Shown: in pieces, positions 1 to 64,000 of the stretch
Position numbering within the stretch: position 1 is the first letter of the stretch
Layout: each line of letters starts with the position of its first letter
Assembly: GCA_031581365.1 (NCBI GenBank)
Contig: JAVLBI010000006.1
Location: forward strand, 1,858-65,857
Reading direction: 5' to 3'
Source of the DNA: Spiribacter sp.
Lineage (GTDB): Bacteria > Pseudomonadota > Gammaproteobacteria > Nitrococcales > Nitrococcaceae
Length of the DNA stretch: 64,000 nucleotides
Program-made: the position numbers and the translations under genes
Notes under the pieces: generated by a model
The model's database searches: none
Told to the model about the DNA's origin: nothing
What the model saw: the letters and a program-made list of their open reading frames with translations, nothing else

Positions 1-456
1 TTTTATGCCCACCCAAACCTGCGTTTTACCGATGATCGCGACACCGTGCCCTTGTTATCGTGTGGCCTAACGCCAGGCGCTTGTGTCGACATCAACACCT
101 ACCTGATCGCAAGCCTGCGCGCAGCGGGCTATGACGCGGGATATATTTACGGGTATTTTTTTCCTAGCGGATCTGCCAATACCACTTATGATCAGCACTG
201 CTGGGTAATCACTCGATGTGATGGGGAAATACTGGAGTGGGATATTGCCCATCACTTAAAAGCCGGCTTAGGCGCGAGTCAGCCAGGTCTTAACCCGCAT
301 CCAGGCCGCCGCGTTGCCTTAGGCTATGCCATGGGCCAGCAGTACACCTTTAATGGGACGATTATTCATACTCGGCTGCTCGCCGAGCCGCATCGGATCA
401 ATACCACTACCGGGGAGGCAGAGCGTATTGGGTTAACGGCCGAGTGGCGCGATTAA
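1..456 (+). CDS. Transglutaminase-like domain protein, 5'-truncated by the window edge
   Basis: Frame 1 is open from base 1 (FYAHPNLRFTDDRDTVPLLSC...). It carries Cys (GACVDIN), His (HCW) and Asp (EWD) in transglutaminase-core order. Confidence 0.7.
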   Translation, partial: FYAHPNLRFTDDRDTVPLLSCGLTPGACVDINTYLIASLRAAGYDAGYIYGYFFPSGSANTTYDQHCWVITRCDGEILEWDIAHHLKAGLGASQPGLNPHPGRRVALGYAMGQQYTFNGTIIHTRLLAEPHRINTTTGEAERIGLTAEWRD

Positions 457-466
457 GCAATCACGC

Positions 467-1279
467 CTAGATAATGGCGTGGCGCATCTTTGCAGAGATC
501 CACTCGCTGAGAATCACCGTGATTAAAATCAGACCTAAAATCACGCTAACTTGCCCCCAGGCAAGGGTATTGAGTGAGCCTTGGAGCTTAAGGCCAATAC
601 CGCCAGCGCCCACCAATCCCAAAATCGTGCTCTCGCGAATATTAATATCCCAGCGAAAAACCGAAATCCCCCAAAACGCCGGCATGATCTGCGGGACGAT
701 GCCGTAATTAAGGACTTGAGGCCGGCTTGCACCGGTGGCACTGACCGCTTCAACTTGCAGCGCATCAGTCTCCTCAATGGCTTCGTAGAGCAACTTACCG
801 ACAAAGCCAATGGAGCGCAGGGCAATCGCAACCATGCCGGCCAAAATACCCGGCCCAATAATGGCTACGAGTAATAACGCCCAAATCAATGCATTAATCG
901 AACGCGAGGTGACAATAATAAACAGCGCAATCGGGCGCAGGATTTTCGCTGAGGGGGTTGTGTTCTGAGCTGCCAGAAAGGCAATCGGGACCGCGAGTAT
1001 AACGCCACCGACCGTACCAATCGTTGCGATATTGAGCGTATCCCAGAGCGGTAATAAAAGCTCTGGCAAATACCCCCAAGTGGGCGGCCACATACGACTG
1101 CCAATATCGGCGGCCTGCTCGGGTGCATCGAGCACAAAAAACCAAATGGTATCGCGGTTCATGATCTGCCAGCAGACAATGAACAGCGCAAGCAGGCACA
1201 GCCAACTAAACCAAATGAGTAAGCGCTGATAAGAGGTGCGGTGCTGCCAAACCGGCGTGGATTGTGAGGGTTGATTCAT
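467..1279 (-). CDS. phnE: Phosphate/phosphonate-family ABC transporter permease
   Basis: Hydrophobic; DTLNIATIGT, RSINALIWALL, GFVGKLLYEAIEE, FRWDINIRESTILGLVGAGGIG are PhnE motifs. Confidence 0.92.
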   Translation of the reverse strand: MNQPSQSTPVWQHRTSYQRLLIWFSWLCLLALFIVCWQIMNRDTIWFFVLDAPEQAADIGSRMWPPTWGYLPELLLPLWDTLNIATIGTVGGVILAVPIAFLAAQNTTPSAKILRPIALFIIVTSRSINALIWALLLVAIIGPGILAGMVAIALRSIGFVGKLLYEAIEETDALQVEAVSATGASRPQVLNYGIVPQIMPAFWGISVFRWDINIRESTILGLVGAGGIGLKLQGSLNTLAWGQVSVILGLILITVILSEWISAKMRHAII

Positions 1280-2091
1280 TGCAAACGCTTCCGTACCGCA
1301 CCTGAGGTATACTCAGCGACCATCACAATCGCAATGATGACGAGCAAAATCGCCCCTGCACTGTCGTATTCGTAACGATCAATGGCCGTGTTAAGCGTTG
1401 CGCCAATGCCACCAGCGCCAACAATGCCAATCACAGCCGACTCGCGAAAGTTAATATCCAGGCGATATAGCGATAAACCAATCAACCGCGGCATGACCTG
1501 CGGCTGAATGGCGTAATTAATTAACTGCAACCAAGATGCCCCGGTGGCTCGAATCGCATCGGCCTGTCCCGGCATGCTCTCCTCAATATCATCGGCAAGC
1601 AATTTGGCAAGAAACCCAATGGTCGCAAAACTTAAAGTTAAAAAGCCGGCAAATGGCCCAAACCCAAACATCGCGACAAAGAAAATCGCAATGATCACCT
1701 CTTGCAATGCCCGACTCACTGCAACGATCGATCGGCAGCTCAAGTAAACCCACTTCGGGGTGAGATTGCGTGCGGCACCAATTCCGATGGGCACTGAGAG
1801 CATGATGCCCACAACCGTGGATGTCAGCGTCATGGTGAGGCTTTCAACCAAGCCGCGCGAAATATCCCCCCAACGGCTAACAAAATCGGGTTGCAAAAAC
1901 CCCATCGCAAAGCGCTGGCCACGCTCAAGGCCTTCAACCACGCGCTGCCAGTCCACCTCGATTGAGGCGCCTGCTAAGACTAAATAGATAACAATGCCCA
2001 GCTGTATGCCGATTCGCCAACCCCGGTGGGTCAGTATTTGCGGGGGCCGGCGCCACTGAGTGGGATAGCTCGCCAGCGCAGAATCACTCAT
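1276..2091 (-). CDS. phnE: Phosphate/phosphonate-family ABC transporter permease (second copy)
   Basis: [35 protein letters not shown]; 4-nt overlap with the next phnE. Confidence 0.92.
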
Positions 2092-2921
2092 GGCGCGGCA
2101 TCCTCAAGCCGAACCGTCACAGCACCCGGGTGGGCGGCTGCCTGAGGATGATCCGCCTCATCCTCGTCTCGGTTCGGGTTCCAATCCTCTTCACCGTAAA
2201 TAGTGGTTAAGGTGTTCTCATCAAGCCCCGATGGTGGGCCGTCATAAACGATTTCACCGTCACGCAGACCCACAATACGCTGCATGAACTGCTGCGCGAG
2301 CGGCACATCGTGGATGTTAACGATCGCGGGCAGACCGCGCTCGCGACACACTTCTGTTAAAAGCCGCATGATCTGACGCGAGGTCTTAGGATCTAGGCTT
2401 GCAGTCGGCTCATCGACTAGCAACAACTCAGGCTCCTGCGCGAGTGCCCGGGCAATACCCACGCGCTGACGTTGTCCGCCAGAGAGTGCATCGGCACGCT
2501 TATTGACCTGATCAAGCAAACCGACGCGATCTAATAATCTATAGGCACGCTGGACATCCTCCGCAGGGAAGCGGCGCAGCCAACTCCGCCAAAATGAAAC
2601 CGCGCCAAGCCGCCCCGAGAGTACGTTTTCCATCACGCTTAGGCGCTCCACAAGGGAGTACTCTTGAAAGATCATGCCGATGCGCCGGCGTTGCTGACGG
2701 AGCTCACCGGCAGACAACGAAGCCAAATGCGTTGAGCCTAAATTGATCTCACCGCTACTCGGTTCAACTAAGCGGTTAATGCAGCGAATGAGCGTGGACT
2801 TGCCAGCACCTGAAGGGCCAATCAGGCCCATTATTTGGCCTTTTGGCACCACTAAATTAATGTCCGTTAGGGCCGTATCGCCCGTGCGATAAGTTTTTCC
2901 TAGCTGCTTAATTTCAAGCAT
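2088..2921 (-). CDS. phnC: Phosphonate-family ABC transporter ATPase
   Basis: Walker [10 protein letters not shown], signature [15 protein letters not shown], Walker [20 protein letters not shown]. Confidence 0.93.
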
Positions 2922-2940
2922 GGCACCACCCTAGATGGAG

Positions 2941-2972
2941 AAAAGCGCAAGCAGCCATTCGCCGCTTGCGCT
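2941..2972 (-). terminator. Terminator/stabiliser-like hairpin between phnD and phnC
   Basis: Minus strand AGCGCAAGC-GGCGAATGGCT-GCTTGCGCT followed by TTT; 9-bp perfect stem at 2944-2952/2964-2972, 20 nt after the phnD stop. Confidence 0.6.
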
Positions 2973-2992
2973 CGGTAGGCAGCCGGTTGGGA

Positions 2993-3946
2993 CTACTCGC
3001 ACTCGTAGACGACGTTGTTCGCCTCGTCAATCGTACGAATAACAGCCCAATCCTCTTGGAAGGTGATGTCAATGAATTGATCCTCACCATTACGGCCAAA
3101 TTCCTCGGCCAATGCGGTTCCTTCCCAATCAAACCCAAAGAAAGCCTCTTGGATTTTCTCTTGGAGCTCAGGTGCAAGGTTATACACCGTGCCATAGCCA
3201 GTTGTTGGGAATGTCTGCGATTGATAGACCACCTCGACGTCATCGGCAGAGATCACATCACGATCGATCATACGGCCTTTCACTGAGTTGGCCACTGAGG
3301 CGGCAAGATAATCCTCGTTGGCAACACCAAGAATGGAGTTGTCATGAGCGCCTGAGAAGCTCGCCTCAAAATCCTCGCCCGGCAACATATCAAATTCTGC
3401 CTTGAGGATAGCGGAAGGCGCTTTAAAGCCCGAGTTAGAGGTCTCAGCGGTAAATGTGAGCTCGCGGCCCTTAATATCTTCTACCGCGTCAATGCCCGAG
3501 CCCGGGTGGGTAATGATTTCCATCTCATAACCAAACGAACCATCGGCTGCAGCCATCATCGCAAAGGGACGAAAGCCCGCACAGGCAACCGCAATGGGAT
3601 TAGAGCCCGTATTAAAGCCAGCAACATGCAGGCGTCCAGCGCGCATGGCCTCAATCTGTGCCGCATTTGACTGAACCGGGAAGAACTGGACTTTTTTGCC
3701 AGTCACCTCACTCATGTGATCCAGAAAACCGGCCCAAACTTCAGCGTAAACCGCTGGATCCTCAACCGGTGTATAGGCAAAAATCAACGTATTCGGATCA
3801 ATCCAATCAGACGCATCTGATGGGATATCAGCAATCAAATCACCGTCGTTATCAACATAACGACTATCTAGACTAAACTCTGCGTTGGCTGCGCCTGCTA
3901 GCGCCAACGCTCCCAAAGTTCCCAATGTCATTTGCTTAAAGTTCAC
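2993..3946 (-). CDS. phnD: Phosphate/phosphite/phosphonate ABC transporter substrate-binding protein
   Basis: Signal peptide (LGALALAGAANA); FAYTPVEDPAVY, AQIEAMRAGRLHVAGFNTG, TSNSGFKAP, GAHDNS; GTG start with GGGGAG RBS; D/E-rich. Confidence 0.9.
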   Translation of the reverse strand: MNFKQMTLGTLGALALAGAANAEFSLDSRYVDNDGDLIADIPSDASDWIDPNTLIFAYTPVEDPAVYAEVWAGFLDHMSEVTGKKVQFFPVQSNAAQIEAMRAGRLHVAGFNTGSNPIAVACAGFRPFAMMAAADGSFGYEMEIITHPGSGIDAVEDIKGRELTFTAETSNSGFKAPSAILKAEFDMLPGEDFEASFSGAHDNSILGVANEDYLAASVANSVKGRMIDRDVISADDVEVVYQSQTFPTTGYGTVYNLAPELQEKIQEAFFGFDWEGTALAEEFGRNGEDQFIDITFQEDWAVIRTIDEANNVVYECE

Positions 3947-3977
3947 AATTCACTCCCCATATGGATAGGAATCTGAC

Positions 3978-4011
3978 AGCCTAGATGGCCACGATGACAG
4001 AATAATGTCAT
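3978..4011 (-). promoter_or_regulatory. Pho box plus -10 element for the phn operon
   Basis: Minus strand ATGACAT-TATT-CTGTCAT (4011-3994) matches the PhoB direct repeat CTGTCAT-N4-CTGTCAY with 11-bp period. Exactly 10 nt later is TAGGCT (3983-3978), the spacing of E. coli Pho promoters. Confidence 0.75.
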
Positions 4012-4051
4012 ATCCAATTTAAGCAATCATCATCTCTATATCTGTTATTCC

Positions 4052-4073
4052 ATATATGCGTTAACTCATATAT
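4052..4073 (+). promoter_or_regulatory. Probable ArsR operator
   Basis: Perfect inverted repeat ATATATG-cgttaact-CATATAT, 36 nt upstream of arsC; similar to the CATATATG-containing E. coli ars operator. Confidence 0.65.
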
Positions 4074-4109
4074 AGTGCCCGCACCCTTAGGCAACACGGC
4101 GATAGCATC

Positions 4110-4613
4110 ATGGCGCATTACAACGTGCTTTTTTTGTGTACCGGTAACTCAGCCCGCAGCATCCTGGCTGAGGCCATTATGAACAACATGTCCGGTGATA
4201 AATTTACCGGCTACAGCGCGGGAAGTTTTCCGGCAGGCCAAGTCAATCCAATGGCTTTGCAGCTTCTTGAGCAAATGAAGTTGCCAACGGCGGGCTTATA
4301 CAGCAAGAATTGGGAAGAATTCTCAGGCGAGGATGCGCCCAAAATGGATTTCGTATTTACAGTCTGTGACCGTGCTGCAGCAGAACCCTGCCCGATTTGG
4401 CCGGGCCAACCCATGACAGCGCACTGGGGTCTGCCTGATCCAGCCGCGGTTGAGGGAAGCGACGAGGAAAAGCTACGCGCCTTTCGTGAGACATTTATCG
4501 CCTTGCGAAGCCGGTTGGGTTTATTCACTAATCTTCCCTTCAGCTCACTCGATCGACTGAAACTCCAGCATGAGATTGATACCATCGGTCGTAGCCAACC
4601 GGATGCGAATTAA
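4110..4613 (+). CDS. arsC: Arsenate reductase, thioredoxin-coupled LMW-PTP fold
   Basis: VLFLCTGNSARS P-loop, TVCDRAAAEPCP (second and third redox Cys), HWGLPDP. Confidence 0.9.
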   Translation: MAHYNVLFLCTGNSARSILAEAIMNNMSGDKFTGYSAGSFPAGQVNPMALQLLEQMKLPTAGLYSKNWEEFSGEDAPKMDFVFTVCDRAAAEPCPIWPGQPMTAHWGLPDPAAVEGSDEEKLRAFRETFIALRSRLGLFTNLPFSSLDRLKLQHEIDTIGRSQPDAN

Positions 4614-4993
4614 TGCAGGCGGCTAGTGCGCACACAATCGCTGAGCTCACCGCAAGCGATGTCTTTCGGCTCCTTGCGGATGACACGCGTTTGCGCGCCA
4701 TTTGTTTACTACATGGCTATGGTGAGTTGTGTGTTTGCGAGCTCACCGAAACCCTAGCGGTCAGTCAGCCAAAAATGTCGCGTCATCTTGCGATGCTGCG
4801 CGATGGGGGCTTAGTCGAAACCCGGCGCAGTGGTCAGTGGATCCATTATCGGCTGCGCGGCGATTTACCGGCGTGGGCGAGGACCACACTAACCAATGCC
4901 TGTGATGGTTTAGCCACAGAAGCACCATTCCAAAGCGATGCCCGTCGGGCCGCCCGCGCCATTGCCAAAAACCGAAGTGAATGCGAATTATGA
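4613..4993 (+). CDS. arsR: ArsR family As(III)-responsive repressor
   Basis: ELCVCEL metal-binding motif, [13 protein letters not shown] helix-turn-helix, [11 protein letters not shown] wing; TAATG overlap with arsC. Confidence 0.9.
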
Positions 4994-5703
4994 GCGTTGA
5001 TGCGCTACCCAACCTAAAGCCACACGCCCTTGACCCCATTGATCACACCGCACTGCTTGCCGGCCCCGATCACACCGCGCCGCGGATTTTATTGTTATAT
5101 GGCTCATTGCGGCCACGCGCATTTAGCCGGCTTACCGCAGAAGAGGGCGCACGGGTACTGCGCCAACTCGGCGCGGAGACCCGCATCTTCAACCCAAGCG
5201 GCCTGCCGCTGCCAGATGATGCACACGCCAGTCATCCCAAAGTCGCCGAACTACGTGAGCTTGCGACCTGGGCGGATGGGTTTGTTTGGTCTTCACCAGA
5301 GCGCCACGGTGCGATGACCGGCATTATGAAAGCCCAAATCGATTGGATACCCCTTAATTTAGGCGGCGTTCGCCCAACCCAAGGGAAAACCCTAGCGGTG
5401 ATGCAAGTCTGTGGTGGTTCGCAGAGCTTTAATGCGGTTAATCAGCTGCGCATTCTAGGCCGCTGGATGCGGCTCATTACCATTCCCAATCAATCATCCG
5501 TGCCCAAAGCGTATTTAGAATTTGACGACGATGATCGTATGCGGCCCTCGCCGTACTACAACCGCATTGTTGATGTGATGGAAGAGCTGATGAAGTTCAC
5601 CCAACTCACCCGGGGCTGTCGTGATTACTTAGTCGATCGGTATTCAGAGCGTATTGAGAGCACAGCCGAGGTCTCCGCTCGGGTTAATCAACGCTCAATC
5701 TAA
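4990..5703 (+). CDS. arsH: Organoarsenical oxidase / NADPH-dependent FMN reductase ArsH
   Basis: [62 protein letters not shown]. Start moved to ATG 4990 (ATGA overlap with the arsR stop). Confidence 0.95.
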
Positions 5704-5769
5704 ACAGCCACTCGCACCCATGGCGTTGTTGCGTCACAATCTTGTAAAAATAAGACAAGGAGAGTGACG

Positions 5770-6633
5770 ATGACAACGCCTGCCCGCCAACTTCGCGATT
5801 TACTAACCAACCATCCCCCGGTCATTGCACCCGGTGCCTTTGATGGCATTTCAGCACGGCTTGTCGAGCAGGCGGGTTTTGCCGCGGTGTATGCCACTGG
5901 CGGCGGGATTGCGCGCAGCCTTGGTATTCCTGATCTTGGGCTCATGGGCCTCGATGAAATCGTCAAACGGCTTGAGAGCATGGTGGAAGTCACCAATATC
6001 CCGCTCATTGCGGATGCTGACACCGGTCATGGTAATGCGCTCAATGCGCAAAAAACCGCGCGTGCTTTTGAGCGTGCAGGGGTGGCGGGATTTCATTTAG
6101 AAGATCAAGTGTTCCCGAAAAAATGCGGTCACTACGATGACAAATCAATCGTGCCGCAAAAAGAGATGACACAAAAAATACGCGCCGTAAAAGATGCCTT
6201 CATCGATCCCGATCTATTTTTAATTGCACGCACCGATGGCTTAGCGGTCGAGGGCTATGCGCCTACGATCGAGCGTGCCCATGCCTACATGGATGCCGGG
6301 GCTGATATGATTTTTGTCGAAGCGCCCACCTCAGAAGCGCAAATCGAGCAAATCGCTCGCGATTTACCCCAGCCCAAACTGATTAATATGTTCCACGGGG
6401 GCAAAACCCCACTGATGCCAGCGGATCGACTCGGTGAGCTTGGCTATCAGTTGATTATTATTCCAAGCGATACCCAGCGCGCGGCCATTAAAGGGATGCA
6501 AGACACGCTCGAGGCGATTAAACGCGATGGCCATAGTGCGGCTATGCAAGAGCGCATGGTCAGCTTTAAAGGCCGCGAAGCGGTGATTGGGACGGCGAGC
6601 TACACCGCCCTCGATAAAAAATACAGCGTATAA
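5770..6633 (+). CDS. Isocitrate lyase/PEP mutase superfamily C-C lyase (2-methylisocitrate lyase / 2,3-dimethylmalate lyase-like)
   Basis: PGAFDGISAR, LGIPDLG, PLIADADTGHG, EDQVFPKKCGH, IARTD, IFVEA; AAGGAG RBS before ATG 5770. Exact substrate uncertain. Confidence 0.8.
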   Translation: MTTPARQLRDLLTNHPPVIAPGAFDGISARLVEQAGFAAVYATGGGIARSLGIPDLGLMGLDEIVKRLESMVEVTNIPLIADADTGHGNALNAQKTARAFERAGVAGFHLEDQVFPKKCGHYDDKSIVPQKEMTQKIRAVKDAFIDPDLFLIARTDGLAVEGYAPTIERAHAYMDAGADMIFVEAPTSEAQIEQIARDLPQPKLINMFHGGKTPLMPADRLGELGYQLIIIPSDTQRAAIKGMQDTLEAIKRDGHSAAMQERMVSFKGREAVIGTASYTALDKKYSV

Positions 6634-6657
6634 AAAAACGGGGGCAATGCCCCCGTT
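6632..6657 (-). terminator. Intrinsic terminator for aceA (may also serve the convergent gene)
   Basis: AACGGGGGC-AAT-GCCCCCGTT 9-bp stem (6637-6657); the A7 run at 6632-6638 reads as U7 on the minus strand. A second 6-bp hairpin lies at 6667-6684. Confidence 0.8.
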
Positions 6658-6703
6658 AACGATTTTCGAGGCACTCCCGCCTCGTCGTCCTACCGCAGTA
6701 TGG

Positions 6704-7993
6704 TTAATGCTGGGTGAACTGTTCTTCTTCCGTGGATCCGGTCATAGCCGTGACTGACGAGCCACCGCCCTGAATGGTTTGGGTGACTTGGTCAAAATAC
6801 CCCGCGCCCACCTCGCGCTGGTGTCGGGTGGCGGTGTAGCCATTTTTCTCGGCAGCAAACTCCGCTTCTTGAAGCTCGGAGTAAGCGGCCATTTGCCGGC
6901 TTTTGTAACCCCGGGCCAATTCGAACATTGAGTAGTTAAGGCTGTGAAAGCCAGCCAGGGTAATAAATTGAAACTTATACCCCATCGCACCCAGCTCATT
7001 TTGATAGCTCGCAATGGTTTTCTCATCAAGCTTGCCACGCCAGTTAAACGACGGTGAGCAGTTATACGCGAGCATCGTATTCGGATGCTCTTTATGAATG
7101 GCCTCAGCGAAGCGCTTGGCAAACGCCAAATCAGGCGTGCCGGTCTCACACCAGAGCAGATCAGCATAGGGCGCATAGGCTAGGCCACGGCTAATGGCTT
7201 GATCTTCGCCGGCTTGAGTGCGGAAAAACCCCTCAACCGTGCGCTCACCAGTAATATGCGGCGCATCGTAAGGATCCACATCTGAGGTAATCAAATCAGC
7301 AGCGAGGGCGTCCGTTCGCGCGACCAAAAGCGTGGGCACATCCATGGTATCGGCCGCTAATCGAGCCGCGACGAGCTTTTGCACCGCCTCTTGGGTAGGC
7401 ACCAAGACTTTACCCCCCATATGTCCACATTTTTTCACCGACGCGAGCTGATCCTCAAAATGCACGCCAGCGGCGCCCGCCCGAATCATTCCCTTCATCA
7501 GCTCAAAGGCGTTTAATACGCCGCCAAAGCCGGCCTCAGCATCCGCCACAATCGGCTGCATCCAGTCAAACGCTTCATTCCCTTCCGCATGATGGATTTC
7601 ATCAGCCCGCAAGAGCGCATTATTAATTCGCTCAACCACTGCAGGCACCGAGTCGGCAGGATAAAGCGATTGATCGGGATACATGGTGGCGCCCAAGTTC
7701 GCATCGGCAGCGACCTGCCAGCCCGAGAGATAAATCGATTTAAGACCCGCTTTGACTTGCTGCAGCGCCTGATTGCCTGTGAGTGCACCCAGCGCATTCA
7801 CATAATCAAAGGTATTACCGGTCAGATAACCCCAGAGTTTCTCGGCCCCTTGCGTTGCTAGCGTATGTTCAACGGCTACCGTGCCACGAAGACGAGCGAC
7901 CTCGGCGGCCGGATACGGTCGTGTCACATCTGCCCAACGCGGGTTATTCGCCCAATCTTTTTCAATTTCTGCCACGGTTTTAAGCGCTTTCAT
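6704..7993 (-). CDS. aceA: Isocitrate lyase
   Basis: [61 protein letters not shown]; GAGGAGG RBS. Confidence 0.97.
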
Positions 7994-8052
7994 CTCTCAT
8001 GCCTCCTCAAGGCCGTTTTCCGTACCCATGTCGGTACTCTCAGATACTTTTT

Positions 8053-8081
8053 ACGATATGCCGCGTTGCAGCATTGCACAA
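8053..8081 (-). promoter_or_regulatory. Putative sigma70 promoter for aceA
   Basis: Minus strand TTGTGC-N17-TATCGT. The AT-rich imperfect dyad TAATGT-N12-ACATAA (8084-8107) just upstream could be the LysR site. Confidence 0.45.
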
Positions 8082-8134
8082 GATAATGTAAACAATACTG
8101 AACATAAATTTTGCTAATACTTAAGAGGTCATCG

Positions 8135-9070
8135 ATGGCTATTTTGTCGGATATCAACCCGGCCTATCGCCAAGATCGTTTACGCCAGCTGCGCGCCTTT
8201 TGTTTTAGTGCCGAGGCCGGCAGTATCTCACGGGCCGCTGAGCGCCTAGGACTCACCCAGCCCTCAGTCTCACTGCAAATTCAAGCCCTAGAGCGTGAGC
8301 TCAACGTCATTCTGTTTGAGCGTCGTGGGCCCAAGATCCGGCTCACACCCGATGGCGAGCAGCTCTATGCCGAAGCGCATAGGCTCGTTGAGGCGATTGA
8401 TGGATTGGCGGGGCGTTTTGCTGAGGGCAATCGTCCGCTCGATAGCGGTCGCCTAGATATTGGTGCGGGCGAGTCATCGACGCTTTATTTACTACCCGCC
8501 CCATTAGAGCGTTTTATGGACCAACACCCCAATGTCCGTGTTCGTCTGCATCATCTATCGGTAGGTGAGCTCATGGATGCATTGCGAGAAGATCAGGTGG
8601 ATTTTGCCGTCGGGGCGATTTTGGATATGCCTGATGAGCTTCGCTATCGCGCCATTTACTCTTATGGGCTTTCGTTAATCACCCCGGTTGATCATCCACT
8701 CACCCGGCGCGATGTCATCACCATGCGCGATCTCTCCCATCAAGACTATATTATCCCGCCGCAAAACATGACGACATGGCGGCTCATAAGCTTAGTGTTC
8801 CAACAGCATGCTATTCGCTATCAAATACGCCTTGAGGTGGGGAGCTGGGAGGCGGTCAAGCGCTATGTCGGGTTAGGTTTTGGCATTGCCATTGTAAGCA
8901 ATGTCTCGTTAGCAGAAGACTATCCCGGCATTGCCGTGCGCTCGCTACCGGATGTTTTCCCCAAACGCACCTATGGCGCGATGTCTCGACGGGGCCGTTT
9001 TCTCTCACCCCAAGCCCGACGCTTTTTAGAAATGATGCGGCCGGACTTTTTTGCCACGGAGACGCCTTAG
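8135..9070 (+). CDS. LysR family transcriptional regulator, divergent from aceA
   Basis: SISRAAERLGLTQPSVSLQIQALERELNVILFERRG HTH plus LysR substrate-binding domain; ATG 8135 after AAGAGG. Confidence 0.92.
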   Translation: MAILSDINPAYRQDRLRQLRAFCFSAEAGSISRAAERLGLTQPSVSLQIQALERELNVILFERRGPKIRLTPDGEQLYAEAHRLVEAIDGLAGRFAEGNRPLDSGRLDIGAGESSTLYLLPAPLERFMDQHPNVRVRLHHLSVGELMDALREDQVDFAVGAILDMPDELRYRAIYSYGLSLITPVDHPLTRRDVITMRDLSHQDYIIPPQNMTTWRLISLVFQQHAIRYQIRLEVGSWEAVKRYVGLGFGIAIVSNVSLAEDYPGIAVRSLPDVFPKRTYGAMSRRGRFLSPQARRFLEMMRPDFFATETP

Positions 9071-10281
9071 CGACTACCGAGGCGCAACTCAATCCGCCGG
9101 TTTTGCGCCAAGGCATCGGCGTTTTCACCCTCCACGATGGGATGATATTCGCCATAACCCACTGCCGCGAGTCGATCCGGCGGAATCCCTTGATCCATTA
9201 AGAAATAAACAATCGACTGCGCGCGCGCAGTCGAGAGCTCCCAATTGGAAGGAAACTCTGGCGTACGAATGGGACGTCGATCGGTATGCCCTTCGACTTG
9301 CAAAACCCAATCAATCTCCGATGGAATGCGCTCGGCAATACGGCGCAAGATCTCCGCTACCTGCTCGAGGCGCTGCTCGCCATCAGGGCCCACATCGGCC
9401 GAAGCCGTCTCAAAGAACAGCTCAGACTGGAATCGAAAGCGATCACCGACAATTTCGATTTCATCAATATCACCAAGCACCTCGCGCAAACGCCCAAAGA
9501 ACTCTGAGCGATAGGTCGATAGCGTCTGAACTTCCTCAGCCAAGGCCACATTGAGCCGTTCTACCAGTGTGTCGATTTCTGTTTGCTGCTTGGCAACCGT
9601 GTCTTCTTCAATGCGCAGGGCTTGCGCGAGTGCGCTAATTTGCTCTCGTAGTGCATTAATTTGGCGTCGCAGTGACTCCACCCGAGCGCGGGCATCCGCG
9701 GTAAGCTGCTGCTCGTTATCAAGCGCTCGCTGCCGCTCCGCCACTTCAGCCACTAAATCCTCAATCCGCATGGCCTGTTCATCCGTACGCTCACGGGCAA
9801 GCCCAAGCTGCTGTTGTGTTTCTGATAAATCACTGGCAAGTGCATTGCGCTCGGCCCGCAACTCAGCGATATCCCGCTGCAAAGCAGCAACTTCCATTAA
9901 GCTCGCGCGCAATTCCTCTTCGCTAACCGCAATTTTCTCGCGTGCCGCGGCAAGCTCTTCACGCGTTAAATCGAGTGCTTCGCGCGCTTCATCGCGCTGT
10001 TGGAGCGTGGCGTGGAGCTCGGCATAGATGCTCGACATCTGCTCTTCGAGCTGAGCTCGTTGCGAGCGCTCCATCGATAACGCATCCGCCATTTCGGCAA
10101 GCTCTGCCTGCAGTGTCTCAAGCGCACGGTTGCGATCGGATAGCTGTGTGCTGAGATACAGCTGAGCTACCACAAAGATAAGCAGCACAAAGACAAATGC
10201 CAACAGCACCGTGGCCAGTGCATCAACAAAGCCAGGCCAAATATTGACCGATGAGCGATTACGCCGAGAACTGCCAAGCAT
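9067..10281 (-). CDS. MotB-like protein: one TM helix, long coiled coil, C-terminal OmpA-like peptidoglycan-binding domain
   Basis: IWPGFVDALATVLLAFVFVLLIFVVAQ (TM with Asp), about 200 aa of E/Q/L/A/R heptads, then LQVEGHTD, NWELSTARA, GYGEYHP, NRRIEL. Confidence 0.85.
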   Translation of the reverse strand: MLGSSRRNRSSVNIWPGFVDALATVLLAFVFVLLIFVVAQLYLSTQLSDRNRALETLQAELAEMADALSMERSQRAQLEEQMSSIYAELHATLQQRDEAREALDLTREELAAAREKIAVSEEELRASLMEVAALQRDIAELRAERNALASDLSETQQQLGLARERTDEQAMRIEDLVAEVAERQRALDNEQQLTADARARVESLRRQINALREQISALAQALRIEEDTVAKQQTEIDTLVERLNVALAEEVQTLSTYRSEFFGRLREVLGDIDEIEIVGDRFRFQSELFFETASADVGPDGEQRLEQVAEILRRIAERIPSEIDWVLQVEGHTDRRPIRTPEFPSNWELSTARAQSIVYFLMDQGIPPDRLAAVGYGEYHPIVEGENADALAQNRRIELRLGSR

Positions 10282-10291
10282 TGGCTAAAAC

Positions 10292-11476
10292 TCAGTTCGC
10301 CTCACCGTCACCCAAATGGGAGACGGTTCGCGTTAATAGGCGGATTTCATCGCGTAGCTCAGTAATCAAGCGCTCACGATCTGTGAGCAGCTCTTGACGC
10401 ATTTCTTGGAGTCCGCCCGCCATGGCTTTGAGTTGATCGATTTGCTGCTGGTCTTTATTGGCCTGCGACTCACCCACATCGGCAAGCCGACTCAACACGC
10501 TTTGCAAATCAGACTGCGTCTTTGTGACCTCACCCAATCCGCGCTGCTCAGCATTAGCGTGCTCGGCAAGCCTTGAGACCTCTTCGGTGAGCTCAATAAT
10601 TCTGGCATCGACCGCCCGGCGCTCTTCATCACCACGGGTCATGACGCGTTGGAGCTTATCGAGACTATCGGCGGTATTCTCTAGCAGCGCCTGAATGTAC
10701 GCGGGCACAGACCCTTCACCATCACCACCGATGGCGCCACTGGAAAGCCGGGTCTGCCCGGACAGCCATTCTTCTAAATCATTATAAAAGCGGTTTTGTG
10801 CATGCGAGGCCTGTAGATCCACAAACCCCAAAACAAGCGCACCAGCTAAGCCAAATAGCGAGGAGCTAAACGCCGTTCCCATTCCCGTTAGTGGGGCTTG
10901 CAGGCCATCACGAAGTTCGGTGAATATTTGCCCGGCATCACCCCCGCTCATACTCAGACCACTAATCACTCCACCCACGGCGCGGAGTGTGTCTAATAGC
11001 CCCCAAAATGTCCCCAGCAAGCCTAAAAATACCAGCAGGCCAATGAGATAACGCGAGACATCCCGCGATTCATCGAGGCGTGACCGAATACCATCAAGTA
11101 CGGTACGCAATGACAGGGCAGAAAGACTCAAGCGATCGCCGCGGCGACCGGTCAGCATTTGCGCCATTGAGGCCAGTAAACGGCTGCCCGGTAATTCCGG
11201 TACATCGCCAGCTTGTGAGCGCCGAAATTGCTCGACCCACTCTACCTCAGGGTTTAGCACCAGTACCTGCCGGCAATTAATGCCTAAACCAATGACTAAC
11301 ACCCCGAGAATCATGCCGTTAAAAACCGGGTTCGCGATAAACGCATCAGCCAGTGGCACCGCAAGCAGTCCAGCCACGCCAGCCACGGCGATCAAAAACA
11401 ATAGGATCCAAATTAAAACTCGGTTGGGATTGCGCACAGTCATTCCCCCATTAATAGTAATTGTTCTGTATACCAT
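10292..11476 (-). CDS. MotA/TolQ/ExbB-like ion-channel subunit with a helical C-terminal tail
   Basis: LVFLGLLGTFWGL and GMGTAFSSSLFGLAGALVL channel helices; about 170 aa hydrophilic tail. Alternative start at ATG 11443. Confidence 0.8.
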   Translation of the reverse strand: MVYRTITINGGMTVRNPNRVLIWILLFLIAVAGVAGLLAVPLADAFIANPVFNGMILGVLVIGLGINCRQVLVLNPEVEWVEQFRRSQAGDVPELPGSRLLASMAQMLTGRRGDRLSLSALSLRTVLDGIRSRLDESRDVSRYLIGLLVFLGLLGTFWGLLDTLRAVGGVISGLSMSGGDAGQIFTELRDGLQAPLTGMGTAFSSSLFGLAGALVLGFVDLQASHAQNRFYNDLEEWLSGQTRLSSGAIGGDGEGSVPAYIQALLENTADSLDKLQRVMTRGDEERRAVDARIIELTEEVSRLAEHANAEQRGLGEVTKTQSDLQSVLSRLADVGESQANKDQQQIDQLKAMAGGLQEMRQELLTDRERLITELRDEIRLLTRTVSHLGDGEAN

Positions 11477-11543
11477 ATCGTGGATGACCGCTTGATGTAT
11501 CCCCCCAGCTGCGTTCGAGCGCGTGGTGGGCTATCCTCCTGCC

Positions 11544-12593
11544 ATGAGTGATTTAACACGAACCTATCGCATCGGGCTTGGACTGGCTTTGCTAATCCTT
11601 GCTGGATTTTTAATCTACTGGCTGCGACCCATTCTTACGCCGTTTCTCGCAGGTGCGTTGCTGGCCTATTTAGCTGATCCGGTGACTCGCCAACTCCAGC
11701 GCATCGGTCTTAACCGCACACTCGCGGTTAGCATTGTGTTTATTGGCTTAAGTGCGATCGCCTTGGTGGCTGTATTAATGCTTATCCCGTTAATGGGCCG
11801 GCAGATTGACATGCTCCAAACCCAGCTCCCAGCCATGATGGCGTGGGCGCAAGAGATTGCCTTGCCGTGGCTGCAACAAACATTAGGCCTCGACCCACAA
11901 GCCTTTGATTTGGCCGCCGTGCGTCAAGCCATCTCTGAGCATTGGCAGTCCACCGGCAACGTCGCCGCCGACGTCCTCGGCCGGATCACTCGCTCTGGGC
12001 TTGCGCTTGCCGGTGCAATCGCAACCCTTGCGCTGATTCCTGTCGTGGCGTTTTATTTGCTGCGCGACTGGGATGGCTTACTCGAGAGAATGTTTGATTT
12101 GCTGCCATCGCGTTGGCGTCAAACCGTTGCAAGCCTTGCTCGTGAGTGTGATGAAGTGGTGGGGGCATTTTTACGCGGCCAGCTCCTGGTGATGATTAGC
12201 TTAGGGATTTTCTACTCGGTGGGCCTGTGGTTGGTCGGCCTTCAACTGGGGGTGTTGATCGGCATGCTCTCAGGCTTGGCCGCGGTTGTACCGTATCTTG
12301 GATTTATTGTGGGGATCGCCGCGGCGAGCCTAGCGGTTATTTTTGAATTCAACGATTGGTTAATCCCGCTGCTGCTCGTTTGGTTTGTTTATGGCGCGGG
12401 CCAAGCGTTAGAGTCCGTTGCGCTAACACCCTTGTTTGTGGGTGACCGCATTGGCCTGCATCCGGTGGCGGTGATTTTCGCCGTACTCGCCGGCGGTCAA
12501 TTATTTGGCTTCGCCGGGGTGCTCTTAGCATTGCCAGTGGCTGCGGTGGTGGTGGTTTTATTGCGCCATGCACACGCTTTTGTCACTGGCTAA
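11544..12593 (+). CDS. AI-2E family (PerM/YdiK-like) transporter
   Basis: LTPFLAGALLAYLADP, PVVAFYLLRDW, GAFLRGQL, VPYLG, TPLFVGDRIGLHPVAVIFAVLAGGQLFGFAGVLLALP. Confidence 0.9.
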   Translation: MSDLTRTYRIGLGLALLILAGFLIYWLRPILTPFLAGALLAYLADPVTRQLQRIGLNRTLAVSIVFIGLSAIALVAVLMLIPLMGRQIDMLQTQLPAMMAWAQEIALPWLQQTLGLDPQAFDLAAVRQAISEHWQSTGNVAADVLGRITRSGLALAGAIATLALIPVVAFYLLRDWDGLLERMFDLLPSRWRQTVASLARECDEVVGAFLRGQLLVMISLGIFYSVGLWLVGLQLGVLIGMLSGLAAVVPYLGFIVGIAAASLAVIFEFNDWLIPLLLVWFVYGAGQALESVALTPLFVGDRIGLHPVAVIFAVLAGGQLFGFAGVLLALPVAAVVVVLLRHAHAFVTG

Positions 12594-12610
12594 CGAGGCT
12601 CGTTCTGGCG

Positions 12611-12811
12611 ATGGCTAACGCTCACTCCGCGCAGTCGGTCAAACCCCCACTCCCGCCGCCGCCGCGAGAGCCGGATTGGGATGAATGCTGCGGCAATGGC
12701 TGCAATCCCTGCGTGTTTGATCTCTACGAGCAACGACTCGAGCGCTGGCGGGCCCGCTGTGAGCAGATTCGCTCGCAGCATGGCGCAACCGATAAGGACG
12801 AAAAACCATGA
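12611..12811 (+). CDS. Oxidoreductase-like domain protein (Oxidored-like / OXLD1 family)
   Basis: PPREPDWDECCGNGCNPCVFDLY motif; ATGA overlap with the next gene. Confidence 0.8.
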   Translation: MANAHSAQSVKPPLPPPPREPDWDECCGNGCNPCVFDLYEQRLERWRARCEQIRSQHGATDKDEKP

Positions 12812-13308
12812 TTCGGCTGATCAGCTTTATCCTCTTGGTCGGCTTTCTCGCATTTATGCTCTCGCCACGGCTGCGACGCTGGCTATCGGCCCGGGCACCC
12901 ATGCTTTTCTTAGGCAGCATTGCAATTGCCGGTATTGTCCTTGCCGCAACCGGCCGGCTTAACTGGATTTTTGCCGCTATTGGTGCCGCATTACCGATGG
13001 TTTGGCGATTAGCTTCATTACTTCGCTTCCTCCCCTGGATTACCCGACTCATGGGCGCAGGGGCGCATGCCCGTACCCAGCGTCATCAGCACAATGAGCG
13101 CCCGAATGCGCAACCCAATGCCGGCGCAATGAGCCACGAAGAGGCCGCTGAGATGTTAGGCGTGAGCACGGATGCCGATCGCGATAGCATCATGGCAGCC
13201 CACCGCCGACTTATTCAGCGATTACATCCGGATCGCGGCGGTACCGATTATTTAGCAGCACGGCTTAATGAGGCCCGCGACCGACTCTTACAGGATCTAC
13301 CATCATGA
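12808..13308 (+). CDS. Membrane-anchored C-terminal J-domain protein (Pam18/TimB-like)
   Basis: Hydrophobic N-terminal half, then MSHEEAAEMLGV...HRRLIQRLHPDRGGTDYLAARLNEARDRL with intact HPD. Confidence 0.85.
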   Translation: MIRLISFILLVGFLAFMLSPRLRRWLSARAPMLFLGSIAIAGIVLAATGRLNWIFAAIGAALPMVWRLASLLRFLPWITRLMGAGAHARTQRHQHNERPNAQPNAGAMSHEEAAEMLGVSTDADRDSIMAAHRRLIQRLHPDRGGTDYLAARLNEARDRLLQDLPS

Positions 13309-13679
13309 CTGCGCTTATCGCCAGCGTTCTTGGATTACAACTTGCCGGCGAACTGCTTGCCCGCTGGCTTGGCCTGCCCGTGCCGGGGCCGGTGATTGGC
13401 ATGTTGCTGCTATTCACTGCATTGAGCATTCGGGGTGAAACGCCCGCGAATTTATCGAAGCTTGCGAACACCGTGCTCGGGCATTTATCGCTACTTTTTG
13501 TGCCAGCGGGTGTTGGCATTATTAGCTATTTGGGCCTGATTGCCGAGCAATGGCTTGCCATCATGAGCACGCTAATCGTGAGCACGCTAATCGCAATTGC
13601 AGTGACCGCATTTATCTTGCGCTGGCTTAAACGGCCGGATCCAGCGGATGCCAAATCGGCTTCGGAGCGCTCGTCATGA
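13305..13679 (+). CDS. CidA/LrgA family membrane protein
   Basis: LPVPGPVIGMLLLF, LSLLFVPAGVG. Confidence 0.92.
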   Translation: MTALIASVLGLQLAGELLARWLGLPVPGPVIGMLLLFTALSIRGETPANLSKLANTVLGHLSLLFVPAGVGIISYLGLIAEQWLAIMSTLIVSTLIAIAVTAFILRWLKRPDPADAKSASERSS

Positions 13680-14398
13680 GTGGCTTATTCGAGACTTGGG
13701 TCTATTTAGCCGAACAACCCCTACTGTGGCTAACGCTAACCGTCGGGGCTTACGCCATTGCTTATCATTTATTTATGCTGACCCAAGGCTTTGCCCTGCT
13801 TAATCCGGTGTTAGTGGCTATTTTAATGATTGTGGCAACGCTCATGATCACCGAGACCGATTACGCTACCTATTTTGAAGGCGCGCAGTTTGTCCACTTT
13901 CTACTGGGGCCCGCAACGGTCCTACTCGCTGTTCCCCTAGTGGCTCAAGCCCAACGCCTTCGGCGTCAGTGGCTGCCGTTGAGCATTGCCCTGATCGCCG
14001 GCTCAGCCAGTGCAATCGTGAGTGCGCTGGTGATCGGTCGAGTGCTCGGACTCAAAGCCGATGTGGTGGCCTCGCTCCTACCCAAATCAGCCACCACCCC
14101 CATTGCGATGGCAGTAGCCGAGCAAATAGGCGGACAGCCATCACTCACTGCGGTATTGGTCATACTAACGGGGATTACCGGCGCCATTGCGGGTGTGCCT
14201 ATGCTAAGGGCGCTTGGCGAGCGTGACCCGGATATTAAGGGCTTTGCCACCGGTGTTGCCGCGCATGGCATCGCCACAGCCCGGGCCTTTCAGCACAGCG
14301 AACGCGCCGGTGCTTACGCCGGTTTAGGCATGGGCCTTAATGCAGCGCTCACCGCCTTACTAGTGCCGTTAATTGCTTGGCTCGCGGGATTGTATTAA
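13676..14398 (+). CDS. LrgB/CidB family membrane protein
   Basis: LLNPVLVA, LLGPATVLLAVPL, SLLPKSATTPIAM, ATGVAAHGIATARA. Confidence 0.92.
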   Translation: MSGLFETWVYLAEQPLLWLTLTVGAYAIAYHLFMLTQGFALLNPVLVAILMIVATLMITETDYATYFEGAQFVHFLLGPATVLLAVPLVAQAQRLRRQWLPLSIALIAGSASAIVSALVIGRVLGLKADVVASLLPKSATTPIAMAVAEQIGGQPSLTAVLVILTGITGAIAGVPMLRALGERDPDIKGFATGVAAHGIATARAFQHSERAGAYAGLGMGLNAALTALLVPLIAWLAGLY

Positions 14399-14415
14399 AT
14401 CAAAGGAGACCCTCA

Positions 14416-15594
14416 ATGGTTCGTGCCCTTAATCTGATCGCTGGCATAGTCATGATGATTACGATGGCGTTCGCGGCGAGCGCGCAAACGCCATCATCGA
14501 GCTCGGCGAGTGCCGCACCCGCCAATGCCAGTGAACTGCGTGTTGAGGCTGAACCGCTTGCCCCTGGCAGCGAACCAATGATCAGTAGCGCGAATGATCG
14601 AGACGATTTGCATCTGCGCTTAAGCGTTAATGCCCCCGGATTCGTTATTGATCGGCGCGATCTCGCGTTGCTCTCGGGGCGCAATACGGTGGTGTTTACC
14701 GATCTTGCGGCAACACTGCAGCCTGCCAGTCTGTATTGGCAGGCACTGAACTTGCCTGAACTCCAGCGCCTGACTCGATTGCCCAGTAATAACGAGCATG
14801 CCAGCACCCGTTGGCAAGCATTGATGTTTGTTGAGCAAGGCGGCAATCGTTCAGTCACCCTAAGTTATCGCGCTCAAGGTTTGCCTTGGCAAAGCGACTA
14901 CCAGCTGCAACTCGATACCAATGCAGGCACGGCTCAGTTAATCGAAGGGGTGAGCGTCCACAACCAAACGGGTGTCGATCTATCCGGGGCAGACATCACA
15001 CTGGTTAATCGCCACGGTCACGAGCGTGACTTAGACACGACTCGGCAGTGGCCAACAGGAAGCACGTTGCGGGGCATGACTCAACCCCCACAAAGCCTTG
15101 CCTTTGAGGCCGCACTCCTTAGCACGAGTCGTGCCGATATGCCGCAATCCGCTGCGCAGCTTGCACCGGTTCAACAGCACATCACCCTAATCGCAGACGC
15201 TGACGATGCGCTTGGGTTTGCGAGCGGACCTATTGAAGTGGTGCGCGTAAGCCCGAATGGCGAGCGCGAAGCACTCGGGCAGACTGCGCTCAACCCCCAT
15301 CAGGCCAGACCCGATTTAGCGATTGCGGTTGGCACGAGCACCGCCGTTGAAGTCGAGCGCGAGCAGGCAGACTATCGGCATACCGATCAAGGCATCGCGA
15401 TTGCTTGGCGGCTGCGACTGAGAAACATCAGTGATGGCGAACAAACGCTAATCTTAAAAGAGCGAATTGATGGCAGCTGGCAGCTGGAACAAGGGGCGGA
15501 GGATTGGCAACGAACACCGACTGGCTTACGCCGTAGCGTGACTTTAGCGGCCGGTGAAGAGCGCGAAGTGGGCTATCGCATTCTGCGCCAATAG
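14416..15594 (+). CDS. Secreted DUF4139-like protein
   Basis: Signal peptide (MAFAASAQ); GLPWQSDYQLQL, VHNQTGVDLSGADITLV and C-terminal LRNISDGEQTLILKER...VTLAAGEEREVGYRI resemble DUF4139; AAGGAG RBS. Confidence 0.6.
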   Translation: MVRALNLIAGIVMMITMAFAASAQTPSSSSASAAPANASELRVEAEPLAPGSEPMISSANDRDDLHLRLSVNAPGFVIDRRDLALLSGRNTVVFTDLAATLQPASLYWQALNLPELQRLTRLPSNNEHASTRWQALMFVEQGGNRSVTLSYRAQGLPWQSDYQLQLDTNAGTAQLIEGVSVHNQTGVDLSGADITLVNRHGHERDLDTTRQWPTGSTLRGMTQPPQSLAFEAALLSTSRADMPQSAAQLAPVQQHITLIADADDALGFASGPIEVVRVSPNGEREALGQTALNPHQARPDLAIAVGTSTAVEVEREQADYRHTDQGIAIAWRLRLRNISDGEQTLILKERIDGSWQLEQGAEDWQRTPTGLRRSVTLAAGEEREVGYRILRQ

Positions 15595-15597
15595 GGC

Positions 15598-16386
15598 TTA
15601 GCGCATGCCACGGGATTCTTTAACCGTGTCATAAGCTTTTTGGATATCTTGAGCGCGTTCTTTGGCAATTCGCATCATCTCCTCAGGCAGGCCTTTCGCT
15701 ACCAACTTATCGGGATGATGCTCGCTCATGAGTTTCCGCCAGGCTTTTTTCACCTCAGCATCACTCGCGTCGGCGGATAGGCCTAAGGTGTCATAGGCTG
15801 ACTCGAGTGCAGACTCACCGCCTGATTGATTGGCCGCGCGTGCACCCATCATGGTCTCTAAGCGGGCATAGTCAGCCTCGGATAAACCCAAGCCCATGGC
15901 AATACGACGCAAAACGGTTCGCTCAGCATCCTCAAAGCTTCCATCCGCCAAGGCCGCTTGTATTTGTATCTCAAGGAACATGCGCACGAGCTGCGCGTGG
16001 CCACGGCAGTAACGACGAAACTCATTCAGGGTTTGGTCAAGATCGGCTTCACCGTCACGCCCGGATTTAAAATAGCTCACCGCTTCTTGTTTTTGCGTGG
16101 CGTTTAAGTCCATGCGATCCATGACCTGCTCGGCCACACGGATCTCAGCCTTAGTCACTCGGCCATCGGCTTTGCAGACATGGCCCATCACCACAAAGGC
16201 ACTCCGAAAAAATGCCGCATGCACCATTTGTCGGTGTGCCGCACCGCCACCCATGCTGCCGAGCGACCCCCTTGCTAATGCACGATCAAACGCATTACCA
16301 ATGAAAAAGCCAATGATGGCGCCGACCCAACTGCCGAGAAAGCCGCCGAACAGCGCCCCTAGAATTTTACCAATGCCAAGTCTCAT
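15598..16386 (-). CDS. djlA: Co-chaperone DjlA
   Basis: N-terminal Gly-rich TM, GHVCKADGRVT (TerB-like), C-terminal J domain with HHPDKLVAKGLPEEM. Confidence 0.95.
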   Translation of the reverse strand: MRLGIGKILGALFGGFLGSWVGAIIGFFIGNAFDRALARGSLGSMGGGAAHRQMVHAAFFRSAFVVMGHVCKADGRVTKAEIRVAEQVMDRMDLNATQKQEAVSYFKSGRDGEADLDQTLNEFRRYCRGHAQLVRMFLEIQIQAALADGSFEDAERTVLRRIAMGLGLSEADYARLETMMGARAANQSGGESALESAYDTLGLSADASDAEVKKAWRKLMSEHHPDKLVAKGLPEEMMRIAKERAQDIQKAYDTVKESRGMR

Positions 16387-16402
16387 GCCGGCAAGGATGC
16401 CG

Positions 16403-17851
16403 TCACTGGGCCCATAGGTCCATGAACTTATTCACTGGCATGGCTTCAAGTTCGGCCTGATCCGCACACGCCGCCTCAATGCGCGCCGCTTGACGCGGGG
16501 CAAAGCGGGTGGTGAGGGCATTTTCGAACTTGTTCACTAATTCAGGGATGCCCTCATCACGGCGCCGCCGATGCCCAATGGGGTAATCCACCGCGATTCG
16601 CTCGGTTTGGGTGCCATCCTTGAAGAACACCTGCACGGCATTACCAATGGCGCGTTTGTCTGGATCGAGATAGTCCTTAGAGAAGGCTTTGTTCTCGGTC
16701 ACTTCCATACGCTCACGCAACGCATCCACCCGCGGATCGGCCGCAACATCGTCTTCATAATCAGCCGCGCTGAGGCGGCCAAAAATCAGCGGTATAGCAA
16801 CCATGTATTGAATGCAGTGATCGCGATCAGCCGGGTTACCCAACGGGCCGGTTTTATCAATGATGCGCACGCCGGCTTCCTGCGTCTCAATAACAACCCG
16901 ATCGATTTGATCAATTCGATGCGCGACGTCAGGGTGTAGGGTCATTGCTGCCTCAGCGGCTGTTTGGGCATGGAACTCTGCTGGGAAGCTAATCTTAAAC
17001 AGCACATTTTCCATGACATAGCTGCCAAGCGGCTGCGCCAAACTGACCTCATTGCCACCGAATAAAACATCCTGAAAACCCCAGGTTGGTGCGGTCAGCG
17101 CCGCCGGGTAACCCATTTCACCAGTTTGAGTAATCAACGCTAAGCGTAGACCCCGTGCTGTTGCGTCACCGGCAGCCCAGCTCTTGCGCGGTCCCGCCTG
17201 CGGCGCATGGCGATAGGCACGCAAGGCACCGCCATCAAGCAGCGCATGACTCGCCACGGTCATGACATCGTCATGGCTGCCGCCCAGCAAACCTGTACTC
17301 ACGCAGGCAGACGCTAAGCGCACCAATAAAACGTGATCAAGGCCAACACGGTTAAAGCTATTCTCAAGCGCGATCACTCCCTGGATTTCATGCGCCCGAA
17401 TCATGGCGGTGAGGACATCACGCATCAGTGGTGGCTCACGGCCTTCGGCGACCGCTCGCCGGGCCTGATAATCAGCGAGCGCCAAAATAGCGCCTAGGTT
17501 ATCGGAAGGATGACCCCATTCTGCGGCTAACCAGGTGTCATTAAAGTCGAGCCAACGCACCATCGCGCCAATATTAAACGCGGCTTGAACCGGGTCGAGC
17601 TGCCATGGTGTGCCAGGCACGCGAACGCCATCGGCCATATCGGCACCGGGGACGAGCGGACCAAGCAACTTCGTGCAGGCGGGGTATTCCAGCGCGAGCA
17701 TACCGCAGGCAAGTGTATCCATTAGGCAATAACGAGCGGTGCGATAGGCTTCATCAGACTGAATCGGCGTCTTGCTGACATAATCAGCCAATGCCGTTAG
17801 CAGTGTATCGGGTTGCGGGCGCTCGGCGCGGCGTACTTTGACATCACTCAT
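16403..17851 (-). CDS. prpD: 2-methylcitrate dehydratase
   Basis: [63 protein letters not shown]. Confidence 0.97.
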
Positions 17852-17854
17852 GGA

Positions 17855-18973
17855 TTAGCCTCGCTTTTCAATGGGCACCCATGCTTGGAGCTCAGGGCCG
17901 GTGTAATCGGCACTTGGCCGGATGATGCGGTTGTTGGCGCGTTGCTCTTTGACGTGAGCGGCCCAACCGGTAAGCCGGGAGATCACGAAAATTGGTGTAA
18001 ACAACGGCGTTGGAATGCCCATAAAGTGATAGGCGCTGGCATGAAAGAAATCAGCGTTACAGAACAAGCCCTTTTCCCGGGCCATCACCGCTTCCACGCG
18101 CTCGGAGACGGGGTAGAGCTGGGTATCGCCCACTTGCTCAGCTAATCGCTTTGACCAGGCTTTAATGATGGCATTGCGCGGATCGCTGCTGCGGTAGATG
18201 GCATGGCCAAAGCCCATGACCTTCTCTTTTCGCTCGAGCATACCCATTAGCTCACGCTCAGCCTCATCTGGCGTTTGCCAATCCTCAATCATCGCCATCG
18301 CGGCCTCGTTCGCACCGCCATGCAGCGGCCCGCGCAAGGTGCCAATCGCACCGGTAATACAACTATGAATATCCGATAGGGTGGATGCGCAGGTCCGAGC
18401 CGCGAATGTTGACGCATTAAACTCATGCTCGGCATACAAAATCAACGAGGCCTGCATCACTTTAATCGACGTCTCATCGGGCGCACGATCATGCAGCAAA
18501 CGTAGAAAATGCCCGCCGGTGCTGAGCTCATCGCTGCTCGTATCAATGCGCTTGCCATCATGGCTGAATCGATACCAGTAAGCGATAATCCCGGGAAAGG
18601 CCGCCAGCATCCGGTCGATATGCCAGTCCTGCTCGCTAAAATCTGCTTCAGTCTCAAGGTTACCCAGTATTGAACAGCCGCTGCGCATCACATCCATAGG
18701 ATGGGCGCTAGCGGGGATCCGCTCGAGCACTTCCCGCAATGCAAGCGGCAATTCACGTAAGCCCTTGAGGCGCTCACGGTAAGCATCTAGCTCGGTGAGC
18801 GTTGGCAGATGGCCATAGAGTAGGAGATAGGCGACTTCTTCAAATTCGGCTTTTTCTGCCAAATCATGAATATCATAGCCACGATAAGTCAGGCCTGTGC
18901 CGGCTTGTCCCACCGTACATAAAGCGGTCTCTCCAGCGGTGATTCCCCGCAGCCCTGCGGTATTCTCAGCCAT
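17855..18973 (-). CDS. prpC: 2-methylcitrate synthase
   Basis: AGLRGITAGETALCTVG, YAEHEFNASTF, GPLHGGANE, MGFGHAIY, CNADFFHASAYH; adjacent to prpD. Confidence 0.93.
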   Translation of the reverse strand: MAENTAGLRGITAGETALCTVGQAGTGLTYRGYDIHDLAEKAEFEEVAYLLLYGHLPTLTELDAYRERLKGLRELPLALREVLERIPASAHPMDVMRSGCSILGNLETEADFSEQDWHIDRMLAAFPGIIAYWYRFSHDGKRIDTSSDELSTGGHFLRLLHDRAPDETSIKVMQASLILYAEHEFNASTFAARTCASTLSDIHSCITGAIGTLRGPLHGGANEAAMAMIEDWQTPDEAERELMGMLERKEKVMGFGHAIYRSSDPRNAIIKAWSKRLAEQVGDTQLYPVSERVEAVMAREKGLFCNADFFHASAYHFMGIPTPLFTPIFVISRLTGWAAHVKEQRANNRIIRPSADYTGPELQAWVPIEKRG

Positions 18974-19000
18974 ATCTGTCCTCCTCTGGCCGGCCGGTGT

Positions 19001-20422
19001 TTAGTTCGCTTTGTGAATCGCTCGTTTACCCACGGCGAGCGCTGCCTCATGGACCGCTTCGGAGAGCGTGGGATGCGCATGAATGGTGCGCGCTAAGTCC
19101 TCTGCACTCGCTTCGTATTCCATTGCGAGTGTGGCCTCAGCAATTAACTCACTGGTCTGTGGCCCCACCATATGGACGCCCAAGATTCGGTCAGTCTCGG
19201 CATGCGCTAAAATTTTAACCATGCCCTCGGCACGATCCATGGCATGCGCACGCCCCGTCCCCGCAAATCCAAATGTGCCACTGCGATGTGGGATACCGGC
19301 GGCTTTAAGCTGGGCTTCTGTGCGCCCAACCCAAGAGATTTCTGGATCGGTATAAATCACCCAAGGGATGGTGTCGTAATTCACATGACCGGGTTGTCCG
19401 GCAATGCGCTCAGCCACCATCACGCCCTCTTCTGAGCCTTTGTGCGCGAGCATCGGACCGCGTACGACATCACCCACGGCATAAACCCCGGGGATATTGG
19501 TTTCGCAGTAATCATCCACGTGCACAAACCCACGCTCATCGGTGAGCAGGTTGGCATCCTCAGAGGCAAGCCCCTCGGTATGCGGGCGTCTGCCCACCGA
19601 AACGATCAGCTTATCGACCGGAATGTTTTGCTTACCCTCGCTATCTTCATAGTGAACGCTAACGGTTTTGCCCTTACGGGCATCCGTCACCCGGCAGCCA
19701 AGCTTAATTTCTAGGCCCTGCTTTTCAAACAATCGGCGCGCTTCAGTCGCCACTTGCTGGTCAACTGCGGACAAAAAGCTATCCTGCGCTTCGAGTAGCA
19801 TCACTTTAGCGCCAAGCCGGCTCCATACGCTGCCCATTTCAAGGCCAATCACACCGGCACCAATCACACCAAGACGCTTAGGCACTTCTTGGAATTCTTG
19901 CGCGCCGGCAGAATCCACAATTCGATCGCCATCGAGCGGCGCTGCACCAATCTCAATCGGACGCGAGCCGGTGGCAAGGAGAACATGACCGGCACTGAGC
20001 GTTTTCGCTTTACCTTTGTGCGGCGTGAACTCAACTTCGCGATCAGCAAGTAACTTACCGTGCCCTTGCAACCACTCAATGCGGTTGGCTTTGAATAACT
20101 GTTTGATGCCGCCTGTTAGGTCAGACACCACTTTATCTTTGCGCTTAATCATCTGCGGGACATCAAGCGAGGCCCCATCCACTTTAATGCCATGACCGCT
20201 GAGTTCATGTTGCACGCGATGGTAGTGCTCAGATGAGTCCAACAGCGCTTTTGAAGGAATGCAGCCCACGTTCAGACACGTCCCGCCTAATGCTGGCTCA
20301 CCATCTTTGCGCTTGAATTCATCAATAACCGCAACACTCATGCCGAGCTGAGCGCAGCGAATAGCGCCAACGTAGCCGGCAGGGCCGGCCCCGATCACGA
20401 TAACCTCGTAGCTGTTAGCCAT
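19001..20422 (-). CDS. lpdA: Dihydrolipoamide dehydrogenase (E3 of 2-oxoglutarate dehydrogenase)
   Basis: [38 protein letters not shown]. Confidence 0.96.
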   Translation of the reverse strand: MANSYEVIVIGAGPAGYVGAIRCAQLGMSVAVIDEFKRKDGEPALGGTCLNVGCIPSKALLDSSEHYHRVQHELSGHGIKVDGASLDVPQMIKRKDKVVSDLTGGIKQLFKANRIEWLQGHGKLLADREVEFTPHKGKAKTLSAGHVLLATGSRPIEIGAAPLDGDRIVDSAGAQEFQEVPKRLGVIGAGVIGLEMGSVWSRLGAKVMLLEAQDSFLSAVDQQVATEARRLFEKQGLEIKLGCRVTDARKGKTVSVHYEDSEGKQNIPVDKLIVSVGRRPHTEGLASEDANLLTDERGFVHVDDYCETNIPGVYAVGDVVRGPMLAHKGSEEGVMVAERIAGQPGHVNYDTIPWVIYTDPEISWVGRTEAQLKAAGIPHRSGTFGFAGTGRAHAMDRAEGMVKILAHAETDRILGVHMVGPQTSELIAEATLAMEYEASAEDLARTIHAHPTLSEAVHEAALAVGKRAIHKAN

Positions 20423-20445
20423 AATGACTCCCTAAATCGGTGGGC

Positions 20446-21714
20446 TTAGACCTCTAGCAGCAATCGCGCTGGGTCTTCGAGCATGTCTTTAATCGTGACG
20501 AGAAATTGCACAGCCTCTTTACCATCAATAATTCGATGGTCGTAGGAGTGCGCCAAATACATCATTGGCCGTACGATCACTTGACCGTTCTCTACCATCG
20601 GCCGTTCCTGAATTTTATGCATGCCCAAAATCCCGCTTTGTGGGGGATTAAGAATAGGGGTAGAGAGCAGCGAGCCAAAAATCCCGCCGTTGGTGATCGT
20701 AAACGTACCGCCGGTTAATTCATCAATACCAATCTTGCCGGCTTGGGCACGTTCACCAAAATCCGCGATGCCTGATTCAATCTCAGCAAATGAGCGCTGA
20801 TCAGCATCCCGCAGCACCGGCACCATCAAGCCACGCTCACTCGATACGGCAATGCCCACATCATAATAGCCGTGATAGAGAATATCGCTGCCATCAATTG
20901 AGGCATTCACCGCTGGATAGCGCTTAAGGGCCTCAACCGCTGCTTTCACAAAAAACGACATAAAGCCAAGCTTCGTGTCATGGGATTTTAAAAACTGCTC
21001 CTTATAACGCGCCCGCAAGTCCATTACCGGTTGCATGTTCACTTCGTTAAAGGTGGTGAGCATGGCGGCCGTTTGCTGCGCTTCGACTAATCGCTCCGCA
21101 ATGCGCTGGCGTAGCCGTGTCATCGGCACACGCCGCTCTTCACGATCCTCAACGCCAGCACCAGTGGCTGGCACAGTCGCTGCACCACTAGGCGTTGCCG
21201 CGGGGGCAGGTGCGGGCGCAGGCGCAGGGCTCGGTGCAGTGGCGGCTTTTTCGACAAACTGCAAGACATCCGCTTTGAGCAAGCGCCCATTGCGCCCGGT
21301 GGCCGGGATCTGGCGCGGGTCAACCTCATGCGATTCAACTAAATGGCGAACGGCCGGACTAAGCGGCGGCATGGCAGCATTGGCTGGACTATCCGCTGCC
21401 GGCTTACTTACCACCGCCGGCGGCTCAGCTGCTTGATCAGGTTTGGCAGATTCGCCAGCGGGTGCCGCCGCGAGAGCGCCCGCATCAAGCATGGCAACGA
21501 TCTCGCCGGCCGTTACCGTTTCACCTTCGGCTTTTAGAATTTCGCCTAGCACGCCATCATCAGGGGCAGGCACTTCAAGGACCACCTTATCGGTTTCTAA
21601 ATCGACGAGATTTTCATCTCGCTCCACCGCCTCGCCGGCCTGCTTATGCCAGGTAACAACCGTTGCCTCACTGACCGACTCGGGTAGTGCTGGGACCTTG
21701 ACTTCGGTGCTCAT
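20446..21714 (-). CDS. sucB: Dihydrolipoamide succinyltransferase (E2o)
   Basis: Lipoyl motif [10 protein letters not shown], Ala/Pro linkers, [21 protein letters not shown]. Confidence 0.97.
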
Positions 21715-21734
21715 CAGCGCCTCGCTCTTTGACT

Positions 21735-24572
21735 TTATGGGTGAACCGGACCGAGTGCCTCAGCGACTAATCGCCGTTGCTGCTCGTGGTGAACCTTGGC
21801 ATATCCCACCGCTGGCGACGCGGACGGATCACGACCGGCATAGGTGAGCTTTTGCTCTCGCGTTACGCACTGAGTGAGATGATGGTAGACCTGATACCAA
21901 GCGCCTTGATTTTTTGGCTCTTCCTGACACCAGACCACGCTTTTTACGCCCTTATAACGGCGTTTCAGTAAGGCTGAAAGCTCCGCTTCAGGAAACGGGT
22001 AGAGCTGCTCGATCCGCACGAGCGCGACATCGTCATGCCCGTCGCGACGGCGTTGCTCGAGTAAATCGTAATAGACCTTGCCACTGCATAAAACGACCCG
22101 GCGTACCGCGCTTGCTTTAAGCCCCTCTGTCTCATCAATCACCACTTGGAAACGACCATCAGAGAGGTCATCCAAAACTGAGGTTGAGAGCTTATGTCGT
22201 AACAAACTCTTTGGCGTCATCACCACCAATGGCTTGCGCCAGCTTCGCAGCATTTGCCGACGAATCATGTGGAAGAACTGCGCCGGGGTTGAGGGCACGC
22301 ACACCTGGATATTTTGCTCAGCGCAAAGCTGCAAAAAGCGCTCAATCCTTGCTGAGGAGTGCTCTGGGCCTTGGCCCTCATAGCCATGCGGCAAGAACAT
22401 GGTCAGGCCACATAAACGACCCCATTTGGTCTCGCCGGAGGCGATAAACTGATCAATTAACACTTGGGCGCCATTGGCAAAATCACCAAACTGCGCCTCC
22501 CAAATCACCATGGTTTCAGGGTCGGCCGTGGCGAAGCCATATTCAAAACCAAGCACCGCCTCTTCAGAGAGCAGTGAATCAATCACAACAAAGTCATCAC
22601 TCGACTCGCCCAGCGTTTTCAAAGGCGTATGCGTCGATCCATCCAGCGCATTATGCAAAACCGAATTTCGATGGAAAAACGTACCGCGGCCTGAGTCCTG
22701 GCCGCTTAAGCGAACGCGATGACCTTCTTCTAATAAGGCCGCATAGGCCATGGTCTCGGCAAATCCCCAATCCATATCAAGCGCGCCAGCCGCCATCTTG
22801 CGGCGACTCTCCATTACGCTCGCAACGCGTGGGTTCAGCTCAAAACCCTCGGGCAAACGCAATAACTGCTCCTGCAATCGACGCACCCGATCTACCGAAA
22901 TACTGGTCGTGACCGGCTCATCCCAATTGGAATCAAAATAAGGCGACCAGTCCACCGAATAATCATTGGTTTGCGCTTCGAGCGCACCCGGCGCGACCAC
23001 CTGTTCAGCATCAAGTGCATCGCGGTAATCACGTTCAATACCTTTGGCATAATCGCCATCAATAACACCCTCAGCGACTAGCTGATCCGCATAAAGCTGG
23101 CGCACCGATGGTCGTGCTTTGATTTTCTTATACATCATCGGCTGCGTTGCCGAGGGTTCATCAGCCTCGTTATGGCCATGACGCCGATAGCAAATCAGAT
23201 CAATCACCACATCGGAATGGAATTCGCGGCGGTAGTCCATAGCAAGCTGGGTGACGAACAACACCGCCTCCGGGTCATCACCATTTACATGAAAGATAGG
23301 CGCTTGCACCATTTTGGCCACTTCAGTGCAATAAAACGTTGAGCGCGTATCAAGGGGGTTGGAAGTGGTAAAACCAATCTGGTTATTAATCACCACATGC
23401 AGCGTGCCACCGGTTGAAAAACCTCGGGCTTGAGACAGCTGAAAAGTCTCCATCACCACGCCCTGACCGGCCATAGCTGCATCACCATGAATCAGGACGG
23501 GCAAGACTGTCTCACCCATTGCATCGTTACGCCGTTGCAAGCGTGCCCGCGCTGAACCCTCGACAACCGGGTTCACAATTTCCAAATGCGATGGGTTAAA
23601 CGCCAAGGCTAGATGAAGGGGGCCACCAGGGGTGTCGATGTCTGAGGAATACCCCATGTGGTATTTCACATCACCGGCATTGGCATGCTCAGGCGCGTGC
23701 TCACCTTCAAACTCGGCAAAGAGTTCCGCCGGTGACTTGCCCATCACATTAATTAAGACATTAAGCCGGCCGCGGTGAGCCATGCCTAGCACCAACTCTT
23801 TAACGCCATGCGCTCCTCCGCGTTGGACGAGTTCATCCAATACCGGAATGGTGGCTTCACCCCCTTCCAAGGAAAAGCGCTTCTGGCCGACGTATTTGCT
23901 ATTAAGGTATTTTTCAATGCCCTCAGCAGCAGTCAGACGCTCCAATAATGCGTGTTTTTGCTCATGCGTGAGCGTGGCCTGGGCTTGGGGTTTTTCCAAT
24001 CGCTCTTGGATCCAACGCTTTTGCGCCGTATCCGTAATATGCATGAATTCCGACCCGATCTTGCCGGCATACACCGAGCGCACTAAATCAATGATTTCGC
24101 GTAGCGTTAGCCGCTCGGGCGCAAACAATGAGCCGGTATTAAATGCCGTGTCTAAATCAGCATCCGTTAGTCCATGGAAAGCAGGATCGAGATCAGGGAC
24201 TTCTGGCGCTTCACGTAAATTAAGCGGATCCGTATCGGCTCGCTGATGGCCTCGTACTCGATAACCGTTGATCAGTCGCAGTACCGCCGCTTGTTTTTGC
24301 GCGGCCATTGCGTCCATGCCCTCACCCGCCAGCACGGCTCGTCCGCGTGAGCTACTTCGGCCCATTTGCTCAAATGCTTCGCGAATCGGCCCATGCGGCA
24401 CATCGCGAACCCGGGAGGGATTGATTGACTCTAGATCACGGAAGTATTCGCGCCATTCCGACTCGACTGAGTTGGCATCATTGAGATATTGCTCGTAGAG
24501 CGCCTCAATAAAATTGGCATTGCTACCGTTTAGGTAAGAAACATTTAGCGCTTGCTCAAACGCACCATTCAT
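21735..24572 (-). CDS. sucA: 2-oxoglutarate dehydrogenase E1
   Basis: [61 protein letters not shown]. Confidence 0.98.
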
Positions 24573-24625
24573 GGCTGATCACCTGGCGTGTTGGCGGGAA
24601 GATCTCGTCACACGAGTTTCGCTAC

Positions 24626-24654
24626 AGAATACGCTCGAGTGACTGCATACGCAA
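24626..24654 (-). promoter_or_regulatory. Putative sigma70 promoter for sucA
   Basis: Minus strand TTGCGT-N17-TATTCT, ending 54 nt upstream of the sucA ATG. Confidence 0.55.
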
Positions 24655-24769
24655 CCGTCATGCGGCTTACAGCGTTTTAATAGAAAAATATTGCTCGGCA
24701 CTCCCTTCGGCCGCATCTATTTCTGACCTCAAGGTCAGCAATTTTGTCACCCTTACTCCATTGGATACG

Positions 24770-25552
24770 CTAGTCCTCGGGCGCTTGTGGGTCATCCTCA
24801 GGGACAACAGGCGCTGTAAACCAGCGCGAGAAGAAAATGCCAAGCTCAAACAACAGCCATACCGGCACGGCCAATAAAACCTGCGAAATCACATCCGGAG
24901 GCGTTAGCAACATACCAATCGTGAATGCAGCCACAATGACATAAGGCCGCTTGGCGGCAAGCGCTTCGCGCGTGGTTGCTCCACTGCGAACGAGCAAAAT
25001 CGTCGCAATCGGCACTTCAAATGAGGCCCCAAACGCAAAAAATAACGTCATGATGAACGATAGATATTCACCAATATCCGTCATCATTGCCACGCCATCA
25101 GGCGTCGCGGCTGCAAAAAACTGGAATATCAAAGGGAAAACGACAAAGTAGGCAAACGCCATGCCTAAGTAGAAAAGCAAAATGCTAGAAATGAGTAACG
25201 GCCAGATCAGCTGTTTTTCTTGGCGATAGAGCCCCGGTGCCACAAATGCCCACAGCTGATAGAGCAAATACGGAATGCTGACAAAAAACGCACCCACCAG
25301 GGCGACTTTGAGTGGGATTAAAAACGGCGTTGCCACTTGTGTAGCAATCATCGTTGCGCCCTCAGGCAAGACAGCCATTAGCGGTCCGGCTAGCGCCGCA
25401 TAAATTTCTTCGCGGAAGGGATAAGCGATGAGAAAAAACACCAACACAACACCAGCGGCATGCATTAAGCGTGTCCGCAGCTCAAGCAAATGCGCTAGCA
25501 GCGGACGCTCCTCGTCTTGATAGTCACTACCGGGGGCGTTAGTGCTCACCAT
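24770..25552 (-). CDS. tatC: Twin-arginine translocase subunit TatC
   Basis: PLLAHLLELRTRL, LWAFVAPGLY, RPYVIVAAF, LTPPDVISQ. Start at ATG 25552 (or GTG 25549) rather than 25750. Confidence 0.95.
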   Translation of the reverse strand: MVSTNAPGSDYQDEERPLLAHLLELRTRLMHAAGVVLVFFLIAYPFREEIYAALAGPLMAVLPEGATMIATQVATPFLIPLKVALVGAFFVSIPYLLYQLWAFVAPGLYRQEKQLIWPLLISSILLFYLGMAFAYFVVFPLIFQFFAAATPDGVAMMTDIGEYLSFIMTLFFAFGASFEVPIATILLVRSGATTREALAAKRPYVIVAAFTIGMLLTPPDVISQVLLAVPVWLLFELGIFFSRWFTAPVVPEDDPQAPED

Positions 25553-25844
25553 CGTCCTTTGACTGTTTTGTTGACGTCGTCGTTGATTGCGTCGTCGAGT
25601 TAACCGCCTCGTTAACTTCTCGCTCAGTCTCTCGAGCCTTGCGATTGACCGCATCCCGAGTCTCACGCAAGCCCTCAGCGTTGACCTCGCGCTCGACCTC
25701 ATCACGAACTGACTGAAAAGACGCCCGCGCGCGCCCCATCCACAGCCCAATGGTGCGGACTAAACGCGGTAGTCGCTCAGGCCCCACCACCACCAGCGCG
25801 ATCGCGGCAATGATGAGCAGCTCCCAAAAACTGACATCGAACAT
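25539..25844 (-). CDS. tatB: Twin-arginine translocase subunit TatB
   Basis: MFDVSFWELLIIAAIALVVVGPERLP. Confidence 0.96.
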   Translation of the reverse strand: MFDVSFWELLIIAAIALVVVGPERLPRLVRTIGLWMGRARASFQSVRDEVEREVNAEGLRETRDAVNRKARETEREVNEAVNSTTQSTTTSTKQSKDDGEH

Positions 25845-25865
25845 GGGCGGCTAAGCAGCGCGCAA

Positions 25866-26129
25866 TCAGGCGCCGCCGCTACGATCTTTCTCGTCGACCT
25901 TATCACGGTGCGCCGTCTGCGCATCGGCATCGTCTTCGTTAGCGCTGTCTTCAAGACTGTCTTTCGCCGCTTTGGCTTCTTTTTCGCCGTCACTCATCGC
26001 GCTCTTAAAGCCTTTTAACGCTCCGCCTAAATCGGTGCCAACGTTACGCAGCTTTTTTGTACCAAAGAGCAACAACACAATGACCAAAATTAAAATCAGT
26101 GACCAGGGACTAATACCACCAGGACCCAT
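25866..26129 (-). CDS. tatA: Twin-arginine translocase subunit TatA
   Basis: [38 protein letters not shown]; GGAGG RBS. Confidence 0.96.
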
Positions 26130-26160
26130 GACGGATTACCTCCAAAAACAAGCGGGCAAG

Positions 26161-26487
26161 TTAGCCCATTTTATTACGTGCTGCTTTCTCATCTAGGCCC
26201 GAGAGCCCAAATCGCCGCTCAAGCTCCGCTAGTACTTCCGCGGGCTCGAGACCGCAGTGTGACAGCATTATTAAGCTATGGAACCACAGATCAGCGGTTT
26301 CATAAACGATTGCTTCATGCTCGGCGTTTTTTGCCGCCACAATCGTTTCTGCGCACTCTTCACCAAGCTTACGCAAAATTCGATCAAGCCCGGCGGCATG
26401 CAAGCTCGCAACATAGGATTGCTCAGGGTCAGCATCCCGGCGCTCTTTGAGTACGCCAGCGAGCTTTTTTAATACCTCATCACTCAT
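26161..26487 (-). CDS. hisE: Phosphoribosyl-ATP pyrophosphohydrolase
   Basis: [23 protein letters not shown]. Confidence 0.95.
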
Positions 26488-26875
26488 GTTGCTTATCTCC
26501 GTAAACGGCCGCCGGATCTTTAATCACCGGCTCAGCGGCCTGCCACTGCGCATCCACTAAGCGCTGATAGAAACAACTCCGCCGGCCCGTATGGCAAGCC
26601 ACACCACCTTGCTGTTCGACTTGCAACAACAAGGTATCGCCATCGCAATCAAGCGCGATATCTTTAACCCGCTGGATATGCCCGGAGCGCTCACCCTTCT
26701 GCCACAAAGCTTGCCGTGAGCGCGACCAATACACCGCCTCGCCCCGCTCAAGAGTTTGTCTTAGCGCTTCTTGATTCATCCAAGCTAACATCAGCACACG
26801 GCCATCGGCGACATCTTGAGCAATCACCGGGACTAGGCCATCGGCATTCCAGCGCACAGCATCCAATTCACTCAC
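26480..26875 (-). CDS. hisI: Phosphoribosyl-AMP cyclohydrolase
   Basis: [32 protein letters not shown]. Confidence 0.95.
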
Positions 26876-27645
26876 TGACGCACCTCTATACCCGCGTTCG
26901 CCATAAAGTCTTTTGCCTCGCCAACACTATGCTCGCCAAAGTGGAAAATGCTAGCGGCTAAAACCGCATCGGCATGACCCTCGAGCACGCCATCGGCAAG
27001 ATGCTGCAGGTTGCCAACCCCGCCTGAGGCAATGAGCGGCACTGCTACTCGATCAGATAATGCCCGATTTAATGCATTATCAAAGCCAATACGCGTGCCA
27101 TCGCGGTCCATGCTGGTCACCAACAATTCGCCGGCGCCATCGCCAGCCATACGCTCTGCCCACTCAATAGCATCTAATCCCGTTGGCCTGCGCCCACCAT
27201 GGGTGAATACCTCCCATTGCGGTTGTACATCCGTTCCTCCGGTGCGCTTGGCGTCAATCGCCACCACAATGCACTGCGAGCCAAAACGCTCGGCGGCCTC
27301 ACGCACAAGCTCAGGCGCATGAATGGCCGCGGTATTGATAGCCACTTTATCGGCACCCGCATTGAGCATGCGGCGGACATCGGCGATGGAGCGAATACCT
27401 CCGCCCACGGTGAGTGGAATGAATACCTCAGCGGCAACCGCCTCAACCATCGACACCATCGTGTCGCGCTGTTCATGGCTCGCGCCAATATCGAGAAACG
27501 TAATTTCATCGGCTCCTGCCCGATCATAGCGCCGCGCAATCTCTACCGGATCCCCCGCATCGCGAATATCCACAAACTTAACGCCCTTAACAACGCGTCC
27601 GCCGTCAATGTCTAAACACGGAATAATGCGTCGCGCGAGGCCCAT
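26872..27645 (-). CDS. hisF: Imidazole glycerol phosphate synthase cyclase subunit
   Basis: [40 protein letters not shown]. Confidence 0.97.
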
Positions 27646-27647
27646 CG

Positions 27648-28388
27648 TCAGACGCCTGCAAGCGCATCGGCGAGGCGCTGCGCCGCATTTAAATCAATAC
27701 GGCCTTCATACAGCGCACGGCCCACGATTGCGCCACTAATGCCAGCATCTGCCGCCGCGCAAAGCGCGCGGACATCATCAAGCGCGCTCACTCCGCCGGA
27801 GGCAATCACCGGAATATTAATCGCCCTTGCTAGCGCAGCGGTGGCCTGAACATTCACGCCCCGCAGCATTCCATCCCGACCAATATCCGTAAACACGATT
27901 GATTCAACACCGGCATCTTCAAACCGTTTGGCTAGATCGCTTGCCGCTGTCTCTGAGACTTCTGCCCAACCATCGGTAGCCACCCGACCATCGCGAGCAT
28001 CTAATCCCACCATGATATGACCGGGAAACTCCAAGCAAGCATCGTCTACAAAGTGGGGCTCGCGCAGGGCCTGTGTGCCAATGATGGTGTAATTAACCCC
28101 CACATCCAAGTACGCCTGAATCACTTCAAATTTACGAATACCGCCGCCAACCTGAATCTCAAGATTGGGGTGACGCTCTGCAATTTGACCAATGAGATCT
28201 GCATTCAGCGGAAACCCCTGAATAGCGCCATCCAAATCCACAATATGCAAACGCCGAGCGCCTGCCGCGACCCAGCGATTGGCGATCTCAACCGGATCAT
28301 CTGAGAAAATTGTCTCCTCATCCATGCGCCCCTGGCGCAGGCGCACACATTTGCCATCTTTAAGGTCAATGGCGGGTATTAACTGCAT
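27648..28388 (-). CDS. hisA: ProFAR isomerase
   Basis: [44 protein letters not shown]; TGATG overlap with hisH. Confidence 0.96.
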
Positions 28389-29017
28389 CAATCTCCATCC
28401 CAAGATAAGAAGTTTTCTAAAAGCCGAAGCCCAGGTTGCTGGCTTTTTTCCGGATGAAACTGGGTAGCAAAAACATTCGCCTTGCCAATGGCCGCCGCAA
28501 ATGCCTCGCCATAGGTACTTTGCCCCTGCACGATGGCCGGATCCTGGGGTGCGACGTAGTAACTATGCACAAAGTAAAAGCGTTCATCTTGGGCAATGCC
28601 CTGCCATAACGGGTGATCAGCCGTTTGATGCACCTGATTCCAGCCCATATGTGGAATTTTTAATGCGGTATTGCCTTGGGTCAGCTCACGAAAATGCCGC
28701 ACGCGACCGGCAAAATGCCCCAACGCGGCCACGCCTTGGTTCTCTTCGCTCTCGCTCATGAGCGCCTGCATGCCCATACAAATGCCTAAAAACGGCCGAC
28801 TCGCCATTGCCTGGGTGAGTGCATCAATGAGCTCATAGCGATGGAGCGCGCTCATACAATCCCGCACGGCCCCTTGGCCGGGGAAAACCACGCGATCGGC
28901 GGCGAGGATTTCTTCCGGTTGAGTGCTCAGCGTGAGCGCTTTGGCACCCACAAACTCTAGCGCCCGGAGCACTGAGCGCAAATTGCCCATGCCGTAATCA
29001 ATGACCGCCGTTCTCAT
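28388..29017 (-). CDS. hisH: Imidazole glycerol phosphate synthase glutaminase subunit
   Basis: [38 protein letters not shown]. Confidence 0.97.
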
Positions 29018-29042
29018 GCACTGTGCCTTTGCTTAGTAACGC

Positions 29043-29639
29043 TCAGAGTGCCCCCTTGGTTGAGGGCAGGGCATCTTCGGCTAGCCCGGCATCCCGCGCA
29101 CAAGCCATCCGTAATGCACGCCCCGCGGCTTTAAACAGGGTCTCCGCGATGTGGTGGGCGTTATCACCAGCGAGGGCATCCATATGCATCGTCACCCCGG
29201 CATGGTTAACAAACCCTTGCCAGAACTCCGCCACCAAATCGGTATCCAAGTCACCCACTCGCTCAACCGGAAAGGCGGCACGAAAATACAGACCTGGACG
29301 TCCTGATAAATCCACAACGACTCGCGATAAGGCCTCATCGAGTGGACAAAAAGCGTGGCCATAACGCACTAAGCCACGTTTTTCACCCAGTGCTTGAGCG
29401 AATGCTTGGCCTAACGTAATTCCCACATCCTCAACGGTGTGGTGGGCATCAATATGCAAATCCCCGTCAGCAGCAACCGCGATATCAAACAACCCGTGAC
29501 GGCTGAGTTGATCCAACATATGATCAAAAAACCCTACGCCTGTCTGCCGCTCACCCGCGCCCGAGCCATCCAAATCGATACTGACCTGAATACGCGTCTC
29601 TAGGGTGTTGCGCTCTACCTTGGCTTTACGTTCACTCAT
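29043..29639 (-). CDS. hisB: Imidazoleglycerol-phosphate dehydratase (monofunctional)
   Basis: [36 protein letters not shown]. Confidence 0.97.
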
Positions 29640-29669
29640 CAGCTTCTACCCCGATTACTAACGCAAGGC

Positions 29670-29678
29670 AGGATAGCA
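29670..29678 (-). promoter_or_regulatory. Possible extended -10 internal promoter for hisB-tatC
   Basis: Minus strand TG-C-TATCCT in the 44-nt dtd-hisB gap; no recognisable -35. Confidence 0.3.
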
Positions 29679-29683
29679 CGCTG

Positions 29684-30142
29684 TCAAGCTGATCGTGAGC
29701 GAGGCGGGGCTTCTAACCAAAAGGTCACCGGGCCATCATTGCAAAGCTCAACCTGCATATCAGCTGCAAATACCCCACAGCCTACCGTTGGATGTTGTTG
29801 TTGGGCATGATCACAAAGCCATGCAAAAAGGGCGTTTGCCTCAGCCGGCGAGGCCGCTGGTGAAAACCCGGGCCGCGAACCACGCTGAGTATCTGCGGCT
29901 AGGGTGAACTGCGGGACCAACAAAAGCCCGCCCTGTACATCAGTGAGGCTTTGGTTCATGCGCCCATGGGCATCGGCGAAGATACGATAACCGAGCACGC
30001 GCTCGAGCAAACGCGCCGCACTTGCCTCGGTATCGCCACGCTGCACGCCCACCAGCACAAGCAAACCCTGATCAATCGCGGCGAGCGTTTGCTCATCAAC
30101 ACGCACCTGAGCGTGACGCACACGTTGTAATAGCCCGATCAT
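29684..30142 (-). CDS. dtd: D-aminoacyl-tRNA deacylase
   Basis: MIGLLQRVRHAQV, VPQFTLAAD, RPGFS, NDGPVTFW. Confidence 0.95.
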   Translation of the reverse strand: MIGLLQRVRHAQVRVDEQTLAAIDQGLLVLVGVQRGDTEASAARLLERVLGYRIFADAHGRMNQSLTDVQGGLLLVPQFTLAADTQRGSRPGFSPAASPAEANALFAWLCDHAQQQHPTVGCGVFAADMQVELCNDGPVTFWLEAPPRSRSA

Positions 30143-30151
30143 TGGCGAGTG

Positions 30152-31609
30152 CTAGCGCCGCCAAAACGCGGGGGTAAACAACACAAGCAATGTAAAAATC
30201 TCCAATCGCCCCATAATCATCGCCACACACATCACTAACTTCGGTCCATCACCAACACTAGCAAAGTTAGCGGCCACATCACCCAGTGCGGGGCCTAAGT
30301 TCGCTAAGCCAGAGGCCACCGCGGAAAACGCGGTTACCTGATCCAAGCCCATGGCCAAAAGCAATAACAACAGGACAACAAACAACACCACATACGCGGC
30401 AAAAAAGCCCCAAACCGCATCAATGACACGACCACTCACTGGCCGATCACCGATTTTGACGTGAATCTCAGCTTGCGGATGAATCAGCCGGACGACTTCA
30501 CGATTGCCTTGGCGCCACAGTAATAAAACCCGAATGACTTTCAGCCCGCCCGATGTCGAATTAGCACATCCGCCCACCACGGCAATAAACAACAGCAACA
30601 CCGGTAGAAAGGCAGGCCAAATATAATAGGACGCGGTGGTATAGCCCGTCGTGGTCGCGAAAGAGACCACCTGGAAAATGGCGTGATGCCAAGTTTCATT
30701 CAGCGGCAAATTATGCGCCGCCTGATAGATCAACAAGCCGCCAATGACCAGCACGCACGCCGCGGCCACACCAATTAAGAAAGTCACTAACTCGGGGTCA
30801 GAGCGCCACGGCTCCGTACTCATTCGCCGCCAAGCCATAAAATGCAATGAATAGTTCAATGCGGAAATGAGCATGAACACCACCGCAATCATTTCAATCA
30901 CGGCACTATCAAAATAGCCAATACTCGCGTCATGGGTGGAAAATCCACCCGTTGCGATGGTCGTAAATGAGTGGGTGATGGCATCAAACACGCTCATGCC
31001 AGCTAACCAATAGGCAAGCGCACAAATCGCGGTTAACCCCATGTAAATGTACCAAAGGGCTTTTGCCGTTTCTGCGATACGTGGGGTGAGTTTGGCGTCT
31101 TTAACTGGCCCCGGCAGCTCGGCGCGATAGAGCTGCATGCCACCAATGCCAAGCATCGGCAAAATCGCTACAGCCAGAACAATTATGCCCATACCGCCTA
31201 ACCACTGCAGTTGCTGGCGATAGTACTGAATAGAGATCGGTAAATGATCAATACCAATAATGCCGGTCGCGCCGGTCGTTGTGAGCCCCGAAACACTCTC
31301 AAATAGTGCATCAACAATGGAAAAACTCACTTCGCTTTGCAGCAGCAGTGGCAGTGAGCCTGCAGCGCCTAACACCACCCAAAACATGGCCACCACAAAA
31401 AACCCATCACGGGTTCGAAGCTCTCGGCGTGAACGGCGAACTGGCAGCCAAAGCAAGCCACCAAGGGTAAACAATAGAGTGAACGTGACAAAGAATGCGC
31501 TGGCTACGCCATCGGCTGAGATAAGCGACAACAAGCCAGGTGGCAACATTGTCATGCTGAACACCATCAGCAGAACACCAAGGACACGTTGGACGGCATC
31601 AGGATGCAT
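30152..31609 (-). CDS. trkH: Trk K+ uptake membrane subunit
   Basis: FESVSGLTTTGAT, QWLGGMGII, IATGGFS, STSGGLKVIR, MGRLEIFT. Confidence 0.96.
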   Translation of the reverse strand: MHPDAVQRVLGVLLMVFSMTMLPPGLLSLISADGVASAFFVTFTLLFTLGGLLWLPVRRSRRELRTRDGFFVVAMFWVVLGAAGSLPLLLQSEVSFSIVDALFESVSGLTTTGATGIIGIDHLPISIQYYRQQLQWLGGMGIIVLAVAILPMLGIGGMQLYRAELPGPVKDAKLTPRIAETAKALWYIYMGLTAICALAYWLAGMSVFDAITHSFTTIATGGFSTHDASIGYFDSAVIEMIAVVFMLISALNYSLHFMAWRRMSTEPWRSDPELVTFLIGVAAACVLVIGGLLIYQAAHNLPLNETWHHAIFQVVSFATTTGYTTASYYIWPAFLPVLLLFIAVVGGCANSTSGGLKVIRVLLLWRQGNREVVRLIHPQAEIHVKIGDRPVSGRVIDAVWGFFAAYVVLFVVLLLLLLAMGLDQVTAFSAVASGLANLGPALGDVAANFASVGDGPKLVMCVAMIMGRLEIFTLLVLFTPAFWRR

Positions 31610-31626
31610 GGTGTGTGCGCTCTGAC

Positions 31627-33003
31627 TTACAAAAAGGTAACGCCAACGGAGAAGAGTTTCTCAACATCGGCAAGACGGGTTTTATCCACTAAAAACAAAA
31701 TCACGTGGTCTTCAGGCTCGATCACCGTGTCATGGTGGGCCATGACGACCTCTTCGCCACGCACAATCGCGCCAATCGTCGTGCCGCGGGGGAGACGAAT
31801 TTGCTCAATGCGCTTACCCACGACCTCTGAGCTTCCCGCATCGCCATGCGCCACGGCCTCGATGGCCTCAGCCGCGCCACGACGCAAGCTATGCACCGCG
31901 GCCACATCACCGCGGCGTATATGCGCTAGCAAACTACCTATCGTCGCCTGCTGAGGCGAGATCGCGACATCGATATCATCACTCGATTGAATTAGATCGA
32001 CATAGGCCGCTCGATTAATCAGCGCCATCACCGTTCGCGCGCCGCGACGCTTTGCGAGCATCGCCGAGAGGATATTGGCTTCATCATCATTCGTGAGCGC
32101 GCAGAAAACATCCGTATTTTCAATATTCTCCTCAAGCAGCAAATCCTCATCAGCGGCATCCCCGCGCAGGACAATGGTCTTTTTCAAATCATCAGCAATC
32201 GCCCTACACCGAGTGGCATTGTGTTCAATGATTTTGACCTGATATCGCGACTCGAGTGATTGTGCCAGACGCGTCCCAATGTTGCCGCCACCGGCGAGCA
32301 TAATGCGCTTGACCGGTTTATCGAGGCGCCGCAGCTCACTCATCACCGCACGAATATTTTTTCTCGCGGCAACAAAAAACACTTCATCGCCCGCCTCAAC
32401 AATCGTATCGCCCTCAGGAATGATGGCGCTGCCGCGGCGATAGATTGCCGCTACCCGCGTTTGCACACCGGGGACATGTTCTCGCAACGTCCGCAGTGCT
32501 TGGCCCACCAGCGGCCCGCCGTAATACGCACGCACACCCACTAAGCGGACTCGACCGTCGGCAAAATCCATGACTTGCAAAGCCCCCGGATGTTCAATCA
32601 GCCGGCGCACATATTGCGTCACCAGTTGCTCAGGACTAATCAGCACATCGATCGGCAGCGCATCAGGGGCAAAGATTTGTGGGTGGGATAAGTACTCAAC
32701 CGCGCGAACACGAGCAATTTTTGTTGGCGTATGAAACAGCGTAGCGGCAATTTGGCAGGCCACCATATTGGCCTCATCCGAGTTGGTGACCGCAATCACC
32801 ATATCGGCGTCATCAGCGCCAGCCCGCTCTAGAACATCCGGATAGGTAGCATTGCCAGCAATGGTTCGAAGATCCAATCGATCCTGTAGACCCTGCAAGA
32901 TGCCGGCATCCTTATCGACCACCGTAATCTCGTTGTCTTCACTGGTGAGATTAGCCGCCACCGTGCCGCCGACTTGTCCGGCGCCAAGAATAATGATTTT
33001 CAT
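31627..33003 (-). CDS. trkA: Trk K+ uptake NAD-binding subunit
   Basis: [12 protein letters not shown], two RCK modules, LAGGGNIG. Confidence 0.97.
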
Positions 33004-34385
33004 AGCCCCACACCCCCTGGGTCTTGGCGGTCTTTTGGATCAATACCGAGCGAGCGCAATTTACGATATAAGTGCGTCCGCTCCATCCCCGCTAATCGCG
33101 CCAATCGGGCAACACTACCCCCGGCGCGCTGGAGCTGTTGCTGCAAATAAGCGCGCTCAAATTGCTCACGTGCCTCGCGCAATGGCAAATCGAGCGATAA
33201 GGCCGGCAGCCACTGGCCACCCGATACCTGCGAGTCATCGCCGCGGTTCTGCAAGGCCTCTGTTACCTCGGCAACATCGATTTCAAGCCCATCGCCTAGC
33301 ACCAATAAACGCTGGACTAAATTGCGCAATTCAAGCACGTTGCCAGGCCATTCGTGGTTGCGAAGACGGTTTTGTGCCGCCACCGTAAACCGTCGGTAAC
33401 TGAGCTGCTCCGTGTCGACGAGCCGATCAACATAAAATTGCACTAATTCAGGAATATCTTCGGCATGATCGCGCAGCGGCGGCACCCGCATAGGAACCAC
33501 ACCTAGCGCAAAACTTAGATCCTGCCGAAAACGACCGGCCGCTACCTGAGCACTTAAGTCATGCCGGGTAATGGCGATCATGCGCACATCGAGTGGAATA
33601 CGAGCACTACCGCCAACCCGCTGGAAGCTGCCCGCATCAATGGCGGCAGCAAGTCGAGTCTGTGCCTCAGCGTCCAAATCGGTCACGCCATCAATAACCA
33701 ACGTGCCGCCGGCCGCAGCTTCAAGCCGGCCAAGCGCCATACCCGATTCCTCTTCCACACCAAACAGCTCTTCCGCCGCGGCATGACCGGCAATAGTGCC
33801 GGCGGCCACTTCAACCAATGGACCGGCGGCGCGATGACTTAAGCGGTGCAAATACCTCGCCAAGCATTTCCGCCCACTACCTGACTCACCGGTAATGAGG
33901 ACCCAACCCTCGGTGGTGGCGACCCGCGCCGCCTGATCGCGTAAATGTCGCATCGCTTGACTACGCCCCACCGGCTCGATCGCAATCGAACCTGATGCAT
34001 CGACTGGGTGAGCAACTCCTTGCTCAAGGGCTTTTTCCACCGTTACCAAAAGTTTGCCCATGGATAACGGTTTTTCAACAAAATCGGTGGCCCCATGGCG
34101 AGTGGCCTCGACAGCAGTTTCCACCGTGCCATGGCCAGAGATCATAACCACCGGCCACTCCATCGCACCGCCACTTTCCCATTCACGTAACAGCGAAATG
34201 CCGTCCTCGCCTGGCATCCAAATATCTAGCAACACCAAATCAGGACGGCGCTCATACAGTCGCTCTCGCGCCTCGGCCGCGCTTTGCGCTGTGGTAACCG
34301 CATAGCCTTCATCTTCAAGAATTTCACGTACGAGCCCGCGAATATCTGGCTCGTCATCGACGACGAGCACATAGGCTTTGCTCAT
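33000..34385 (-). CDS. ntrX: NtrX-type response regulator (REC, degenerate AAA+, Fis HTH)
   Basis: [46 protein letters not shown]; conserved position between ntrY and trkA. Confidence 0.85.
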
Positions 34386-36559
34386 TGACTGTCCCCCGTT
34401 CGGGTATCACTTGCCATGCGTTGGGGCAGGCGTACCGAAATTCGCGCACCGCCATCAACATTCCGCGCACTAATCATGCCATTGTGCTCTTCGACAATCT
34501 TCTTGACGATGGCAAGGCCAAGTCCAGAGCCCCGCGGTTTGGTGCTCACATAGGGTTCAAAGAGCTGATTGAGCATTGACTCCGCAAACCCCGGGCCATT
34601 GTCCTGCACATGCAGCTCAAGCATATCGGCGTAGCGTCCCTCGCCCTCGGCGGTTTCTACGCTAACCTGACACTCGCCTGCGCCGGCGGCCTCCAATGCA
34701 TTGCGCAATAGATTATTGAGTAGCTGGCGGAGCCGGCCGGGGTCGGCTTCAAGACGCGGCAAGTCGGCAGCTAAGGCTAAATTAAATGTTGGCTGCTCGG
34801 ATTCCCCGCGGTAGAGCTCAACCACTTCGTTGACCAAACGGTTCAAATCGACTGCTTGCGGGCGCAGGGTGGGCGGCCGGGCATATTCAGAAAAAGCCTG
34901 AACCATATCTTTCATGGCCTCGACCTGATGAATAATCGTTTCGGTCGAGCGTTGCATTAACGCCGCCTGATCACCACTCAAGCCCTCACCAATTTTATGC
35001 TGCAGTCGCTCCGCCGATAGTTGTATTGGCGTTAATGGGTTCCGAATCTCATGCGCTAAGCGTCGGGCCACCTCACCCCATGCAGAATCACGCTGCGCTT
35101 GTATAAGCGTTGTGACATCGTCAAAAACAATGACATCCCCACCACTATCACCCTCACCAGGCAGCACCGCACCACTGCACATCAGCGAGCGCCTGCCCTC
35201 GCTGGTATCAATAACTAACTCCGCCCGCCACTCATTGGCGTTGCCCTGACAATGCCCCGCTACCCATTCGGCAAACGGCCCAAAATTTGGATATCGAGCG
35301 GCTAGAGCTGATAGCGGATGCCCTACGCCCTCGGCGAGCGGTACTGACAAAATGGCTGAGGCGGCCTGATTAAACGTTCGTAAACTGCCATCAGGTGCTA
35401 GCGCTAAAACACCGGAAGAAAGGCGCCCGAGCACCGTCTCTAAATACGCGCGCTGGGATTCCACCAACGCTTGGCTTTGCCGGGCCGCATCGCGAACTTC
35501 GGCCACGCGCTGACTCATATCGTTAAACGATCGCACCAGAAAACCGAGCTCATCGTTACCACCCGGTGGCAGCTGTGTGCCGTACTCGCCTGCCGCCATT
35601 GCCCGCGTGCCCTCAGCAAGCCGACTGACCGGCGCCACTAAACGCCGAGCCAAATAAAATGCCGACCACACTGCAAAAAGGAGCGAGAGCAACAGTACCA
35701 ACGATAGCGTTAAGCTAAAACTATCCTTTAGCGGGCCCCGCAAGTAAGCCAATTCGCGGTATTCACTAAACGCGGTCTCCACCTCATCGGCCAAATCATT
35801 CATTCGCGGAGATACTTGGAAAAGACCCTGCAAAATACGCTTACTACTAGGTCCCGATGGCCCTGGTGCCTGTACCAATGCACGAATATGCAGACCGGCA
35901 TTCTCAATCGGATCAAGGCCCACATAGGGCCGGCCCTGCCGGAGCTGTAGCAAAATACTCTCCTCCGGGCGATGCGGCAGAATGTTCGCCGTATCAATAC
36001 TGCTAGCGGCAATAATGCGGCCATTCTCACCTAGCAAAACCAGCTCAGAAGCCCCCGTGCGAGCACGTAGGTCACCAAGCGTAATGGGTACCATTTCACC
36101 TTCGACATCCGAGAGCTCACCGGCCGCATCCTCGAGGCGTTGTTGCATATCGCGCATGCGCTGATCGAGCGAGGCCTGGGATAACGTCAGCGCGTCATCA
36201 AGTGCCCGCTCAATACGCACATCAAACCAACTATCAACGCCGCGTTGGAGAAACTGCATCGAAAAGCCATACACCACCATGCCGGGAAGCACTGCCAAAA
36301 CCACGAATAAGGCCATTAACCGCAGCGTCAATCGGCTGCCTGCCTCGCGTAAGCGAAGCGATCGCGTTAATTGCCAGAGATTATTGACGATCAGCCCAAG
36401 CAGAATAAACAACACCACGCCGTTTAATAACAGCAGCCACAGATACAAGCGGCCAAAGCGCGCGGTATTTTCTGTCGCCGCGCTTAATAGATACAGCGAT
36501 AGAATGAGCAAAACGCTCAAAACAATACGCACCCATCCCTGCCGCGGCAGCCGGATCAT
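34382..36559 (-). CDS. ntrY: NtrY-type sensor histidine kinase (HAMP-PAS-HisKA-HATPase)
   Basis: WGEVARRLAHEIRNPLTPIQL, DNGPG, EPYVSTKPRGSGLGLAIV; ATG 36559 overlaps the upstream stop. Confidence 0.88.
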   Translation of the reverse strand: MIRLPRQGWVRIVLSVLLILSLYLLSAATENTARFGRLYLWLLLLNGVVLFILLGLIVNNLWQLTRSLRLREAGSRLTLRLMALFVVLAVLPGMVVYGFSMQFLQRGVDSWFDVRIERALDDALTLSQASLDQRMRDMQQRLEDAAGELSDVEGEMVPITLGDLRARTGASELVLLGENGRIIAASSIDTANILPHRPEESILLQLRQGRPYVGLDPIENAGLHIRALVQAPGPSGPSSKRILQGLFQVSPRMNDLADEVETAFSEYRELAYLRGPLKDSFSLTLSLVLLLSLLFAVWSAFYLARRLVAPVSRLAEGTRAMAAGEYGTQLPPGGNDELGFLVRSFNDMSQRVAEVRDAARQSQALVESQRAYLETVLGRLSSGVLALAPDGSLRTFNQAASAILSVPLAEGVGHPLSALAARYPNFGPFAEWVAGHCQGNANEWRAELVIDTSEGRRSLMCSGAVLPGEGDSGGDVIVFDDVTTLIQAQRDSAWGEVARRLAHEIRNPLTPIQLSAERLQHKIGEGLSGDQAALMQRSTETIIHQVEAMKDMVQAFSEYARPPTLRPQAVDLNRLVNEVVELYRGESEQPTFNLALAADLPRLEADPGRLRQLLNNLLRNALEAAGAGECQVSVETAEGEGRYADMLELHVQDNGPGFAESMLNQLFEPYVSTKPRGSGLGLAIVKKIVEEHNGMISARNVDGGARISVRLPQRMASDTRTGDSQ

Positions 36560-37140
36560 GGCAGCACCACACTGTGGCTTACCGACGGACTGCGCAGTTT
36601 CCAATCGGCATTCACCAATGCGACTGTGCGCAGCAAACGGGGGAGCGTATCGAGTTCGAGCTGGGTCATTAACACCACGTCGTAATGGCCTGATGCATTC
36701 AATTGGTCATCGTGAATGACTGGCCACGCTTCAATATTGCCTAGGCGAGCCAAAAGACTATCGAGGTTGCGAAAACTACGGCTATCTCCATTAGCAAGCC
36801 GCGTTAAAACATAACGCCGACTAATCGCATGATATTGCAAGCGATAGCGTCGTTGCTGGTTAATGACGGTGGCATTACTCCACCACCAACGCTTGCGCTC
36901 AAGCCGCAAAGTTTGTGTGATGACCAACTCCACACCATTTTCTAAGGCCTCGATTACGGTATCGCCCAAGGCATACTCAATGCGGGCATCGACGGCTAGC
37001 AAATTATCCTCAACGCGTGGGTTAATTTCATCCACGCTGAATTCGCCCGGTTGGGCAATCGCCGGTGTCGCGACTAGGATCAATCCTAGTGCGAGCGCTA
37101 ATCGTTTAATGCTTTTCCAGACAGGCATAGTAAAAGCCAT
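36556..37140 (-). CDS. DUF4390 domain exported protein
   Basis: Signal peptide; ALENGVEL, RLQYHAISRRY, LDTLPRLL; conserved position between rsmB and ntrY. Confidence 0.8.
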   Translation of the reverse strand: MAFTMPVWKSIKRLALALGLILVATPAIAQPGEFSVDEINPRVEDNLLAVDARIEYALGDTVIEALENGVELVITQTLRLERKRWWWSNATVINQQRRYRLQYHAISRRYVLTRLANGDSRSFRNLDSLLARLGNIEAWPVIHDDQLNASGHYDVVLMTQLELDTLPRLLRTVALVNADWKLRSPSVSHSVVLP

Positions 37141-38392
37141 CTACCCCCGACTCTCCGGTCAGGATTTGCTGACCGTACCCGACCGAGCGACCGACGGGAA
37201 GGTTCAGCGCTATCGGTGTGATCAATTCCTGCTGCGCCACAAACGCCGCGATGAGCGCCTCATTTTCAGCAGGCAGTATTGAGCAGGTGGCATATACCAG
37301 TCGCCCACCAGGCGCTAGCAACGGCCATAACGCTTCGAGCAAGCGCTGCTGTGCGCCTTGTAAGCGGGCAATATCCGAGTCACGGCGCAGCCATTTAATA
37401 TCGGGATGGCGCCGAATCACGCCAGTACCCGAACACGGTGCATCCAACAAAATTCGGTCAAAAAGTTGCCCATCCCACCAGCCATCCGGCTTGCCCGCAT
37501 CACCCACTAATAGGCGGGCTTTTAAGCCAAGCCGATCCAGTTGCGCTGCCATACTACCCAGTCGCTCGGCACTTTGATCAAGGGCGGTTAAATCAATTTG
37601 TGCCCGTTCCAGAAGATGGCCGGTTTTACCGCCGGGCGCAGCACAGGCATCCAAAATCCGTTCACCCTCTTGTGGCGCAAGGCAGTCTGCGGCTAATTGA
37701 GCGGCCGCATCCTGGACCGAAAACCCACCCTGAGCGAAGCCAGGCAACGTATCCACCGCCACCGGCTGGGTGAGCACGCGGGCATCGGCAAAACCCGGTA
37801 GCGGTGTGGTGTCTGCCGGCAGTGCCGGCTGTGGCTGCCGCGCATTCACCCGCAAGGTCATTGGTGCGCGCGTATTTTGTGCAACCAATACATCACGCCA
37901 ATCATCAGGCCAATCGGTTTGTAATCGCTTAAGCAACCAATCAGGGACTGAATACCGGACTGCCGGATTGTTATCGACGGCGGCTAAACATTCGGCCTGC
38001 TCACGCTGAAAGCGCCTTAATACGGCATTGATCAGTTTTGCCGCCCAGTTTTTGCCACGATCGCGAGCCAGTCCAACGGTTTGCGAGACAGCTGCATGCG
38101 CGGGCACCTCCATTGCGAATAACTGATAAAGGCCAAGCTCGATGAGTAGAGCCATATCCTGATCACGCTCGCGTAATGTTGAGCGCAGCAAATGCTCACG
38201 AAGCGCTGCCAGTCGGCGGTGATGGCGCAAGACCCCATAGGTGAGTGCCTGAGAAAAACCACGATCACGCGCATCAGCCAATTGCGGTAAACCACGGGCT
38301 AATGCAGCCTCTAACGATTGGCCTTTGCTGAGTACATCCAGCAAACAATCAAGCGCGACGACTCTCGCTTTAGTTGAGCTGTTCGCCGACAT
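37106..38392 (-). CDS. rsmB: 16S rRNA m5C967 methyltransferase
   Basis: NusB-like N-terminus, SVQDAAAQ, LDACAAPGGKT, LDAPCSGTGVIRRHPDIK, YATCSI. Confidence 0.96.
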   Translation of the reverse strand: MSANSSTKARVVALDCLLDVLSKGQSLEAALARGLPQLADARDRGFSQALTYGVLRHHRRLAALREHLLRSTLRERDQDMALLIELGLYQLFAMEVPAHAAVSQTVGLARDRGKNWAAKLINAVLRRFQREQAECLAAVDNNPAVRYSVPDWLLKRLQTDWPDDWRDVLVAQNTRAPMTLRVNARQPQPALPADTTPLPGFADARVLTQPVAVDTLPGFAQGGFSVQDAAAQLAADCLAPQEGERILDACAAPGGKTGHLLERAQIDLTALDQSAERLGSMAAQLDRLGLKARLLVGDAGKPDGWWDGQLFDRILLDAPCSGTGVIRRHPDIKWLRRDSDIARLQGAQQRLLEALWPLLAPGGRLVYATCSILPAENEALIAAFVAQQELITPIALNLPVGRSVGYGQQILTGESGVDGFYYACLEKH

Positions 38393-39326
38393 TAATGTCA
38401 TGCCCTCGTAGAAATTCATCAGCGGATTGCGGCTTACCGCCCGCCGCCTGAACCTCGGTTAAACGCAACACGCCAGCCGCCGTTGCCACATCAATCCCGG
38501 CAGGATCGACCGCAATAACCGTGCCTGACTCAGCGCCAGCAGCCATCTCCATCGCCTGCGCATTCCAAATGCGCAGTGCCTGTCCCTGACGCTGGGTTCG
38601 AGCCACCGGCCATGGATTAAAAGCACGAACTTTGCGCGCCAGAGTGAGCGCGGGTTGCTGCCAATCCAGCGTGGCCTCAGCGGTTGTGATTTTATTGGCA
38701 TAGGTCACTCCGCGCTCGGACTGCGGCTTGGCCTTTATATCCCCTGCCGCCCAGTCAGCCAGCGTTTGCTCAATTAACTGAGCGCCCATTGATGCAAGGC
38801 GCTCATGCACACTACCGGTCGTATCAGCAACACCAATCGGCGTCGTTTTGGCAACGACAACAGGACCAGTATCCAACCCCGGGGCCATTTCCATTAAACA
38901 CACCCCGGTTTGCTCATCTCCCGCCTCAATGGCGCGATGAATCGGTGCTGCCCCTCGCCACCGCGGTAGCAGTGAGGCATGAATATTAAGACAACCATGG
39001 TTTGGAATAGCCAGAATGGCCGCCGGCAAAATCAATCCATACGCCGCCACGATGAGAACGTCCGGGGCATAACCAGCTAAGGTTGCCTGTGCTGAGGCGT
39101 CAGACAAGCTCGCGGGCTGCTCAATGGGCAGCGCATAGTGCAGCGCGCAGGCCTTAACCGCTGAGGCACGAAGCTGGCGGCCACGGCCGGCGGGACGATC
39201 GGGCTGGGTATATACGGCGACCACCTCATGCGGGCCGTTGATCAATTGCTCGAGCGCAGGCACAGCAAACGCTGGCGTGCCTGCATAGGCCACTCGTAGG
39301 GGTATTGGCGCGTCTGCGTGGTTCAG
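38370..39326 (-). CDS. fmt: Methionyl-tRNA formyltransferase (probable CTG start)
   Basis: AYAGTPAFA, YTQPDRPAGRG, NIHASLLPRWRGAAPIHRA. The frame extends upstream of GTG 39293 to a CTG overlapping the def stop. Confidence 0.95.
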   Translation of the reverse strand: MNHADAPIPLRVAYAGTPAFAVPALEQLINGPHEVVAVYTQPDRPAGRGRQLRASAVKACALHYALPIEQPASLSDASAQATLAGYAPDVLIVAAYGLILPAAILAIPNHGCLNIHASLLPRWRGAAPIHRAIEAGDEQTGVCLMEMAPGLDTGPVVVAKTTPIGVADTTGSVHERLASMGAQLIEQTLADWAAGDIKAKPQSERGVTYANKITTAEATLDWQQPALTLARKVRAFNPWPVARTQRQGQALRIWNAQAMEMAAGAESGTVIAVDPAGIDVATAAGVLRLTEVQAAGGKPQSADEFLRGHDINVGEQLN

Positions 39327-39856
39327 ACAGCGCCCGTTTTCAGCGATGACTCACCGCGTTGACGTGCGGCTTTCTCAAATCGCCGGCGAAGGCGTTTGCG
39401 CTTGAGGTCTGATAGGTGATCGATAAAAAGCCGGCCGGCGAGATGATCAAGCTCATGTTGAATACAGCGCGCATGCAAGCCTTCATAACGCTGCTCAAAG
39501 ATCTCACCCTCGGCATTTTCCGCGCGCAAAGTAATCGCCACCGGACGCTCAACATTATCGGCATACCCAACAATGGACAGACAGCCTTCCTCGGCGACAT
39601 CACAGGTGTCCTCGTAAGCAATAATTTCCGGATTAATAAGCACCTGTGGGGCATCACCCGATTCACTCACATCCATGACCACGACCTGCTCATGGACATC
39701 GATTTGCGTTGCTGCCAAACCAATGCCGGGCGCATCGTACATCGTCTCGAACATGTCACTGATCAGATCGCGAATTCGCGCATCAATTTCATCCACCCGT
39801 TTAGCCGGCGTTCGCAGCCGTGGGTCGGGATATTGCAAAATGTCTCGTATCGCCAT
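39323..39856 (-). CDS. def: Peptide deformylase
   Basis: GIGLAATQI, EGCLSI, QHELDHL. Confidence 0.97.
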   Translation of the reverse strand: MAIRDILQYPDPRLRTPAKRVDEIDARIRDLISDMFETMYDAPGIGLAATQIDVHEQVVVMDVSESGDAPQVLINPEIIAYEDTCDVAEEGCLSIVGYADNVERPVAITLRAENAEGEIFEQRYEGLHARCIQHELDHLAGRLFIDHLSDLKRKRLRRRFEKAARQRGESSLKTGAV

Positions 39857-39918
39857 CGGTTTTCCGTTGAGGGCCGCTGCTTAACGCTGCTAGCCTCAAA
39901 TGCCGTTATTGATTCTCG

Positions 39919-39924
39919 ATTATA
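39919..39924 (-). promoter_or_regulatory. Perfect -10 hexamer upstream of def
   Basis: Minus strand TATAAT, 62 nt before the def ATG; weak -35. Confidence 0.4.
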
Positions 39925-39977
39925 CCGAAACGCATCGAGTGACGGCCAGTGAATACCCGCCGCAACAAGGACCTGTC

Positions 39978-40382
39978 ATGCGATATTTTTTAAGCCCCGG
40001 GGCGATTCTCGGTTTTTGCCTTCTCATAAGCACCCCATTGATTAGTGCTAACCCGCCTATGGTATTTCCTCCTGACGATCATCTGCCGCGGGTATTAATG
40101 GGCGAGGATGGCCGTCGCCTTAATGCAGCAGGCGATCGCATATTGGCCGAAGGATTAGCGGGGCGATCAGCACGGCTTTACTATGTCGTTAGGCCCGGGC
40201 CTAGGTTGCAAGCGCATGAGACAGGCGAGCGCTTGGGCCGCAGCAGTCTTTTATTAGGGCGTGCTCGCGTTGAACGACCGGGCAATCCCGCTCTGCTCGT
40301 CGTTGAAAAAGCCCAGCAAGAAATCCGGCCCGGTGATTATCTGCTACCCGTCCTGCAAGGAGCGCGCAATAATGCCGAATGA
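39978..40382 (+). CDS. Short exported protein resembling the C-terminal part of the TsaP/LysM protein normally found before dprA
   Basis: Signal-peptide-like N-terminus; PRVLMGEDGR...GDRI, VVRPG, TGERLG...LLGRARV, EIRPGDYLLP; syntenic between def and dprA; no LysM motif. Confidence 0.6.
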   Translation: MRYFLSPGAILGFCLLISTPLISANPPMVFPPDDHLPRVLMGEDGRRLNAAGDRILAEGLAGRSARLYYVVRPGPRLQAHETGERLGRSSLLLGRARVERPGNPALLVVEKAQQEIRPGDYLLPVLQGARNNAE

Positions 40383-41520
40383 CGATGACATTGGTGCCTG
40401 GCTAACGCTAGCGCGACTCGATGGCATTGGTCCTCACGCTCAGCGCATGATTCTTGAGCGCTATAGAAGCGCTGCCGATTTTCTTGCGGCAAGCGAACAA
40501 CACCGCCGCGCTCAGGCGCTGCCTGATCGAGTCGTGACCGCACCGCGTCAGATGGCTGCGGCCGAGGCCGCCGTGCGCGCTGATCAAGACTGGCTAAGCG
40601 CAGGGGATAATCGCGCTATCATTACCCGCGCCGATCCCCGCTATCCCCCACAACTACAAACCATCCCCGATCCGCCCGCGGTCCTTTATATCCGCGGTAA
40701 CCCAGATTTACTACATGAGCCACAAATCGCGATCGTTGGCTCCCGCTCGGGCACACCGGCAGGCCTCGAGACCGCAACCGACTTTGCTGCTCACCTCGCG
40801 GCACTGGGGTTAGTGGTCACGAGCGGATTGGCGCTAGGGATTGATACTGCTGCGCATGAGGGCGCACTGGTGGGTTCTGGTAAAACCATTGCCGTTATGG
40901 CGACAGGCCCAGACCGCCTCTACCCAAAACAAAACGCAGATCTCGCGGAACGGATGACTCAACACGGCGCGATTGTCACTGAAATGGGCGTAGGCACGCC
41001 GGTGCAGCGCGGTTTATTTCCGCGGCGTAATCGACTAATCAGCGGCTTATCACTTGGCGTATTAGTCATTGAGGCGGGGATTCGTAGTGGCGCACTTGGC
41101 AGTGCCAGGGCTGCGACCGAACAAAATCGCGAAGTACTCGCTATACCCGGTTCTATACATAATCCAGTCGCTCGCGGCTGTCATGCATTGATCCGTGACG
41201 GCGCGCGCTTAGTCGAAAGTGTGACTGATGTGGTGGAGGAATTGCGCGGCGCCGCTGAACAACATGCGATGACATTGGCAACGCCAAAGGCAGCACAACC
41301 CGCGATAGATGCGCAATCACCCAAGGTCTTAGACCCTGAATATGCGGCGGTTCTTGGTGCAATCGGAGACAATCCAGTGCGCTTTGACACACTCGTCTCG
41401 CAGCTTGGATTGACGCCTGATATCCTTTCCTCCATGCTCCTTAACCTAGAACTCTCGGGCCACATTGCGCCCTGCAGTGGCGGTCGTTATCAACGGATCA
41501 ACAATCGAGCAGGCGGATGA
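40372..41520 (+). CDS. dprA: DNA-processing protein DprA
   Basis: YPPQLQTIPDPPAVLY, IAIVGSR, VTSGLALGIDTAAH, FPRRNRLISGLS, AIPGSIHNP, winged-helix tail; start ATG 40372. Confidence 0.96.
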   Translation: MPNDDDIGAWLTLARLDGIGPHAQRMILERYRSAADFLAASEQHRRAQALPDRVVTAPRQMAAAEAAVRADQDWLSAGDNRAIITRADPRYPPQLQTIPDPPAVLYIRGNPDLLHEPQIAIVGSRSGTPAGLETATDFAAHLAALGLVVTSGLALGIDTAAHEGALVGSGKTIAVMATGPDRLYPKQNADLAERMTQHGAIVTEMGVGTPVQRGLFPRRNRLISGLSLGVLVIEAGIRSGALGSARAATEQNREVLAIPGSIHNPVARGCHALIRDGARLVESVTDVVEELRGAAEQHAMTLATPKAAQPAIDAQSPKVLDPEYAAVLGAIGDNPVRFDTLVSQLGLTPDILSSMLLNLELSGHIAPCSGGRYQRINNRAGG

Positions 41521-41990
41521 AAGAAAACGTTTTCGACGTCCTTATGTATCTGTTCGAGCACTACTTCCACGACACCGTCGAGGTTGATCCCAACCGAGCG
41601 GAGATCGAAAACGACCTCCTCGGCGCTGGGTTTACAGAGCTCGAAATTCGTAAAGCACTCGACTGGATCGATGCACTCGCCGAACATCGTGAATTGCCCG
41701 TCGTCAGTGATCAGCCACCGGCAAGTCGTGTGTTCACGAGCGCCGAGGCAACCCGCATTGATACCGAAGGTCGCGGATTTTTAATGTTCTTAGAGCAAAC
41801 TGGCATTCTTACGCCAAGCAATCGGGAAATGGTGATTGATCGCTTAATGGCGTTAGACGATGGTGATATCGACCTCGACAAACTCAAATGGGTTGTTTTG
41901 ATGGTGCTATTCAGCCGCCCGGGCGAGGAAGAGGCCTGTGCCTGGATGGAAAATTTGCTTTTTGAATCCCCCCATCCGCTCGCACATTGA
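41517..41990 (+). CDS. smg: Smg / DUF494 protein
   Basis: MKENVFDVLMYLFEHY, RGFLMFLEQTGIL, LKWVVLMVLF. Confidence 0.93.
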   Translation: MKENVFDVLMYLFEHYFHDTVEVDPNRAEIENDLLGAGFTELEIRKALDWIDALAEHRELPVVSDQPPASRVFTSAEATRIDTEGRGFLMFLEQTGILTPSNREMVIDRLMALDDGDIDLDKLKWVVLMVLFSRPGEEEACAWMENLLFESPHPLAH

Positions 41991-41997
41991 AGTTCTC

Positions 41998-44364
41998 ATG
42001 ACCAGTCATCTCGTTATCGTGGAGTCGCCCGCTAAGGCGCGCACCATTAATAAATACCTCGGCAATGAGTTTGAGGTTATGGCCTCCTATGGTCATGTCC
42101 GTGACCTAGTGGCCAAAGAAGGGGCTGTCGATACAGACCATGGCTTTGCCATGCGCTATGCACTTGTCGAGCGTAACGCCAAGCAAGTCGATGCCATTGC
42201 CAAAGCGACGCGCAAAGCCGATGCAGTCTACCTCGCCACTGATCCGGATCGCGAGGGCGAGGCCATTTCTTGGCATCTGCAAGAATTGCTGCAGGAACGC
42301 AATGTATTGGGTGATAAACCGATTCATCGGGTGGTGTTTTATGAAATTACCAAAAGCGCCATACGTGAGGCCATCGATCATCCACGCGGGCTGTCGACCG
42401 ATTTAGTCAATGCCCAACAAGCCCGCCGAGCGCTAGATTATCTCGTTGGCTTTAATCTCTCGCCCCTTCTATGGCGCAAGATCACCAGTGGCTTATCCGC
42501 CGGCCGAGTGCAGTCACCGGCCCTTCGCATGATTGTGGAACGTGAGCTTGAGATTGAGGCCTTTATCCCAAGAGAGTATTGGAGCATTGAGGCAGATTTA
42601 AATCGCCAAGGCCAAGCCTTCGTGGCTCGCTTACAGCAGCTCGATGGCGAGAAAGTCGAACAATTTACCATTACCGATGGTGAAACCGCCGAATCGGCAA
42701 CCCAACGCATTACCGAAGCCGCGGCCGGTGAGTTTGTGGTGCAGCGGGTTGAGAAAAAACAACGTCGACGTAATCCCGCCGCGCCGTTTATCACCTCAAC
42801 ATTGCAGCAGGAGGCATCACGCAAACTGCGCTTTGGTGCCCAGCAAACAATGCGGGTGGCCCAGCAGCTCTATGAAGGTGTGGACACTGGTAATGGAACG
42901 GTTGGCCTAATCACTTACATGCGAACCGACTCCGTCAATCTCTCGCAGGAGTCGATTCAAGGGTTACGCAGCGTCATCGCCCAGCGCTTTGGTGCAGAAA
43001 AACTGCCCGATCACCCGCATCAATATCGAACGCGTGCCAAGAACGCGCAAGAGGCGCATGAGGGAATTCGACCGACGGATCCGGAGCGCCATCCCGACGC
43101 GCTCAAAGGGTATTTGAACGACGATCAATACCGGCTCTATGATTTAATCTGGAAGCGTACTGTGGCCTGCCAGATGATCCATGCCACCATCGATACCGTA
43201 TCAGTCGACTTGGCCGCTGGTGATTGTGCTAATTTTCGTGCCACCGGCTCCACCATCCGCGACCCTGGCTTTATGGCGGTCTATCAGGAAGGCCAAGACG
43301 ATAGCGCGGTCGATAGTAATGAGCGTATTTTGCCGCCGCTCGAACAAGGCGATCGGGTGCCCCTTACTGCACTGCGGCCGGAACAGCACTTTACCGAGCC
43401 GCCGCCGCGATTTTCCGAAGCAAGCTTGGTGCGCGCGTTGGAAGAATATGGCATCGGCCGGCCCTCGACCTACGCATCGATTATTTCCACGTTGCAAGCA
43501 CGTAATTACGCCACGATTGATAATCGGCGATTTAAACCCACCGATACCGGCCGGGTGGTCACCAAGTTTTTAACCGAGCATTTTGATCGCTACGTCGATT
43601 ATGAATTTACCGCCAAACTAGAAGACCGATTGGACGCCATCTCTCGCGGCGAGGTCGATTGGGTCCCAGTGCTTGAAGAATTTTGGCAGCCTTTCCACGA
43701 GCGCGTCGAGGAAAAACAGCAAGTCTCACGCAGTGATGTAATGAAAGCCCGTGAACTCGGGACTGATCCAAAAAGCGGCCGTCCGGTTAGCGCACGGCTT
43801 GGTAAGTACGGCCCGTTTGTGCAAATTGGTACGCGTGAGGACGAAGAAAAACCCCGTTTTGCGAGTCTGCGACCGGGTCAAAGCATTGATACGATTCCAC
43901 TCGATGAGGCGCTCGCTTTGTTTAATCTGCCTCGTGATTTGGGCACCACGCCGGATGGCCTTGAGCTCGTGGTCAATATTGGGCGGTTTGGGCCTTATGT
44001 CCGCTTTGGGAGTCAATTCGCATCGCTTAAAAAAGACGATGATCCCTACACCATCGGGCGCGAGCGGGCGCTTGAATTGGTGGAGGAGAAAAAAGAGAAC
44101 ATCGCCAAGCGCACAATTCAAAGCTTCGATGATGGCGCACTCACCGTCATGAAAGGCCGCTTTGGCCCGTATATTACCGATGGCCGTAAACGAGCGCGTA
44201 TTCCCAAAGATCAAGACGCCGCCGCGCTCACTCAGGAAGAATGCCAAACCTTGATCGATGAGGCACCTGAGCCCAAAGCAAAAGCGGGCGCACGAAAAAA
44301 GCCGGCGGCCAAAAAAGCCCCCGCAAAATCCAAGGCGAGCAGCGGCAAGCGCTCAAGCAGCTAA
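41998..44364 (+). CDS. topA: DNA topoisomerase I
   Basis: LVIVESPAKARTI, LATDPDREGE, SAGRVQSPAL, ITYMRTDS, GIGRPSTYA; C-terminal GRFGPY repeats and a Lys/Ala tail. Confidence 0.97.
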   Translation: MTSHLVIVESPAKARTINKYLGNEFEVMASYGHVRDLVAKEGAVDTDHGFAMRYALVERNAKQVDAIAKATRKADAVYLATDPDREGEAISWHLQELLQERNVLGDKPIHRVVFYEITKSAIREAIDHPRGLSTDLVNAQQARRALDYLVGFNLSPLLWRKITSGLSAGRVQSPALRMIVERELEIEAFIPREYWSIEADLNRQGQAFVARLQQLDGEKVEQFTITDGETAESATQRITEAAAGEFVVQRVEKKQRRRNPAAPFITSTLQQEASRKLRFGAQQTMRVAQQLYEGVDTGNGTVGLITYMRTDSVNLSQESIQGLRSVIAQRFGAEKLPDHPHQYRTRAKNAQEAHEGIRPTDPERHPDALKGYLNDDQYRLYDLIWKRTVACQMIHATIDTVSVDLAAGDCANFRATGSTIRDPGFMAVYQEGQDDSAVDSNERILPPLEQGDRVPLTALRPEQHFTEPPPRFSEASLVRALEEYGIGRPSTYASIISTLQARNYATIDNRRFKPTDTGRVVTKFLTEHFDRYVDYEFTAKLEDRLDAISRGEVDWVPVLEEFWQPFHERVEEKQQVSRSDVMKARELGTDPKSGRPVSARLGKYGPFVQIGTREDEEKPRFASLRPGQSIDTIPLDEALALFNLPRDLGTTPDGLELVVNIGRFGPYVRFGSQFASLKKDDDPYTIGRERALELVEEKKENIAKRTIQSFDDGALTVMKGRFGPYITDGRKRARIPKDQDAAALTQEECQTLIDEAPEPKAKAGARKKPAAKKAPAKSKASSGKRSSS

Positions 44365-44365
44365 T

Positions 44366-44938
44366 ATGCGCCCGACCCAGCCCCGGCTCTCTCGCATCCG
44401 CGATTTGATTTTGGCGGGTGGGCTCGGTGCCTATCCAACAGAGGGTGTTTGGGGCTTGGGCTGTGATCCACTCAACCCTGATGCGCTCGCGCGATTGATT
44501 GCAATCAAAGGCCGCGGCGCAGAAAAAGGGCTCATTGTTATTGCCTCGGCGCCGGAGCAGCTTAATGCGCTTGTGCAGTGGCCAAGTGATCGCAGCGCAC
44601 AAGACGCCATTTTTGCCAGCTGGCCCGGGCCGGTCACTTGGATTGTGCCGGCTGCGCCAGGTTTGCCGGCTTTACTGACTGGCGGCCGGGATACACTTGC
44701 CGTGCGCGTCACTGCCCATCCACCGGTCATTGCGCTTTGCAATGCGATCGGACAGGCGCTGGTCTCAACAAGCGCTAACCTTAGTGGGCATCGGGCCTAT
44801 ACCCGACGCTGGCAGGTTCAACGGCGCTTTGGCTCAAAACTCGATTGGATACTGCCAGGACCGCTTGGCGGGCAACGCGGGCCTTCAGAGATCCGGGAAG
44901 CGGGCAGCGGCCGACGCATACGTGCCGCGCAAAGCTAA
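44366..44938 (+). CDS. tsaC: Threonylcarbamoyl-AMP synthase
   Basis: AYPTEGVWGLGCDP, WPGPVTW, TLAVRVTAHP, VSTSANLSG; start ATG 44366. Confidence 0.94.
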   Translation: MRPTQPRLSRIRDLILAGGLGAYPTEGVWGLGCDPLNPDALARLIAIKGRGAEKGLIVIASAPEQLNALVQWPSDRSAQDAIFASWPGPVTWIVPAAPGLPALLTGGRDTLAVRVTAHPPVIALCNAIGQALVSTSANLSGHRAYTRRWQVQRRFGSKLDWILPGPLGGQRGPSEIREAGSGRRIRAAQS

Positions 44939-44941
44939 GCG

Positions 44942-45967
44942 TTAACCGCCGATATACGACATCTCTATGCGCCGACTATCAATCGGTTGCGTGTGCTCAC
45001 CGCGTTGCTCGGAATAGCGATCAGTGCGTGCTGACCAAATCCTAGAGAGTTGCTCACGTAAATCTTGATCGCTGGCCCCCGTGCGCATTGGTGCGCGTAA
45101 ATCATGTCCGTGGTTGGCAAACAAACACGTGAAAAGCTTACCTTCCGCTGATAGCCGCGCCCGGCTGCAGTCCCCGCAGAAGGGCTGCGTTACCGAGCTA
45201 ATAAAACCAATTTCACCGGCGCCGTCGGCATACCGATATCGCTCGGCAACCTCACCACGGTAGTTTGCATCCACCGGTTCGAGTGGCCATTGATTGTGCA
45301 GCTGAGCACGCACATCCGCTGAGGGTATGACTTGATCTAAGCACCAACCGTTGGTGCTTCCCACATCCATGGTCTCGATGAAACGCAAAATATGCGGCGT
45401 GCCACGGAAATACTCAGCCATGGCGAGCAAATCGTGATCATTGACGCCGCGCTGGACAACCATGTTGACCTTAACTGGCGTCAGCCCGGCCTGTTCGGCA
45501 TTCGCAATGCCAGCGAGCACTTTAGCAACCGGAAAACCAACATCATTCATTGCTTGGAAGGTGGCATCATCAATCGCATCTAAACTCACGGTGATTCGAT
45601 TGAGTCCGGCGTCGCGTAACGCCCGGGCCTTATCGAGTGTCAGCATCGAGGCATTGGTGGTTAAGCTAATATCCTCAACGCCCTCTAGCGCAGCTAACAT
45701 GCCGATGAGCCGATCAATATCGCGTCGGAGCAGTGGTTCACCACCCGTCAATCGGAGCTTACGCACACCCAGTTCGGTGAAAAGCTGGGCGAGTCGAGTG
45801 ATTTCCTCAAAGCTAAGTAATTCACTTCGCGGCATAAACGCATGATTGGCCCCAAACAGCGCTTTGGGCATGCAGTAGCTACAGCGGAAATTGCATCGAT
45901 CCGTCAGCGAGATCCGCAAATCACGAAGTGGCCGGCCAAGCGTGTCAGTGAGTGCAGTCTTCATCAT
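44942..45967 (-). CDS. moaA: GTP 3',8-cyclase
   Basis: [14 protein letters not shown] radical-SAM motif, [31 protein letters not shown]. Confidence 0.97.
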
Positions 45968-45969
45968 TA

Positions 45970-46404
45970 CTATTGCCCAGCGCCTGGGAGTGACTCGCCT
46001 TGTAAATATACCTCAGTGCCATCGCTGTAGGCCTCACGCTTCCACACGGGTGCGGTCTTTTTAAGCGTATCAATGGCGTAACGCCCAGCCTCGAATGCAG
46101 CCGCTCGATGCGCCGCGCGCACCACCACGATCACGCTAAGCTCGCCAACTTCAAGCTTGCCGATGCGATGACGGATGGTGCAGGAGAGAATATCAAACTG
46201 CTCCATAGCAGCAGCCTCAACCTCCGCTAAGGCTTTTTCTGCCAATGGCGCATAAGCGGAATATTCAATCGCGGTCACCGTTTTGCCTTCATGGGCGCGA
46301 CGAACCGTGCCTCCAAATACCACCAATGCGCCAGCATCGGGTGATTCCGATGCCTCCATCAGCGCATCAATATCCAGTTCCGCAGACTGAACGTGATCGG
46401 TCAT
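45970..46404 (-). CDS. moaE: Molybdopterin synthase catalytic subunit
   Basis: [49 protein letters not shown]; AAAGGAG RBS before ATG 46404. Confidence 0.93.
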
Positions 46405-46411
46405 AACGGCT

Positions 46412-46490
46412 GACTCCTTTGCGGCATCCATCAAGGGTGCCATCACCCTGAACCCCCTAAGATGCCGGTCCAAGGACGTGCCTGTCCAAT
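46412..46490 (-). promoter_or_regulatory. Structured 5' leader of moaE-moaA (candidate Moco-riboswitch-like element)
   Basis: Outer stem CGGCATC/GATGCCG (46467-46461/46428-46422) encloses AGGGTG-ATGG-CACCCT and ends just before AAAGGAG; only partial resemblance to the Moco RNA consensus. Confidence 0.3.
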
Positions 46491-46552
46491 ATTGTTTTAG
46501 GCTGGGCGTGAGTATGGCTTCAGGCATACACTCTGTGGGTGTCGAGTTTTAA

Positions 46553-47479
<927 letters not shown>

Positions 47480-47481
47480 CG

Positions 47482-47587
47482 ATGACTACCGTCATATTAT
47501 CTGTGCCTGAGAGTCTCAAATAACGGGGAGACATCAGGATTCACCTGCGTTAGCGTGACAGGTCCTGCGAAGATAAATTTTCCGCAG
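47482..47587. ncRNA. Unassigned array of four adjacent hairpins between hemF and aceE
   Basis: Stems at 47482-47495, 47506-47538, 47543-47563 and 47565-47587; no match I recognise to a known RNA family. Confidence 0.3.
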
Positions 47588-47617
47588 TGCAACAATGACC
47601 TACGTGTCTTACCGATC

Positions 47618-47646
47618 TAGTCAGTCAGGCAAACCGCCGCTAATCT
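47618..47646 (+). promoter_or_regulatory. Possible sigma70 promoter for aceE
   Basis: TAGTCA-N17-TAATCT, 30 nt upstream of the ATG; GAGGAG RBS follows. Confidence 0.35.
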
Positions 47647-47676
47647 GGTAGACAATAGCGAGAGGAGAATTGAGCG

Positions 47677-50358
47677 ATGGCAGCAAGAATGAAGCCCATG
47701 CCCATTCCTGGCGATCCGGATCCAGAAGAGACTCAGGAGTGGCTCGAAGCTATCGAATCGGTTCTCGCATACGAGGGGCCGGAGCGTGCGCAGTTTTTGC
47801 TCGAGCGCCTCGTCGACACCACCCGCCGCCGTGGGGGCCAACTCCCGTTTAAAGCGACGACGGCCTATCAAAACACGATTCCCACTCAGCATGAGGTCCC
47901 ACATCCAGGTGATCGCGCGCTCGAGTCCCGCATTCGATCAATTATTCGCTGGAATGCCATGGCAATGGTGGTCCAAGCCAACCGTGATCGTGATGGTATT
48001 GGTGGCCACATTGCCTCGTTCGCTTCGTCTGCAACGCTCTATGAAATTGGCTTTAATCATTTCTGGCACGCGCCCACAGAAGATCACGGTGGCGATCTTG
48101 TCTTTATTCAAGGGCATTCCGCGCCCGGCATTTACGCCCGCGCCTTTCTTGAAGGCCGCTTAAATGAACAAGACCTGCACAATTTTCGCGCCGACCTGGC
48201 AAAGACTGGCAAACCGTTATCGTCCTATCCTCACCCGTGGTTAATGCCCGATTTCTGGCAGCTTCCTACGGTCTCGATGGGGCTTGGCCCCATTATGGGC
48301 GTCTATCAAGCGCGCTTTTTAAAATATCTGCATAACCGCGGCATCGCCGATACCTCAAATCGCAAGGTTTGGGTATTTTGTGGCGATGGCGAAATGGATG
48401 AGCCCGAGAGCTTGGGCGCCATCGGCGTGGCGGCACGTGAAGGCCTGGATAACCTTATTTTCGTCGTCAACTGCAACCTCCAACGCCTTGATGGACCCGT
48501 CCGTGGCAACGGCAAAATTATCCAAGAGCTTGAGGGTGAATTCCGCGGCGCTGGCTGGAATGCGATTAAGGTCATTTGGGGCGCTTACTGGGATCCATTG
48601 CTCGCCAAAGATACCAACGGACTGCTGCGCCGGCGCATGGAAGAAGCCGTGGATGGCGAGTATCAGAACTTCAAAGCGAAAGGCGGCGCCTACACGCGTG
48701 AGCACTTTTTTGGGAAATATCCCGAGCTAAAAGCCATGGTCGCGAACATGTCCGATGAGGATATCTGGCGTTTGAACCGCGGTGGCCATGACTCAAACAA
48801 GGTCTATAACGCCTATAAAGCAGCGACTGAGCATAAGGGCCAGCCCACCGTTATTTTGGCAAAAACGGTTAAAGGCTATGGCATGGGTGAGTCTGGCGAG
48901 GGCCAGAACATCACGCATCAGCAAAAGAAAATGGCAGAAAACGCGCTCAAGGAATTCCGCGATCGCTTCCATATTCCGGTTCCCGATGAAAAAGTCGCTG
49001 ACGCGCCTTTCTACAAACCGGCTGATGATTCACCAGAAATTCAGTACTTGCGGGAACGCCGCGAGGCCCTCGGCGGTTCTTTGCCAAAACGCAAGGTCAC
49101 AGCTAAAGCCCTCAAAGCACCTGATCTATCCGCATTTGACGTATTACTCAAAGACAGTGGCGAGCGCGAAATGTCCACAACGATGGCCTATGTTCGCGCA
49201 CTCTCCATTATCGCGCGCGATAAAACACTGGCCCCGCGGCTCGTTCCGATTGTTCCCGATGAAGCACGCACCTTTGGCATGGAGGGCTTGTTTCGCCAAA
49301 TTGGTATTTATGCCCACGACGGCCAGCTCTATGAGCCACAAGATGCCGATCAGTTGATGTACTACCGCGAAGACCAAAAAGGTCAGATTCTACAAGAGGG
49401 CATCAATGAAGCGGGCGCCATGTCGAGCTGGATTGCTGCGGCAACCGCTTACGCTAATCATGGCGTTGAGATGATTCCGTTCTATGCCTATTACTCAATG
49501 TTTGGCTTCCAGCGTGTTGGTGACTTGGCCTGGGCGGCTGGCGATATGCGAGCGAAGGGCTTTTTAATGGGTGGCACCGCAGGCCGCACCACGCTGAACG
49601 GCGAGGGCTTACAGCACGAAGACGGCCACAGCCACCTGCAAAGCGCCACCATCCCAAATTGCATTTCCTACGACCCCACATTCGCTTATGAAATGGCCGT
49701 CATCATTCAAGATGGCATGCGGCGGATGTACCAGGAGCAAGAATCCGTTTTCTACTACATCACCATGATGAATGAAAACTATCACCAGCCTGCGATGCCG
49801 AAAGGCGCCGAAGAGGGTATCCGTCGCGGCATGTATTTGCTGCAAAAAGGCGGCCGTGGCAAAAAACGCGTCCAGCTCATGGGGTCTGGCACCATTTTAA
49901 TTGAGGTGATGGCCGCCGCGGAGCTGCTCAAATCGGATTGGGGCATCGATAGCGATGTTTGGAGCTGTCCTAGCTTTACCGAGTTGCGCCGCGATGGCAT
50001 TGAGTGTGAGCGCTGGAATTTGCTGCATCCACAAGACCAACCTCGGGTCCCCTATGTCCGCCAATGCCTTGAGGGCCATGAAGGCCCTGCGGTGGCGTCA
50101 ACTGACTACATGCGGGCTTTCCCGGACCAGATTCGTCCTTACCTCGATCGCACCTTTGCAGTGCTGGGCACGGATGGCTACGGCCGCTCTGATACACGCG
50201 AGAACCTGCGTCGCTTCTTTGAGATTGATCGCCACTACGTAACGCTCGCGGCACTCAAAGCGCTGGCCGATGACGGCGTCATCAAACCTGATCAAGTCAG
50301 CAAGGCCATCGCCAAATACAACATCGACATCGACGCGCCCAACCCAAGCACCGTCTAA
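47677..50358 (+). CDS. aceE: Pyruvate dehydrogenase E1, homodimeric type
   Basis: DPDPEETQEWLEA, GGHIASFASSATL, QGHSAPGIYARAFLEGRL, GDGEMDEPES, NCNLQRLDGPV. Confidence 0.98.
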   Translation: MAARMKPMPIPGDPDPEETQEWLEAIESVLAYEGPERAQFLLERLVDTTRRRGGQLPFKATTAYQNTIPTQHEVPHPGDRALESRIRSIIRWNAMAMVVQANRDRDGIGGHIASFASSATLYEIGFNHFWHAPTEDHGGDLVFIQGHSAPGIYARAFLEGRLNEQDLHNFRADLAKTGKPLSSYPHPWLMPDFWQLPTVSMGLGPIMGVYQARFLKYLHNRGIADTSNRKVWVFCGDGEMDEPESLGAIGVAAREGLDNLIFVVNCNLQRLDGPVRGNGKIIQELEGEFRGAGWNAIKVIWGAYWDPLLAKDTNGLLRRRMEEAVDGEYQNFKAKGGAYTREHFFGKYPELKAMVANMSDEDIWRLNRGGHDSNKVYNAYKAATEHKGQPTVILAKTVKGYGMGESGEGQNITHQQKKMAENALKEFRDRFHIPVPDEKVADAPFYKPADDSPEIQYLRERREALGGSLPKRKVTAKALKAPDLSAFDVLLKDSGEREMSTTMAYVRALSIIARDKTLAPRLVPIVPDEARTFGMEGLFRQIGIYAHDGQLYEPQDADQLMYYREDQKGQILQEGINEAGAMSSWIAAATAYANHGVEMIPFYAYYSMFGFQRVGDLAWAAGDMRAKGFLMGGTAGRTTLNGEGLQHEDGHSHLQSATIPNCISYDPTFAYEMAVIIQDGMRRMYQEQESVFYYITMMNENYHQPAMPKGAEEGIRRGMYLLQKGGRGKKRVQLMGSGTILIEVMAAAELLKSDWGIDSDVWSCPSFTELRRDGIECERWNLLHPQDQPRVPYVRQCLEGHEGPAVASTDYMRAFPDQIRPYLDRTFAVLGTDGYGRSDTRENLRRFFEIDRHYVTLAALKALADDGVIKPDQVSKAIAKYNIDIDAPNPSTV

Positions 50359-50382
50359 GGCTTGGGCGCAGGAGGAATTTGC

Positions 50383-51705
50383 GTGGCAGAGGTCAAAGAA
50401 ATCACCGTCCCAGACATTGGCGATTTTGATGCGGTGGACGTCATTGAAGTATTGGTCGGCCCTGGCGATCGCGTCGAGGCCGAAGACTCGCTGATTACGC
50501 TTGAGAGCGACAAGGCAACCATGGAAGTGCCCGCTCCCTTCGGCGGTGTCATCAAAGAGATATTGATCAAGCCCGGCGATAAGGTCGCAGAGGGCACAAC
50601 GGTCGCACAGGTGGAAGTGAGCGACGATGCGGCGGCTCAATTCGCTGCTGAGCCTGAACAAGCACCGGAACCAGAAAAAACGACGCCAGCTCCTGAGCCG
50701 GCTGAACCGCCTGAGCCGACTGAACCCGTCCAAGCCGCAGTACCCGCCGCCACGACAGCTGCACAAACCCCGCTGAATGCTGACACGCAACGCTTAGCGC
50801 ATGCCGGGCCATCGGTACGGCGCTTTGCGCGTGAGCTTGGAGTTGCCTTGGATCAAGTCAGCGGTAGTGGCCCTAAAGGCCGAATCACCCGCGAAGATGT
50901 GCAGGCCGTTGTCAAATCGGTAATGGACTCGGGCGGTGTTGCGCCCGCCGCAGCAGCAACCGGCAGTGCCGGCATCCCAGCGATTCCTGAGGTGGATTTC
51001 AGCAAGTTTGGGCCGGTGGAAGAAATCGACTTACCGCGCATTAAACGCCTATCTGGCCCGCATCTTCATCGCAGCTGGTTAAACATCCCGCATGTCACTC
51101 AGTTTGATGAAGCTGATATCACTGAACTTGAGGCCTTTCGCAAGGAGCAAAAAACCGCGGCAGAAAATGCCGGCGTTAAGCTCACACCCCTTGCGTTTAT
51201 GGTGAAAGCCGCTGCCGCAGCGCTAACTGAATTTCCTGATTTCAATAGCTCGCTACGTCGTGATGAGGCGGCTCTGATTCGCAAGCACTACATCAACATT
51301 GGCGTTGCTGTCGACACCCCCCAAGGCTTAGTCGTACCGGTCATCAAAAATGCCGACCAAAAGGGCCTATATGCGATCGCCGCTGACTTAAGCGAACTCT
51401 CAACGAAGGCTCGTGATGGCAAACTGGGGCCTAGCGAAATGCAAGGCGGAACGTTTAGTATTTCAAGCCTTGGCGGCATTGGTGGTACGGCATTCACGCC
51501 CATTATCAATGCGCCTGAAGTCGCCATATTGGGCATTTCAAAATCATCAATGAAACCCATTTGGAATGGGAGTGAGTTTGCACCGCGGCTTATGCTGCCG
51601 CTGAGCCTGTCTTACGACCACCGGGTGATTGATGGCGCCGCAGCCGCTCGCTTTAGCGCCTACTTAACCGGCGTATTGAGTGATTTGCGCCGCCTTATCC
51701 TCTAA
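50383..51705 (+). CDS. aceF: Dihydrolipoamide acetyltransferase (E2p) with a single lipoyl domain
   Basis: VPDIGDFD...[36 protein letters not shown]; GTG 50383 after GGAGGA. Confidence 0.96.
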
Positions 51706-51725
51706 CGCTCAAAGGATCGCGATTC

Positions 51726-53489
51726 ATGTCACAAGCCAAAGAAGTCCGCGTCCCCGACATTGGTGACTTTGATGCGGTGGAAATCATTGAAGTGCTCGTG
51801 GCCCCCGGCGACTCAATTGAAGCCGAGGCATCGCTGATTACGCTTGAGAGCGATAAGGCGACCATGGAAGTGCCTGCGCCGTTTAATGGCATCATTGAGA
51901 CACTCAAGGTGAACGTCGGCGATAAGGTTGCCGAAGGCGATATTATTGCCACCGCCGTGCCCGAAGAGGCTAGCGATACCACAGAAACGCACGCGAGCGA
52001 CCAAAGCAGCGCACCCACAGAACCCTCTGCTGCTAGCGAAAAAGCACCCACGGCCTCAGCAGAATCAGCACCCGCCGATGCCGACTGCGATGTGGTGGTT
52101 ATCGGGGCTGGTCCCGGAGGTTATAGCGCGGCTTTTCGTGCCGCTGACCTAGGCTTAAAAACGATCCTCATCGAGCGCTTCCCTAATTTGGGCGGCGTTT
52201 GCTTGAATGTCGGCTGCATCCCTTCTAAAGCGCTTTTGCATGCAGCAAAGGTCATCGATGAGGCGGAATCTTTTGCGGATCACGGCATCAAATTTGGTAA
52301 GCCAAAAATTGATCTAAAAAAGCTTGAGGCATGGAAATCTAGCGTTGTGGGCAAGCTCACCGGCGGCCTAGTCGGTCTTGCCAAGCAGCGTGACGTTGAG
52401 GTCATTACCGGCCCCGCTCAGTTTGTTGATGACTATCACCTTAAAGTCACAACCAAGGATGGTGAGCGCAGCATTACCTTTGCTAATGCCATTATCGCGG
52501 CGGGCTCACGTCCGGTCGCCCCCCCTGGGTTCGACCTTGACCACCCCCGGATCATGGATTCCACCGACGCCCTTGAGCTTGAGGAAATCCCCAAACGCCT
52601 GTTAGTGGTCGGTGGCGGTATTATTGGTCTAGAGATGGCATCGGTCTATCACGCCCTAGGCAGCGAGATTAGCGTGGTTGAACTTGCTGATCGCGTGATG
52701 GCCGGTGCCGATCCGGATATCGTTAAGCCGTATAAGAAATTGATCGATAAGCGCTATGCCAATGTCTTTCTCAACACCAAAGTGGCCGCAGTAAAACCCG
52801 ATGACAAAGGCGTAACGGTTGCGCTGGAAGGCGATAAAGCACCGGCTGAAGATCGCTTTGATCGGGTTTTAGTCTCGGTGGGCCGACGGCCTAATACCGA
52901 TTTACTTAACCTTGAGGCCACGGGAGTCAGCATGCTCGATAACGGCTGTATACAAGCCGATGCGCAAATGCGGACCCACATCCCACATATTTTTGCAATT
53001 GGCGACTTAATCGGCCAGCCGATGCTCGCGCACAAAGCGGTTCATGAGGGCAAAGTCGCCGCGGAGGTCGCTGCCGGCGAAAAGAGTGCGTTTGATGCCC
53101 GCGTTATTCCCTCCGTTGCCTATACCGACCCTGAAGTGGCGTGGGTTGGGGTAACCCAAGAGCAGGCCAAGGCTGACGGCCTAGATGTTGAGATTGCGAG
53201 CTTCCCTTGGGCCGCTAATGGCCGCTCGTTGGCGATAGGCCGTGATGAGGGCATTACCAAGCTCATCTTTGATCGTGACACCGAGCAAGTGGTTGGCGCC
53301 GGCATTATCGGACCAAACGCCGGTGATTTGATCGCCGAAGTCGGCCTTGCCATTGAGATGGGCGCCGACATGCACGATATTGGCTTAACAATCCACCCGC
53401 ACCCGACGCTCTCGGAGACGGTGGGAATGGCAGCCGAAGCGGCGGCTGGCACACTAACGGATCTCTACATTCCAAAGAAAAAACGCTGA
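51726..53489 (+). CDS. lpdA: Dihydrolipoamide dehydrogenase with an N-terminal lipoyl domain
   Basis: Lipoyl domain ([11 protein letters not shown]), linker, [30 protein letters not shown]. Confidence 0.96.
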
Positions 53490-53495
53490 GGTGAC

Positions 53496-54512
53496 ATGAG
53501 CAGAACCGCGACCGTTGTTGCCACAGGGCGCTGCCTTCCAGAGCGCCTTGTCAGTAACGACGAGCTGCGTGAGCGTTTTGCTCGCCACGAGCGCCCTGAG
53601 CTCATTGACCGCTTTGAGGAAAACTCGGGCATTAAACAGCGCTACTGGGCCGCCCCTGGCACCACCACATCCGACTTGGCGGCCACCGCTGCCAAGCAAG
53701 CGCTTGAACGCGCGAACTGCCAAGCGAGCGACCTTGATTTAATTATTCTTGGCACCGATACGCCCGATCAAATCACGCCCGCTACAAGCGTGATCTTACA
53801 AGAAAAATTGGGTGCCAAGGCCGCGGGCACCTTCGATGTCAGCTGCGCCTGCGCCTCTTTCCCAACCGCGCTTGCCAGTGCCGCCGGCCTCATCCAAACC
53901 AACCCCACGCTCAATCGCGTATTAGTCGTCGGGGCGTATTTAATGCATCGTCTGGCGGATGCTAATGATCCGATGCTGTTTTTTTATGGTGATGGCGCTG
54001 GGGCTGCCATTGTCGAGGCAAAAACCAACGCCCCCGGCCTATGCGCAAGCGCCTTTCTAGCGAATGGCGCTTATGCCAATTATTGGGGGATTACCGCGGG
54101 AGGCGCGCGTGAGCCCGCGAGTCATGCAGCGGTAACGGCCGGCCGCACCCAAGTCCACCTTGAAAAGCGTTATCCACCAGAACTCAACGAATTGGAATGG
54201 CCAAAACTCATGCATCGCTTAGCAAAGCAAGGCGAGTTCGAAATGGCTGATATTGATTTGGCCATATTCACCCAAGTCAACGCACAGAGTATTCAGCAAG
54301 TATGTGAGTCATTAGCGATCCCGAGCGAACGGGCGCCTAAGCTCATGGATCGCTACGGCTACACTGGCTCGGCTTGCGTCCCAATCGCGCTGGATCATGC
54401 CATCACAAGCGCTCAGGTGAGCGGCGGCGAGTTAGTCACACTGATTGGCTCTGGCGTAGGCTATAACATGGCAGGTGTAGCGTTTCGTCTGCCTGAGGAG
54501 ATGCCCGCATGA
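53496..54512 (+). CDS. KAS III (FabH)-fold protein with a non-canonical active site
   Basis: ATGRCLPERLVSN, GIKQRY, TDTPDQITPATS, FDVSCACASF, YGDGAGAA; FTQVN and YGYTGSA at the HQAN and GNTS positions. Confidence 0.85.
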   Translation: MSRTATVVATGRCLPERLVSNDELRERFARHERPELIDRFEENSGIKQRYWAAPGTTTSDLAATAAKQALERANCQASDLDLIILGTDTPDQITPATSVILQEKLGAKAAGTFDVSCACASFPTALASAAGLIQTNPTLNRVLVVGAYLMHRLADANDPMLFFYGDGAGAAIVEAKTNAPGLCASAFLANGAYANYWGITAGGAREPASHAAVTAGRTQVHLEKRYPPELNELEWPKLMHRLAKQGEFEMADIDLAIFTQVNAQSIQQVCESLAIPSERAPKLMDRYGYTGSACVPIALDHAITSAQVSGGELVTLIGSGVGYNMAGVAFRLPEEMPA

Positions 54513-57500
54513 GACAGGCCGACCCCCGTCGCAGTCAGCATTTAAATGCCTTGCTAGAGCGCGCGCAGGAACGCTGGCCAGCTGCTGAGGCGCCGCTTAT
54601 TAAGGATTTTTTATCTCATTACTATGCTGCGGTTGCGACCGAGGATTTTGCGAGCGCAGAGATTGCGAACCTCTACGGCGCAGCACTCTCACATTGCTCT
54701 CTCGGCGAACGCCGCGGGCCAGGCAAAACGGCCGTTAACGTTTACAACCCAGACCCAGAGCAAAACGGCTGGGAGTCAACCCACAGCGTAGTGCAAATTG
54801 TTACTGACGATCGACCGTTTTTAGTCGACTCACTGTCGATGGCCATTAACGAGCTTGGGGTTATGATCCATCTCATCATCCACCCGGTGCTGGAGGTCGC
54901 ACGCAATAAGCGCCACAAGATAACCGACGTTGGCGATCAGACAGCAGCGCATGGCGAGCCAGAGGCGTGGATTCATCTAGAAGTCGATCGCCAAAGCAAT
55001 GCGAAGCAACTTAAAGCGCTTAAAACACGCATTAACGCCTGTCTTAATGATGTCGAAGTCGCGGTCAATGACTGGCCGGCGATGCAAGCCCAAGCAAAAG
55101 ACGCCTTAGATGGCTTACGCCAACATCCAGCGGGCGCTAACGATGAGCATTGGCAGGAAATCGAGGCATTTTTGGAATGGCTACTTGATGATCATTTCAC
55201 CTTCCTTGGTTATCGTTGCTACGACGTACACCAGCGCAAAGGCCAAATCGAGCTGACCTCAGTTGATGAGACTGGCCTTGGTTTGCTGCGCACCGAGGGC
55301 AATGGCGCACAAGCATCTAAAAGCTTTCAGGCGCTGCCAGCAGCCTTACGCGAACAGGCACTTGATCCTGATCCACTTGTGCTCACTAAATCGAGCCATC
55401 GCTCAACGGTCCATCGCCGCGGCTATATGGATAGCGTTGGGATTAAGCGCTTTAACAAGAAAGGCAAAGTGATTGGCGAGCATCGCTTTTTAGGGCTGTT
55501 TACCTCCGGCGCGTATAGCCGCAACCCGCGCATTATTCCGCTGCTACGACGCAAGCTTGATGCGGTCTTAACGCGTGCCGGCTTACGCGCCAATAGCCAT
55601 GCTGGCAAAGCGCTCGCGCATATTCTCGAAACCTACCCACGCGATGAACTTTTCCAAATTGACTCGGACACGCTGCATCACAATGCCATTGGTATTTTGC
55701 AGCTCCAGGAGCGCCAACAAGTCCGCTTGTTCTTGCGCTATGACCGCTTTGGCCGTTTTGTCTCGTGTCTGGTGTACGCCCCGCGTGATCGCTACGACAC
55801 CGCGGTACGACAGCGCATGCAAGCTATTCTCACAGAGGCCTTTGATGGCGCTCACTCAGAATTTACTGTCCAGCTCTCAGAAGCGGTCTTAGCCCGCATT
55901 CATTTTATTATCCACTTTAGCGAAAACGCTGATCGGCAGGTGGATGCGGCTGAACTTGAGGCACAGCTTGCTGCCACCACCCGCTCTTGGCCTGATGATC
56001 TTGCCTATGCACTAATTGAGCATTGTGGCGAAGCACGGGGTAATCAGTTACATCACCGCTATGGCGAAGCGTTCAGCGCGGCTTACCGTGAAGACACCAC
56101 CCCACGGAATGCCGCCCAAGATATTGAGCGCTTAGAGTCACTGCCTCAGCATGCGGGCTTGGTGATTAGCCTGTATCGACCGCTTGAAGCGCCTAAGGGG
56201 AGTTTGCGCCTAAAGCTCTATCACGCCGGCGAGTCAATTAGCTTATCCGAGGTGTTGCCCGTGCTTGAGCACATGGGTGTGCGGGTGGTGGATGAACGGC
56301 CCTATGCCATTCGGCCACGACAGGATGAGCCTTGCTGGATTCATGACTTTGGCCTAGAACACGACCCCGACCTAGCGCTTGATGCCGGCCGGCTGCGGGA
56401 TGCCTTCCAACAAGCATTTGCCGCCATTTGGCGCGGCGAAACCGATGATGATGGCTTTAACCGACTGATCTTAATGGCCGGCCTTGAATGGCGTGAAATC
56501 GTTATTTTGCGCGCTTACGCCCAGTACCTTCGACAGGCAGGCACGGGCTATAGCCAGCCCTATATGGAAGACACCCTTGCCGCCAATCCAAAGATTGCGG
56601 CAGCGCTGGTCGCGCTTTTCGAACAGCGACTTCATCCTGACAAAGCGAATGAACCATCAGCGAAGCAAACGGTAAGCGAACTAGAAACTGAACTCGATGC
56701 CGTTGCAAGCCTAGATGAAGATCGCATCTTACGGCGCATACTAGCGGCTATTCTTGCCACGCTGCGTACCAACTATTACCGGGTTAATGAGGCAGGTGAA
56801 GCGCGAGATTTTGTCTCATTTAAGCTCCAACCAGATAGCATCCCCGGCGTGCCCAAACCGGTTCCCGCTTATGAAATCTTTATAAGCTCACCGCGTGTAG
56901 AGGGCGTCCACCTTCGCGGCGGAAAAGTCGCTCGTGGCGGACTCCGCTGGTCGGATCGGCGCGAGGATTATCGCACCGAAATTCTCGGGCTTATGAAAGC
57001 GCAAATGGTTAAAAATGCGCTCATCGTCCCCGTTGGAGCCAAAGGCGGTTTTGTTTGTAAACAACTCCCCCGAGATCGCAGCGAACAGCCCCAAGAGGTG
57101 CTTGCGTGTTACCGCCTCTTTATTAGCGGACTATTAGATCTCACCGACAATATTGTTGATGCCAAAGTCATGCCGCCGCCACAGGTGATTCGGCATGATG
57201 GCGATGACCCGTATCTTGTGGTCGCCGCGGATAAGGGCACAGCGACCTTTTCTGACGAAGCCAATGCGCTCGCCGAGGCGTATCACTTTTGGTTACATGA
57301 CGCTTTCGCCTCTGGCGGTTCAACGGGCTATGATCACAAAAAAATGGGGATTACCGCCCGCGGTGCGTGGGTGGCGGTTCAGCGTCATTTCCGTGAGCTT
57401 GGCCGCGATATTCAGCATGAGCCATTTACCGCTGTTGGTATTGGTGACATGTCAGGTGATGTATTTGGCAACGGCATGCTGCAGTCTCGCAGCACGCGTT

Positions 57501-59341
57501 TAGTAGCGGCTTTTGACCATCGACATATCTTTATTGACCCCAACCCCGATGCCGAGCGCAGTTATGCCGAGCGTGAGCGGTTGTTTTCATTAAACCGCTC
57601 GAGCTGGGACGATTATGATGCGGGCGTCATCTCTGAGGGCGGCGGAATATGGCCGCGCAGCGCAAAATCCATTCGCCTGTCAGCGAACGCCCAAGCCGCC
57701 CTTGGTATTAACAGCGAACGCCTAACGCCAATTGAGCTCATTAGCGCAATTTTGTGCGCACCGGTTGATCTGCTCTGGAATGGCGGGATTGGCACGTATA
57801 TTAAGGCAGCACAAGAAAGCCACGCCGATGTTGGTGATAAAGGCAACGATAACCTCCGCGTCGATGCCGAAGCGCTTCGCTGTCAGGTCATAGGCGAGGG
57901 CGGCAATCTAGGCGTCACACCACTGGGCCGCATCGCTTTTGCACTCACCGGTGGCAAAGTGAATAGTGATGCAATTGATAACTCAGGCGGCGTGGATTGC
58001 TCCGACCATGAGGTCAATATCAAAATTCTCATGAACGGCGTCGTTGATGACGGTGATTTAACGGTCAAACAGCGCAATCGTCTTTTAGCCGACATGACCG
58101 ATGCAGTCGCTGATCATGTCTTGGCCAATAATTACCGCCAAACGCAAGGCTTAAGCCTAATGGTAGAGCGTTCGGCCGGACAGATTACCGAGCAAACTCG
58201 CTACATGCGTTTACTCGAGCGCGCCGGGCGGCTTGATCGCGCGGTTGAACAACTGCCCGATGACGAAACACTCGCCGAGCGCCAACAACAGGGCCTTGGG
58301 CTTGCGCGTCCTGAACTCTCAATCGTCTTAGCCTATGCCAAGATACATAGCTTTGAGCAGCTGCTTGAATCCGATTTAGTCGACGGCGAAGAAAATCTTG
58401 CCGATTTGCTGAGCTACTTTCCGCAACCATTGCGTGAGCGATTTAGCGCACGAATCGACTGCCATCCGCTACGGCGTGAAATAATCGCCACGAATCTGGC
58501 CAATCACATTCTCAATCGCATGGGCGCGACCTTTTTAATGCGTATGACAGAGACAACCGGTGCCAGCTTGGCCGAAGTGGCTCGGGCCTATCTGGCGGCG
58601 CGCGATATCTATGCACTCCGCACACTATGGCACCAAGTGGATGCCCTCGATAATCAAATCGATGCCGCCCACCAGTATCAGCTTCTAAGTGCGCTTTGCG
58701 AGCTCCAAGAGCGCGCCACTCTATGGTTATTGCGCCGCCAAACTGGCCCAATTGCGGCGCCAGCGGATATTGCCTCGCGGCATACCGCCATAGAAACGCT
58801 TGAGCGTGCCTTGCCCACGCTATTATCAGCATCGGATCATGCCCGGCTTCAAGCAAAACAAGACAAACATCAGGCCGCCGGCGTTCCCGAGGCACTCGCA
58901 TCACACATTAGCCGATTGCCGAGTTTGTATTTGGCGTTGGATATTAGTGAAGCCGCGCAAAATAGCATGGCCAAACTCGAAGATGCTGCCCGCGTGCATT
59001 TCGGCGCCGCCGAGGTGCTGGGCTTGGGGGGGTATCGTGAGCTGCTCAACACCTTCACTCCGGCGGATGATTGGCAGGCGCGTTATCGCGATGGCCTATT
59101 AGAGGCGTTGCATGATGAACAACGTCATCTCACGCAAACTATCCTGGCCGAGACCCCTGGCGACGATCCAGACCAATGCCTTAATGCTTGGGCCGAGCAA
59201 CAGGCTGAGCGCATTGAGCCGTTTCGGCAAACCGTGGAGCAAGTCTGCGCTGCCGCCCAGCCCGACACCGCCATGCTCGGCGTTGTTATGCAGCAACTCC
59301 AACAATTGGCCACTAGCCCATCGGCTGAGTTATCCGCATGA
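54509..59341 (+). CDS. gdhB: Large NAD-specific glutamate dehydrogenase
   Basis: 1610 aa; GVHLRGGKVARGGLRWSDR, KNALIVPVGAKGGF, VVAADKGTATFSD, GYDHKKMGITARGAW, GIGDMSGDVFGNG. Confidence 0.95.
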   Translation: MRQADPRRSQHLNALLERAQERWPAAEAPLIKDFLSHYYAAVATEDFASAEIANLYGAALSHCSLGERRGPGKTAVNVYNPDPEQNGWESTHSVVQIVTDDRPFLVDSLSMAINELGVMIHLIIHPVLEVARNKRHKITDVGDQTAAHGEPEAWIHLEVDRQSNAKQLKALKTRINACLNDVEVAVNDWPAMQAQAKDALDGLRQHPAGANDEHWQEIEAFLEWLLDDHFTFLGYRCYDVHQRKGQIELTSVDETGLGLLRTEGNGAQASKSFQALPAALREQALDPDPLVLTKSSHRSTVHRRGYMDSVGIKRFNKKGKVIGEHRFLGLFTSGAYSRNPRIIPLLRRKLDAVLTRAGLRANSHAGKALAHILETYPRDELFQIDSDTLHHNAIGILQLQERQQVRLFLRYDRFGRFVSCLVYAPRDRYDTAVRQRMQAILTEAFDGAHSEFTVQLSEAVLARIHFIIHFSENADRQVDAAELEAQLAATTRSWPDDLAYALIEHCGEARGNQLHHRYGEAFSAAYREDTTPRNAAQDIERLESLPQHAGLVISLYRPLEAPKGSLRLKLYHAGESISLSEVLPVLEHMGVRVVDERPYAIRPRQDEPCWIHDFGLEHDPDLALDAGRLRDAFQQAFAAIWRGETDDDGFNRLILMAGLEWREIVILRAYAQYLRQAGTGYSQPYMEDTLAANPKIAAALVALFEQRLHPDKANEPSAKQTVSELETELDAVASLDEDRILRRILAAILATLRTNYYRVNEAGEARDFVSFKLQPDSIPGVPKPVPAYEIFISSPRVEGVHLRGGKVARGGLRWSDRREDYRTEILGLMKAQMVKNALIVPVGAKGGFVCKQLPRDRSEQPQEVLACYRLFISGLLDLTDNIVDAKVMPPPQVIRHDGDDPYLVVAADKGTATFSDEANALAEAYHFWLHDAFASGGSTGYDHKKMGITARGAWVAVQRHFRELGRDIQHEPFTAVGIGDMSGDVFGNGMLQSRSTRLVAAFDHRHIFIDPNPDAERSYAERERLFSLNRSSWDDYDAGVISEGGGIWPRSAKSIRLSANAQAALGINSERLTPIELISAILCAPVDLLWNGGIGTYIKAAQESHADVGDKGNDNLRVDAEALRCQVIGEGGNLGVTPLGRIAFALTGGKVNSDAIDNSGGVDCSDHEVNIKILMNGVVDDGDLTVKQRNRLLADMTDAVADHVLANNYRQTQGLSLMVERSAGQITEQTRYMRLLERAGRLDRAVEQLPDDETLAERQQQGLGLARPELSIVLAYAKIHSFEQLLESDLVDGEENLADLLSYFPQPLRERFSARIDCHPLRREIIATNLANHILNRMGATFLMRMTETTGASLAEVARAYLAARDIYALRTLWHQVDALDNQIDAAHQYQLLSALCELQERATLWLLRRQTGPIAAPADIASRHTAIETLERALPTLLSASDHARLQAKQDKHQAAGVPEALASHISRLPSLYLALDISEAAQNSMAKLEDAARVHFGAAEVLGLGGYRELLNTFTPADDWQARYRDGLLEALHDEQRHLTQTILAETPGDDPDQCLNAWAEQQAERIEPFRQTVEQVCAAAQPDTAMLGVVMQQLQQLATSPSAELSA

Positions 59342-60138
59342 GTGAAACCGTCCCTCTCGCTCATCAAATCAGTGGCGATGACGCTGCGCCGGCATTGGTG
59401 TTTTTGCACGGGCTATATGGTGCCGGCAATAATTGGCGTGGTATTACGCCCGCATTTATAACCGCCTACCAAGTAATCTTGCCAGATTTACGCAGCCACG
59501 GCCGCTCGCCGCATCACCCGCGGATGGACTACCGTGATATGGCTGCTGATGTTGTGGCGCTATTGCAAGCCAAGGGGATTACCAAGGCCCATGTAGTCGG
59601 ACATAGCATGGGCGGTAAAGTAGCAATGGCAATGGCTTTAACCGCTCCTGATCGAGTGGCTAAACTTGCAGTGGTGGACATCGCACCAATCGCCTATGAC
59701 CACGCGCATGAGCATGGCGGTATTATTCAAGCGATGGAGACCATGGACTTAGCCTCGTTGCGAGATCGTCGTGATGCCGATGCCGCGCTTGCCAAAGACA
59801 TTGCTGAGCCAGTGGTGCGGCAATTTTTGCTCACCAACCTAGAGCACAGCAATGAAGGCTGGCAGTGGCGGTTGCCGCTTTCGATTTTGGCTGATCAACT
59901 CGGCGTTCTAGAGGGCTGGCCAACGATGACGGCCGCCGCCTGGCAGGGAAACGCCTATTTTATGTATGGCGGGGCATCAGACTATGTGGAGGATGAGGGT
60001 CGTCGGGCCATAAAAACGTTTTTCCCGACGGCTGAACTGGAATGCTTTAACGAAGCTGGGCACTGGGTACACGCCGAAGCTAGGGCAGACTTTACCCAAC
60101 GACTCAGCGAGTTTTTAGCAAAAGACAATAAAAACTGA
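59338..60138 (+). CDS. YbfF/ABHD11-type alpha/beta hydrolase (esterase/thioesterase)
   Basis: FLHGLYGAGNNW, PDLRSHGRSPH, GHSMGGKVAM nucleophile elbow, VVDIAP, RQFLLTNL, AGHWVHAE. Confidence 0.85.
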   Translation: MSETVPLAHQISGDDAAPALVFLHGLYGAGNNWRGITPAFITAYQVILPDLRSHGRSPHHPRMDYRDMAADVVALLQAKGITKAHVVGHSMGGKVAMAMALTAPDRVAKLAVVDIAPIAYDHAHEHGGIIQAMETMDLASLRDRRDADAALAKDIAEPVVRQFLLTNLEHSNEGWQWRLPLSILADQLGVLEGWPTMTAAAWQGNAYFMYGGASDYVEDEGRRAIKTFFPTAELECFNEAGHWVHAEARADFTQRLSEFLAKDNKN

Positions 60139-60156
60139 GCAAAGGAACACAGACCC

Positions 60157-62448
60157 ATGGCAGAGGATTTTAAACACAGCGCGCTGGAATACCACCGTTA
60201 TCCCACGCCCGGCAAAATAGAAGTCGCTCCGACAAAACCGCTAGCCAACCAGCGTGATTTAGCGCTGGCCTACAGCCCCGGCGTGGCAGCGGCTTGCGAG
60301 GCGATTGCTGAGGATGAGCGTGAAGCTGCCAATTTAACGGCTCGCGGTAATTTGGTGGGCGTAATTACCAACGGCACCGCCGTGCTTGGCCTAGGCGCCA
60401 TTGGCCCGCTCGCCTCCAAGCCGGTCATGGAAGGTAAGGGTGTGTTGTTTAAAAAGTTTGCCGGCATCGATGTGTTCGATATTGAAATCAATGAAACCGA
60501 TGCCGATAAACTCGTTGAGACCATTGCTCGGCTTGAGCCTACGTTTGGTGGTATCAACCTCGAGGACATTAAGGCGCCCGAGTGCTTTGAAGTCGAAGCG
60601 AAGCTGCGCGAGCGCATGAATATCCCCGTATTTCATGATGACCAGCATGGCACGGCAATTACGGCAGCAGCGGCGATCTACAATGGCTTACGTCTCGTTG
60701 GCAAGCGTTTTGAGGAGGTAAAACTCGTAACCTCAGGCGCCGGCGCCTCAGCGGTGGCCTGCCTTGATTTGCTCGTCTCAATGGGCCTAAAACCTGAGAA
60801 CATCATCGTTACTGACCGCCAAGGCGTCATCTATAAGGGCCGCACAGAATACATGGATGAGCGCAAAGGCGTTTATGCCGCCGATACCGACGCCCGCACA
60901 TTAGCTGATGCGCTACCCGGAGCAGATATCTTTCTTGGTTTATCCGCCCCCGGTGTGCTGAGTGGCGAAATGGTTGCCAGCATGGCGGATAAACCCATGA
61001 TCATGGCACTTGCCAACCCAACGCCAGAAATTTGGCCGGAGGATGCACTCGCGGCAAAACCTGATGCGATCATCTCAACAGGGCGCTCGGATTACCCCAA
61101 TCAAGTCAATAATGTGCTCTGTTTTCCGTTCATTTTCCGTGGTGCATTGGATGTGGGCGCAACCACCATTAATGACGAAATGAAAAAGGCCTGCGTGCGT
61201 GCCATTGCCGATTTGGCCACACTCGAGTCATCCGATGTTGTGGTCGCGGCCTACGGCGGCAAACCTCTGTCCTTTGGTGCCGATTACCTCATTCCTAAGC
61301 CCTTTGATCCGCGCTTAATTACCCGCATTGCGCCCGAAGTAGCCCGCGCCGCCATGGAAAGTGGTGTTGCCACCCGGCCTATTACCGATTTCATTGCCTA
61401 CCGCCGACGTCTATCGGATTATGTCTTCCAGTCAGGCCTGCTGATGAAGCCGCTTTTTGAGCGCGCTAGCCAGAACCCCAAACGCGTGGTTTACGGAGAT
61501 GGTGAGGATGAGCGGATACTTCAAGCCATCCAGGTGGTCATCGACGATAGCCTAGCCAAGCCCATTATTATTGGCCGTCGGCGTGTCGTCGAAATGCGCG
61601 TTAAGCGCTTAGGTCTGCGGCTGAACCTGGAAACGGATCTTGAGTTAGTCGACCCCGAGGATGACCCCCGCTTTAAAGCGTACTGGCAGCTCTACCACTC
61701 GCTTATGGAGCGGCGCGGCGTCAGTCCTGATCGTGCGCGGCAAATTGTACGCACCCGCAACACGGTCATTGCCGCATTAATGGTCCGCCGTGGCGAAGCC
61801 GATGCGGTGCTATCTGGCGCCATTGGTAAGTACCACCGGCATCTGGATTACGTGAATGAAGTACTAGGACGGCGTACGGGCGTACGTAACTTAGCAGCAA
61901 TGAACGCCATTATTTCACCCAAGGGGACACTGTTTTTATGTGACACCTATGTCAACCAAGACCCCAGTGCTCATCAAATTGCAGAAATGACCGTGCTTGC
62001 GGCTGATGAAATCCGCCGCTTTGGTATGGAGCCAAAAGTAGCACTGCTCTCGCATAGCAACTTCGGTAGTTCAGATGCACAAGATGCGATAAAGATGCGT
62101 GAGGCCCTGCAGCTTATTCAAGACCGTGACTCCAGTCTTGAAGTCGATGGTGAGATGCACGGCGATGCCGCGCTCAATGAAGAAATTCGTCGACGTATTT
62201 TCCCCAACTCACACCTCGAGGGACAAGCGAATCTGCTGATCATGCCCACGCTAGATGCCGCAAATATTGCCTTTAACCTGCTAAAAACGGTCACTGATGC
62301 CGTGTCCATCGGGCCCATTACACTTGGCATGTCGAGGCCCGCGCATATCCTGACACCCTCGGTTACCGTTCGCGGCGTGGTTAACCTGACAGCACTTGCC
62401 TGTGTAGAGGCGGCGATGGCTGAAGATAAAGAGGAAAAAACACCATGA
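60157..62448 (+). CDS. maeB: NADP-dependent malic enzyme with a PTA-like C-terminal domain
   Basis: [64 protein letters not shown]. Confidence 0.96.
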
Positions 62449-63422
62449 CTGAGGCGATATGTGTTCACGCATTTGGCGGACCTGAAGCACTAAAACAGGA
62501 AACAATCGAGGTTGGCGAGCCTGGCCCTGGCCAAATTCGTCTGCGCCAGACCCATATTGGTGTTAACTACATCGATGTTTATTTTCGTAATGGTGTGTAT
62601 CAGCCGGCAGCCATGCCGTTTACACCTGGCGTAGAGGCGGCTGGCGAGATCACTGCCGTCGGCGCGGGCGTTAGCGGTCTCAAATGCGGCCAACGTGTCG
62701 CTTATGCGGCCCGGCCGCCAGGCGCTTACACGAGTGATCGGGTGATCGCTGCCGATAGTGTAGTGGCCTTGCCCGATGAACTCTCCAATGCCCAAGCCGC
62801 CGCCATGATGCTCAAAGGCATGACCGCTTATATGTTGCTCGCGCAGGTGTATACCGTACGCGCTGGCGATAGCGTGCTCATCCATGCTGCAGCTGGCGGT
62901 GTTGGGCTAATTGCTTGCCAATGGGCTCGGCATCTTGGCGCGACCGTTATTGGGACGGTGGGCAGCGCTGAAAAAGCTGAGCTTGCCAAAGCCCATGGTT
63001 GTCATCATCCCATTCTCTATCGCGACGAAGCCCTCGTTGAGCGGGTTAACGCGATTACTAAGGGCGCTGGCGTCGCCGCGGTCTACGATTCAGTGGGCGC
63101 CGATACGCTAAAAGATTCTCTAGCCTGCTTAGCTCGCCGCGGCATGTTAGTGAGCTTTGGTCAGTCCTCGGGCAAACCACCTGCGATTGAAGTCGGTGAG
63201 CTTGCCGCTGGCGGTTCGCTATTTCTAACTCGACCGACGCTTTTTGATTACATTAACGAGCCAGCCGCATTACAGGCGTCAGCCAACGCCTTATTTGAAG
63301 TGGTTCGCGCTGGTGCGGTCAATATTTGTGTAGGGGGCGAATGGCCACTGGCTCAGGCCGCTGATGCGCACCGCGCCCTCGAAGCCCGGCAAACGACCGG
63401 GTCATCTTTGTTGGTGGTCTAG
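62445..63422 (+). CDS. qor: NADPH:quinone oxidoreductase (zeta-crystallin family)
   Basis: GVNYIDVYFRNG, LIHAAAGGVG, VSFGQSSG, GSLFLTRPTL, RQTTGS. Confidence 0.92.
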   Translation: MTEAICVHAFGGPEALKQETIEVGEPGPGQIRLRQTHIGVNYIDVYFRNGVYQPAAMPFTPGVEAAGEITAVGAGVSGLKCGQRVAYAARPPGAYTSDRVIAADSVVALPDELSNAQAAAMMLKGMTAYMLLAQVYTVRAGDSVLIHAAAGGVGLIACQWARHLGATVIGTVGSAEKAELAKAHGCHHPILYRDEALVERVNAITKGAGVAAVYDSVGADTLKDSLACLARRGMLVSFGQSSGKPPAIEVGELAAGGSLFLTRPTLFDYINEPAALQASANALFEVVRAGAVNICVGGEWPLAQAADAHRALEARQTTGSSLLVV

Positions 63423-64000
63423 CGCACGCCGATAGGCAGCACGCGCTTGATCGGGCTCGTCGAGTTGCTCATAGAGTTCGGCTAAGCGCCGATCCACCTC
63501 CGGCGCATCACTGCGCGCAGCCGCGGCTTCAAGAAAACTTTTCGCCTGACCCCACAGGGCACAGGCACTGGCTTGCCGGGCCGCTGCAACCAGCAAGGTC
63601 GGATCGTCTGGGCGCTCTTTTAGCCAAGCCGTAATGCGCTTATAGGCCTGCTGCTCTGACGTCGTTGAGAGCTCGCCATACACGGCGACGAGCGCAGGCT
63701 CCCAGCTCGCGTCCAACCAACGCCGCAGCATGCGCTCAGCAACATCATCATGGCCTGCCGTTATTAATGCGCGGGCATAACAAACGCGTAATCCTGGATC
63801 ACGCCGTCGCGGCCGCGGCAGCGCACGCCAAATGCGGGCGAGTTCATCGGTGCTTGGGGTCTCACCCAAGGCCTCAAACTCACGCACTAACGTGCGTTTT
63901 TCGATCAGCTGAACTTCCTCGTCGCTTAGCGCTTGTTGCTTACGTAGTTCAGGCAACAAAGCGGCCAAACCGTCCTGATCATCAAGCGCCTGCATCGCTC
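63402..64000 (-). CDS. hemY: HemY-like TPR protein, C-terminal part (5'-truncated by the window edge)
   Basis: Frame open to the window end; IWRALPR, WEPALVAVYG, WLKERPDDPTLL, LWGQAKSFLEAA, LAELYEQL match HemY C-termini. Confidence 0.75.
   Translation of the reverse strand, partial: AMQALDDQDGLAALLPELRKQQALSDEEVQLIEKRTLVREFEALGETPSTDELARIWRALPRPRRRDPGLRVCYARALITAGHDDVAERMLRRWLDASWEPALVAVYGELSTTSEQQAYKRITAWLKERPDDPTLLVAAARQASACALWGQAKSFLEAAAARSDAPEVDRRLAELYEQLDEPDQARAAYRRALDHQQR

Follow-up and report, generated by a model that had tools for sequence, protein, structure and literature searches.

The gene considered here lies between lpdA and gdhB in a 64-kb window of Spiribacter DNA, by which we mean the whole stretch of sequence that was analysed (Table 1). 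It encodes a protein of 338 amino acids, annotated in databases as a ketoacyl-ACP synthase III (KAS III), and stands directly downstream of the pyruvate dehydrogenase (PDH) genes. The 6-nt gap after lpdA holds a GAGGTGA motif, a putative Shine-Dalgarno sequence, and the gene overlaps gdhB by 4 nt (ATGA). The KAS gene is thus tightly coupled on both sides, and the full-length reading frame, the spacing and the overlap described in an initial annotation of this DNA are confirmed. From gdhB onwards the co-directional run continues through genes separated by at most 18 nt or overlapping by 4 nt. A scan for promoters and terminators between 47 and 64 kb returned no more matches than shuffled controls, and so neither supports nor opposes the presence of internal signals. 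Searching the window with tblastn (E<=1e-3) revealed no homologues of fabH, fabD, fabG, acpP or plsX elsewhere within it, in agreement with the earlier remark that no fab or acp gene is nearby; a cluster of the plsX-fabH-fabD-fabG-acpP type is therefore absent from the 64 kb.

Table 1. Positions of genes, motifs and active-site codons in the window.
Feature	Position	Strand	Basis or remark
PDH genes, aceE-aceF-lpdA	47677..53489	+	Pfam; directly upstream of the KAS III-fold gene
aceE	47677-50358	+	Pfam
aceF	50362-51705	+	Pfam
lpdA, with N-terminal lipoyl domain	51726-53489	+	Pfam
GAGGTGA, Shine-Dalgarno-like motif	53488..53494	+	Read in sequence; overlaps lpdA stop codon, just 5' of ATG
KAS III-fold gene, Asp/Cys/Thr/Tyr ('T/Y') clade	53496..54512	+	ORF (first base of ATG to last base of TGA, read in sequence), Pfam, AlphaFold2 and Foldseek, signature residues
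Asp88, GAT	53757..53759	+	Clade-specific acidic residue, proposed general base; Asp in at least 95% of 248 members
Cys119, TGC	53850..53852	+	Nucleophile, equivalent to FabH Cys112; DVSCACASF; 248/248 clade members
Tyr148, TAT	53937..53939	+	Tyr in at least 95% of 248 members; Glu/Asp in canonical KAS III
Thr259, ACC	54270..54272	+	Replaces FabH His244; IFTQVN; Thr in 234/248 clade members
Tyr289, TAC	54360..54362	+	Replaces FabH Asn274; YGYTGSA; 248/248 clade members
Cys294, TGC	54375..54377	+	Replaces FabH Ser279; co-varies with Thr259
Ser319, TCT	54450..54452	+	Replaces FabH Phe304
Downstream co-directional gene run	54509..63422	+	ORFs and Pfam
gdhB	54509-59341	+	ORF, Pfam
YbfF-like esterase	59338-60138	+	ORF, Pfam; best NCBIfam match PRK10673, 196 bits, under the model's cut-off of 399
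maeB	60157-62448	+	ORF, Pfam
Quinone oxidoreductase	62445-63422	+	ORF, Pfam

Fold and active-site residues

The protein has a KAS III fold. Both Pfam domains of the family score over their cut-offs (ACP_syn_III, 58.3 bits; ACP_syn_III_C, 80.1 bits), and an AlphaFold2 model of the protein (pLDDT 86.6) matches FabH structures in Foldseek with TM scores of 0.86-0.90. FabH (from E. coli, and from Burkholderia xenovorans, PDB 4DFE) provides the best match in both sequence (31% identity) and structure; it has the same length and the same domain pair, places its nucleophilic cysteine at the N-terminus of the same helix, and shares the Gln that follows the His position as well as the GDGAGA and G-x-G loops. 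Yet the protein falls below the cut-offs of the NCBIfam fabH models (206.3 against 249 for NF006829; 179 against 292.1 for TIGR00747), and far below those of the HMG-CoA synthase models (57.3 against 244 for NF003274; 35.3 against 360 for TIGR01835). Pfam HMG_CoA_synt finds no match in it, and Thiolase_N is sub-threshold (24.7 against 26.4).

Residue equivalences with FabH were consistent across three independent alignments. MAFFT pairs C112, H244 and N274 of E. coli FabH with C119, T259 and Y289 of the window protein, while in phmmer alignments to the PDB Thr259 falls below the PHQAN His and Tyr289 below the GNTSAA Asn. The three codons that the initial annotation assigned to these residues are found in the sequence where it placed them, and its central observation holds: the Cys-His-Asn triad of FabH is represented here by Cys119 with Thr259 and Tyr289. 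Conservation was assessed in 248 clade members, comprising 120 close homologues and 128 more distant sequences. Cys, Thr and Tyr occupy positions 119, 259 and 289 in 120/120 close homologues; among the distant members Cys and Tyr are likewise universal (128/128) and Thr259 is present in 114/128. Since every close homologue has both Thr and Tyr, and most distant members do, these substitutions are not due to chance. In the nearest clusters, by contrast, 92 of 112 full-length representatives have the His/Asn pair, and these 92 served as the canonical reference.

Relative to that reference, six substitutions are co-ordinated in the clade, at Asp88, Tyr148, Thr259, Tyr289, Cys294 and Ser319; Thr and Tyr had been recognised in the initial annotation and the other four missed. 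Hence, a canonical site of Thr/Ser, Cys, Glu/Asp, His, Asn, Ser and Phe becomes Asp88, Cys119, Tyr148, Thr259, Tyr289, Cys294 and Ser319 in the clade. In FabH numbering, Thr81 is replaced by Asp, Phe87 by Thr, His244 by Thr, Asn274 by Tyr, Ser279 by Cys and Phe304 by Ser. No canonical representative has an acidic residue at the Asp88 position (0/92), and Glu or Asp occupies the Tyr148 position in 90 of the 92. Fourteen clade members have Asn at 259, and all 14 carry Ser at 294. Overall, some 40 positions reach a conservation of at least 95% across the 248 sequences, and the window protein carries all of the signature residues (Asp88, Cys119, Tyr148, Met150, Asn231, Trp235-Pro236, Thr259-Gln260, Tyr289-x-Gly-Ser-Ala-Cys294 and Ser319); its pattern CCYMTQNYTGCSVYN is common to 39 other clade members. 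The Phe87 position is Thr or Ser across the clade, and F87T mutants of FabH reportedly opened the acyl channel. The CoA-tunnel segment Met207-Phe213 of FabH is replaced by a clade-specific RYPPxxNxxxWP insert, which is modelled with low confidence.

Arg249 of E. coli FabH, a conserved ACP-docking residue, is Gln264 in the window protein, Pro, Ala, Glu or Gly in the core family, and overall Pro, Ala, Gln or another residue; the FabH lysines 256/257 are not conserved either (replaced by Glu/Ser). Combined with the sub-cut-off fabH scores, the lack of fab or acp genes in the window and the archaeal members described below, these differences suggest that the enzyme is independent of ACP.

The gene is under purifying selection. 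Values of dN are 0.23-0.27 with dS saturated, comparable to the neighbouring gdhB, and dN/dS is about 0.1 in both; the relaxed selection that the initial annotation named, together with a lack of Cys acylation, as the mark of a dead enzyme is not seen. The database label and the KAS III fold are what might be expected of an ordinary FabH that starts fatty-acid synthesis or, failing that, of an inactive scaffold, but we consider either highly improbable. A canonical initiator is very unlikely because the His-Asn pair is gone, the fabH scores lie below cut-off, the docking Arg is lost and the clade has archaeal members, to which the lack of fab context may be added; on this point our conclusion coincides with the earlier one. 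Against an inactive protein stand the invariant Cys119, the extent of conservation and the low dN/dS. PhlA lacks both Cys and Glu (PMC6392133), whereas the clade keeps Cys and an acid at the Glu position; a PhlA-like inactive scaffold of a thiolase/DUF35 complex was also rejected, DUF35 genes occurring in only 5 loci. The best explanation is that the gene codes for an enzyme, predicted to be functional, from a separate and widespread group within the KAS III (FabH) fold that is as yet uncharacterised. No PDB structure of any clade member came up in searches by whole protein, by fold or by C-terminal motif, all five alignments listed in the last of these carrying His/Asn, and full-text searching of the literature found no description of the T/Y clade.

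Distribution and gene neighbourhoods of the clade

Collecting homologues and mapping their neighbourhoods, as the initial annotation had proposed, showed that the signature is conserved and that it is accompanied by recurrent partners. The clade is found in both bacteria and archaea, including Thermofilaceae, Sulfolobales, Thaumarchaeota and Asgard archaea; archaea have been described as making fatty acids without ACP (PMC3533463). In Ectothiorhodospiraceae, aceE-aceF-lpdA precedes the KAS gene in 13/13 loci with upstream sequence, and PDH genes adjoin it in none of roughly 130 other loci. The PDH neighbourhood is therefore specific to this family, and we found no evidence in the T/Y clade for the acyl-lipoyl donor suggested initially. 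An enzyme that takes acetyl groups from the acetyl-dihydrolipoyl domains of E2/E3, or that handles lipoate or octanoate for the upstream complex, would account for the strictly conserved lpdA-KAS order in Ectothiorhodospiraceae, where that E3 has its own lipoyl domain; a separate protein (P0219), in which a lipoyl domain and an E3-binding-like segment are fused to a canonical KAS III, shows that such combinations exist. However, the synteny is confined to one bacterial family, no 2-oxoacid dehydrogenase adjoins the gene in the roughly 130 other loci, and the P0219 fusion has a canonical His/Asn site and belongs to a different clade. The sole apparent E3 match outside Ectothiorhodospiraceae (locus L101), considered as a separate link to PDH, proved to be a disulfide oxidoreductase standing alone, next to a nitroreductase and a DUF4438 gene. 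Such coupling to PDH thus seems most improbable.

Elsewhere, the gene recurrently stands with a serine alpha/beta-hydrolase, either an acyl-CoA ligase or a CoA-transferase, a dehydrogenase (FabG-like or acting on 3-hydroxybutyrate), a TetR regulator and an uptake system; a thiolase joins them in some loci. The 84 core-family loci, whose KAS proteins are 55-60% identical to the window protein, include a hydrolase in 72 cases, an AMP-ligase in 64, a FabG-like SDR in 61, a TonB-dependent receptor in 53 and an SCPx-type thiolase in 35. In the wider clade (35-45% identity; 59 loci) there is a hydrolase in 42, a CoA-activating enzyme in 39, a transporter in 37, an SDR in 18 and a thiolase in only 7, so that the KAS protein is the sole thiolase-superfamily enzyme in most of these wider-clade loci. 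Neighbouring SDRs score above the FabG equivalog cut-off, and the one in Burkholderiales, at 370.6 bits (cut-off 258), qualifies as a genuine 3-hydroxybutyrate dehydrogenase. MaoC hot-dog genes were present in 14 loci, and a G-x-S-x-G serine elbow is present in 36 of 45 neighbouring hydrolases. Many loci, especially in Acidobacteriota, additionally encode a thiolase.

The 64-kb window contains no ligase, no SDR and no hydrolase of the family type; instead of the clade-type operon of serine alpha/beta-hydrolase, ligase or CoA-transferase, SDR and importer, the gene has lpdA and gdhB as neighbours. The customary partners might be encoded in another part of the genome. We considered whether the hydrolase at 59338-60138 might be the usual partner displaced by gdhB, and rejected this: its best match is the YbfF esterase model PRK10673, and it falls outside the single-linkage family that unites 40/41 KAS-adjacent hydrolases with the acidobacterial ABH3 and ABH7.

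Neither a fab cluster nor any acetyl-CoA carboxylase or malonyl-transfer gene was found in about 170 neighbourhoods. This bears on the idea of a decarboxylative condensing enzyme that uses CoA in the manner of the acetoacetyl-CoA synthase NphT7, converting acyl-CoA and malonyl-CoA to 3-ketoacyl-CoA and CO2 with Thr259 and Tyr289 as an alternative oxyanion hole. The closest overall similarity is indeed to true FabH enzymes, a FabG-like reductase often adjoins the gene and, on chemical grounds, two hydroxyl donors could in principle stabilise an enolate. Besides the missing malonyl genes, however, the importers, TetR regulators and hydrolases suggest catabolism, an Asp88 base would not be needed for a decarboxylative mechanism, and the clade lacks the His-Asn or His-His pair that is, to our knowledge, otherwise universal in decarboxylating condensing enzymes. 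We therefore regard this alternative as decidedly unlikely.

Related enzymes and the predicted reaction

HMG-CoA synthase (Glu79-Cys111-His233; E. faecalis MvaS, PDB 1X9E) belongs to the same superfamily. Hhalign relates the window protein to the E. faecalis enzyme (identical to 1X9E) with a probability of 96.6%, setting GT-D-T on GT-E79-S and Cys119 on Cys111; with Thr259 at His233, two of the three catalytic positions are chemically matched. Cys and Glu are key residues of the Claisen-type condensation by HMG-CoA synthase (PMC6392133), and the position of Asp88 points no less to enolate C-C chemistry than to simple acyl transfer. CoA rather than ACP substrates are a further proposed likeness, and some clade loci adjoin an SCPx-type thiolase and DUF35, which are partners of the archaeal HMG-CoA synthase complex (PMC6392133). 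Nevertheless, the clade has Asp for Glu and Thr for His, and is overall much closer to FabH. The 'YTGS' and 'GSG' motifs shared with HMG-CoA synthase were set aside: the gap-free FabH alignment ties Tyr289 to Asn274, and hhalign sets Ser319 on a Tyr of HMG-CoA synthase, not on its Ser307. Thiolases, both biosynthetic and degradative (Cys-His-Cys), are likewise members of the superfamily that would resemble the clade in performing non-decarboxylative Claisen or retro-Claisen reactions on CoA thioesters, and the clade also has two conserved Cys; they differ in subfamily, in topological details and in the Thiolase_N score, and Cys294 does not lie at the position of the thiolase base-Cys.

OleA is a head-to-head, non-decarboxylative Claisen condensing enzyme with a KAS III-like fold, and its use of two acyl-CoAs and a carboxylate base is what we propose for the clade. 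OleA keeps Cys-His-Asn and receives its Glu from the partner subunit, whereas His and Asn are absent here, and sequence similarity to OleA structures is limited to residues 38-144 (E about 1e-9). OleB is dehalogenase-like with an Asp nucleophile, unlike the clade hydrolases with their mostly serine elbows; the clade SDRs are of classical FabG or BdhA types, unlike OleD, and importers and TetR regulators accompany the clade genes. An Ole-like olefin or beta-lactone module is consequently not supported, even though four enzyme families match, the alpha/beta-hydrolase, AMP-binding enzyme and SDR corresponding to OleB, OleC and OleD of the Ole pathway.

CerJ, ChlB3/ChlB6 and DpsC have a KAS III fold without decarboxylative condensation and work through an acyl-Cys (or acyl-Ser) intermediate, as may the clade. 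They keep His (Cys/Ser-His-Asp) and reside in polyketide gene clusters; in the clade Thr stands in for the His and Tyr for the Asn/Asp, and no neighbourhood surveyed contains PKS genes. Similarity to the window protein is marginal and restricted to the C-terminal part (E=0.22 for CerJ, E=0.098 for ChlB3), so that CerJ, ChlB6 and DpsC, initially cited as analogues, are not close models. They remain relevant to the possibility that the enzyme is an acyltransferase or thioesterase, in which Cys119 would be acylated by acyl-CoA and would hand the acyl group to water or an O-, N- or S-acceptor, activated by Asp88 or Tyr289, with no C-C chemistry. Such an activity would be consistent with retention of the nucleophile and loss of the decarboxylation pair, with the constant presence of an acyl-CoA ligase and a serine hydrolase, which might form an ester-making and ester-breaking pair, and with the precedents of CerJ (PDB) and ChlB3 (PMC9573744). 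Yet the His of those precedents is missing, the recurrent neighbours (dehydrogenases of FabG or 3-hydroxybutyrate type, MaoC, thiolase/DUF35) speak for 3-keto/3-hydroxy thioester chemistry, and an acid at the Glu position of HMG-CoA synthase is characteristic of enolate-forming enzymes. We judge acyl transfer or hydrolysis unlikely. Of the two options in the initial annotation, a non-decarboxylating enzyme is favoured, and acyl transfer is indicated no better than C-C enolate chemistry.

These comparisons are best read as pointing to a reaction on CoA substrates that involves no decarboxylation, and the protein probably acts on 3-keto acids bound to CoA instead of initiating fatty-acid synthesis. 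Our tentative model, plausible though short of probable, is an ACP-independent enzyme that forms or splits 3-ketoacyl-CoA by way of an acyl group on Cys119, Asp88 acting as base. Its substrates would be CoA thioesters, not ACP, and an acyl-CoA (acetyl-CoA in Spiribacter) would acylate Cys119. In place of His and Asn, the hydroxyls of Thr259 and Tyr289 may donate hydrogen bonds to the thioester or enolate oxygen, and Asp88, which takes the place of Glu79 in HMG-CoA synthase, may serve as general base. From these steps it would follow that the C2-C3 bond of 3-ketoacyl-CoA is made or broken without decarboxylation, in chemistry of the thiolase, HMG-CoA synthase or OleA type on a FabH scaffold. 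The partner set found across the clade suggests a module for uptake and processing of carboxylic acids or esters, for example (R)-3-hydroxyalkanoates. Spiribacter and its relatives have the gene relocated to a site behind aceE-aceF-lpdA, where it is probably co-expressed with the source of acetyl-CoA, and the likely reaction is 2 acetyl-CoA <-> acetoacetyl-CoA + CoA; this role is extrapolated from relatives because the usual partners are absent from the window. Against the model, a second thiolase-like activity would appear redundant in loci that already bear a thiolase, the neighbourhood fits synthesis and cleavage alike and would suit acyl transfer or hydrolysis as well, and with the Thr/Tyr hydroxyls in the site malonyl decarboxylation might in principle remain feasible.

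More speculatively, and with low confidence, the T/Y clade could constitute a catalytic class new to the thiolase superfamily, its FabH scaffold bearing an Asp-Cys-Tyr/Thr site and performing ACP-independent, non-decarboxylative C-C formation or cleavage in Bacteria and Archaea. It might then define an unrecognised and very widespread module for the use of 3-hydroxyalkanoates or lipid-derived acids, made up of an importer, a serine hydrolase, a CoA ligase, an R-type dehydrogenase and this enzyme. Alternatively, it might be the condensing enzyme so far missing from the CoA-based fatty-acid metabolism of archaea that lack ACP. The label 'ketoacyl-ACP synthase III' given by annotation pipelines is very probably wrong for hundreds to thousands of such proteins, and this distorts reconstructions of lipid metabolism, especially in Acidobacteriota and in archaea thought to lack ACP-based fatty-acid synthesis. 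In the thiolase superfamily, as a textbook example, a small number of catalytic residue sets (Cys-His-Asn, Cys-His-His, Cys-His-Cys and Glu-Cys-His) correspond to types of reaction. Asp-Cys-Thr-Tyr, as a conserved set, would extend this list, and would give engineers a new scaffold on which to form C-C bonds without decarboxylation. Through the operon conserved across the clade there is a directly testable handle on an unknown uptake or catabolic pathway in abundant soil and hot-spring microbes.

The single metatranscriptome among the sequencing runs listed for this locus contained zero words of it; the locus is present in about 20 metagenomic DNA runs, whose samples came from salt lakes, lakes and soils.

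Identity and gene context of the window KAS

In sequence and in fold, the FabH-like protein of the window (KAS) is a KAS III enzyme in the wide sense of the term, but it lacks the features that define FabH itself. Both KAS III Pfam domains are present (58.3 and 80.1 bits), and the protein falls below the cut-offs of the NCBIfam fabH models (206 against 249, and 179 against 292). Its AlphaFold2 model (pLDDT 86.6, pTM 0.88) matches FabH structures with TM scores of 0.86–0.90 at 24–31% identity. The E. coli FabH sequence used for alignment came from NC_000913; when solved FabH structures are aligned, the PHQAN His stands above Thr259 and the GNTSAA Asn above Tyr289. The Cys, Thr and Tyr codons reported in the initial annotation are all correct and that observation is borne out in full by the ORF and the alignments, as is the position of the gene 6 nt past the lpdA stop with its TGA overlapping the gdhB ATG. 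The statement that no fab or acp gene lies nearby also held, since tblastn across the window with E. coli FabH, FabD, FabG, AcpP and PlsX returned only the KAS ORF.

Coordinates of features in the window and in homologue loci (prefix L)
Feature	Position	Strand	Remarks
KAS gene	53496–54512	+	ORF, 338 aa
Cys119	53850–53852	+	TGC; E. coli FabH C112 by alignment
Thr259	54270–54272	+	ACC; E. coli FabH H244 by alignment
Tyr289	54360–54362	+	TAC; E. coli FabH N274 by alignment
Eight central-metabolism genes	47677–63422	+	Co-directional; gaps ≤20 nt or 4-nt ATGA overlaps
lpdA (pyruvate dehydrogenase E3)	51726–53489	+	587 aa; own N-terminal lipoyl domain
sucA-sucB-lpd cluster	19001–24572	−	Second, ordinary lpd (472 aa)
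Citrate-synthase-family gene (371 aa) and PrpD/MmgE gene	16403–18973	−	Directly downstream of sucAB-lpd; may be methylcitrate-cycle genes
Two ORFs	10292–11476; 14377–15594	−; +	One of 393 aa, no Pfam match; the other of 405 aa, weak DUF4139 match only
U26	L039:6083–6712; L018:4177–4788; also in L015, L058		Conserved protein, about 209 aa; no Pfam or NCBIfam match
ABC permease–alpha/beta-hydrolase fusion (Thermotogaceae)	L091:5331–7004		557 aa; stop overlaps KAS start

The gene stands in a co-directional array on the + strand, comprising aceE, aceF (after 3 nt), lpdA (20 nt), KAS (6 nt), gdhB (4-nt overlap), an esterase gene (4-nt overlap), maeB (18 nt) and a quinone oxidoreductase gene (4-nt overlap). 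A GAGGTGA motif precedes the KAS start, the overlap with gdhB reads ATGA, and promoter- and terminator-like matches are no more frequent than in shuffled controls. The eight-gene order is kept across nine Spiribacter loci (L001–L009), and the arrangement suggests that all eight are transcribed and translated as a single long unit. The order lpdA-KAS recurs in all 13 Ectothiorhodospiraceae loci with upstream sequence (from Spiribacter, Alkalilimnicola, Aquisalimonadaceae and strain WFHF3C12) and nowhere else; as gene order, the proposed link to pyruvate dehydrogenase (PDH) is confined to this family. That the enzyme is coupled to acyl-lipoyl groups is highly improbable, given that lpdA synteny is restricted to a single family.

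A clade with a rebuilt active site

At least 120 protein-database clusters, chiefly from Acidobacteriota, with others from Spiribacter and Alkalilimnicola, share 57–100% identity with the window KAS, and Cys119, Thr259, Gln260, Tyr289 and Cys294 are present in all of them. When a library is clustered at 50% identity, this core family falls into a single cluster (P0056), and the next tier, at 35–41% identity, has the same signature; canonical His/Asn proteins are first met only at roughly 30–37%. The second tier of this T/Y clade includes archaea (Thermofilum, Infirmifilum, Sulfolobales, Thaumarchaeota, Njord- and Odinarchaeota) and bacteria (Thermotogae, Caldisericia, Chloroflexi, Nitrospirae, Saprospiraceae), and a scan of species-representative genomes yielded more than 573 loci. 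A review describes fatty-acid synthesis in archaea as proceeding without ACP (PMC3533463). A core-family gene at 57% identity (acidobacterial loci, 56–61%) is also found on one contig binned as 'Methanomassiliicoccales archaeon', beside a hydrolase and a ligase as in acidobacterial loci; the contig is probably mis-binned, or the gene recently transferred.

Between the window KAS and its Spiribacter orthologues dN is 0.23–0.27 and dS is saturated (>2), values like those of neighbouring gdhB. Relaxed selection, which the initial annotation had named as part of an outcome (a dead enzyme) that would overturn its reading, is therefore not what is found. The Thr/Tyr replacements are a clade signature, neither an accident nor the mark of a dead gene.

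The site is rebuilt more deeply than was originally noted, positions 88, 148, 150, 294 and 319 being altered in addition.

Active-site residues in 248 T/Y members and 92 canonical KAS III representatives (window KAS numbering)
Position	T/Y clade	Canonical
88	Asp	Ser/Thr/Val/Cys, never acidic
148	Tyr	Glu/Asp in 90/92
150	Met	Leu or other
259	Thr (Asn in 14 members)	His
289	Tyr	Asn
294	Cys (Ser in the 14 Asn259 members)	Ser
319	Ser	Phe

These coherent, conserved replacements take in every residue on which canonical enzymes rely for decarboxylation, on a KAS III fold in which the Cys119 nucleophile is invariant. Positions 259 and 294 are coupled, since all 14 Asn259 members carry Ser294; these 14, which share Ala290, Ala321 and Phe323 as well, make up a sub-clade whose site is a second variant. 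ACP-docking features are lost: Arg249 is replaced by Gln in the window KAS, and most core-family members have Pro there. FabH Met207–Phe213, which lines the pantetheine tunnel, is exchanged for a specific insert with RYPPxxNxxxWP, over which model confidence is low (pLDDT 53–70, residues about 190–230), and the position of FabH Phe87 is Thr or Ser throughout the clade. In FabH, the F87T mutation opens up the acyl channel. A canonical FabH or a pseudoenzyme is contradicted by the residue changes, the fabH scores, the conservation and selection across the clade and the rebuilt site, and we regard either as very unlikely indeed.

Searches of the PDB and of the literature returned no deposited structure of a T/Y member and no paper describing the clade. 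The clade appears to be a large, phylogenetically broad and mis-annotated subfamily in which a new set of catalytic residues goes together with a conserved operon; the residue set and the archaeal distribution would surprise a specialist.

Neighbourhoods across the clade

The T/Y KAS is persistently found beside CoA-thioester-forming enzymes and dehydrogenases for the interconversion of 3-hydroxy and 3-keto compounds. The acidobacterial operon comprises TetR, a TonB-dependent receptor, a FabG-like SDR, KAS, a membrane-anchored alpha/beta-hydrolase, an AMP-binding acyl-CoA ligase, an SCPx-type thiolase and a further hydrolase, the order being shuffled in some genomes. The more distant members (wider clade) have a similar gene set, with a LIV-type ABC importer replacing the receptor: ligase, two hydrolases, ABC transporter, KAS and binding protein in Thermofilaceae; ABC transporter, KAS, CoA-transferase, hydrolase, thiolase and SDR in Sulfolobales; CoA-transferase, SDR, ABC transporter with a permease-hydrolase fusion and KAS in Thermotogae; and KAS, hydrolase, SDR, TetR, ABC transporter and ligase in Nitrospirae.

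Neighbours on the same strand within 6 kb (wider clade: only loci flanked by 3 kb or more)
Neighbour	Core family	Wider clade
Alpha/beta-hydrolase	72/84	42/59
CoA-activating enzyme	64/84 (AMP-ligase)	39/59 (ligase or CoA-transferase)
SDR	61/84	18/59
Transporter	53/84 (TonB-dependent receptor)	37/59 (ABC or receptor)
TetR	42/84	13/59
Thiolase	35/84	7/59

MaoC hot-dog genes occur at 14 loci and DUF35 genes at five. A single hydrolase family, most of whose members have a G-x-S-x-G elbow, accounts for 40 of 41 KAS-adjacent hydrolases together with acidobacterial ABH3 and ABH7; the window's own hydrolase lies outside it, its best NCBIfam match being the YbfF esterase model. Partner SDRs score above the FabG equivalog cut-off, the ligase most resembles FadD13 and the fatty-acyl- and feruloyl-CoA synthetases, and the binding protein is of generic LIV type. 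Three Burkholderiales loci have the operon 3-hydroxybutyrate dehydrogenase (370.6 bits, cut-off 258), U26, hydrolase and KAS, and in one Ectothiorhodospiraceae genome (L018) U26 and a hydrolase adjoin KAS.

Proposed reaction and alternatives

Most wider-clade loci have KAS as the sole thiolase-superfamily gene, with a dehydrogenase of the 3-hydroxyacyl or 3-hydroxybutyrate type and either a ligase or a CoA-transferase next to it, and this 'pathway hole' favours a thiolase-like step. We consider it probable that the protein is not a FabH but an enzyme that needs no ACP and takes acyl- or 3-ketoacyl-CoA as substrate. More tentatively, at somewhat less than even probability, it may catalyse a non-decarboxylative Claisen condensation, or the reverse, on 3-ketoacyl-CoA: an acyl-CoA would acylate Cys119, Thr259 and Tyr289 would supply the hydrogen bonds of the FabH His and Asn, and Asp88 would be the base. 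In such a pathway a hydrolase would split an ester or oligomer, e.g. of an (R)-3-hydroxyalkanoate, an importer would bring in the acid, the ligase would form its CoA ester, an R-type dehydrogenase would yield the 3-ketoacyl-CoA and KAS would cleave it. In Spiribacter, where KAS follows PDH, the natural substrate would be acetyl-CoA, and the reaction two acetyl-CoA <-> acetoacetyl-CoA + CoA.

CerJ, ChlB6 and DpsC, previously offered as analogues, keep the His and are in this respect unlike the T/Y clade. Profile comparison with E. faecalis HMG-CoA synthase (verified identical to PDB 1X9E) aligned GT-D-T with GT-E79-S and the Cys with Cys111 (probability 96.6%); that Glu and the Cys are named in the PpATase paper (PMC6392133) as the key residues of the Claisen-type condensation. 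By this alignment an acidic residue, Asp88, has been gained at the HMG-CoA synthase base position, and the mechanism is likely nearer to that of HMG-CoA synthase, OleA or thiolase, without membership in those families. A pure acyltransferase or thioesterase, in which the Asp would just as well serve to activate an acceptor or water, is an alternative that we regard as rather unlikely; malonyl-CoA-dependent condensation of the NphT7 type, with a hydroxyl oxyanion hole, is more doubtful still, malonyl-supplying genes being found in none of the neighbourhoods. We also weighed, and discarded, an Ole-like module and a scaffold of the PhlA kind.

Two library proteins have unusual architectures. In P0121 (412 aa) the N-terminal portion of a KAS is followed by the C-terminal portion of a hydrolase, which could be a genuine fusion or an artefact of assembly or gene calling. 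P0219 (485 aa), of a clade different from that of the window KAS, combines an N-terminal lipoyl domain (ETNKA motif), an E3-binding-like segment and a canonical Cys/His/Asn KAS III, and looks like an E2 with a ketosynthase in place of the acyltransferase core.

What the first reader, a model, noticed from the sequence alone, without database searches (positions are those of the whole stretch)
59338..60138. YbfF/ABHD11-type hydrolase in the PDH run: candidate bacterial lipoyl-arm repair system with the variant KAS III
Seen: YbfF-like motifs with intact Ser (GHSMGG) and His (GHWVH), translationally coupled to gdhB, downstream of two lipoyl-domain genes. Known: the human homologue ABHD11 associates with 2-oxoglutarate dehydrogenase and prevents inactivating adducts on its lipoyl arm; the physiological substrate of bacterial YbfF is not established to my knowledge. 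Inference: this hydrolase, perhaps with the Cys-only KAS III, removes or transfers wrong acyl groups (e.g. propionyl, succinyl, glutaryl) from lipoyl domains of PDH/OGDH. The cell also encodes prpCD, so it probably handles propionyl-CoA.
Basis: inference. Interest (0 to 1): 0.65.

Follow-up and report, generated by a model that had tools for sequence, protein, structure and literature searches.

The report
ABHD11/YbfF-type hydrolase inside a PDH operon
This gene encodes an intact bacterial relative of human ABHD11, an enzyme shown in 2025 to strip stray acyl groups off the lipoic-acid arm of 2-oxoacid dehydrogenases. In one deep branch of Gammaproteobacteria it lies directly behind the pyruvate dehydrogenase genes, which makes the same repair role a plausible, testable but still unproven function for the long-uncharacterised bacterial YbfF esterases.

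Summary
ORF 59338-60138 (+) encodes a 266-aa alpha/beta hydrolase with an intact Ser90 (GHSMGG), Asp114 and His242 (GHWVH). Its ATG overlaps the gdhB stop (ATGA). It sits in a tightly packed eight-gene run: aceE-aceF-lpd-KASIII variant-gdhB-hydrolase-maeB-qor.

The protein belongs to a single family with E. coli YbfF (1.5e-42), the esterase of PDB entry 7c4d (2e-46; model TM 0.93) and ABHD11 (36% identity, 2e-51). A 2025 paper showed ABHD11 to be a glutaryl-lipoyl thioesterase.

In 27 of 160 family loci (about 21 lineages in Chromatiales and Acidiferrobacterales) the hydrolase follows the PDH lpd on the same strand, in 13 of them less than 140 bp after the lpd stop. OGDH genes are almost never nearby. 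E. coli and most other taxa show no such link.

The link looks like one or two ancient events that were then kept. Part of it may be plain synteny, because argG is also a recurrent neighbour.

The proposed partnership with the Cys-only KAS III is not supported. That gene is confined to Ectothiorhodospiraceae and stays next to lpd even where the hydrolase has moved away.

My best reading is an S-acyl-dihydrolipoyl thioesterase serving PDH, with confidence about 0.45. I found no paper making this bacterial connection.

The parts
59338..60138 (+). YbfF/ABHD11-family alpha/beta hydrolase, 266 aa (the finding)
   Evidence: The AF2 model has pLDDT 95.4 and TM 0.93 to 7c4d.
59605..59607 (+). Codon of the nucleophile Ser90 in the GHSMGG elbow
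   Evidence: Sequence. Invariant in 88 of 88 family members. Equivalent to EcYbfF S89 and to S134 of the gorilla ABHD11 isoform (human S141) (PMC12643935).
59677..59679 (+). Codon of Asp114 (VVDIAP), the predicted acid of the triad, at the end of the strand that precedes the cap
   Evidence: Invariant in 88 of 88. Equivalent to EcYbfF D113 and ABHD11 D158.
60061..60063 (+). Codon of His242 (GHWVH)
   Evidence: Invariant in 88 of 88. Equivalent to EcYbfF H234 and to H289 of the gorilla ABHD11 isoform (human H296).
59338..59341 (+). ATGA overlap of the gdhB stop and the hydrolase start (translational coupling)
   Evidence: The gdhB end and hydrolase start also overlap by 4 bases in Spiribacter L001.
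47677..50358 (+). aceE, PDH E1 (893 aa)
   Evidence: Homologues at 65-83% identity lie upstream of the hydrolase in related loci.
50362..51705 (+). aceF, PDH E2 with one lipoyl domain
   Evidence: TIGR01348 at 609.6 bits, above its cutoff. Pfam Biotin_lipoyl + E3_binding + 2-oxoacid_dh.
51726..53489 (+). lpd, E3 with an N-terminal lipoyl domain (587 aa)
   Evidence: TIGR01350 at 528 bits. Biotin_lipoyl at residues 5-76.
53496..54512 (+). KAS III (FabH)-like protein that keeps Cys117 but has Thr259 and Tyr289 in place of the catalytic His and Asn
   Evidence: Lineage-specific insert between lpd and the hydrolase.
54509..59341 (+). gdhB, large NAD-specific glutamate dehydrogenase (1610 aa). Its start overlaps the KAS III stop (ATGA).
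   Evidence: Homologues carry Pfam Bac_GDH_CD and GDH_ACT domains. Overlap shown.
60157..62448 (+). maeB, NADP malic enzyme with a PTA-like domain, starting 18 bp after the hydrolase stop
   Evidence: Also beside the hydrolase in L082, L083, L088, L092 and L099.
62445..63422 (+). qor, NADPH:quinone reductase, ATGA overlap with maeB; last gene of the run
   Evidence: NF008024 at 354 bits. Overlap shown.
63384..63402 (+). The best-scoring + strand terminator-like hairpin of the scan, overlapping the end of qor. The other + strand hits all lie inside coding sequences, not in a gap between genes of the run.
   Evidence: This is a consensus match only.

Best explanation
The gene encodes a serine hydrolase of the YbfF/ABHD11 family. 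I propose that it acts as an S-acyl-dihydrolipoyl thioesterase, a proofreading deacylase for the lipoyl swinging arms of the pyruvate dehydrogenase complex (AceF and the lipoyl domain on Lpd), and possibly in trans for the OGDH E2.

Proposed mechanism. Ser90, activated by His242 and Asp114, attacks the thioester of an arm carrying an acyl group that E2 cannot pass to CoA. Such groups could arise from E1 acting on a non-cognate 2-oxoacid, from the reverse E2 reaction, or from chemical acylation by reactive acyl-CoAs. The acyl-enzyme is then hydrolysed, a free acid leaves, and the freed dihydrolipoyl arm is re-oxidised by Lpd. The helical cap (about residues 120-195), with the family-wide Arg144, Arg161, Asn167 and Trp177, would form the substrate crevice.

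What is shown: the family membership, the intact triad, the fold, and the operon context and its conservation. What is inferred: the substrate, by homology to ABHD11 and from gene context.
For: (1) Family. E. coli YbfF matches at 1.5e-42 and 7c4d at 2.1e-46. Gorilla ABHD11 (P0121) is 36% identical over 256 aa, E 2e-51. The AF2 model (pLDDT 95.4) has TM 0.93 to 7c4d and 0.88 to YbfF, followed by a large gap to every other hydrolase. The NJ tree of 88 members roughly follows taxonomy, which suggests one vertically inherited family.

(2) ABHD11 is experimentally a glutaryl-lipoyl thioesterase on OGDHc-E2. Adducts also rise on PDHc-E2 when it is inhibited. It is inactive on glutaryl-CoA, needs Ser141 and His296, and was modelled on 7c4d (PMC12643935).

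(3) The cap-helix motif VRQxLLTNL, including Arg161 and Asn167, is shared with ABHD11 and with 92-95% of the family, but has diverged in E. coli YbfF.

(4) Context. The hydrolase lies downstream of the PDH lpd on the same strand in 14 of 80 genome loci and 13 of 80 metagenome loci (counts, which include two marginal genome loci: L013, where the 'lpd' match is the aceF lipoyl domain, and L019, where lpd lies 9 kb away). It starts less than 140 bp after the lpd stop in 13 of the 27. The 27 loci form 21 clusters at >=55% hydrolase identity, with a median pairwise identity of 43%. They include Ectothiorhodospiraceae, Sedimenticolaceae, Chromatiaceae and Acidiferrobacteraceae.

(5) No terminator-like site lies in the lpd-hydrolase gap in L016 or L031, or in any gap between genes of the window's eight-gene run, which contains three ATGA overlaps.

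(6) The only other NCBIfam family that aligns over the whole length is the AcoC-type acetoin-dehydrogenase E2, a lipoyl domain fused to an alpha/beta hydrolase domain (PRK14875, 1e-28, residues 12-262).
Against: There is no biochemical or genetic evidence for any bacterial member. YbfF is listed among E. coli thioesterases 'with unclear physiological function' (PMC11367265).

The linkage is confined to one, though deep, gammaproteobacterial clade and probably reflects one or two ancient events. 133 of 160 loci, including E. coli (fur-fldA-ybfE-ybfF/seqA-pgm), show no link.

argG, which has no obvious functional relation to PDH, also recurs just downstream of the hydrolase, in 6 of 16 linked lineages and in 5 unlinked loci. 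Part of the conservation may therefore be synteny by descent.

In the window itself two genes (5.8 kb) separate lpd from the hydrolase, which is coupled to gdhB and not to a PDH gene.

ABHD11 prefers OGDHc-E2, yet the window's own sucA-sucB-lpd operon (19001-24572, -) carries no hydrolase, and OGDH genes are near the hydrolase in only 1-2 of 160 loci.

Databases also name ABHD11 a diacylglycerol lipase.

The protein scores below the NCBIfam YbfF equivalog cutoff.
Confidence: 0.45

Rival explanations
1. It is a short-chain or dicarboxylic acyl-CoA thioesterase (or broad esterase) that adjusts the acyl-CoA/free-CoA balance at the pyruvate-acetyl-CoA node. Co-expression with PDH, GdhB and MaeB would serve to release CoA, and the enzyme would never touch the lipoyl arm.
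For: [quoted passage not shown] From my own recollection, not checked here, general enzymatic screens found activity on palmitoyl- and malonyl-CoA. There is a weak Pfam Thioesterase hit. The PDH-operon context fits a CoA-pool role as well as a lipoyl role.
Against: The one member with a defined physiological substrate, ABHD11, did not hydrolyse glutaryl-CoA, and CoA docked poorly in its pocket (PMC12643935). The window protein shares the ABHD11 cap motif more closely than E. coli YbfF does.
Confidence: 0.2
2. It is a housekeeping esterase or lipase with no functional tie to PDH. Its place behind lpd is inherited synteny within one clade, and the ATGA coupling to gdhB is only operon packing.
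For: The linkage maps to essentially one clade in the family tree. The unrelated argG is also a recurrent neighbour. Other taxa have quite different neighbours, such as pdxJ or seqA-pgm. Insertions of KAS III, gdhB, ubiU/V-like genes and pgm between lpd and the hydrolase are tolerated. ABHD11 is also named a diacylglycerol lipase.
Against: Same-strand adjacency with gaps of less than 140 bp persists in lineages whose hydrolases are only about 35-45% identical to each other, while almost everything else around the locus differs. No terminator-like site lies in the gap where I checked.
Confidence: 0.2
3. It is an AcoC-like acyltransferase: a stand-alone alpha/beta-hydrolase catalytic domain that moves acyl groups from the lipoyl domain on Lpd to CoA or another acceptor. 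With Lpd's N-terminal lipoyl domain it would form a split second E2.
For: NCBIfam PRK14875 (AcoC-type E2, a lipoyl domain plus an alpha/beta hydrolase) aligns over residues 12-262, whereas most of the other listed non-YbfF families match only the N-terminal 100-150 residues. In most linked loci the upstream Lpd is about 575-620 aa long and so carries an extra lipoyl domain.
Against: The 100-bit score is far below the 307-bit family cutoff. Four linked loci (L007, L010, L018, L069) give Lpd matches or ORFs of only about 450-494 aa, i.e. without the lipoyl domain. ABHD11 acts as a hydrolase.
Confidence: 0.08

Closest known systems
Human ABHD11 (mitochondrial serine hydrolase; glutaryl-lipoyl thioesterase, Nat Chem Biol 2025, PMC12643935)
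   Same: 36% identity over the whole mature domain, E 2e-51. Same Ser/Asp/His positions and the same cap-helix motif RQxLLTNL. The same best structural template, 7c4d. Both are associated with a lipoylated 2-oxoacid dehydrogenase: physically and functionally for ABHD11, by operon context here.
   Different: ABHD11 has a mitochondrial presequence and acts mainly on OGDHc-E2. Here the linkage is to PDH, and the OGDH operon in the same window lacks a hydrolase. Activity is untested for the bacterial protein.
E. coli YbfF (PDB 3bf7/3bf8), esterase/thioesterase of unclear physiological role
   Same: Same family and fold: 1.5e-42, TM 0.88, and triad S89/D113/H234 equivalent to S90/D114/H242.
   Different: ybfF lies between ybfE-fldA-fur and seqA-pgm, with no dehydrogenase nearby. 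Its cap residues differ from the family consensus (I159, S165 and F166 in place of Arg, Asn and Leu). The window protein scores 195.8 bits against the 399-bit cutoff of the YbfF equivalog model.
PDB 7c4d, 'marine microorganism esterase'
   Same: Closest solved structure: 2.1e-46 by sequence and TM 0.93, rmsd 1.3 A over 261 columns.
   Different: In the records I saw it is described only as an esterase, and no physiological substrate or genomic context is known to me.
AcoC-type E2 of the acetoin dehydrogenase system (NCBIfam PRK14875)
   Same: Its alpha/beta-hydrolase domain aligns over the full length of the window protein (1e-28) and is a precedent for this fold handling acyl-lipoyl thioesters.
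   Different: AcoC carries its own fused lipoyl domain and is described as an acetyltransferase. The window ORF has no lipoyl domain, and the score is below the family cutoff.
Type II (editing) thioesterases of PKS/NRPS systems
   Same: A functional analogy only: alpha/beta-hydrolase thioesterases that clear wrongly acylated swinging-arm cofactors. This rests on established knowledge and was not tested here.
   Different: They act on phosphopantetheine arms of carrier proteins and belong to a different alpha/beta subfamily. The only Pfam Thioesterase hit here is below cutoff.

Membership tests
YbfF/ABHD11 subfamily of alpha/beta hydrolases | Alpha/beta-hydrolase core with a helical cap, closest in fold to YbfF and 7c4d | tested here: met
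   The AF2 model has pLDDT 95.4. Foldseek gives TM 0.93 to 7c4d and 0.87-0.88 to 3bf7/3bf8. The next hit is at E 6.5e-18, compared with 1e-27 to 1e-31 for these.
YbfF/ABHD11 subfamily of alpha/beta hydrolases | Nucleophile elbow G-H-S-M-G-G with Ser, His in G-H-W-x-H, and the acid Asp in the (V/I)-D-I-(A/S)-P motif before the cap | tested here: met
   S90, D114 and H242 are present and invariant in 88 of 88 aligned members, including EcYbfF and three ABHD11 proteins.
YbfF/ABHD11 subfamily of alpha/beta hydrolases | Full-length sequence similarity to both named members | tested here: met
   EcYbfF 1.5e-42 over residues 19-249. Gorilla ABHD11 2e-51 over residues 11-260.
YbfF/ABHD11 subfamily of alpha/beta hydrolases | NCBIfam PRK10673 equivalog score cutoff (399 bits) | tested here: not met
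   195.8 bits. It is the best-scoring family by far, but the window protein is not an 'equivalog' of the enterobacterial protein by NCBI's threshold.
ABHD11-type lipoyl thioesterase (function) | Hydrolysis of acyl-(glutaryl-)dihydrolipoyl thioesters on E2 lipoyl domains, with no activity on the matching acyl-CoA | not testable with these tools
   Needs an enzyme assay. Shown only for human ABHD11 (PMC12643935).
ABHD11-type lipoyl thioesterase (function) | Association with a lipoylated 2-oxoacid dehydrogenase complex | tested here: inconclusive
   The genomic association with PDH genes is real: 27 of 160 loci in about 21 lineages. It is clade-limited and may be partly synteny. Physical association cannot be tested here.
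AcoC-type E2 (NCBIfam PRK14875) | N-terminal lipoyl domain fused to the hydrolase domain; score of at least 307 bits | tested here: not met
   The ORF has no Biotin_lipoyl hit and scores 100.4 bits.
BioH pimeloyl-ACP methyl ester esterase (the name JGI gives many homologues) | Score above the BioH model cutoffs | tested here: not met
   TIGR01738 scores 49.9 bits against a cutoff of 206.95, and PRK10349 scores 42.5 against 449. Both match the N-terminal part only.
FabH / KAS III condensing enzymes (for the neighbouring gene 53496-54512) | Cys-His-Asn catalytic triad needed for decarboxylative condensation | tested here: not met
   Cys117 is kept, but the His position is Thr259 and the Asn position is Tyr289, invariant in 14 homologues. 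The scores are below the FabH cutoffs.

The most novel reading that the evidence does not exclude
The whole YbfF/ABHD11 family, from bacteria to mitochondria, is an ancient proofreading thioesterase for lipoyl swinging arms. This would be a previously unrecognised accessory component of 2-oxoacid dehydrogenase complexes, analogous to type II editing thioesterases for carrier proteins. In Chromatiales and Acidiferrobacterales it is still wired into the PDH operon. That would give E. coli YbfF a physiological function and show that lipoyl-adduct repair predates mitochondria.
Probability: 0.35. Interest if true: 0.75.

Novelty: new member of a known kind. Interest (0 to 1): 0.55.

Why it matters
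Lipoyl-arm deacylation was described only in 2025, for human ABHD11, and neither ABHD11 paper mentions bacterial relatives. The bacterial homologue YbfF has had a crystal structure since 2008 but still has no physiological role.

Finding the family member embedded in PDH operons across many divergent gammaproteobacterial lineages gives independent, non-mammalian support for a link between this family and lipoylated dehydrogenases. It also points to tractable bacterial systems, and to PDH rather than OGDH as a client, for working out the substrate range and mechanism.

If the idea is wrong, the gene is an ordinary esterase in a conserved neighbourhood.

Tried and rejected
(1) BioH, MenH, PcaD, RutD and similar assignments. 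All score far below their cutoffs and mostly match only the N-terminal half. Rejected.

(2) Hydrolase plus Cys-only KAS III as a two-gene system. Rejected as a general system. The KAS III variant occurs between lpd and the hydrolase only in Spiribacter-like genomes and Arhodomonas. It follows lpd without the hydrolase in Alkalilimnicola. Elsewhere it sits with SDR, AMP-binding and thiolase genes.

(3) Linkage to OGDH. I searched with the window's own SucA, SucB and Lpd2. Only L118 (sucA, opposite strand, 4.5 kb away) and L144 (an E2, opposite strand) came up among 160 loci. Rejected.

(4) qor as a meaningful recurrent neighbour. About 30% identical MDR-family hits occur near the hydrolase in several unrelated taxa. 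By my own rough estimate, which I did not compute, this is about what a large paralogous family would give by chance.

(5) Co-transcription evidence. Two metatranscriptome runs from a salt-lake sample that holds this genome gave only sparse contigs on aceE, lpd, gdhB, maeB and qor, and none on the hydrolase. Uninformative.

(6) Literature. No paper in the held library contains both 'YbfF' and 'pyruvate dehydrogenase'. A search on lipoyl, thioesterase, bacteria, adduct and repair gave nothing relevant.

(7) The human ABHD11 sequence I recalled from memory was used only as a search probe. All comparisons used the database protein P0121 that the search returned.


Full report
**Observation.** The ORF at 59338-60138 (+) encodes 266 aa. 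It contains GHSMGG (residues 88-93, Ser90 at 59605-59607) and GHWVH (residues 241-245, His242 at 60061-60063). Its ATG overlaps the TGA of the 1610-aa gdhB, giving ATGA.

It lies in a same-strand run of eight genes:
- aceE 47677-50358
- aceF 50362-51705, with one lipoyl domain
- lpd 51726-53489, with an N-terminal lipoyl domain
- a KAS III-like gene 53496-54512
- gdhB 54509-59341
- the hydrolase 59338-60138
- maeB 60157-62448
- qor 62445-63422

The gaps between genes are 0-20 bp, and three junctions are ATGA overlaps. No terminator-like site falls in a gap between genes of the run. The best-scoring + strand candidate overlaps the end of qor at 63384-63402.

**What the protein is.** Pfam gives Abhydrolase_1. 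The best NCBIfam family is PRK10673 'esterase' (YbfF) at 195.8 bits, which is below its 399-bit equivalog cutoff. Against the PDB the top hits are 7c4d (2.1e-46) and E. coli YbfF 3bf7/3bf8 (about 1e-42), with everything else at 1e-16 or worse. An AlphaFold model (pLDDT 95.4) superposes on 7c4d at TM 0.93 and rmsd 1.3 A, and on YbfF at TM 0.88, again with a clear gap to other hydrolases.

To compare with ABHD11, I used a recalled human sequence only as a search probe. Its length and its Ser141/His296 positions agreed with the paper. The comparison itself used the database protein the search returned, gorilla ABHD11 (P0121): 36% identity over 256 aa, E 2e-51.

I aligned 88 family members: 83 bacterial loci, the window protein, E. 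coli YbfF and three ABHD11 proteins. Ser90, Asp114 and His242 are invariant in all of them. The neighbour-joining tree roughly follows taxonomy: ABHD11 groups with alphaproteobacterial and actinobacterial sequences, and YbfF with Alteromonadaceae and Marinobacter. This is what one vertically inherited family would look like. The cap-helix motif VRQFLLTNL, with Arg161 and Asn167, matches ABHD11 (VRQHLLTNL) and 92-95% of the family, but has diverged in E. coli YbfF.

**What is now known about the family.** Grice et al. (Nat Chem Biol 2025, PMC12643935) have since shown the following:
- Adducts also rise on PDHc-E2 when ABHD11 is inhibited.
- The enzyme does not hydrolyse glutaryl-CoA.
- Ser141 and His296 are needed for activity.
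- The enzyme was modelled on 7c4d, the same structure that is closest to the window protein.

Neither ABHD11 paper mentions bacteria. E. coli YbfF is still annotated 'esterase' and is listed among thioesterases 'with unclear physiological function' (PMC11367265). No paper in the held library contains both YbfF and pyruvate dehydrogenase.

**The linkage test.** I fetched 80 family loci from species-representative genomes and 80 from metagenome contigs, each with up to 10 kb of flank. I searched them with the window's proteins.
- The hydrolase lies downstream of a PDH-type lpd on the same strand in 14 of 80 and 13 of 80 loci, 27 in all. In nearly all of these loci, aceE and/or aceF are also detected upstream of lpd wherever the contig reaches far enough.
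- Two of the 14 genome loci are marginal. In L013 the 'lpd' match is the aceF lipoyl domain, so the order there is aceE-aceF-x-x-hydrolase. In L019 lpd lies 9 kb away.
- In 13 loci the hydrolase match begins less than 140 bp after the lpd stop.
- In L016 and L031 no terminator-like site lies in that gap.
- The 27 loci fall into 21 clusters at >=55% hydrolase identity, with a median pairwise identity of 43% and a minimum of 35%. They are about as far from each other as from ABHD11.
- Named hosts are Spiribacter, Halorhodospira and Arhodomonas (Ectothiorhodospiraceae), Candidatus Thiodiazotropha and other Sedimenticolaceae, Chromatiaceae and Acidiferrobacteraceae. In NCBI taxonomy these are Chromatiales and Acidiferrobacterales.
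- De novo clustering of all neighbours in the genome sample put lpd, aceF and aceE among the most frequent neighbour families, together with argG.
- aceE is normally a single gene in a genome of a few megabases. That is my own estimate, not computed here. A random gene would then fall within 10 kb of it well under 1% of the time, against about 16% observed.

**Limits of the linkage.**
- In the tree the linked loci form essentially one clade, plus L031 and L013. The arrangement probably arose once or twice and was then kept.
- Most other taxa show no link. This includes Halomonas, Marinobacter, Azospirillum, Bacteroidota, Actinomycetota and E. coli, where the order is fur-fldA-ybfE-ybfF/seqA-pgm.
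- argG recurs just downstream of the hydrolase in 6 of 16 linked lineages and in five unlinked gammaproteobacterial loci. Some of the conservation is therefore synteny by descent.
- The link is to PDH and not to OGDH. The window carries its own sucA-sucB-lpd(-prpC-prpD) run at 16403-24572 (-) without a hydrolase. Only 1-2 of 160 loci have an OGDH gene within 10 kb.

**The window's own lineage.** In Ectothiorhodospiraceae, genes have been inserted between lpd and the hydrolase:
- KAS III variant + gdhB in the window and in Spiribacter (L001).
- pgm (opposite strand) + KAS III + gdhB in Arhodomonas (L083).
- Two U32-peptidase genes + an SCP2 gene + gdhB in Halorhodospira (L082).

In Alkalilimnicola the block is split. 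gdhB and the hydrolase sit together away from PDH (L081), while the KAS III variant remains directly behind aceF-lpd (L084). The gdhB-hydrolase-maeB trio is the locally conserved unit (also in L088). maeB also neighbours the hydrolase, in convergent orientation, in L092 and L099.

**The KAS III variant.** It keeps Cys117 but has Thr259 and Tyr289 where FabH has the catalytic His and Asn. These substitutions are invariant in 14 homologues of 57-74% identity. It is therefore a conserved Cys-only family, presumably an acyltransferase rather than a condensing enzyme, by analogy with KAS III-like acyltransferases (PMC9573744). Outside Ectothiorhodospiraceae it sits next to SDR, AMP-binding, thiolase and other hydrolase genes. 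It is absent from all other PDH-hydrolase loci. Its association is with lpd in one family, not with the hydrolase, so the proposed two-gene repair system is not supported.

**Most likely function.** Three lines of evidence point the same way:
- full-length homology to the only family member with a defined physiological substrate;
- the shared cap motif;
- long-retained, same-strand, short-gap adjacency to aceE-aceF-lpd.

I therefore think the most likely role is an S-acyl-dihydrolipoyl thioesterase that frees PDH lipoyl arms carrying acyl groups that E2 cannot discharge. My confidence is about 0.45. Which acyl groups are involved is unknown.

A further hint comes from the AcoC-type E2, a lipoyl domain fused to an alpha/beta-hydrolase domain. 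It is the only other NCBIfam family that aligns across the whole protein. The score is low, so this hint is weak.

The rivals are an acyl-CoA thioesterase tuning the CoA pool (0.2), a housekeeping esterase whose position is inherited synteny (0.2) and an AcoC-like transferase (0.08).

**Verdict.** The gene is a new bacterial member of a known kind, the YbfF/ABHD11 hydrolases. Its conserved PDH-operon context does not appear in the literature I could search. It makes the physiological role of bacterial YbfF directly testable. The evidence is comparative only, so the functional claim remains a hypothesis.

Noticed in passing
window 53496-54512 (+); L001 4156-5169; L083 3996-5021; L084 3336-4334: A conserved Cys-only KAS III family (Cys117 kept, Thr259 and Tyr289 in place of the catalytic His and Asn, invariant in 14 homologues). 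It sits directly behind the PDH lpd in four Ectothiorhodospiraceae genera. In other taxa it lies beside SDR, AMP-binding, thiolase and hydrolase genes. Its function is unknown; it is probably an acyltransferase.
   Followed up: partly
window 16403-24572 (-): A second lipoyl-enzyme operon: sucA (21735-24572), sucB (20446-21714) and a second lpd without a lipoyl domain (19001-20422), followed on the same strand by prpC (17855-18973) and prpD (16403-17851). It contains no hydrolase.
   Followed up: partly
window 47677-63422 (+): Eight central-metabolism genes (aceE, aceF, lpd, KAS III variant, gdhB, hydrolase, maeB, qor) are packed with gaps of 0-20 bp and three ATGA stop/start overlaps, with no terminator-like site in any gap between genes. 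It looks like one operon of about 15.7 kb joining the pyruvate, 2-oxoglutarate and malate nodes.
   Followed up: partly
L008, L010, L013, L016, L019, L035, L044, L111, L130, L149 (downstream of the hydrolase): Argininosuccinate synthase (argG) recurs within 0-3 kb downstream of the hydrolase in many gammaproteobacterial loci, with or without PDH upstream. No functional reason is apparent, so it serves as a caution about synteny by descent.
   Followed up: partly
L002 4742-7975, L003 3335-6565, L033 4568-7798: In Candidatus Thiodiazotropha a PAS-GGDEF-EAL signalling protein of about 1077 aa, and a further ORF, are inserted between aceF and lpd within the PDH cluster.
   Followed up: no
L082 2669-5056: In Halorhodospira halophila two U32-peptidase genes and an SCP2 gene lie between lpd and gdhB. 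This looks like the UbiU/UbiV/UbiT trio of O2-independent ubiquinone synthesis; that is my recollection and was not tested.
   Followed up: no
PDB 6ynx chain t: After 7c4d and YbfF, the next closest solved structure is ATPTT2, an alpha/beta-hydrolase-fold subunit of the Tetrahymena mitochondrial ATP synthase (E 6.5e-18, TM 0.84). It may be an ABHD11-like protein recruited to a structural role.
   Followed up: no
window 58800-60400: Near-identical DNA is present in about 20 public runs labelled as lake water, salt or hypersaline lake, aquatic and soil metagenomes. The nearest named relatives of the hydrolase are Spiribacter and Arhodomonas at about 53-59% identity, so the organism is probably an undescribed genus of Ectothiorhodospiraceae, likely from saline habitats.
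   Followed up: partly
window 51726-53489 (+) and lpd genes of most linked loci: The E3 of the PDH cluster carries its own N-terminal lipoyl domain in most linked loci (Lpd of 575-620 aa). In L007, L010, L018 and L069 the Lpd matches or ORFs are only about 450-494 aa, so the extra lipoyl domain is not required for the hydrolase linkage.
   Followed up: partly
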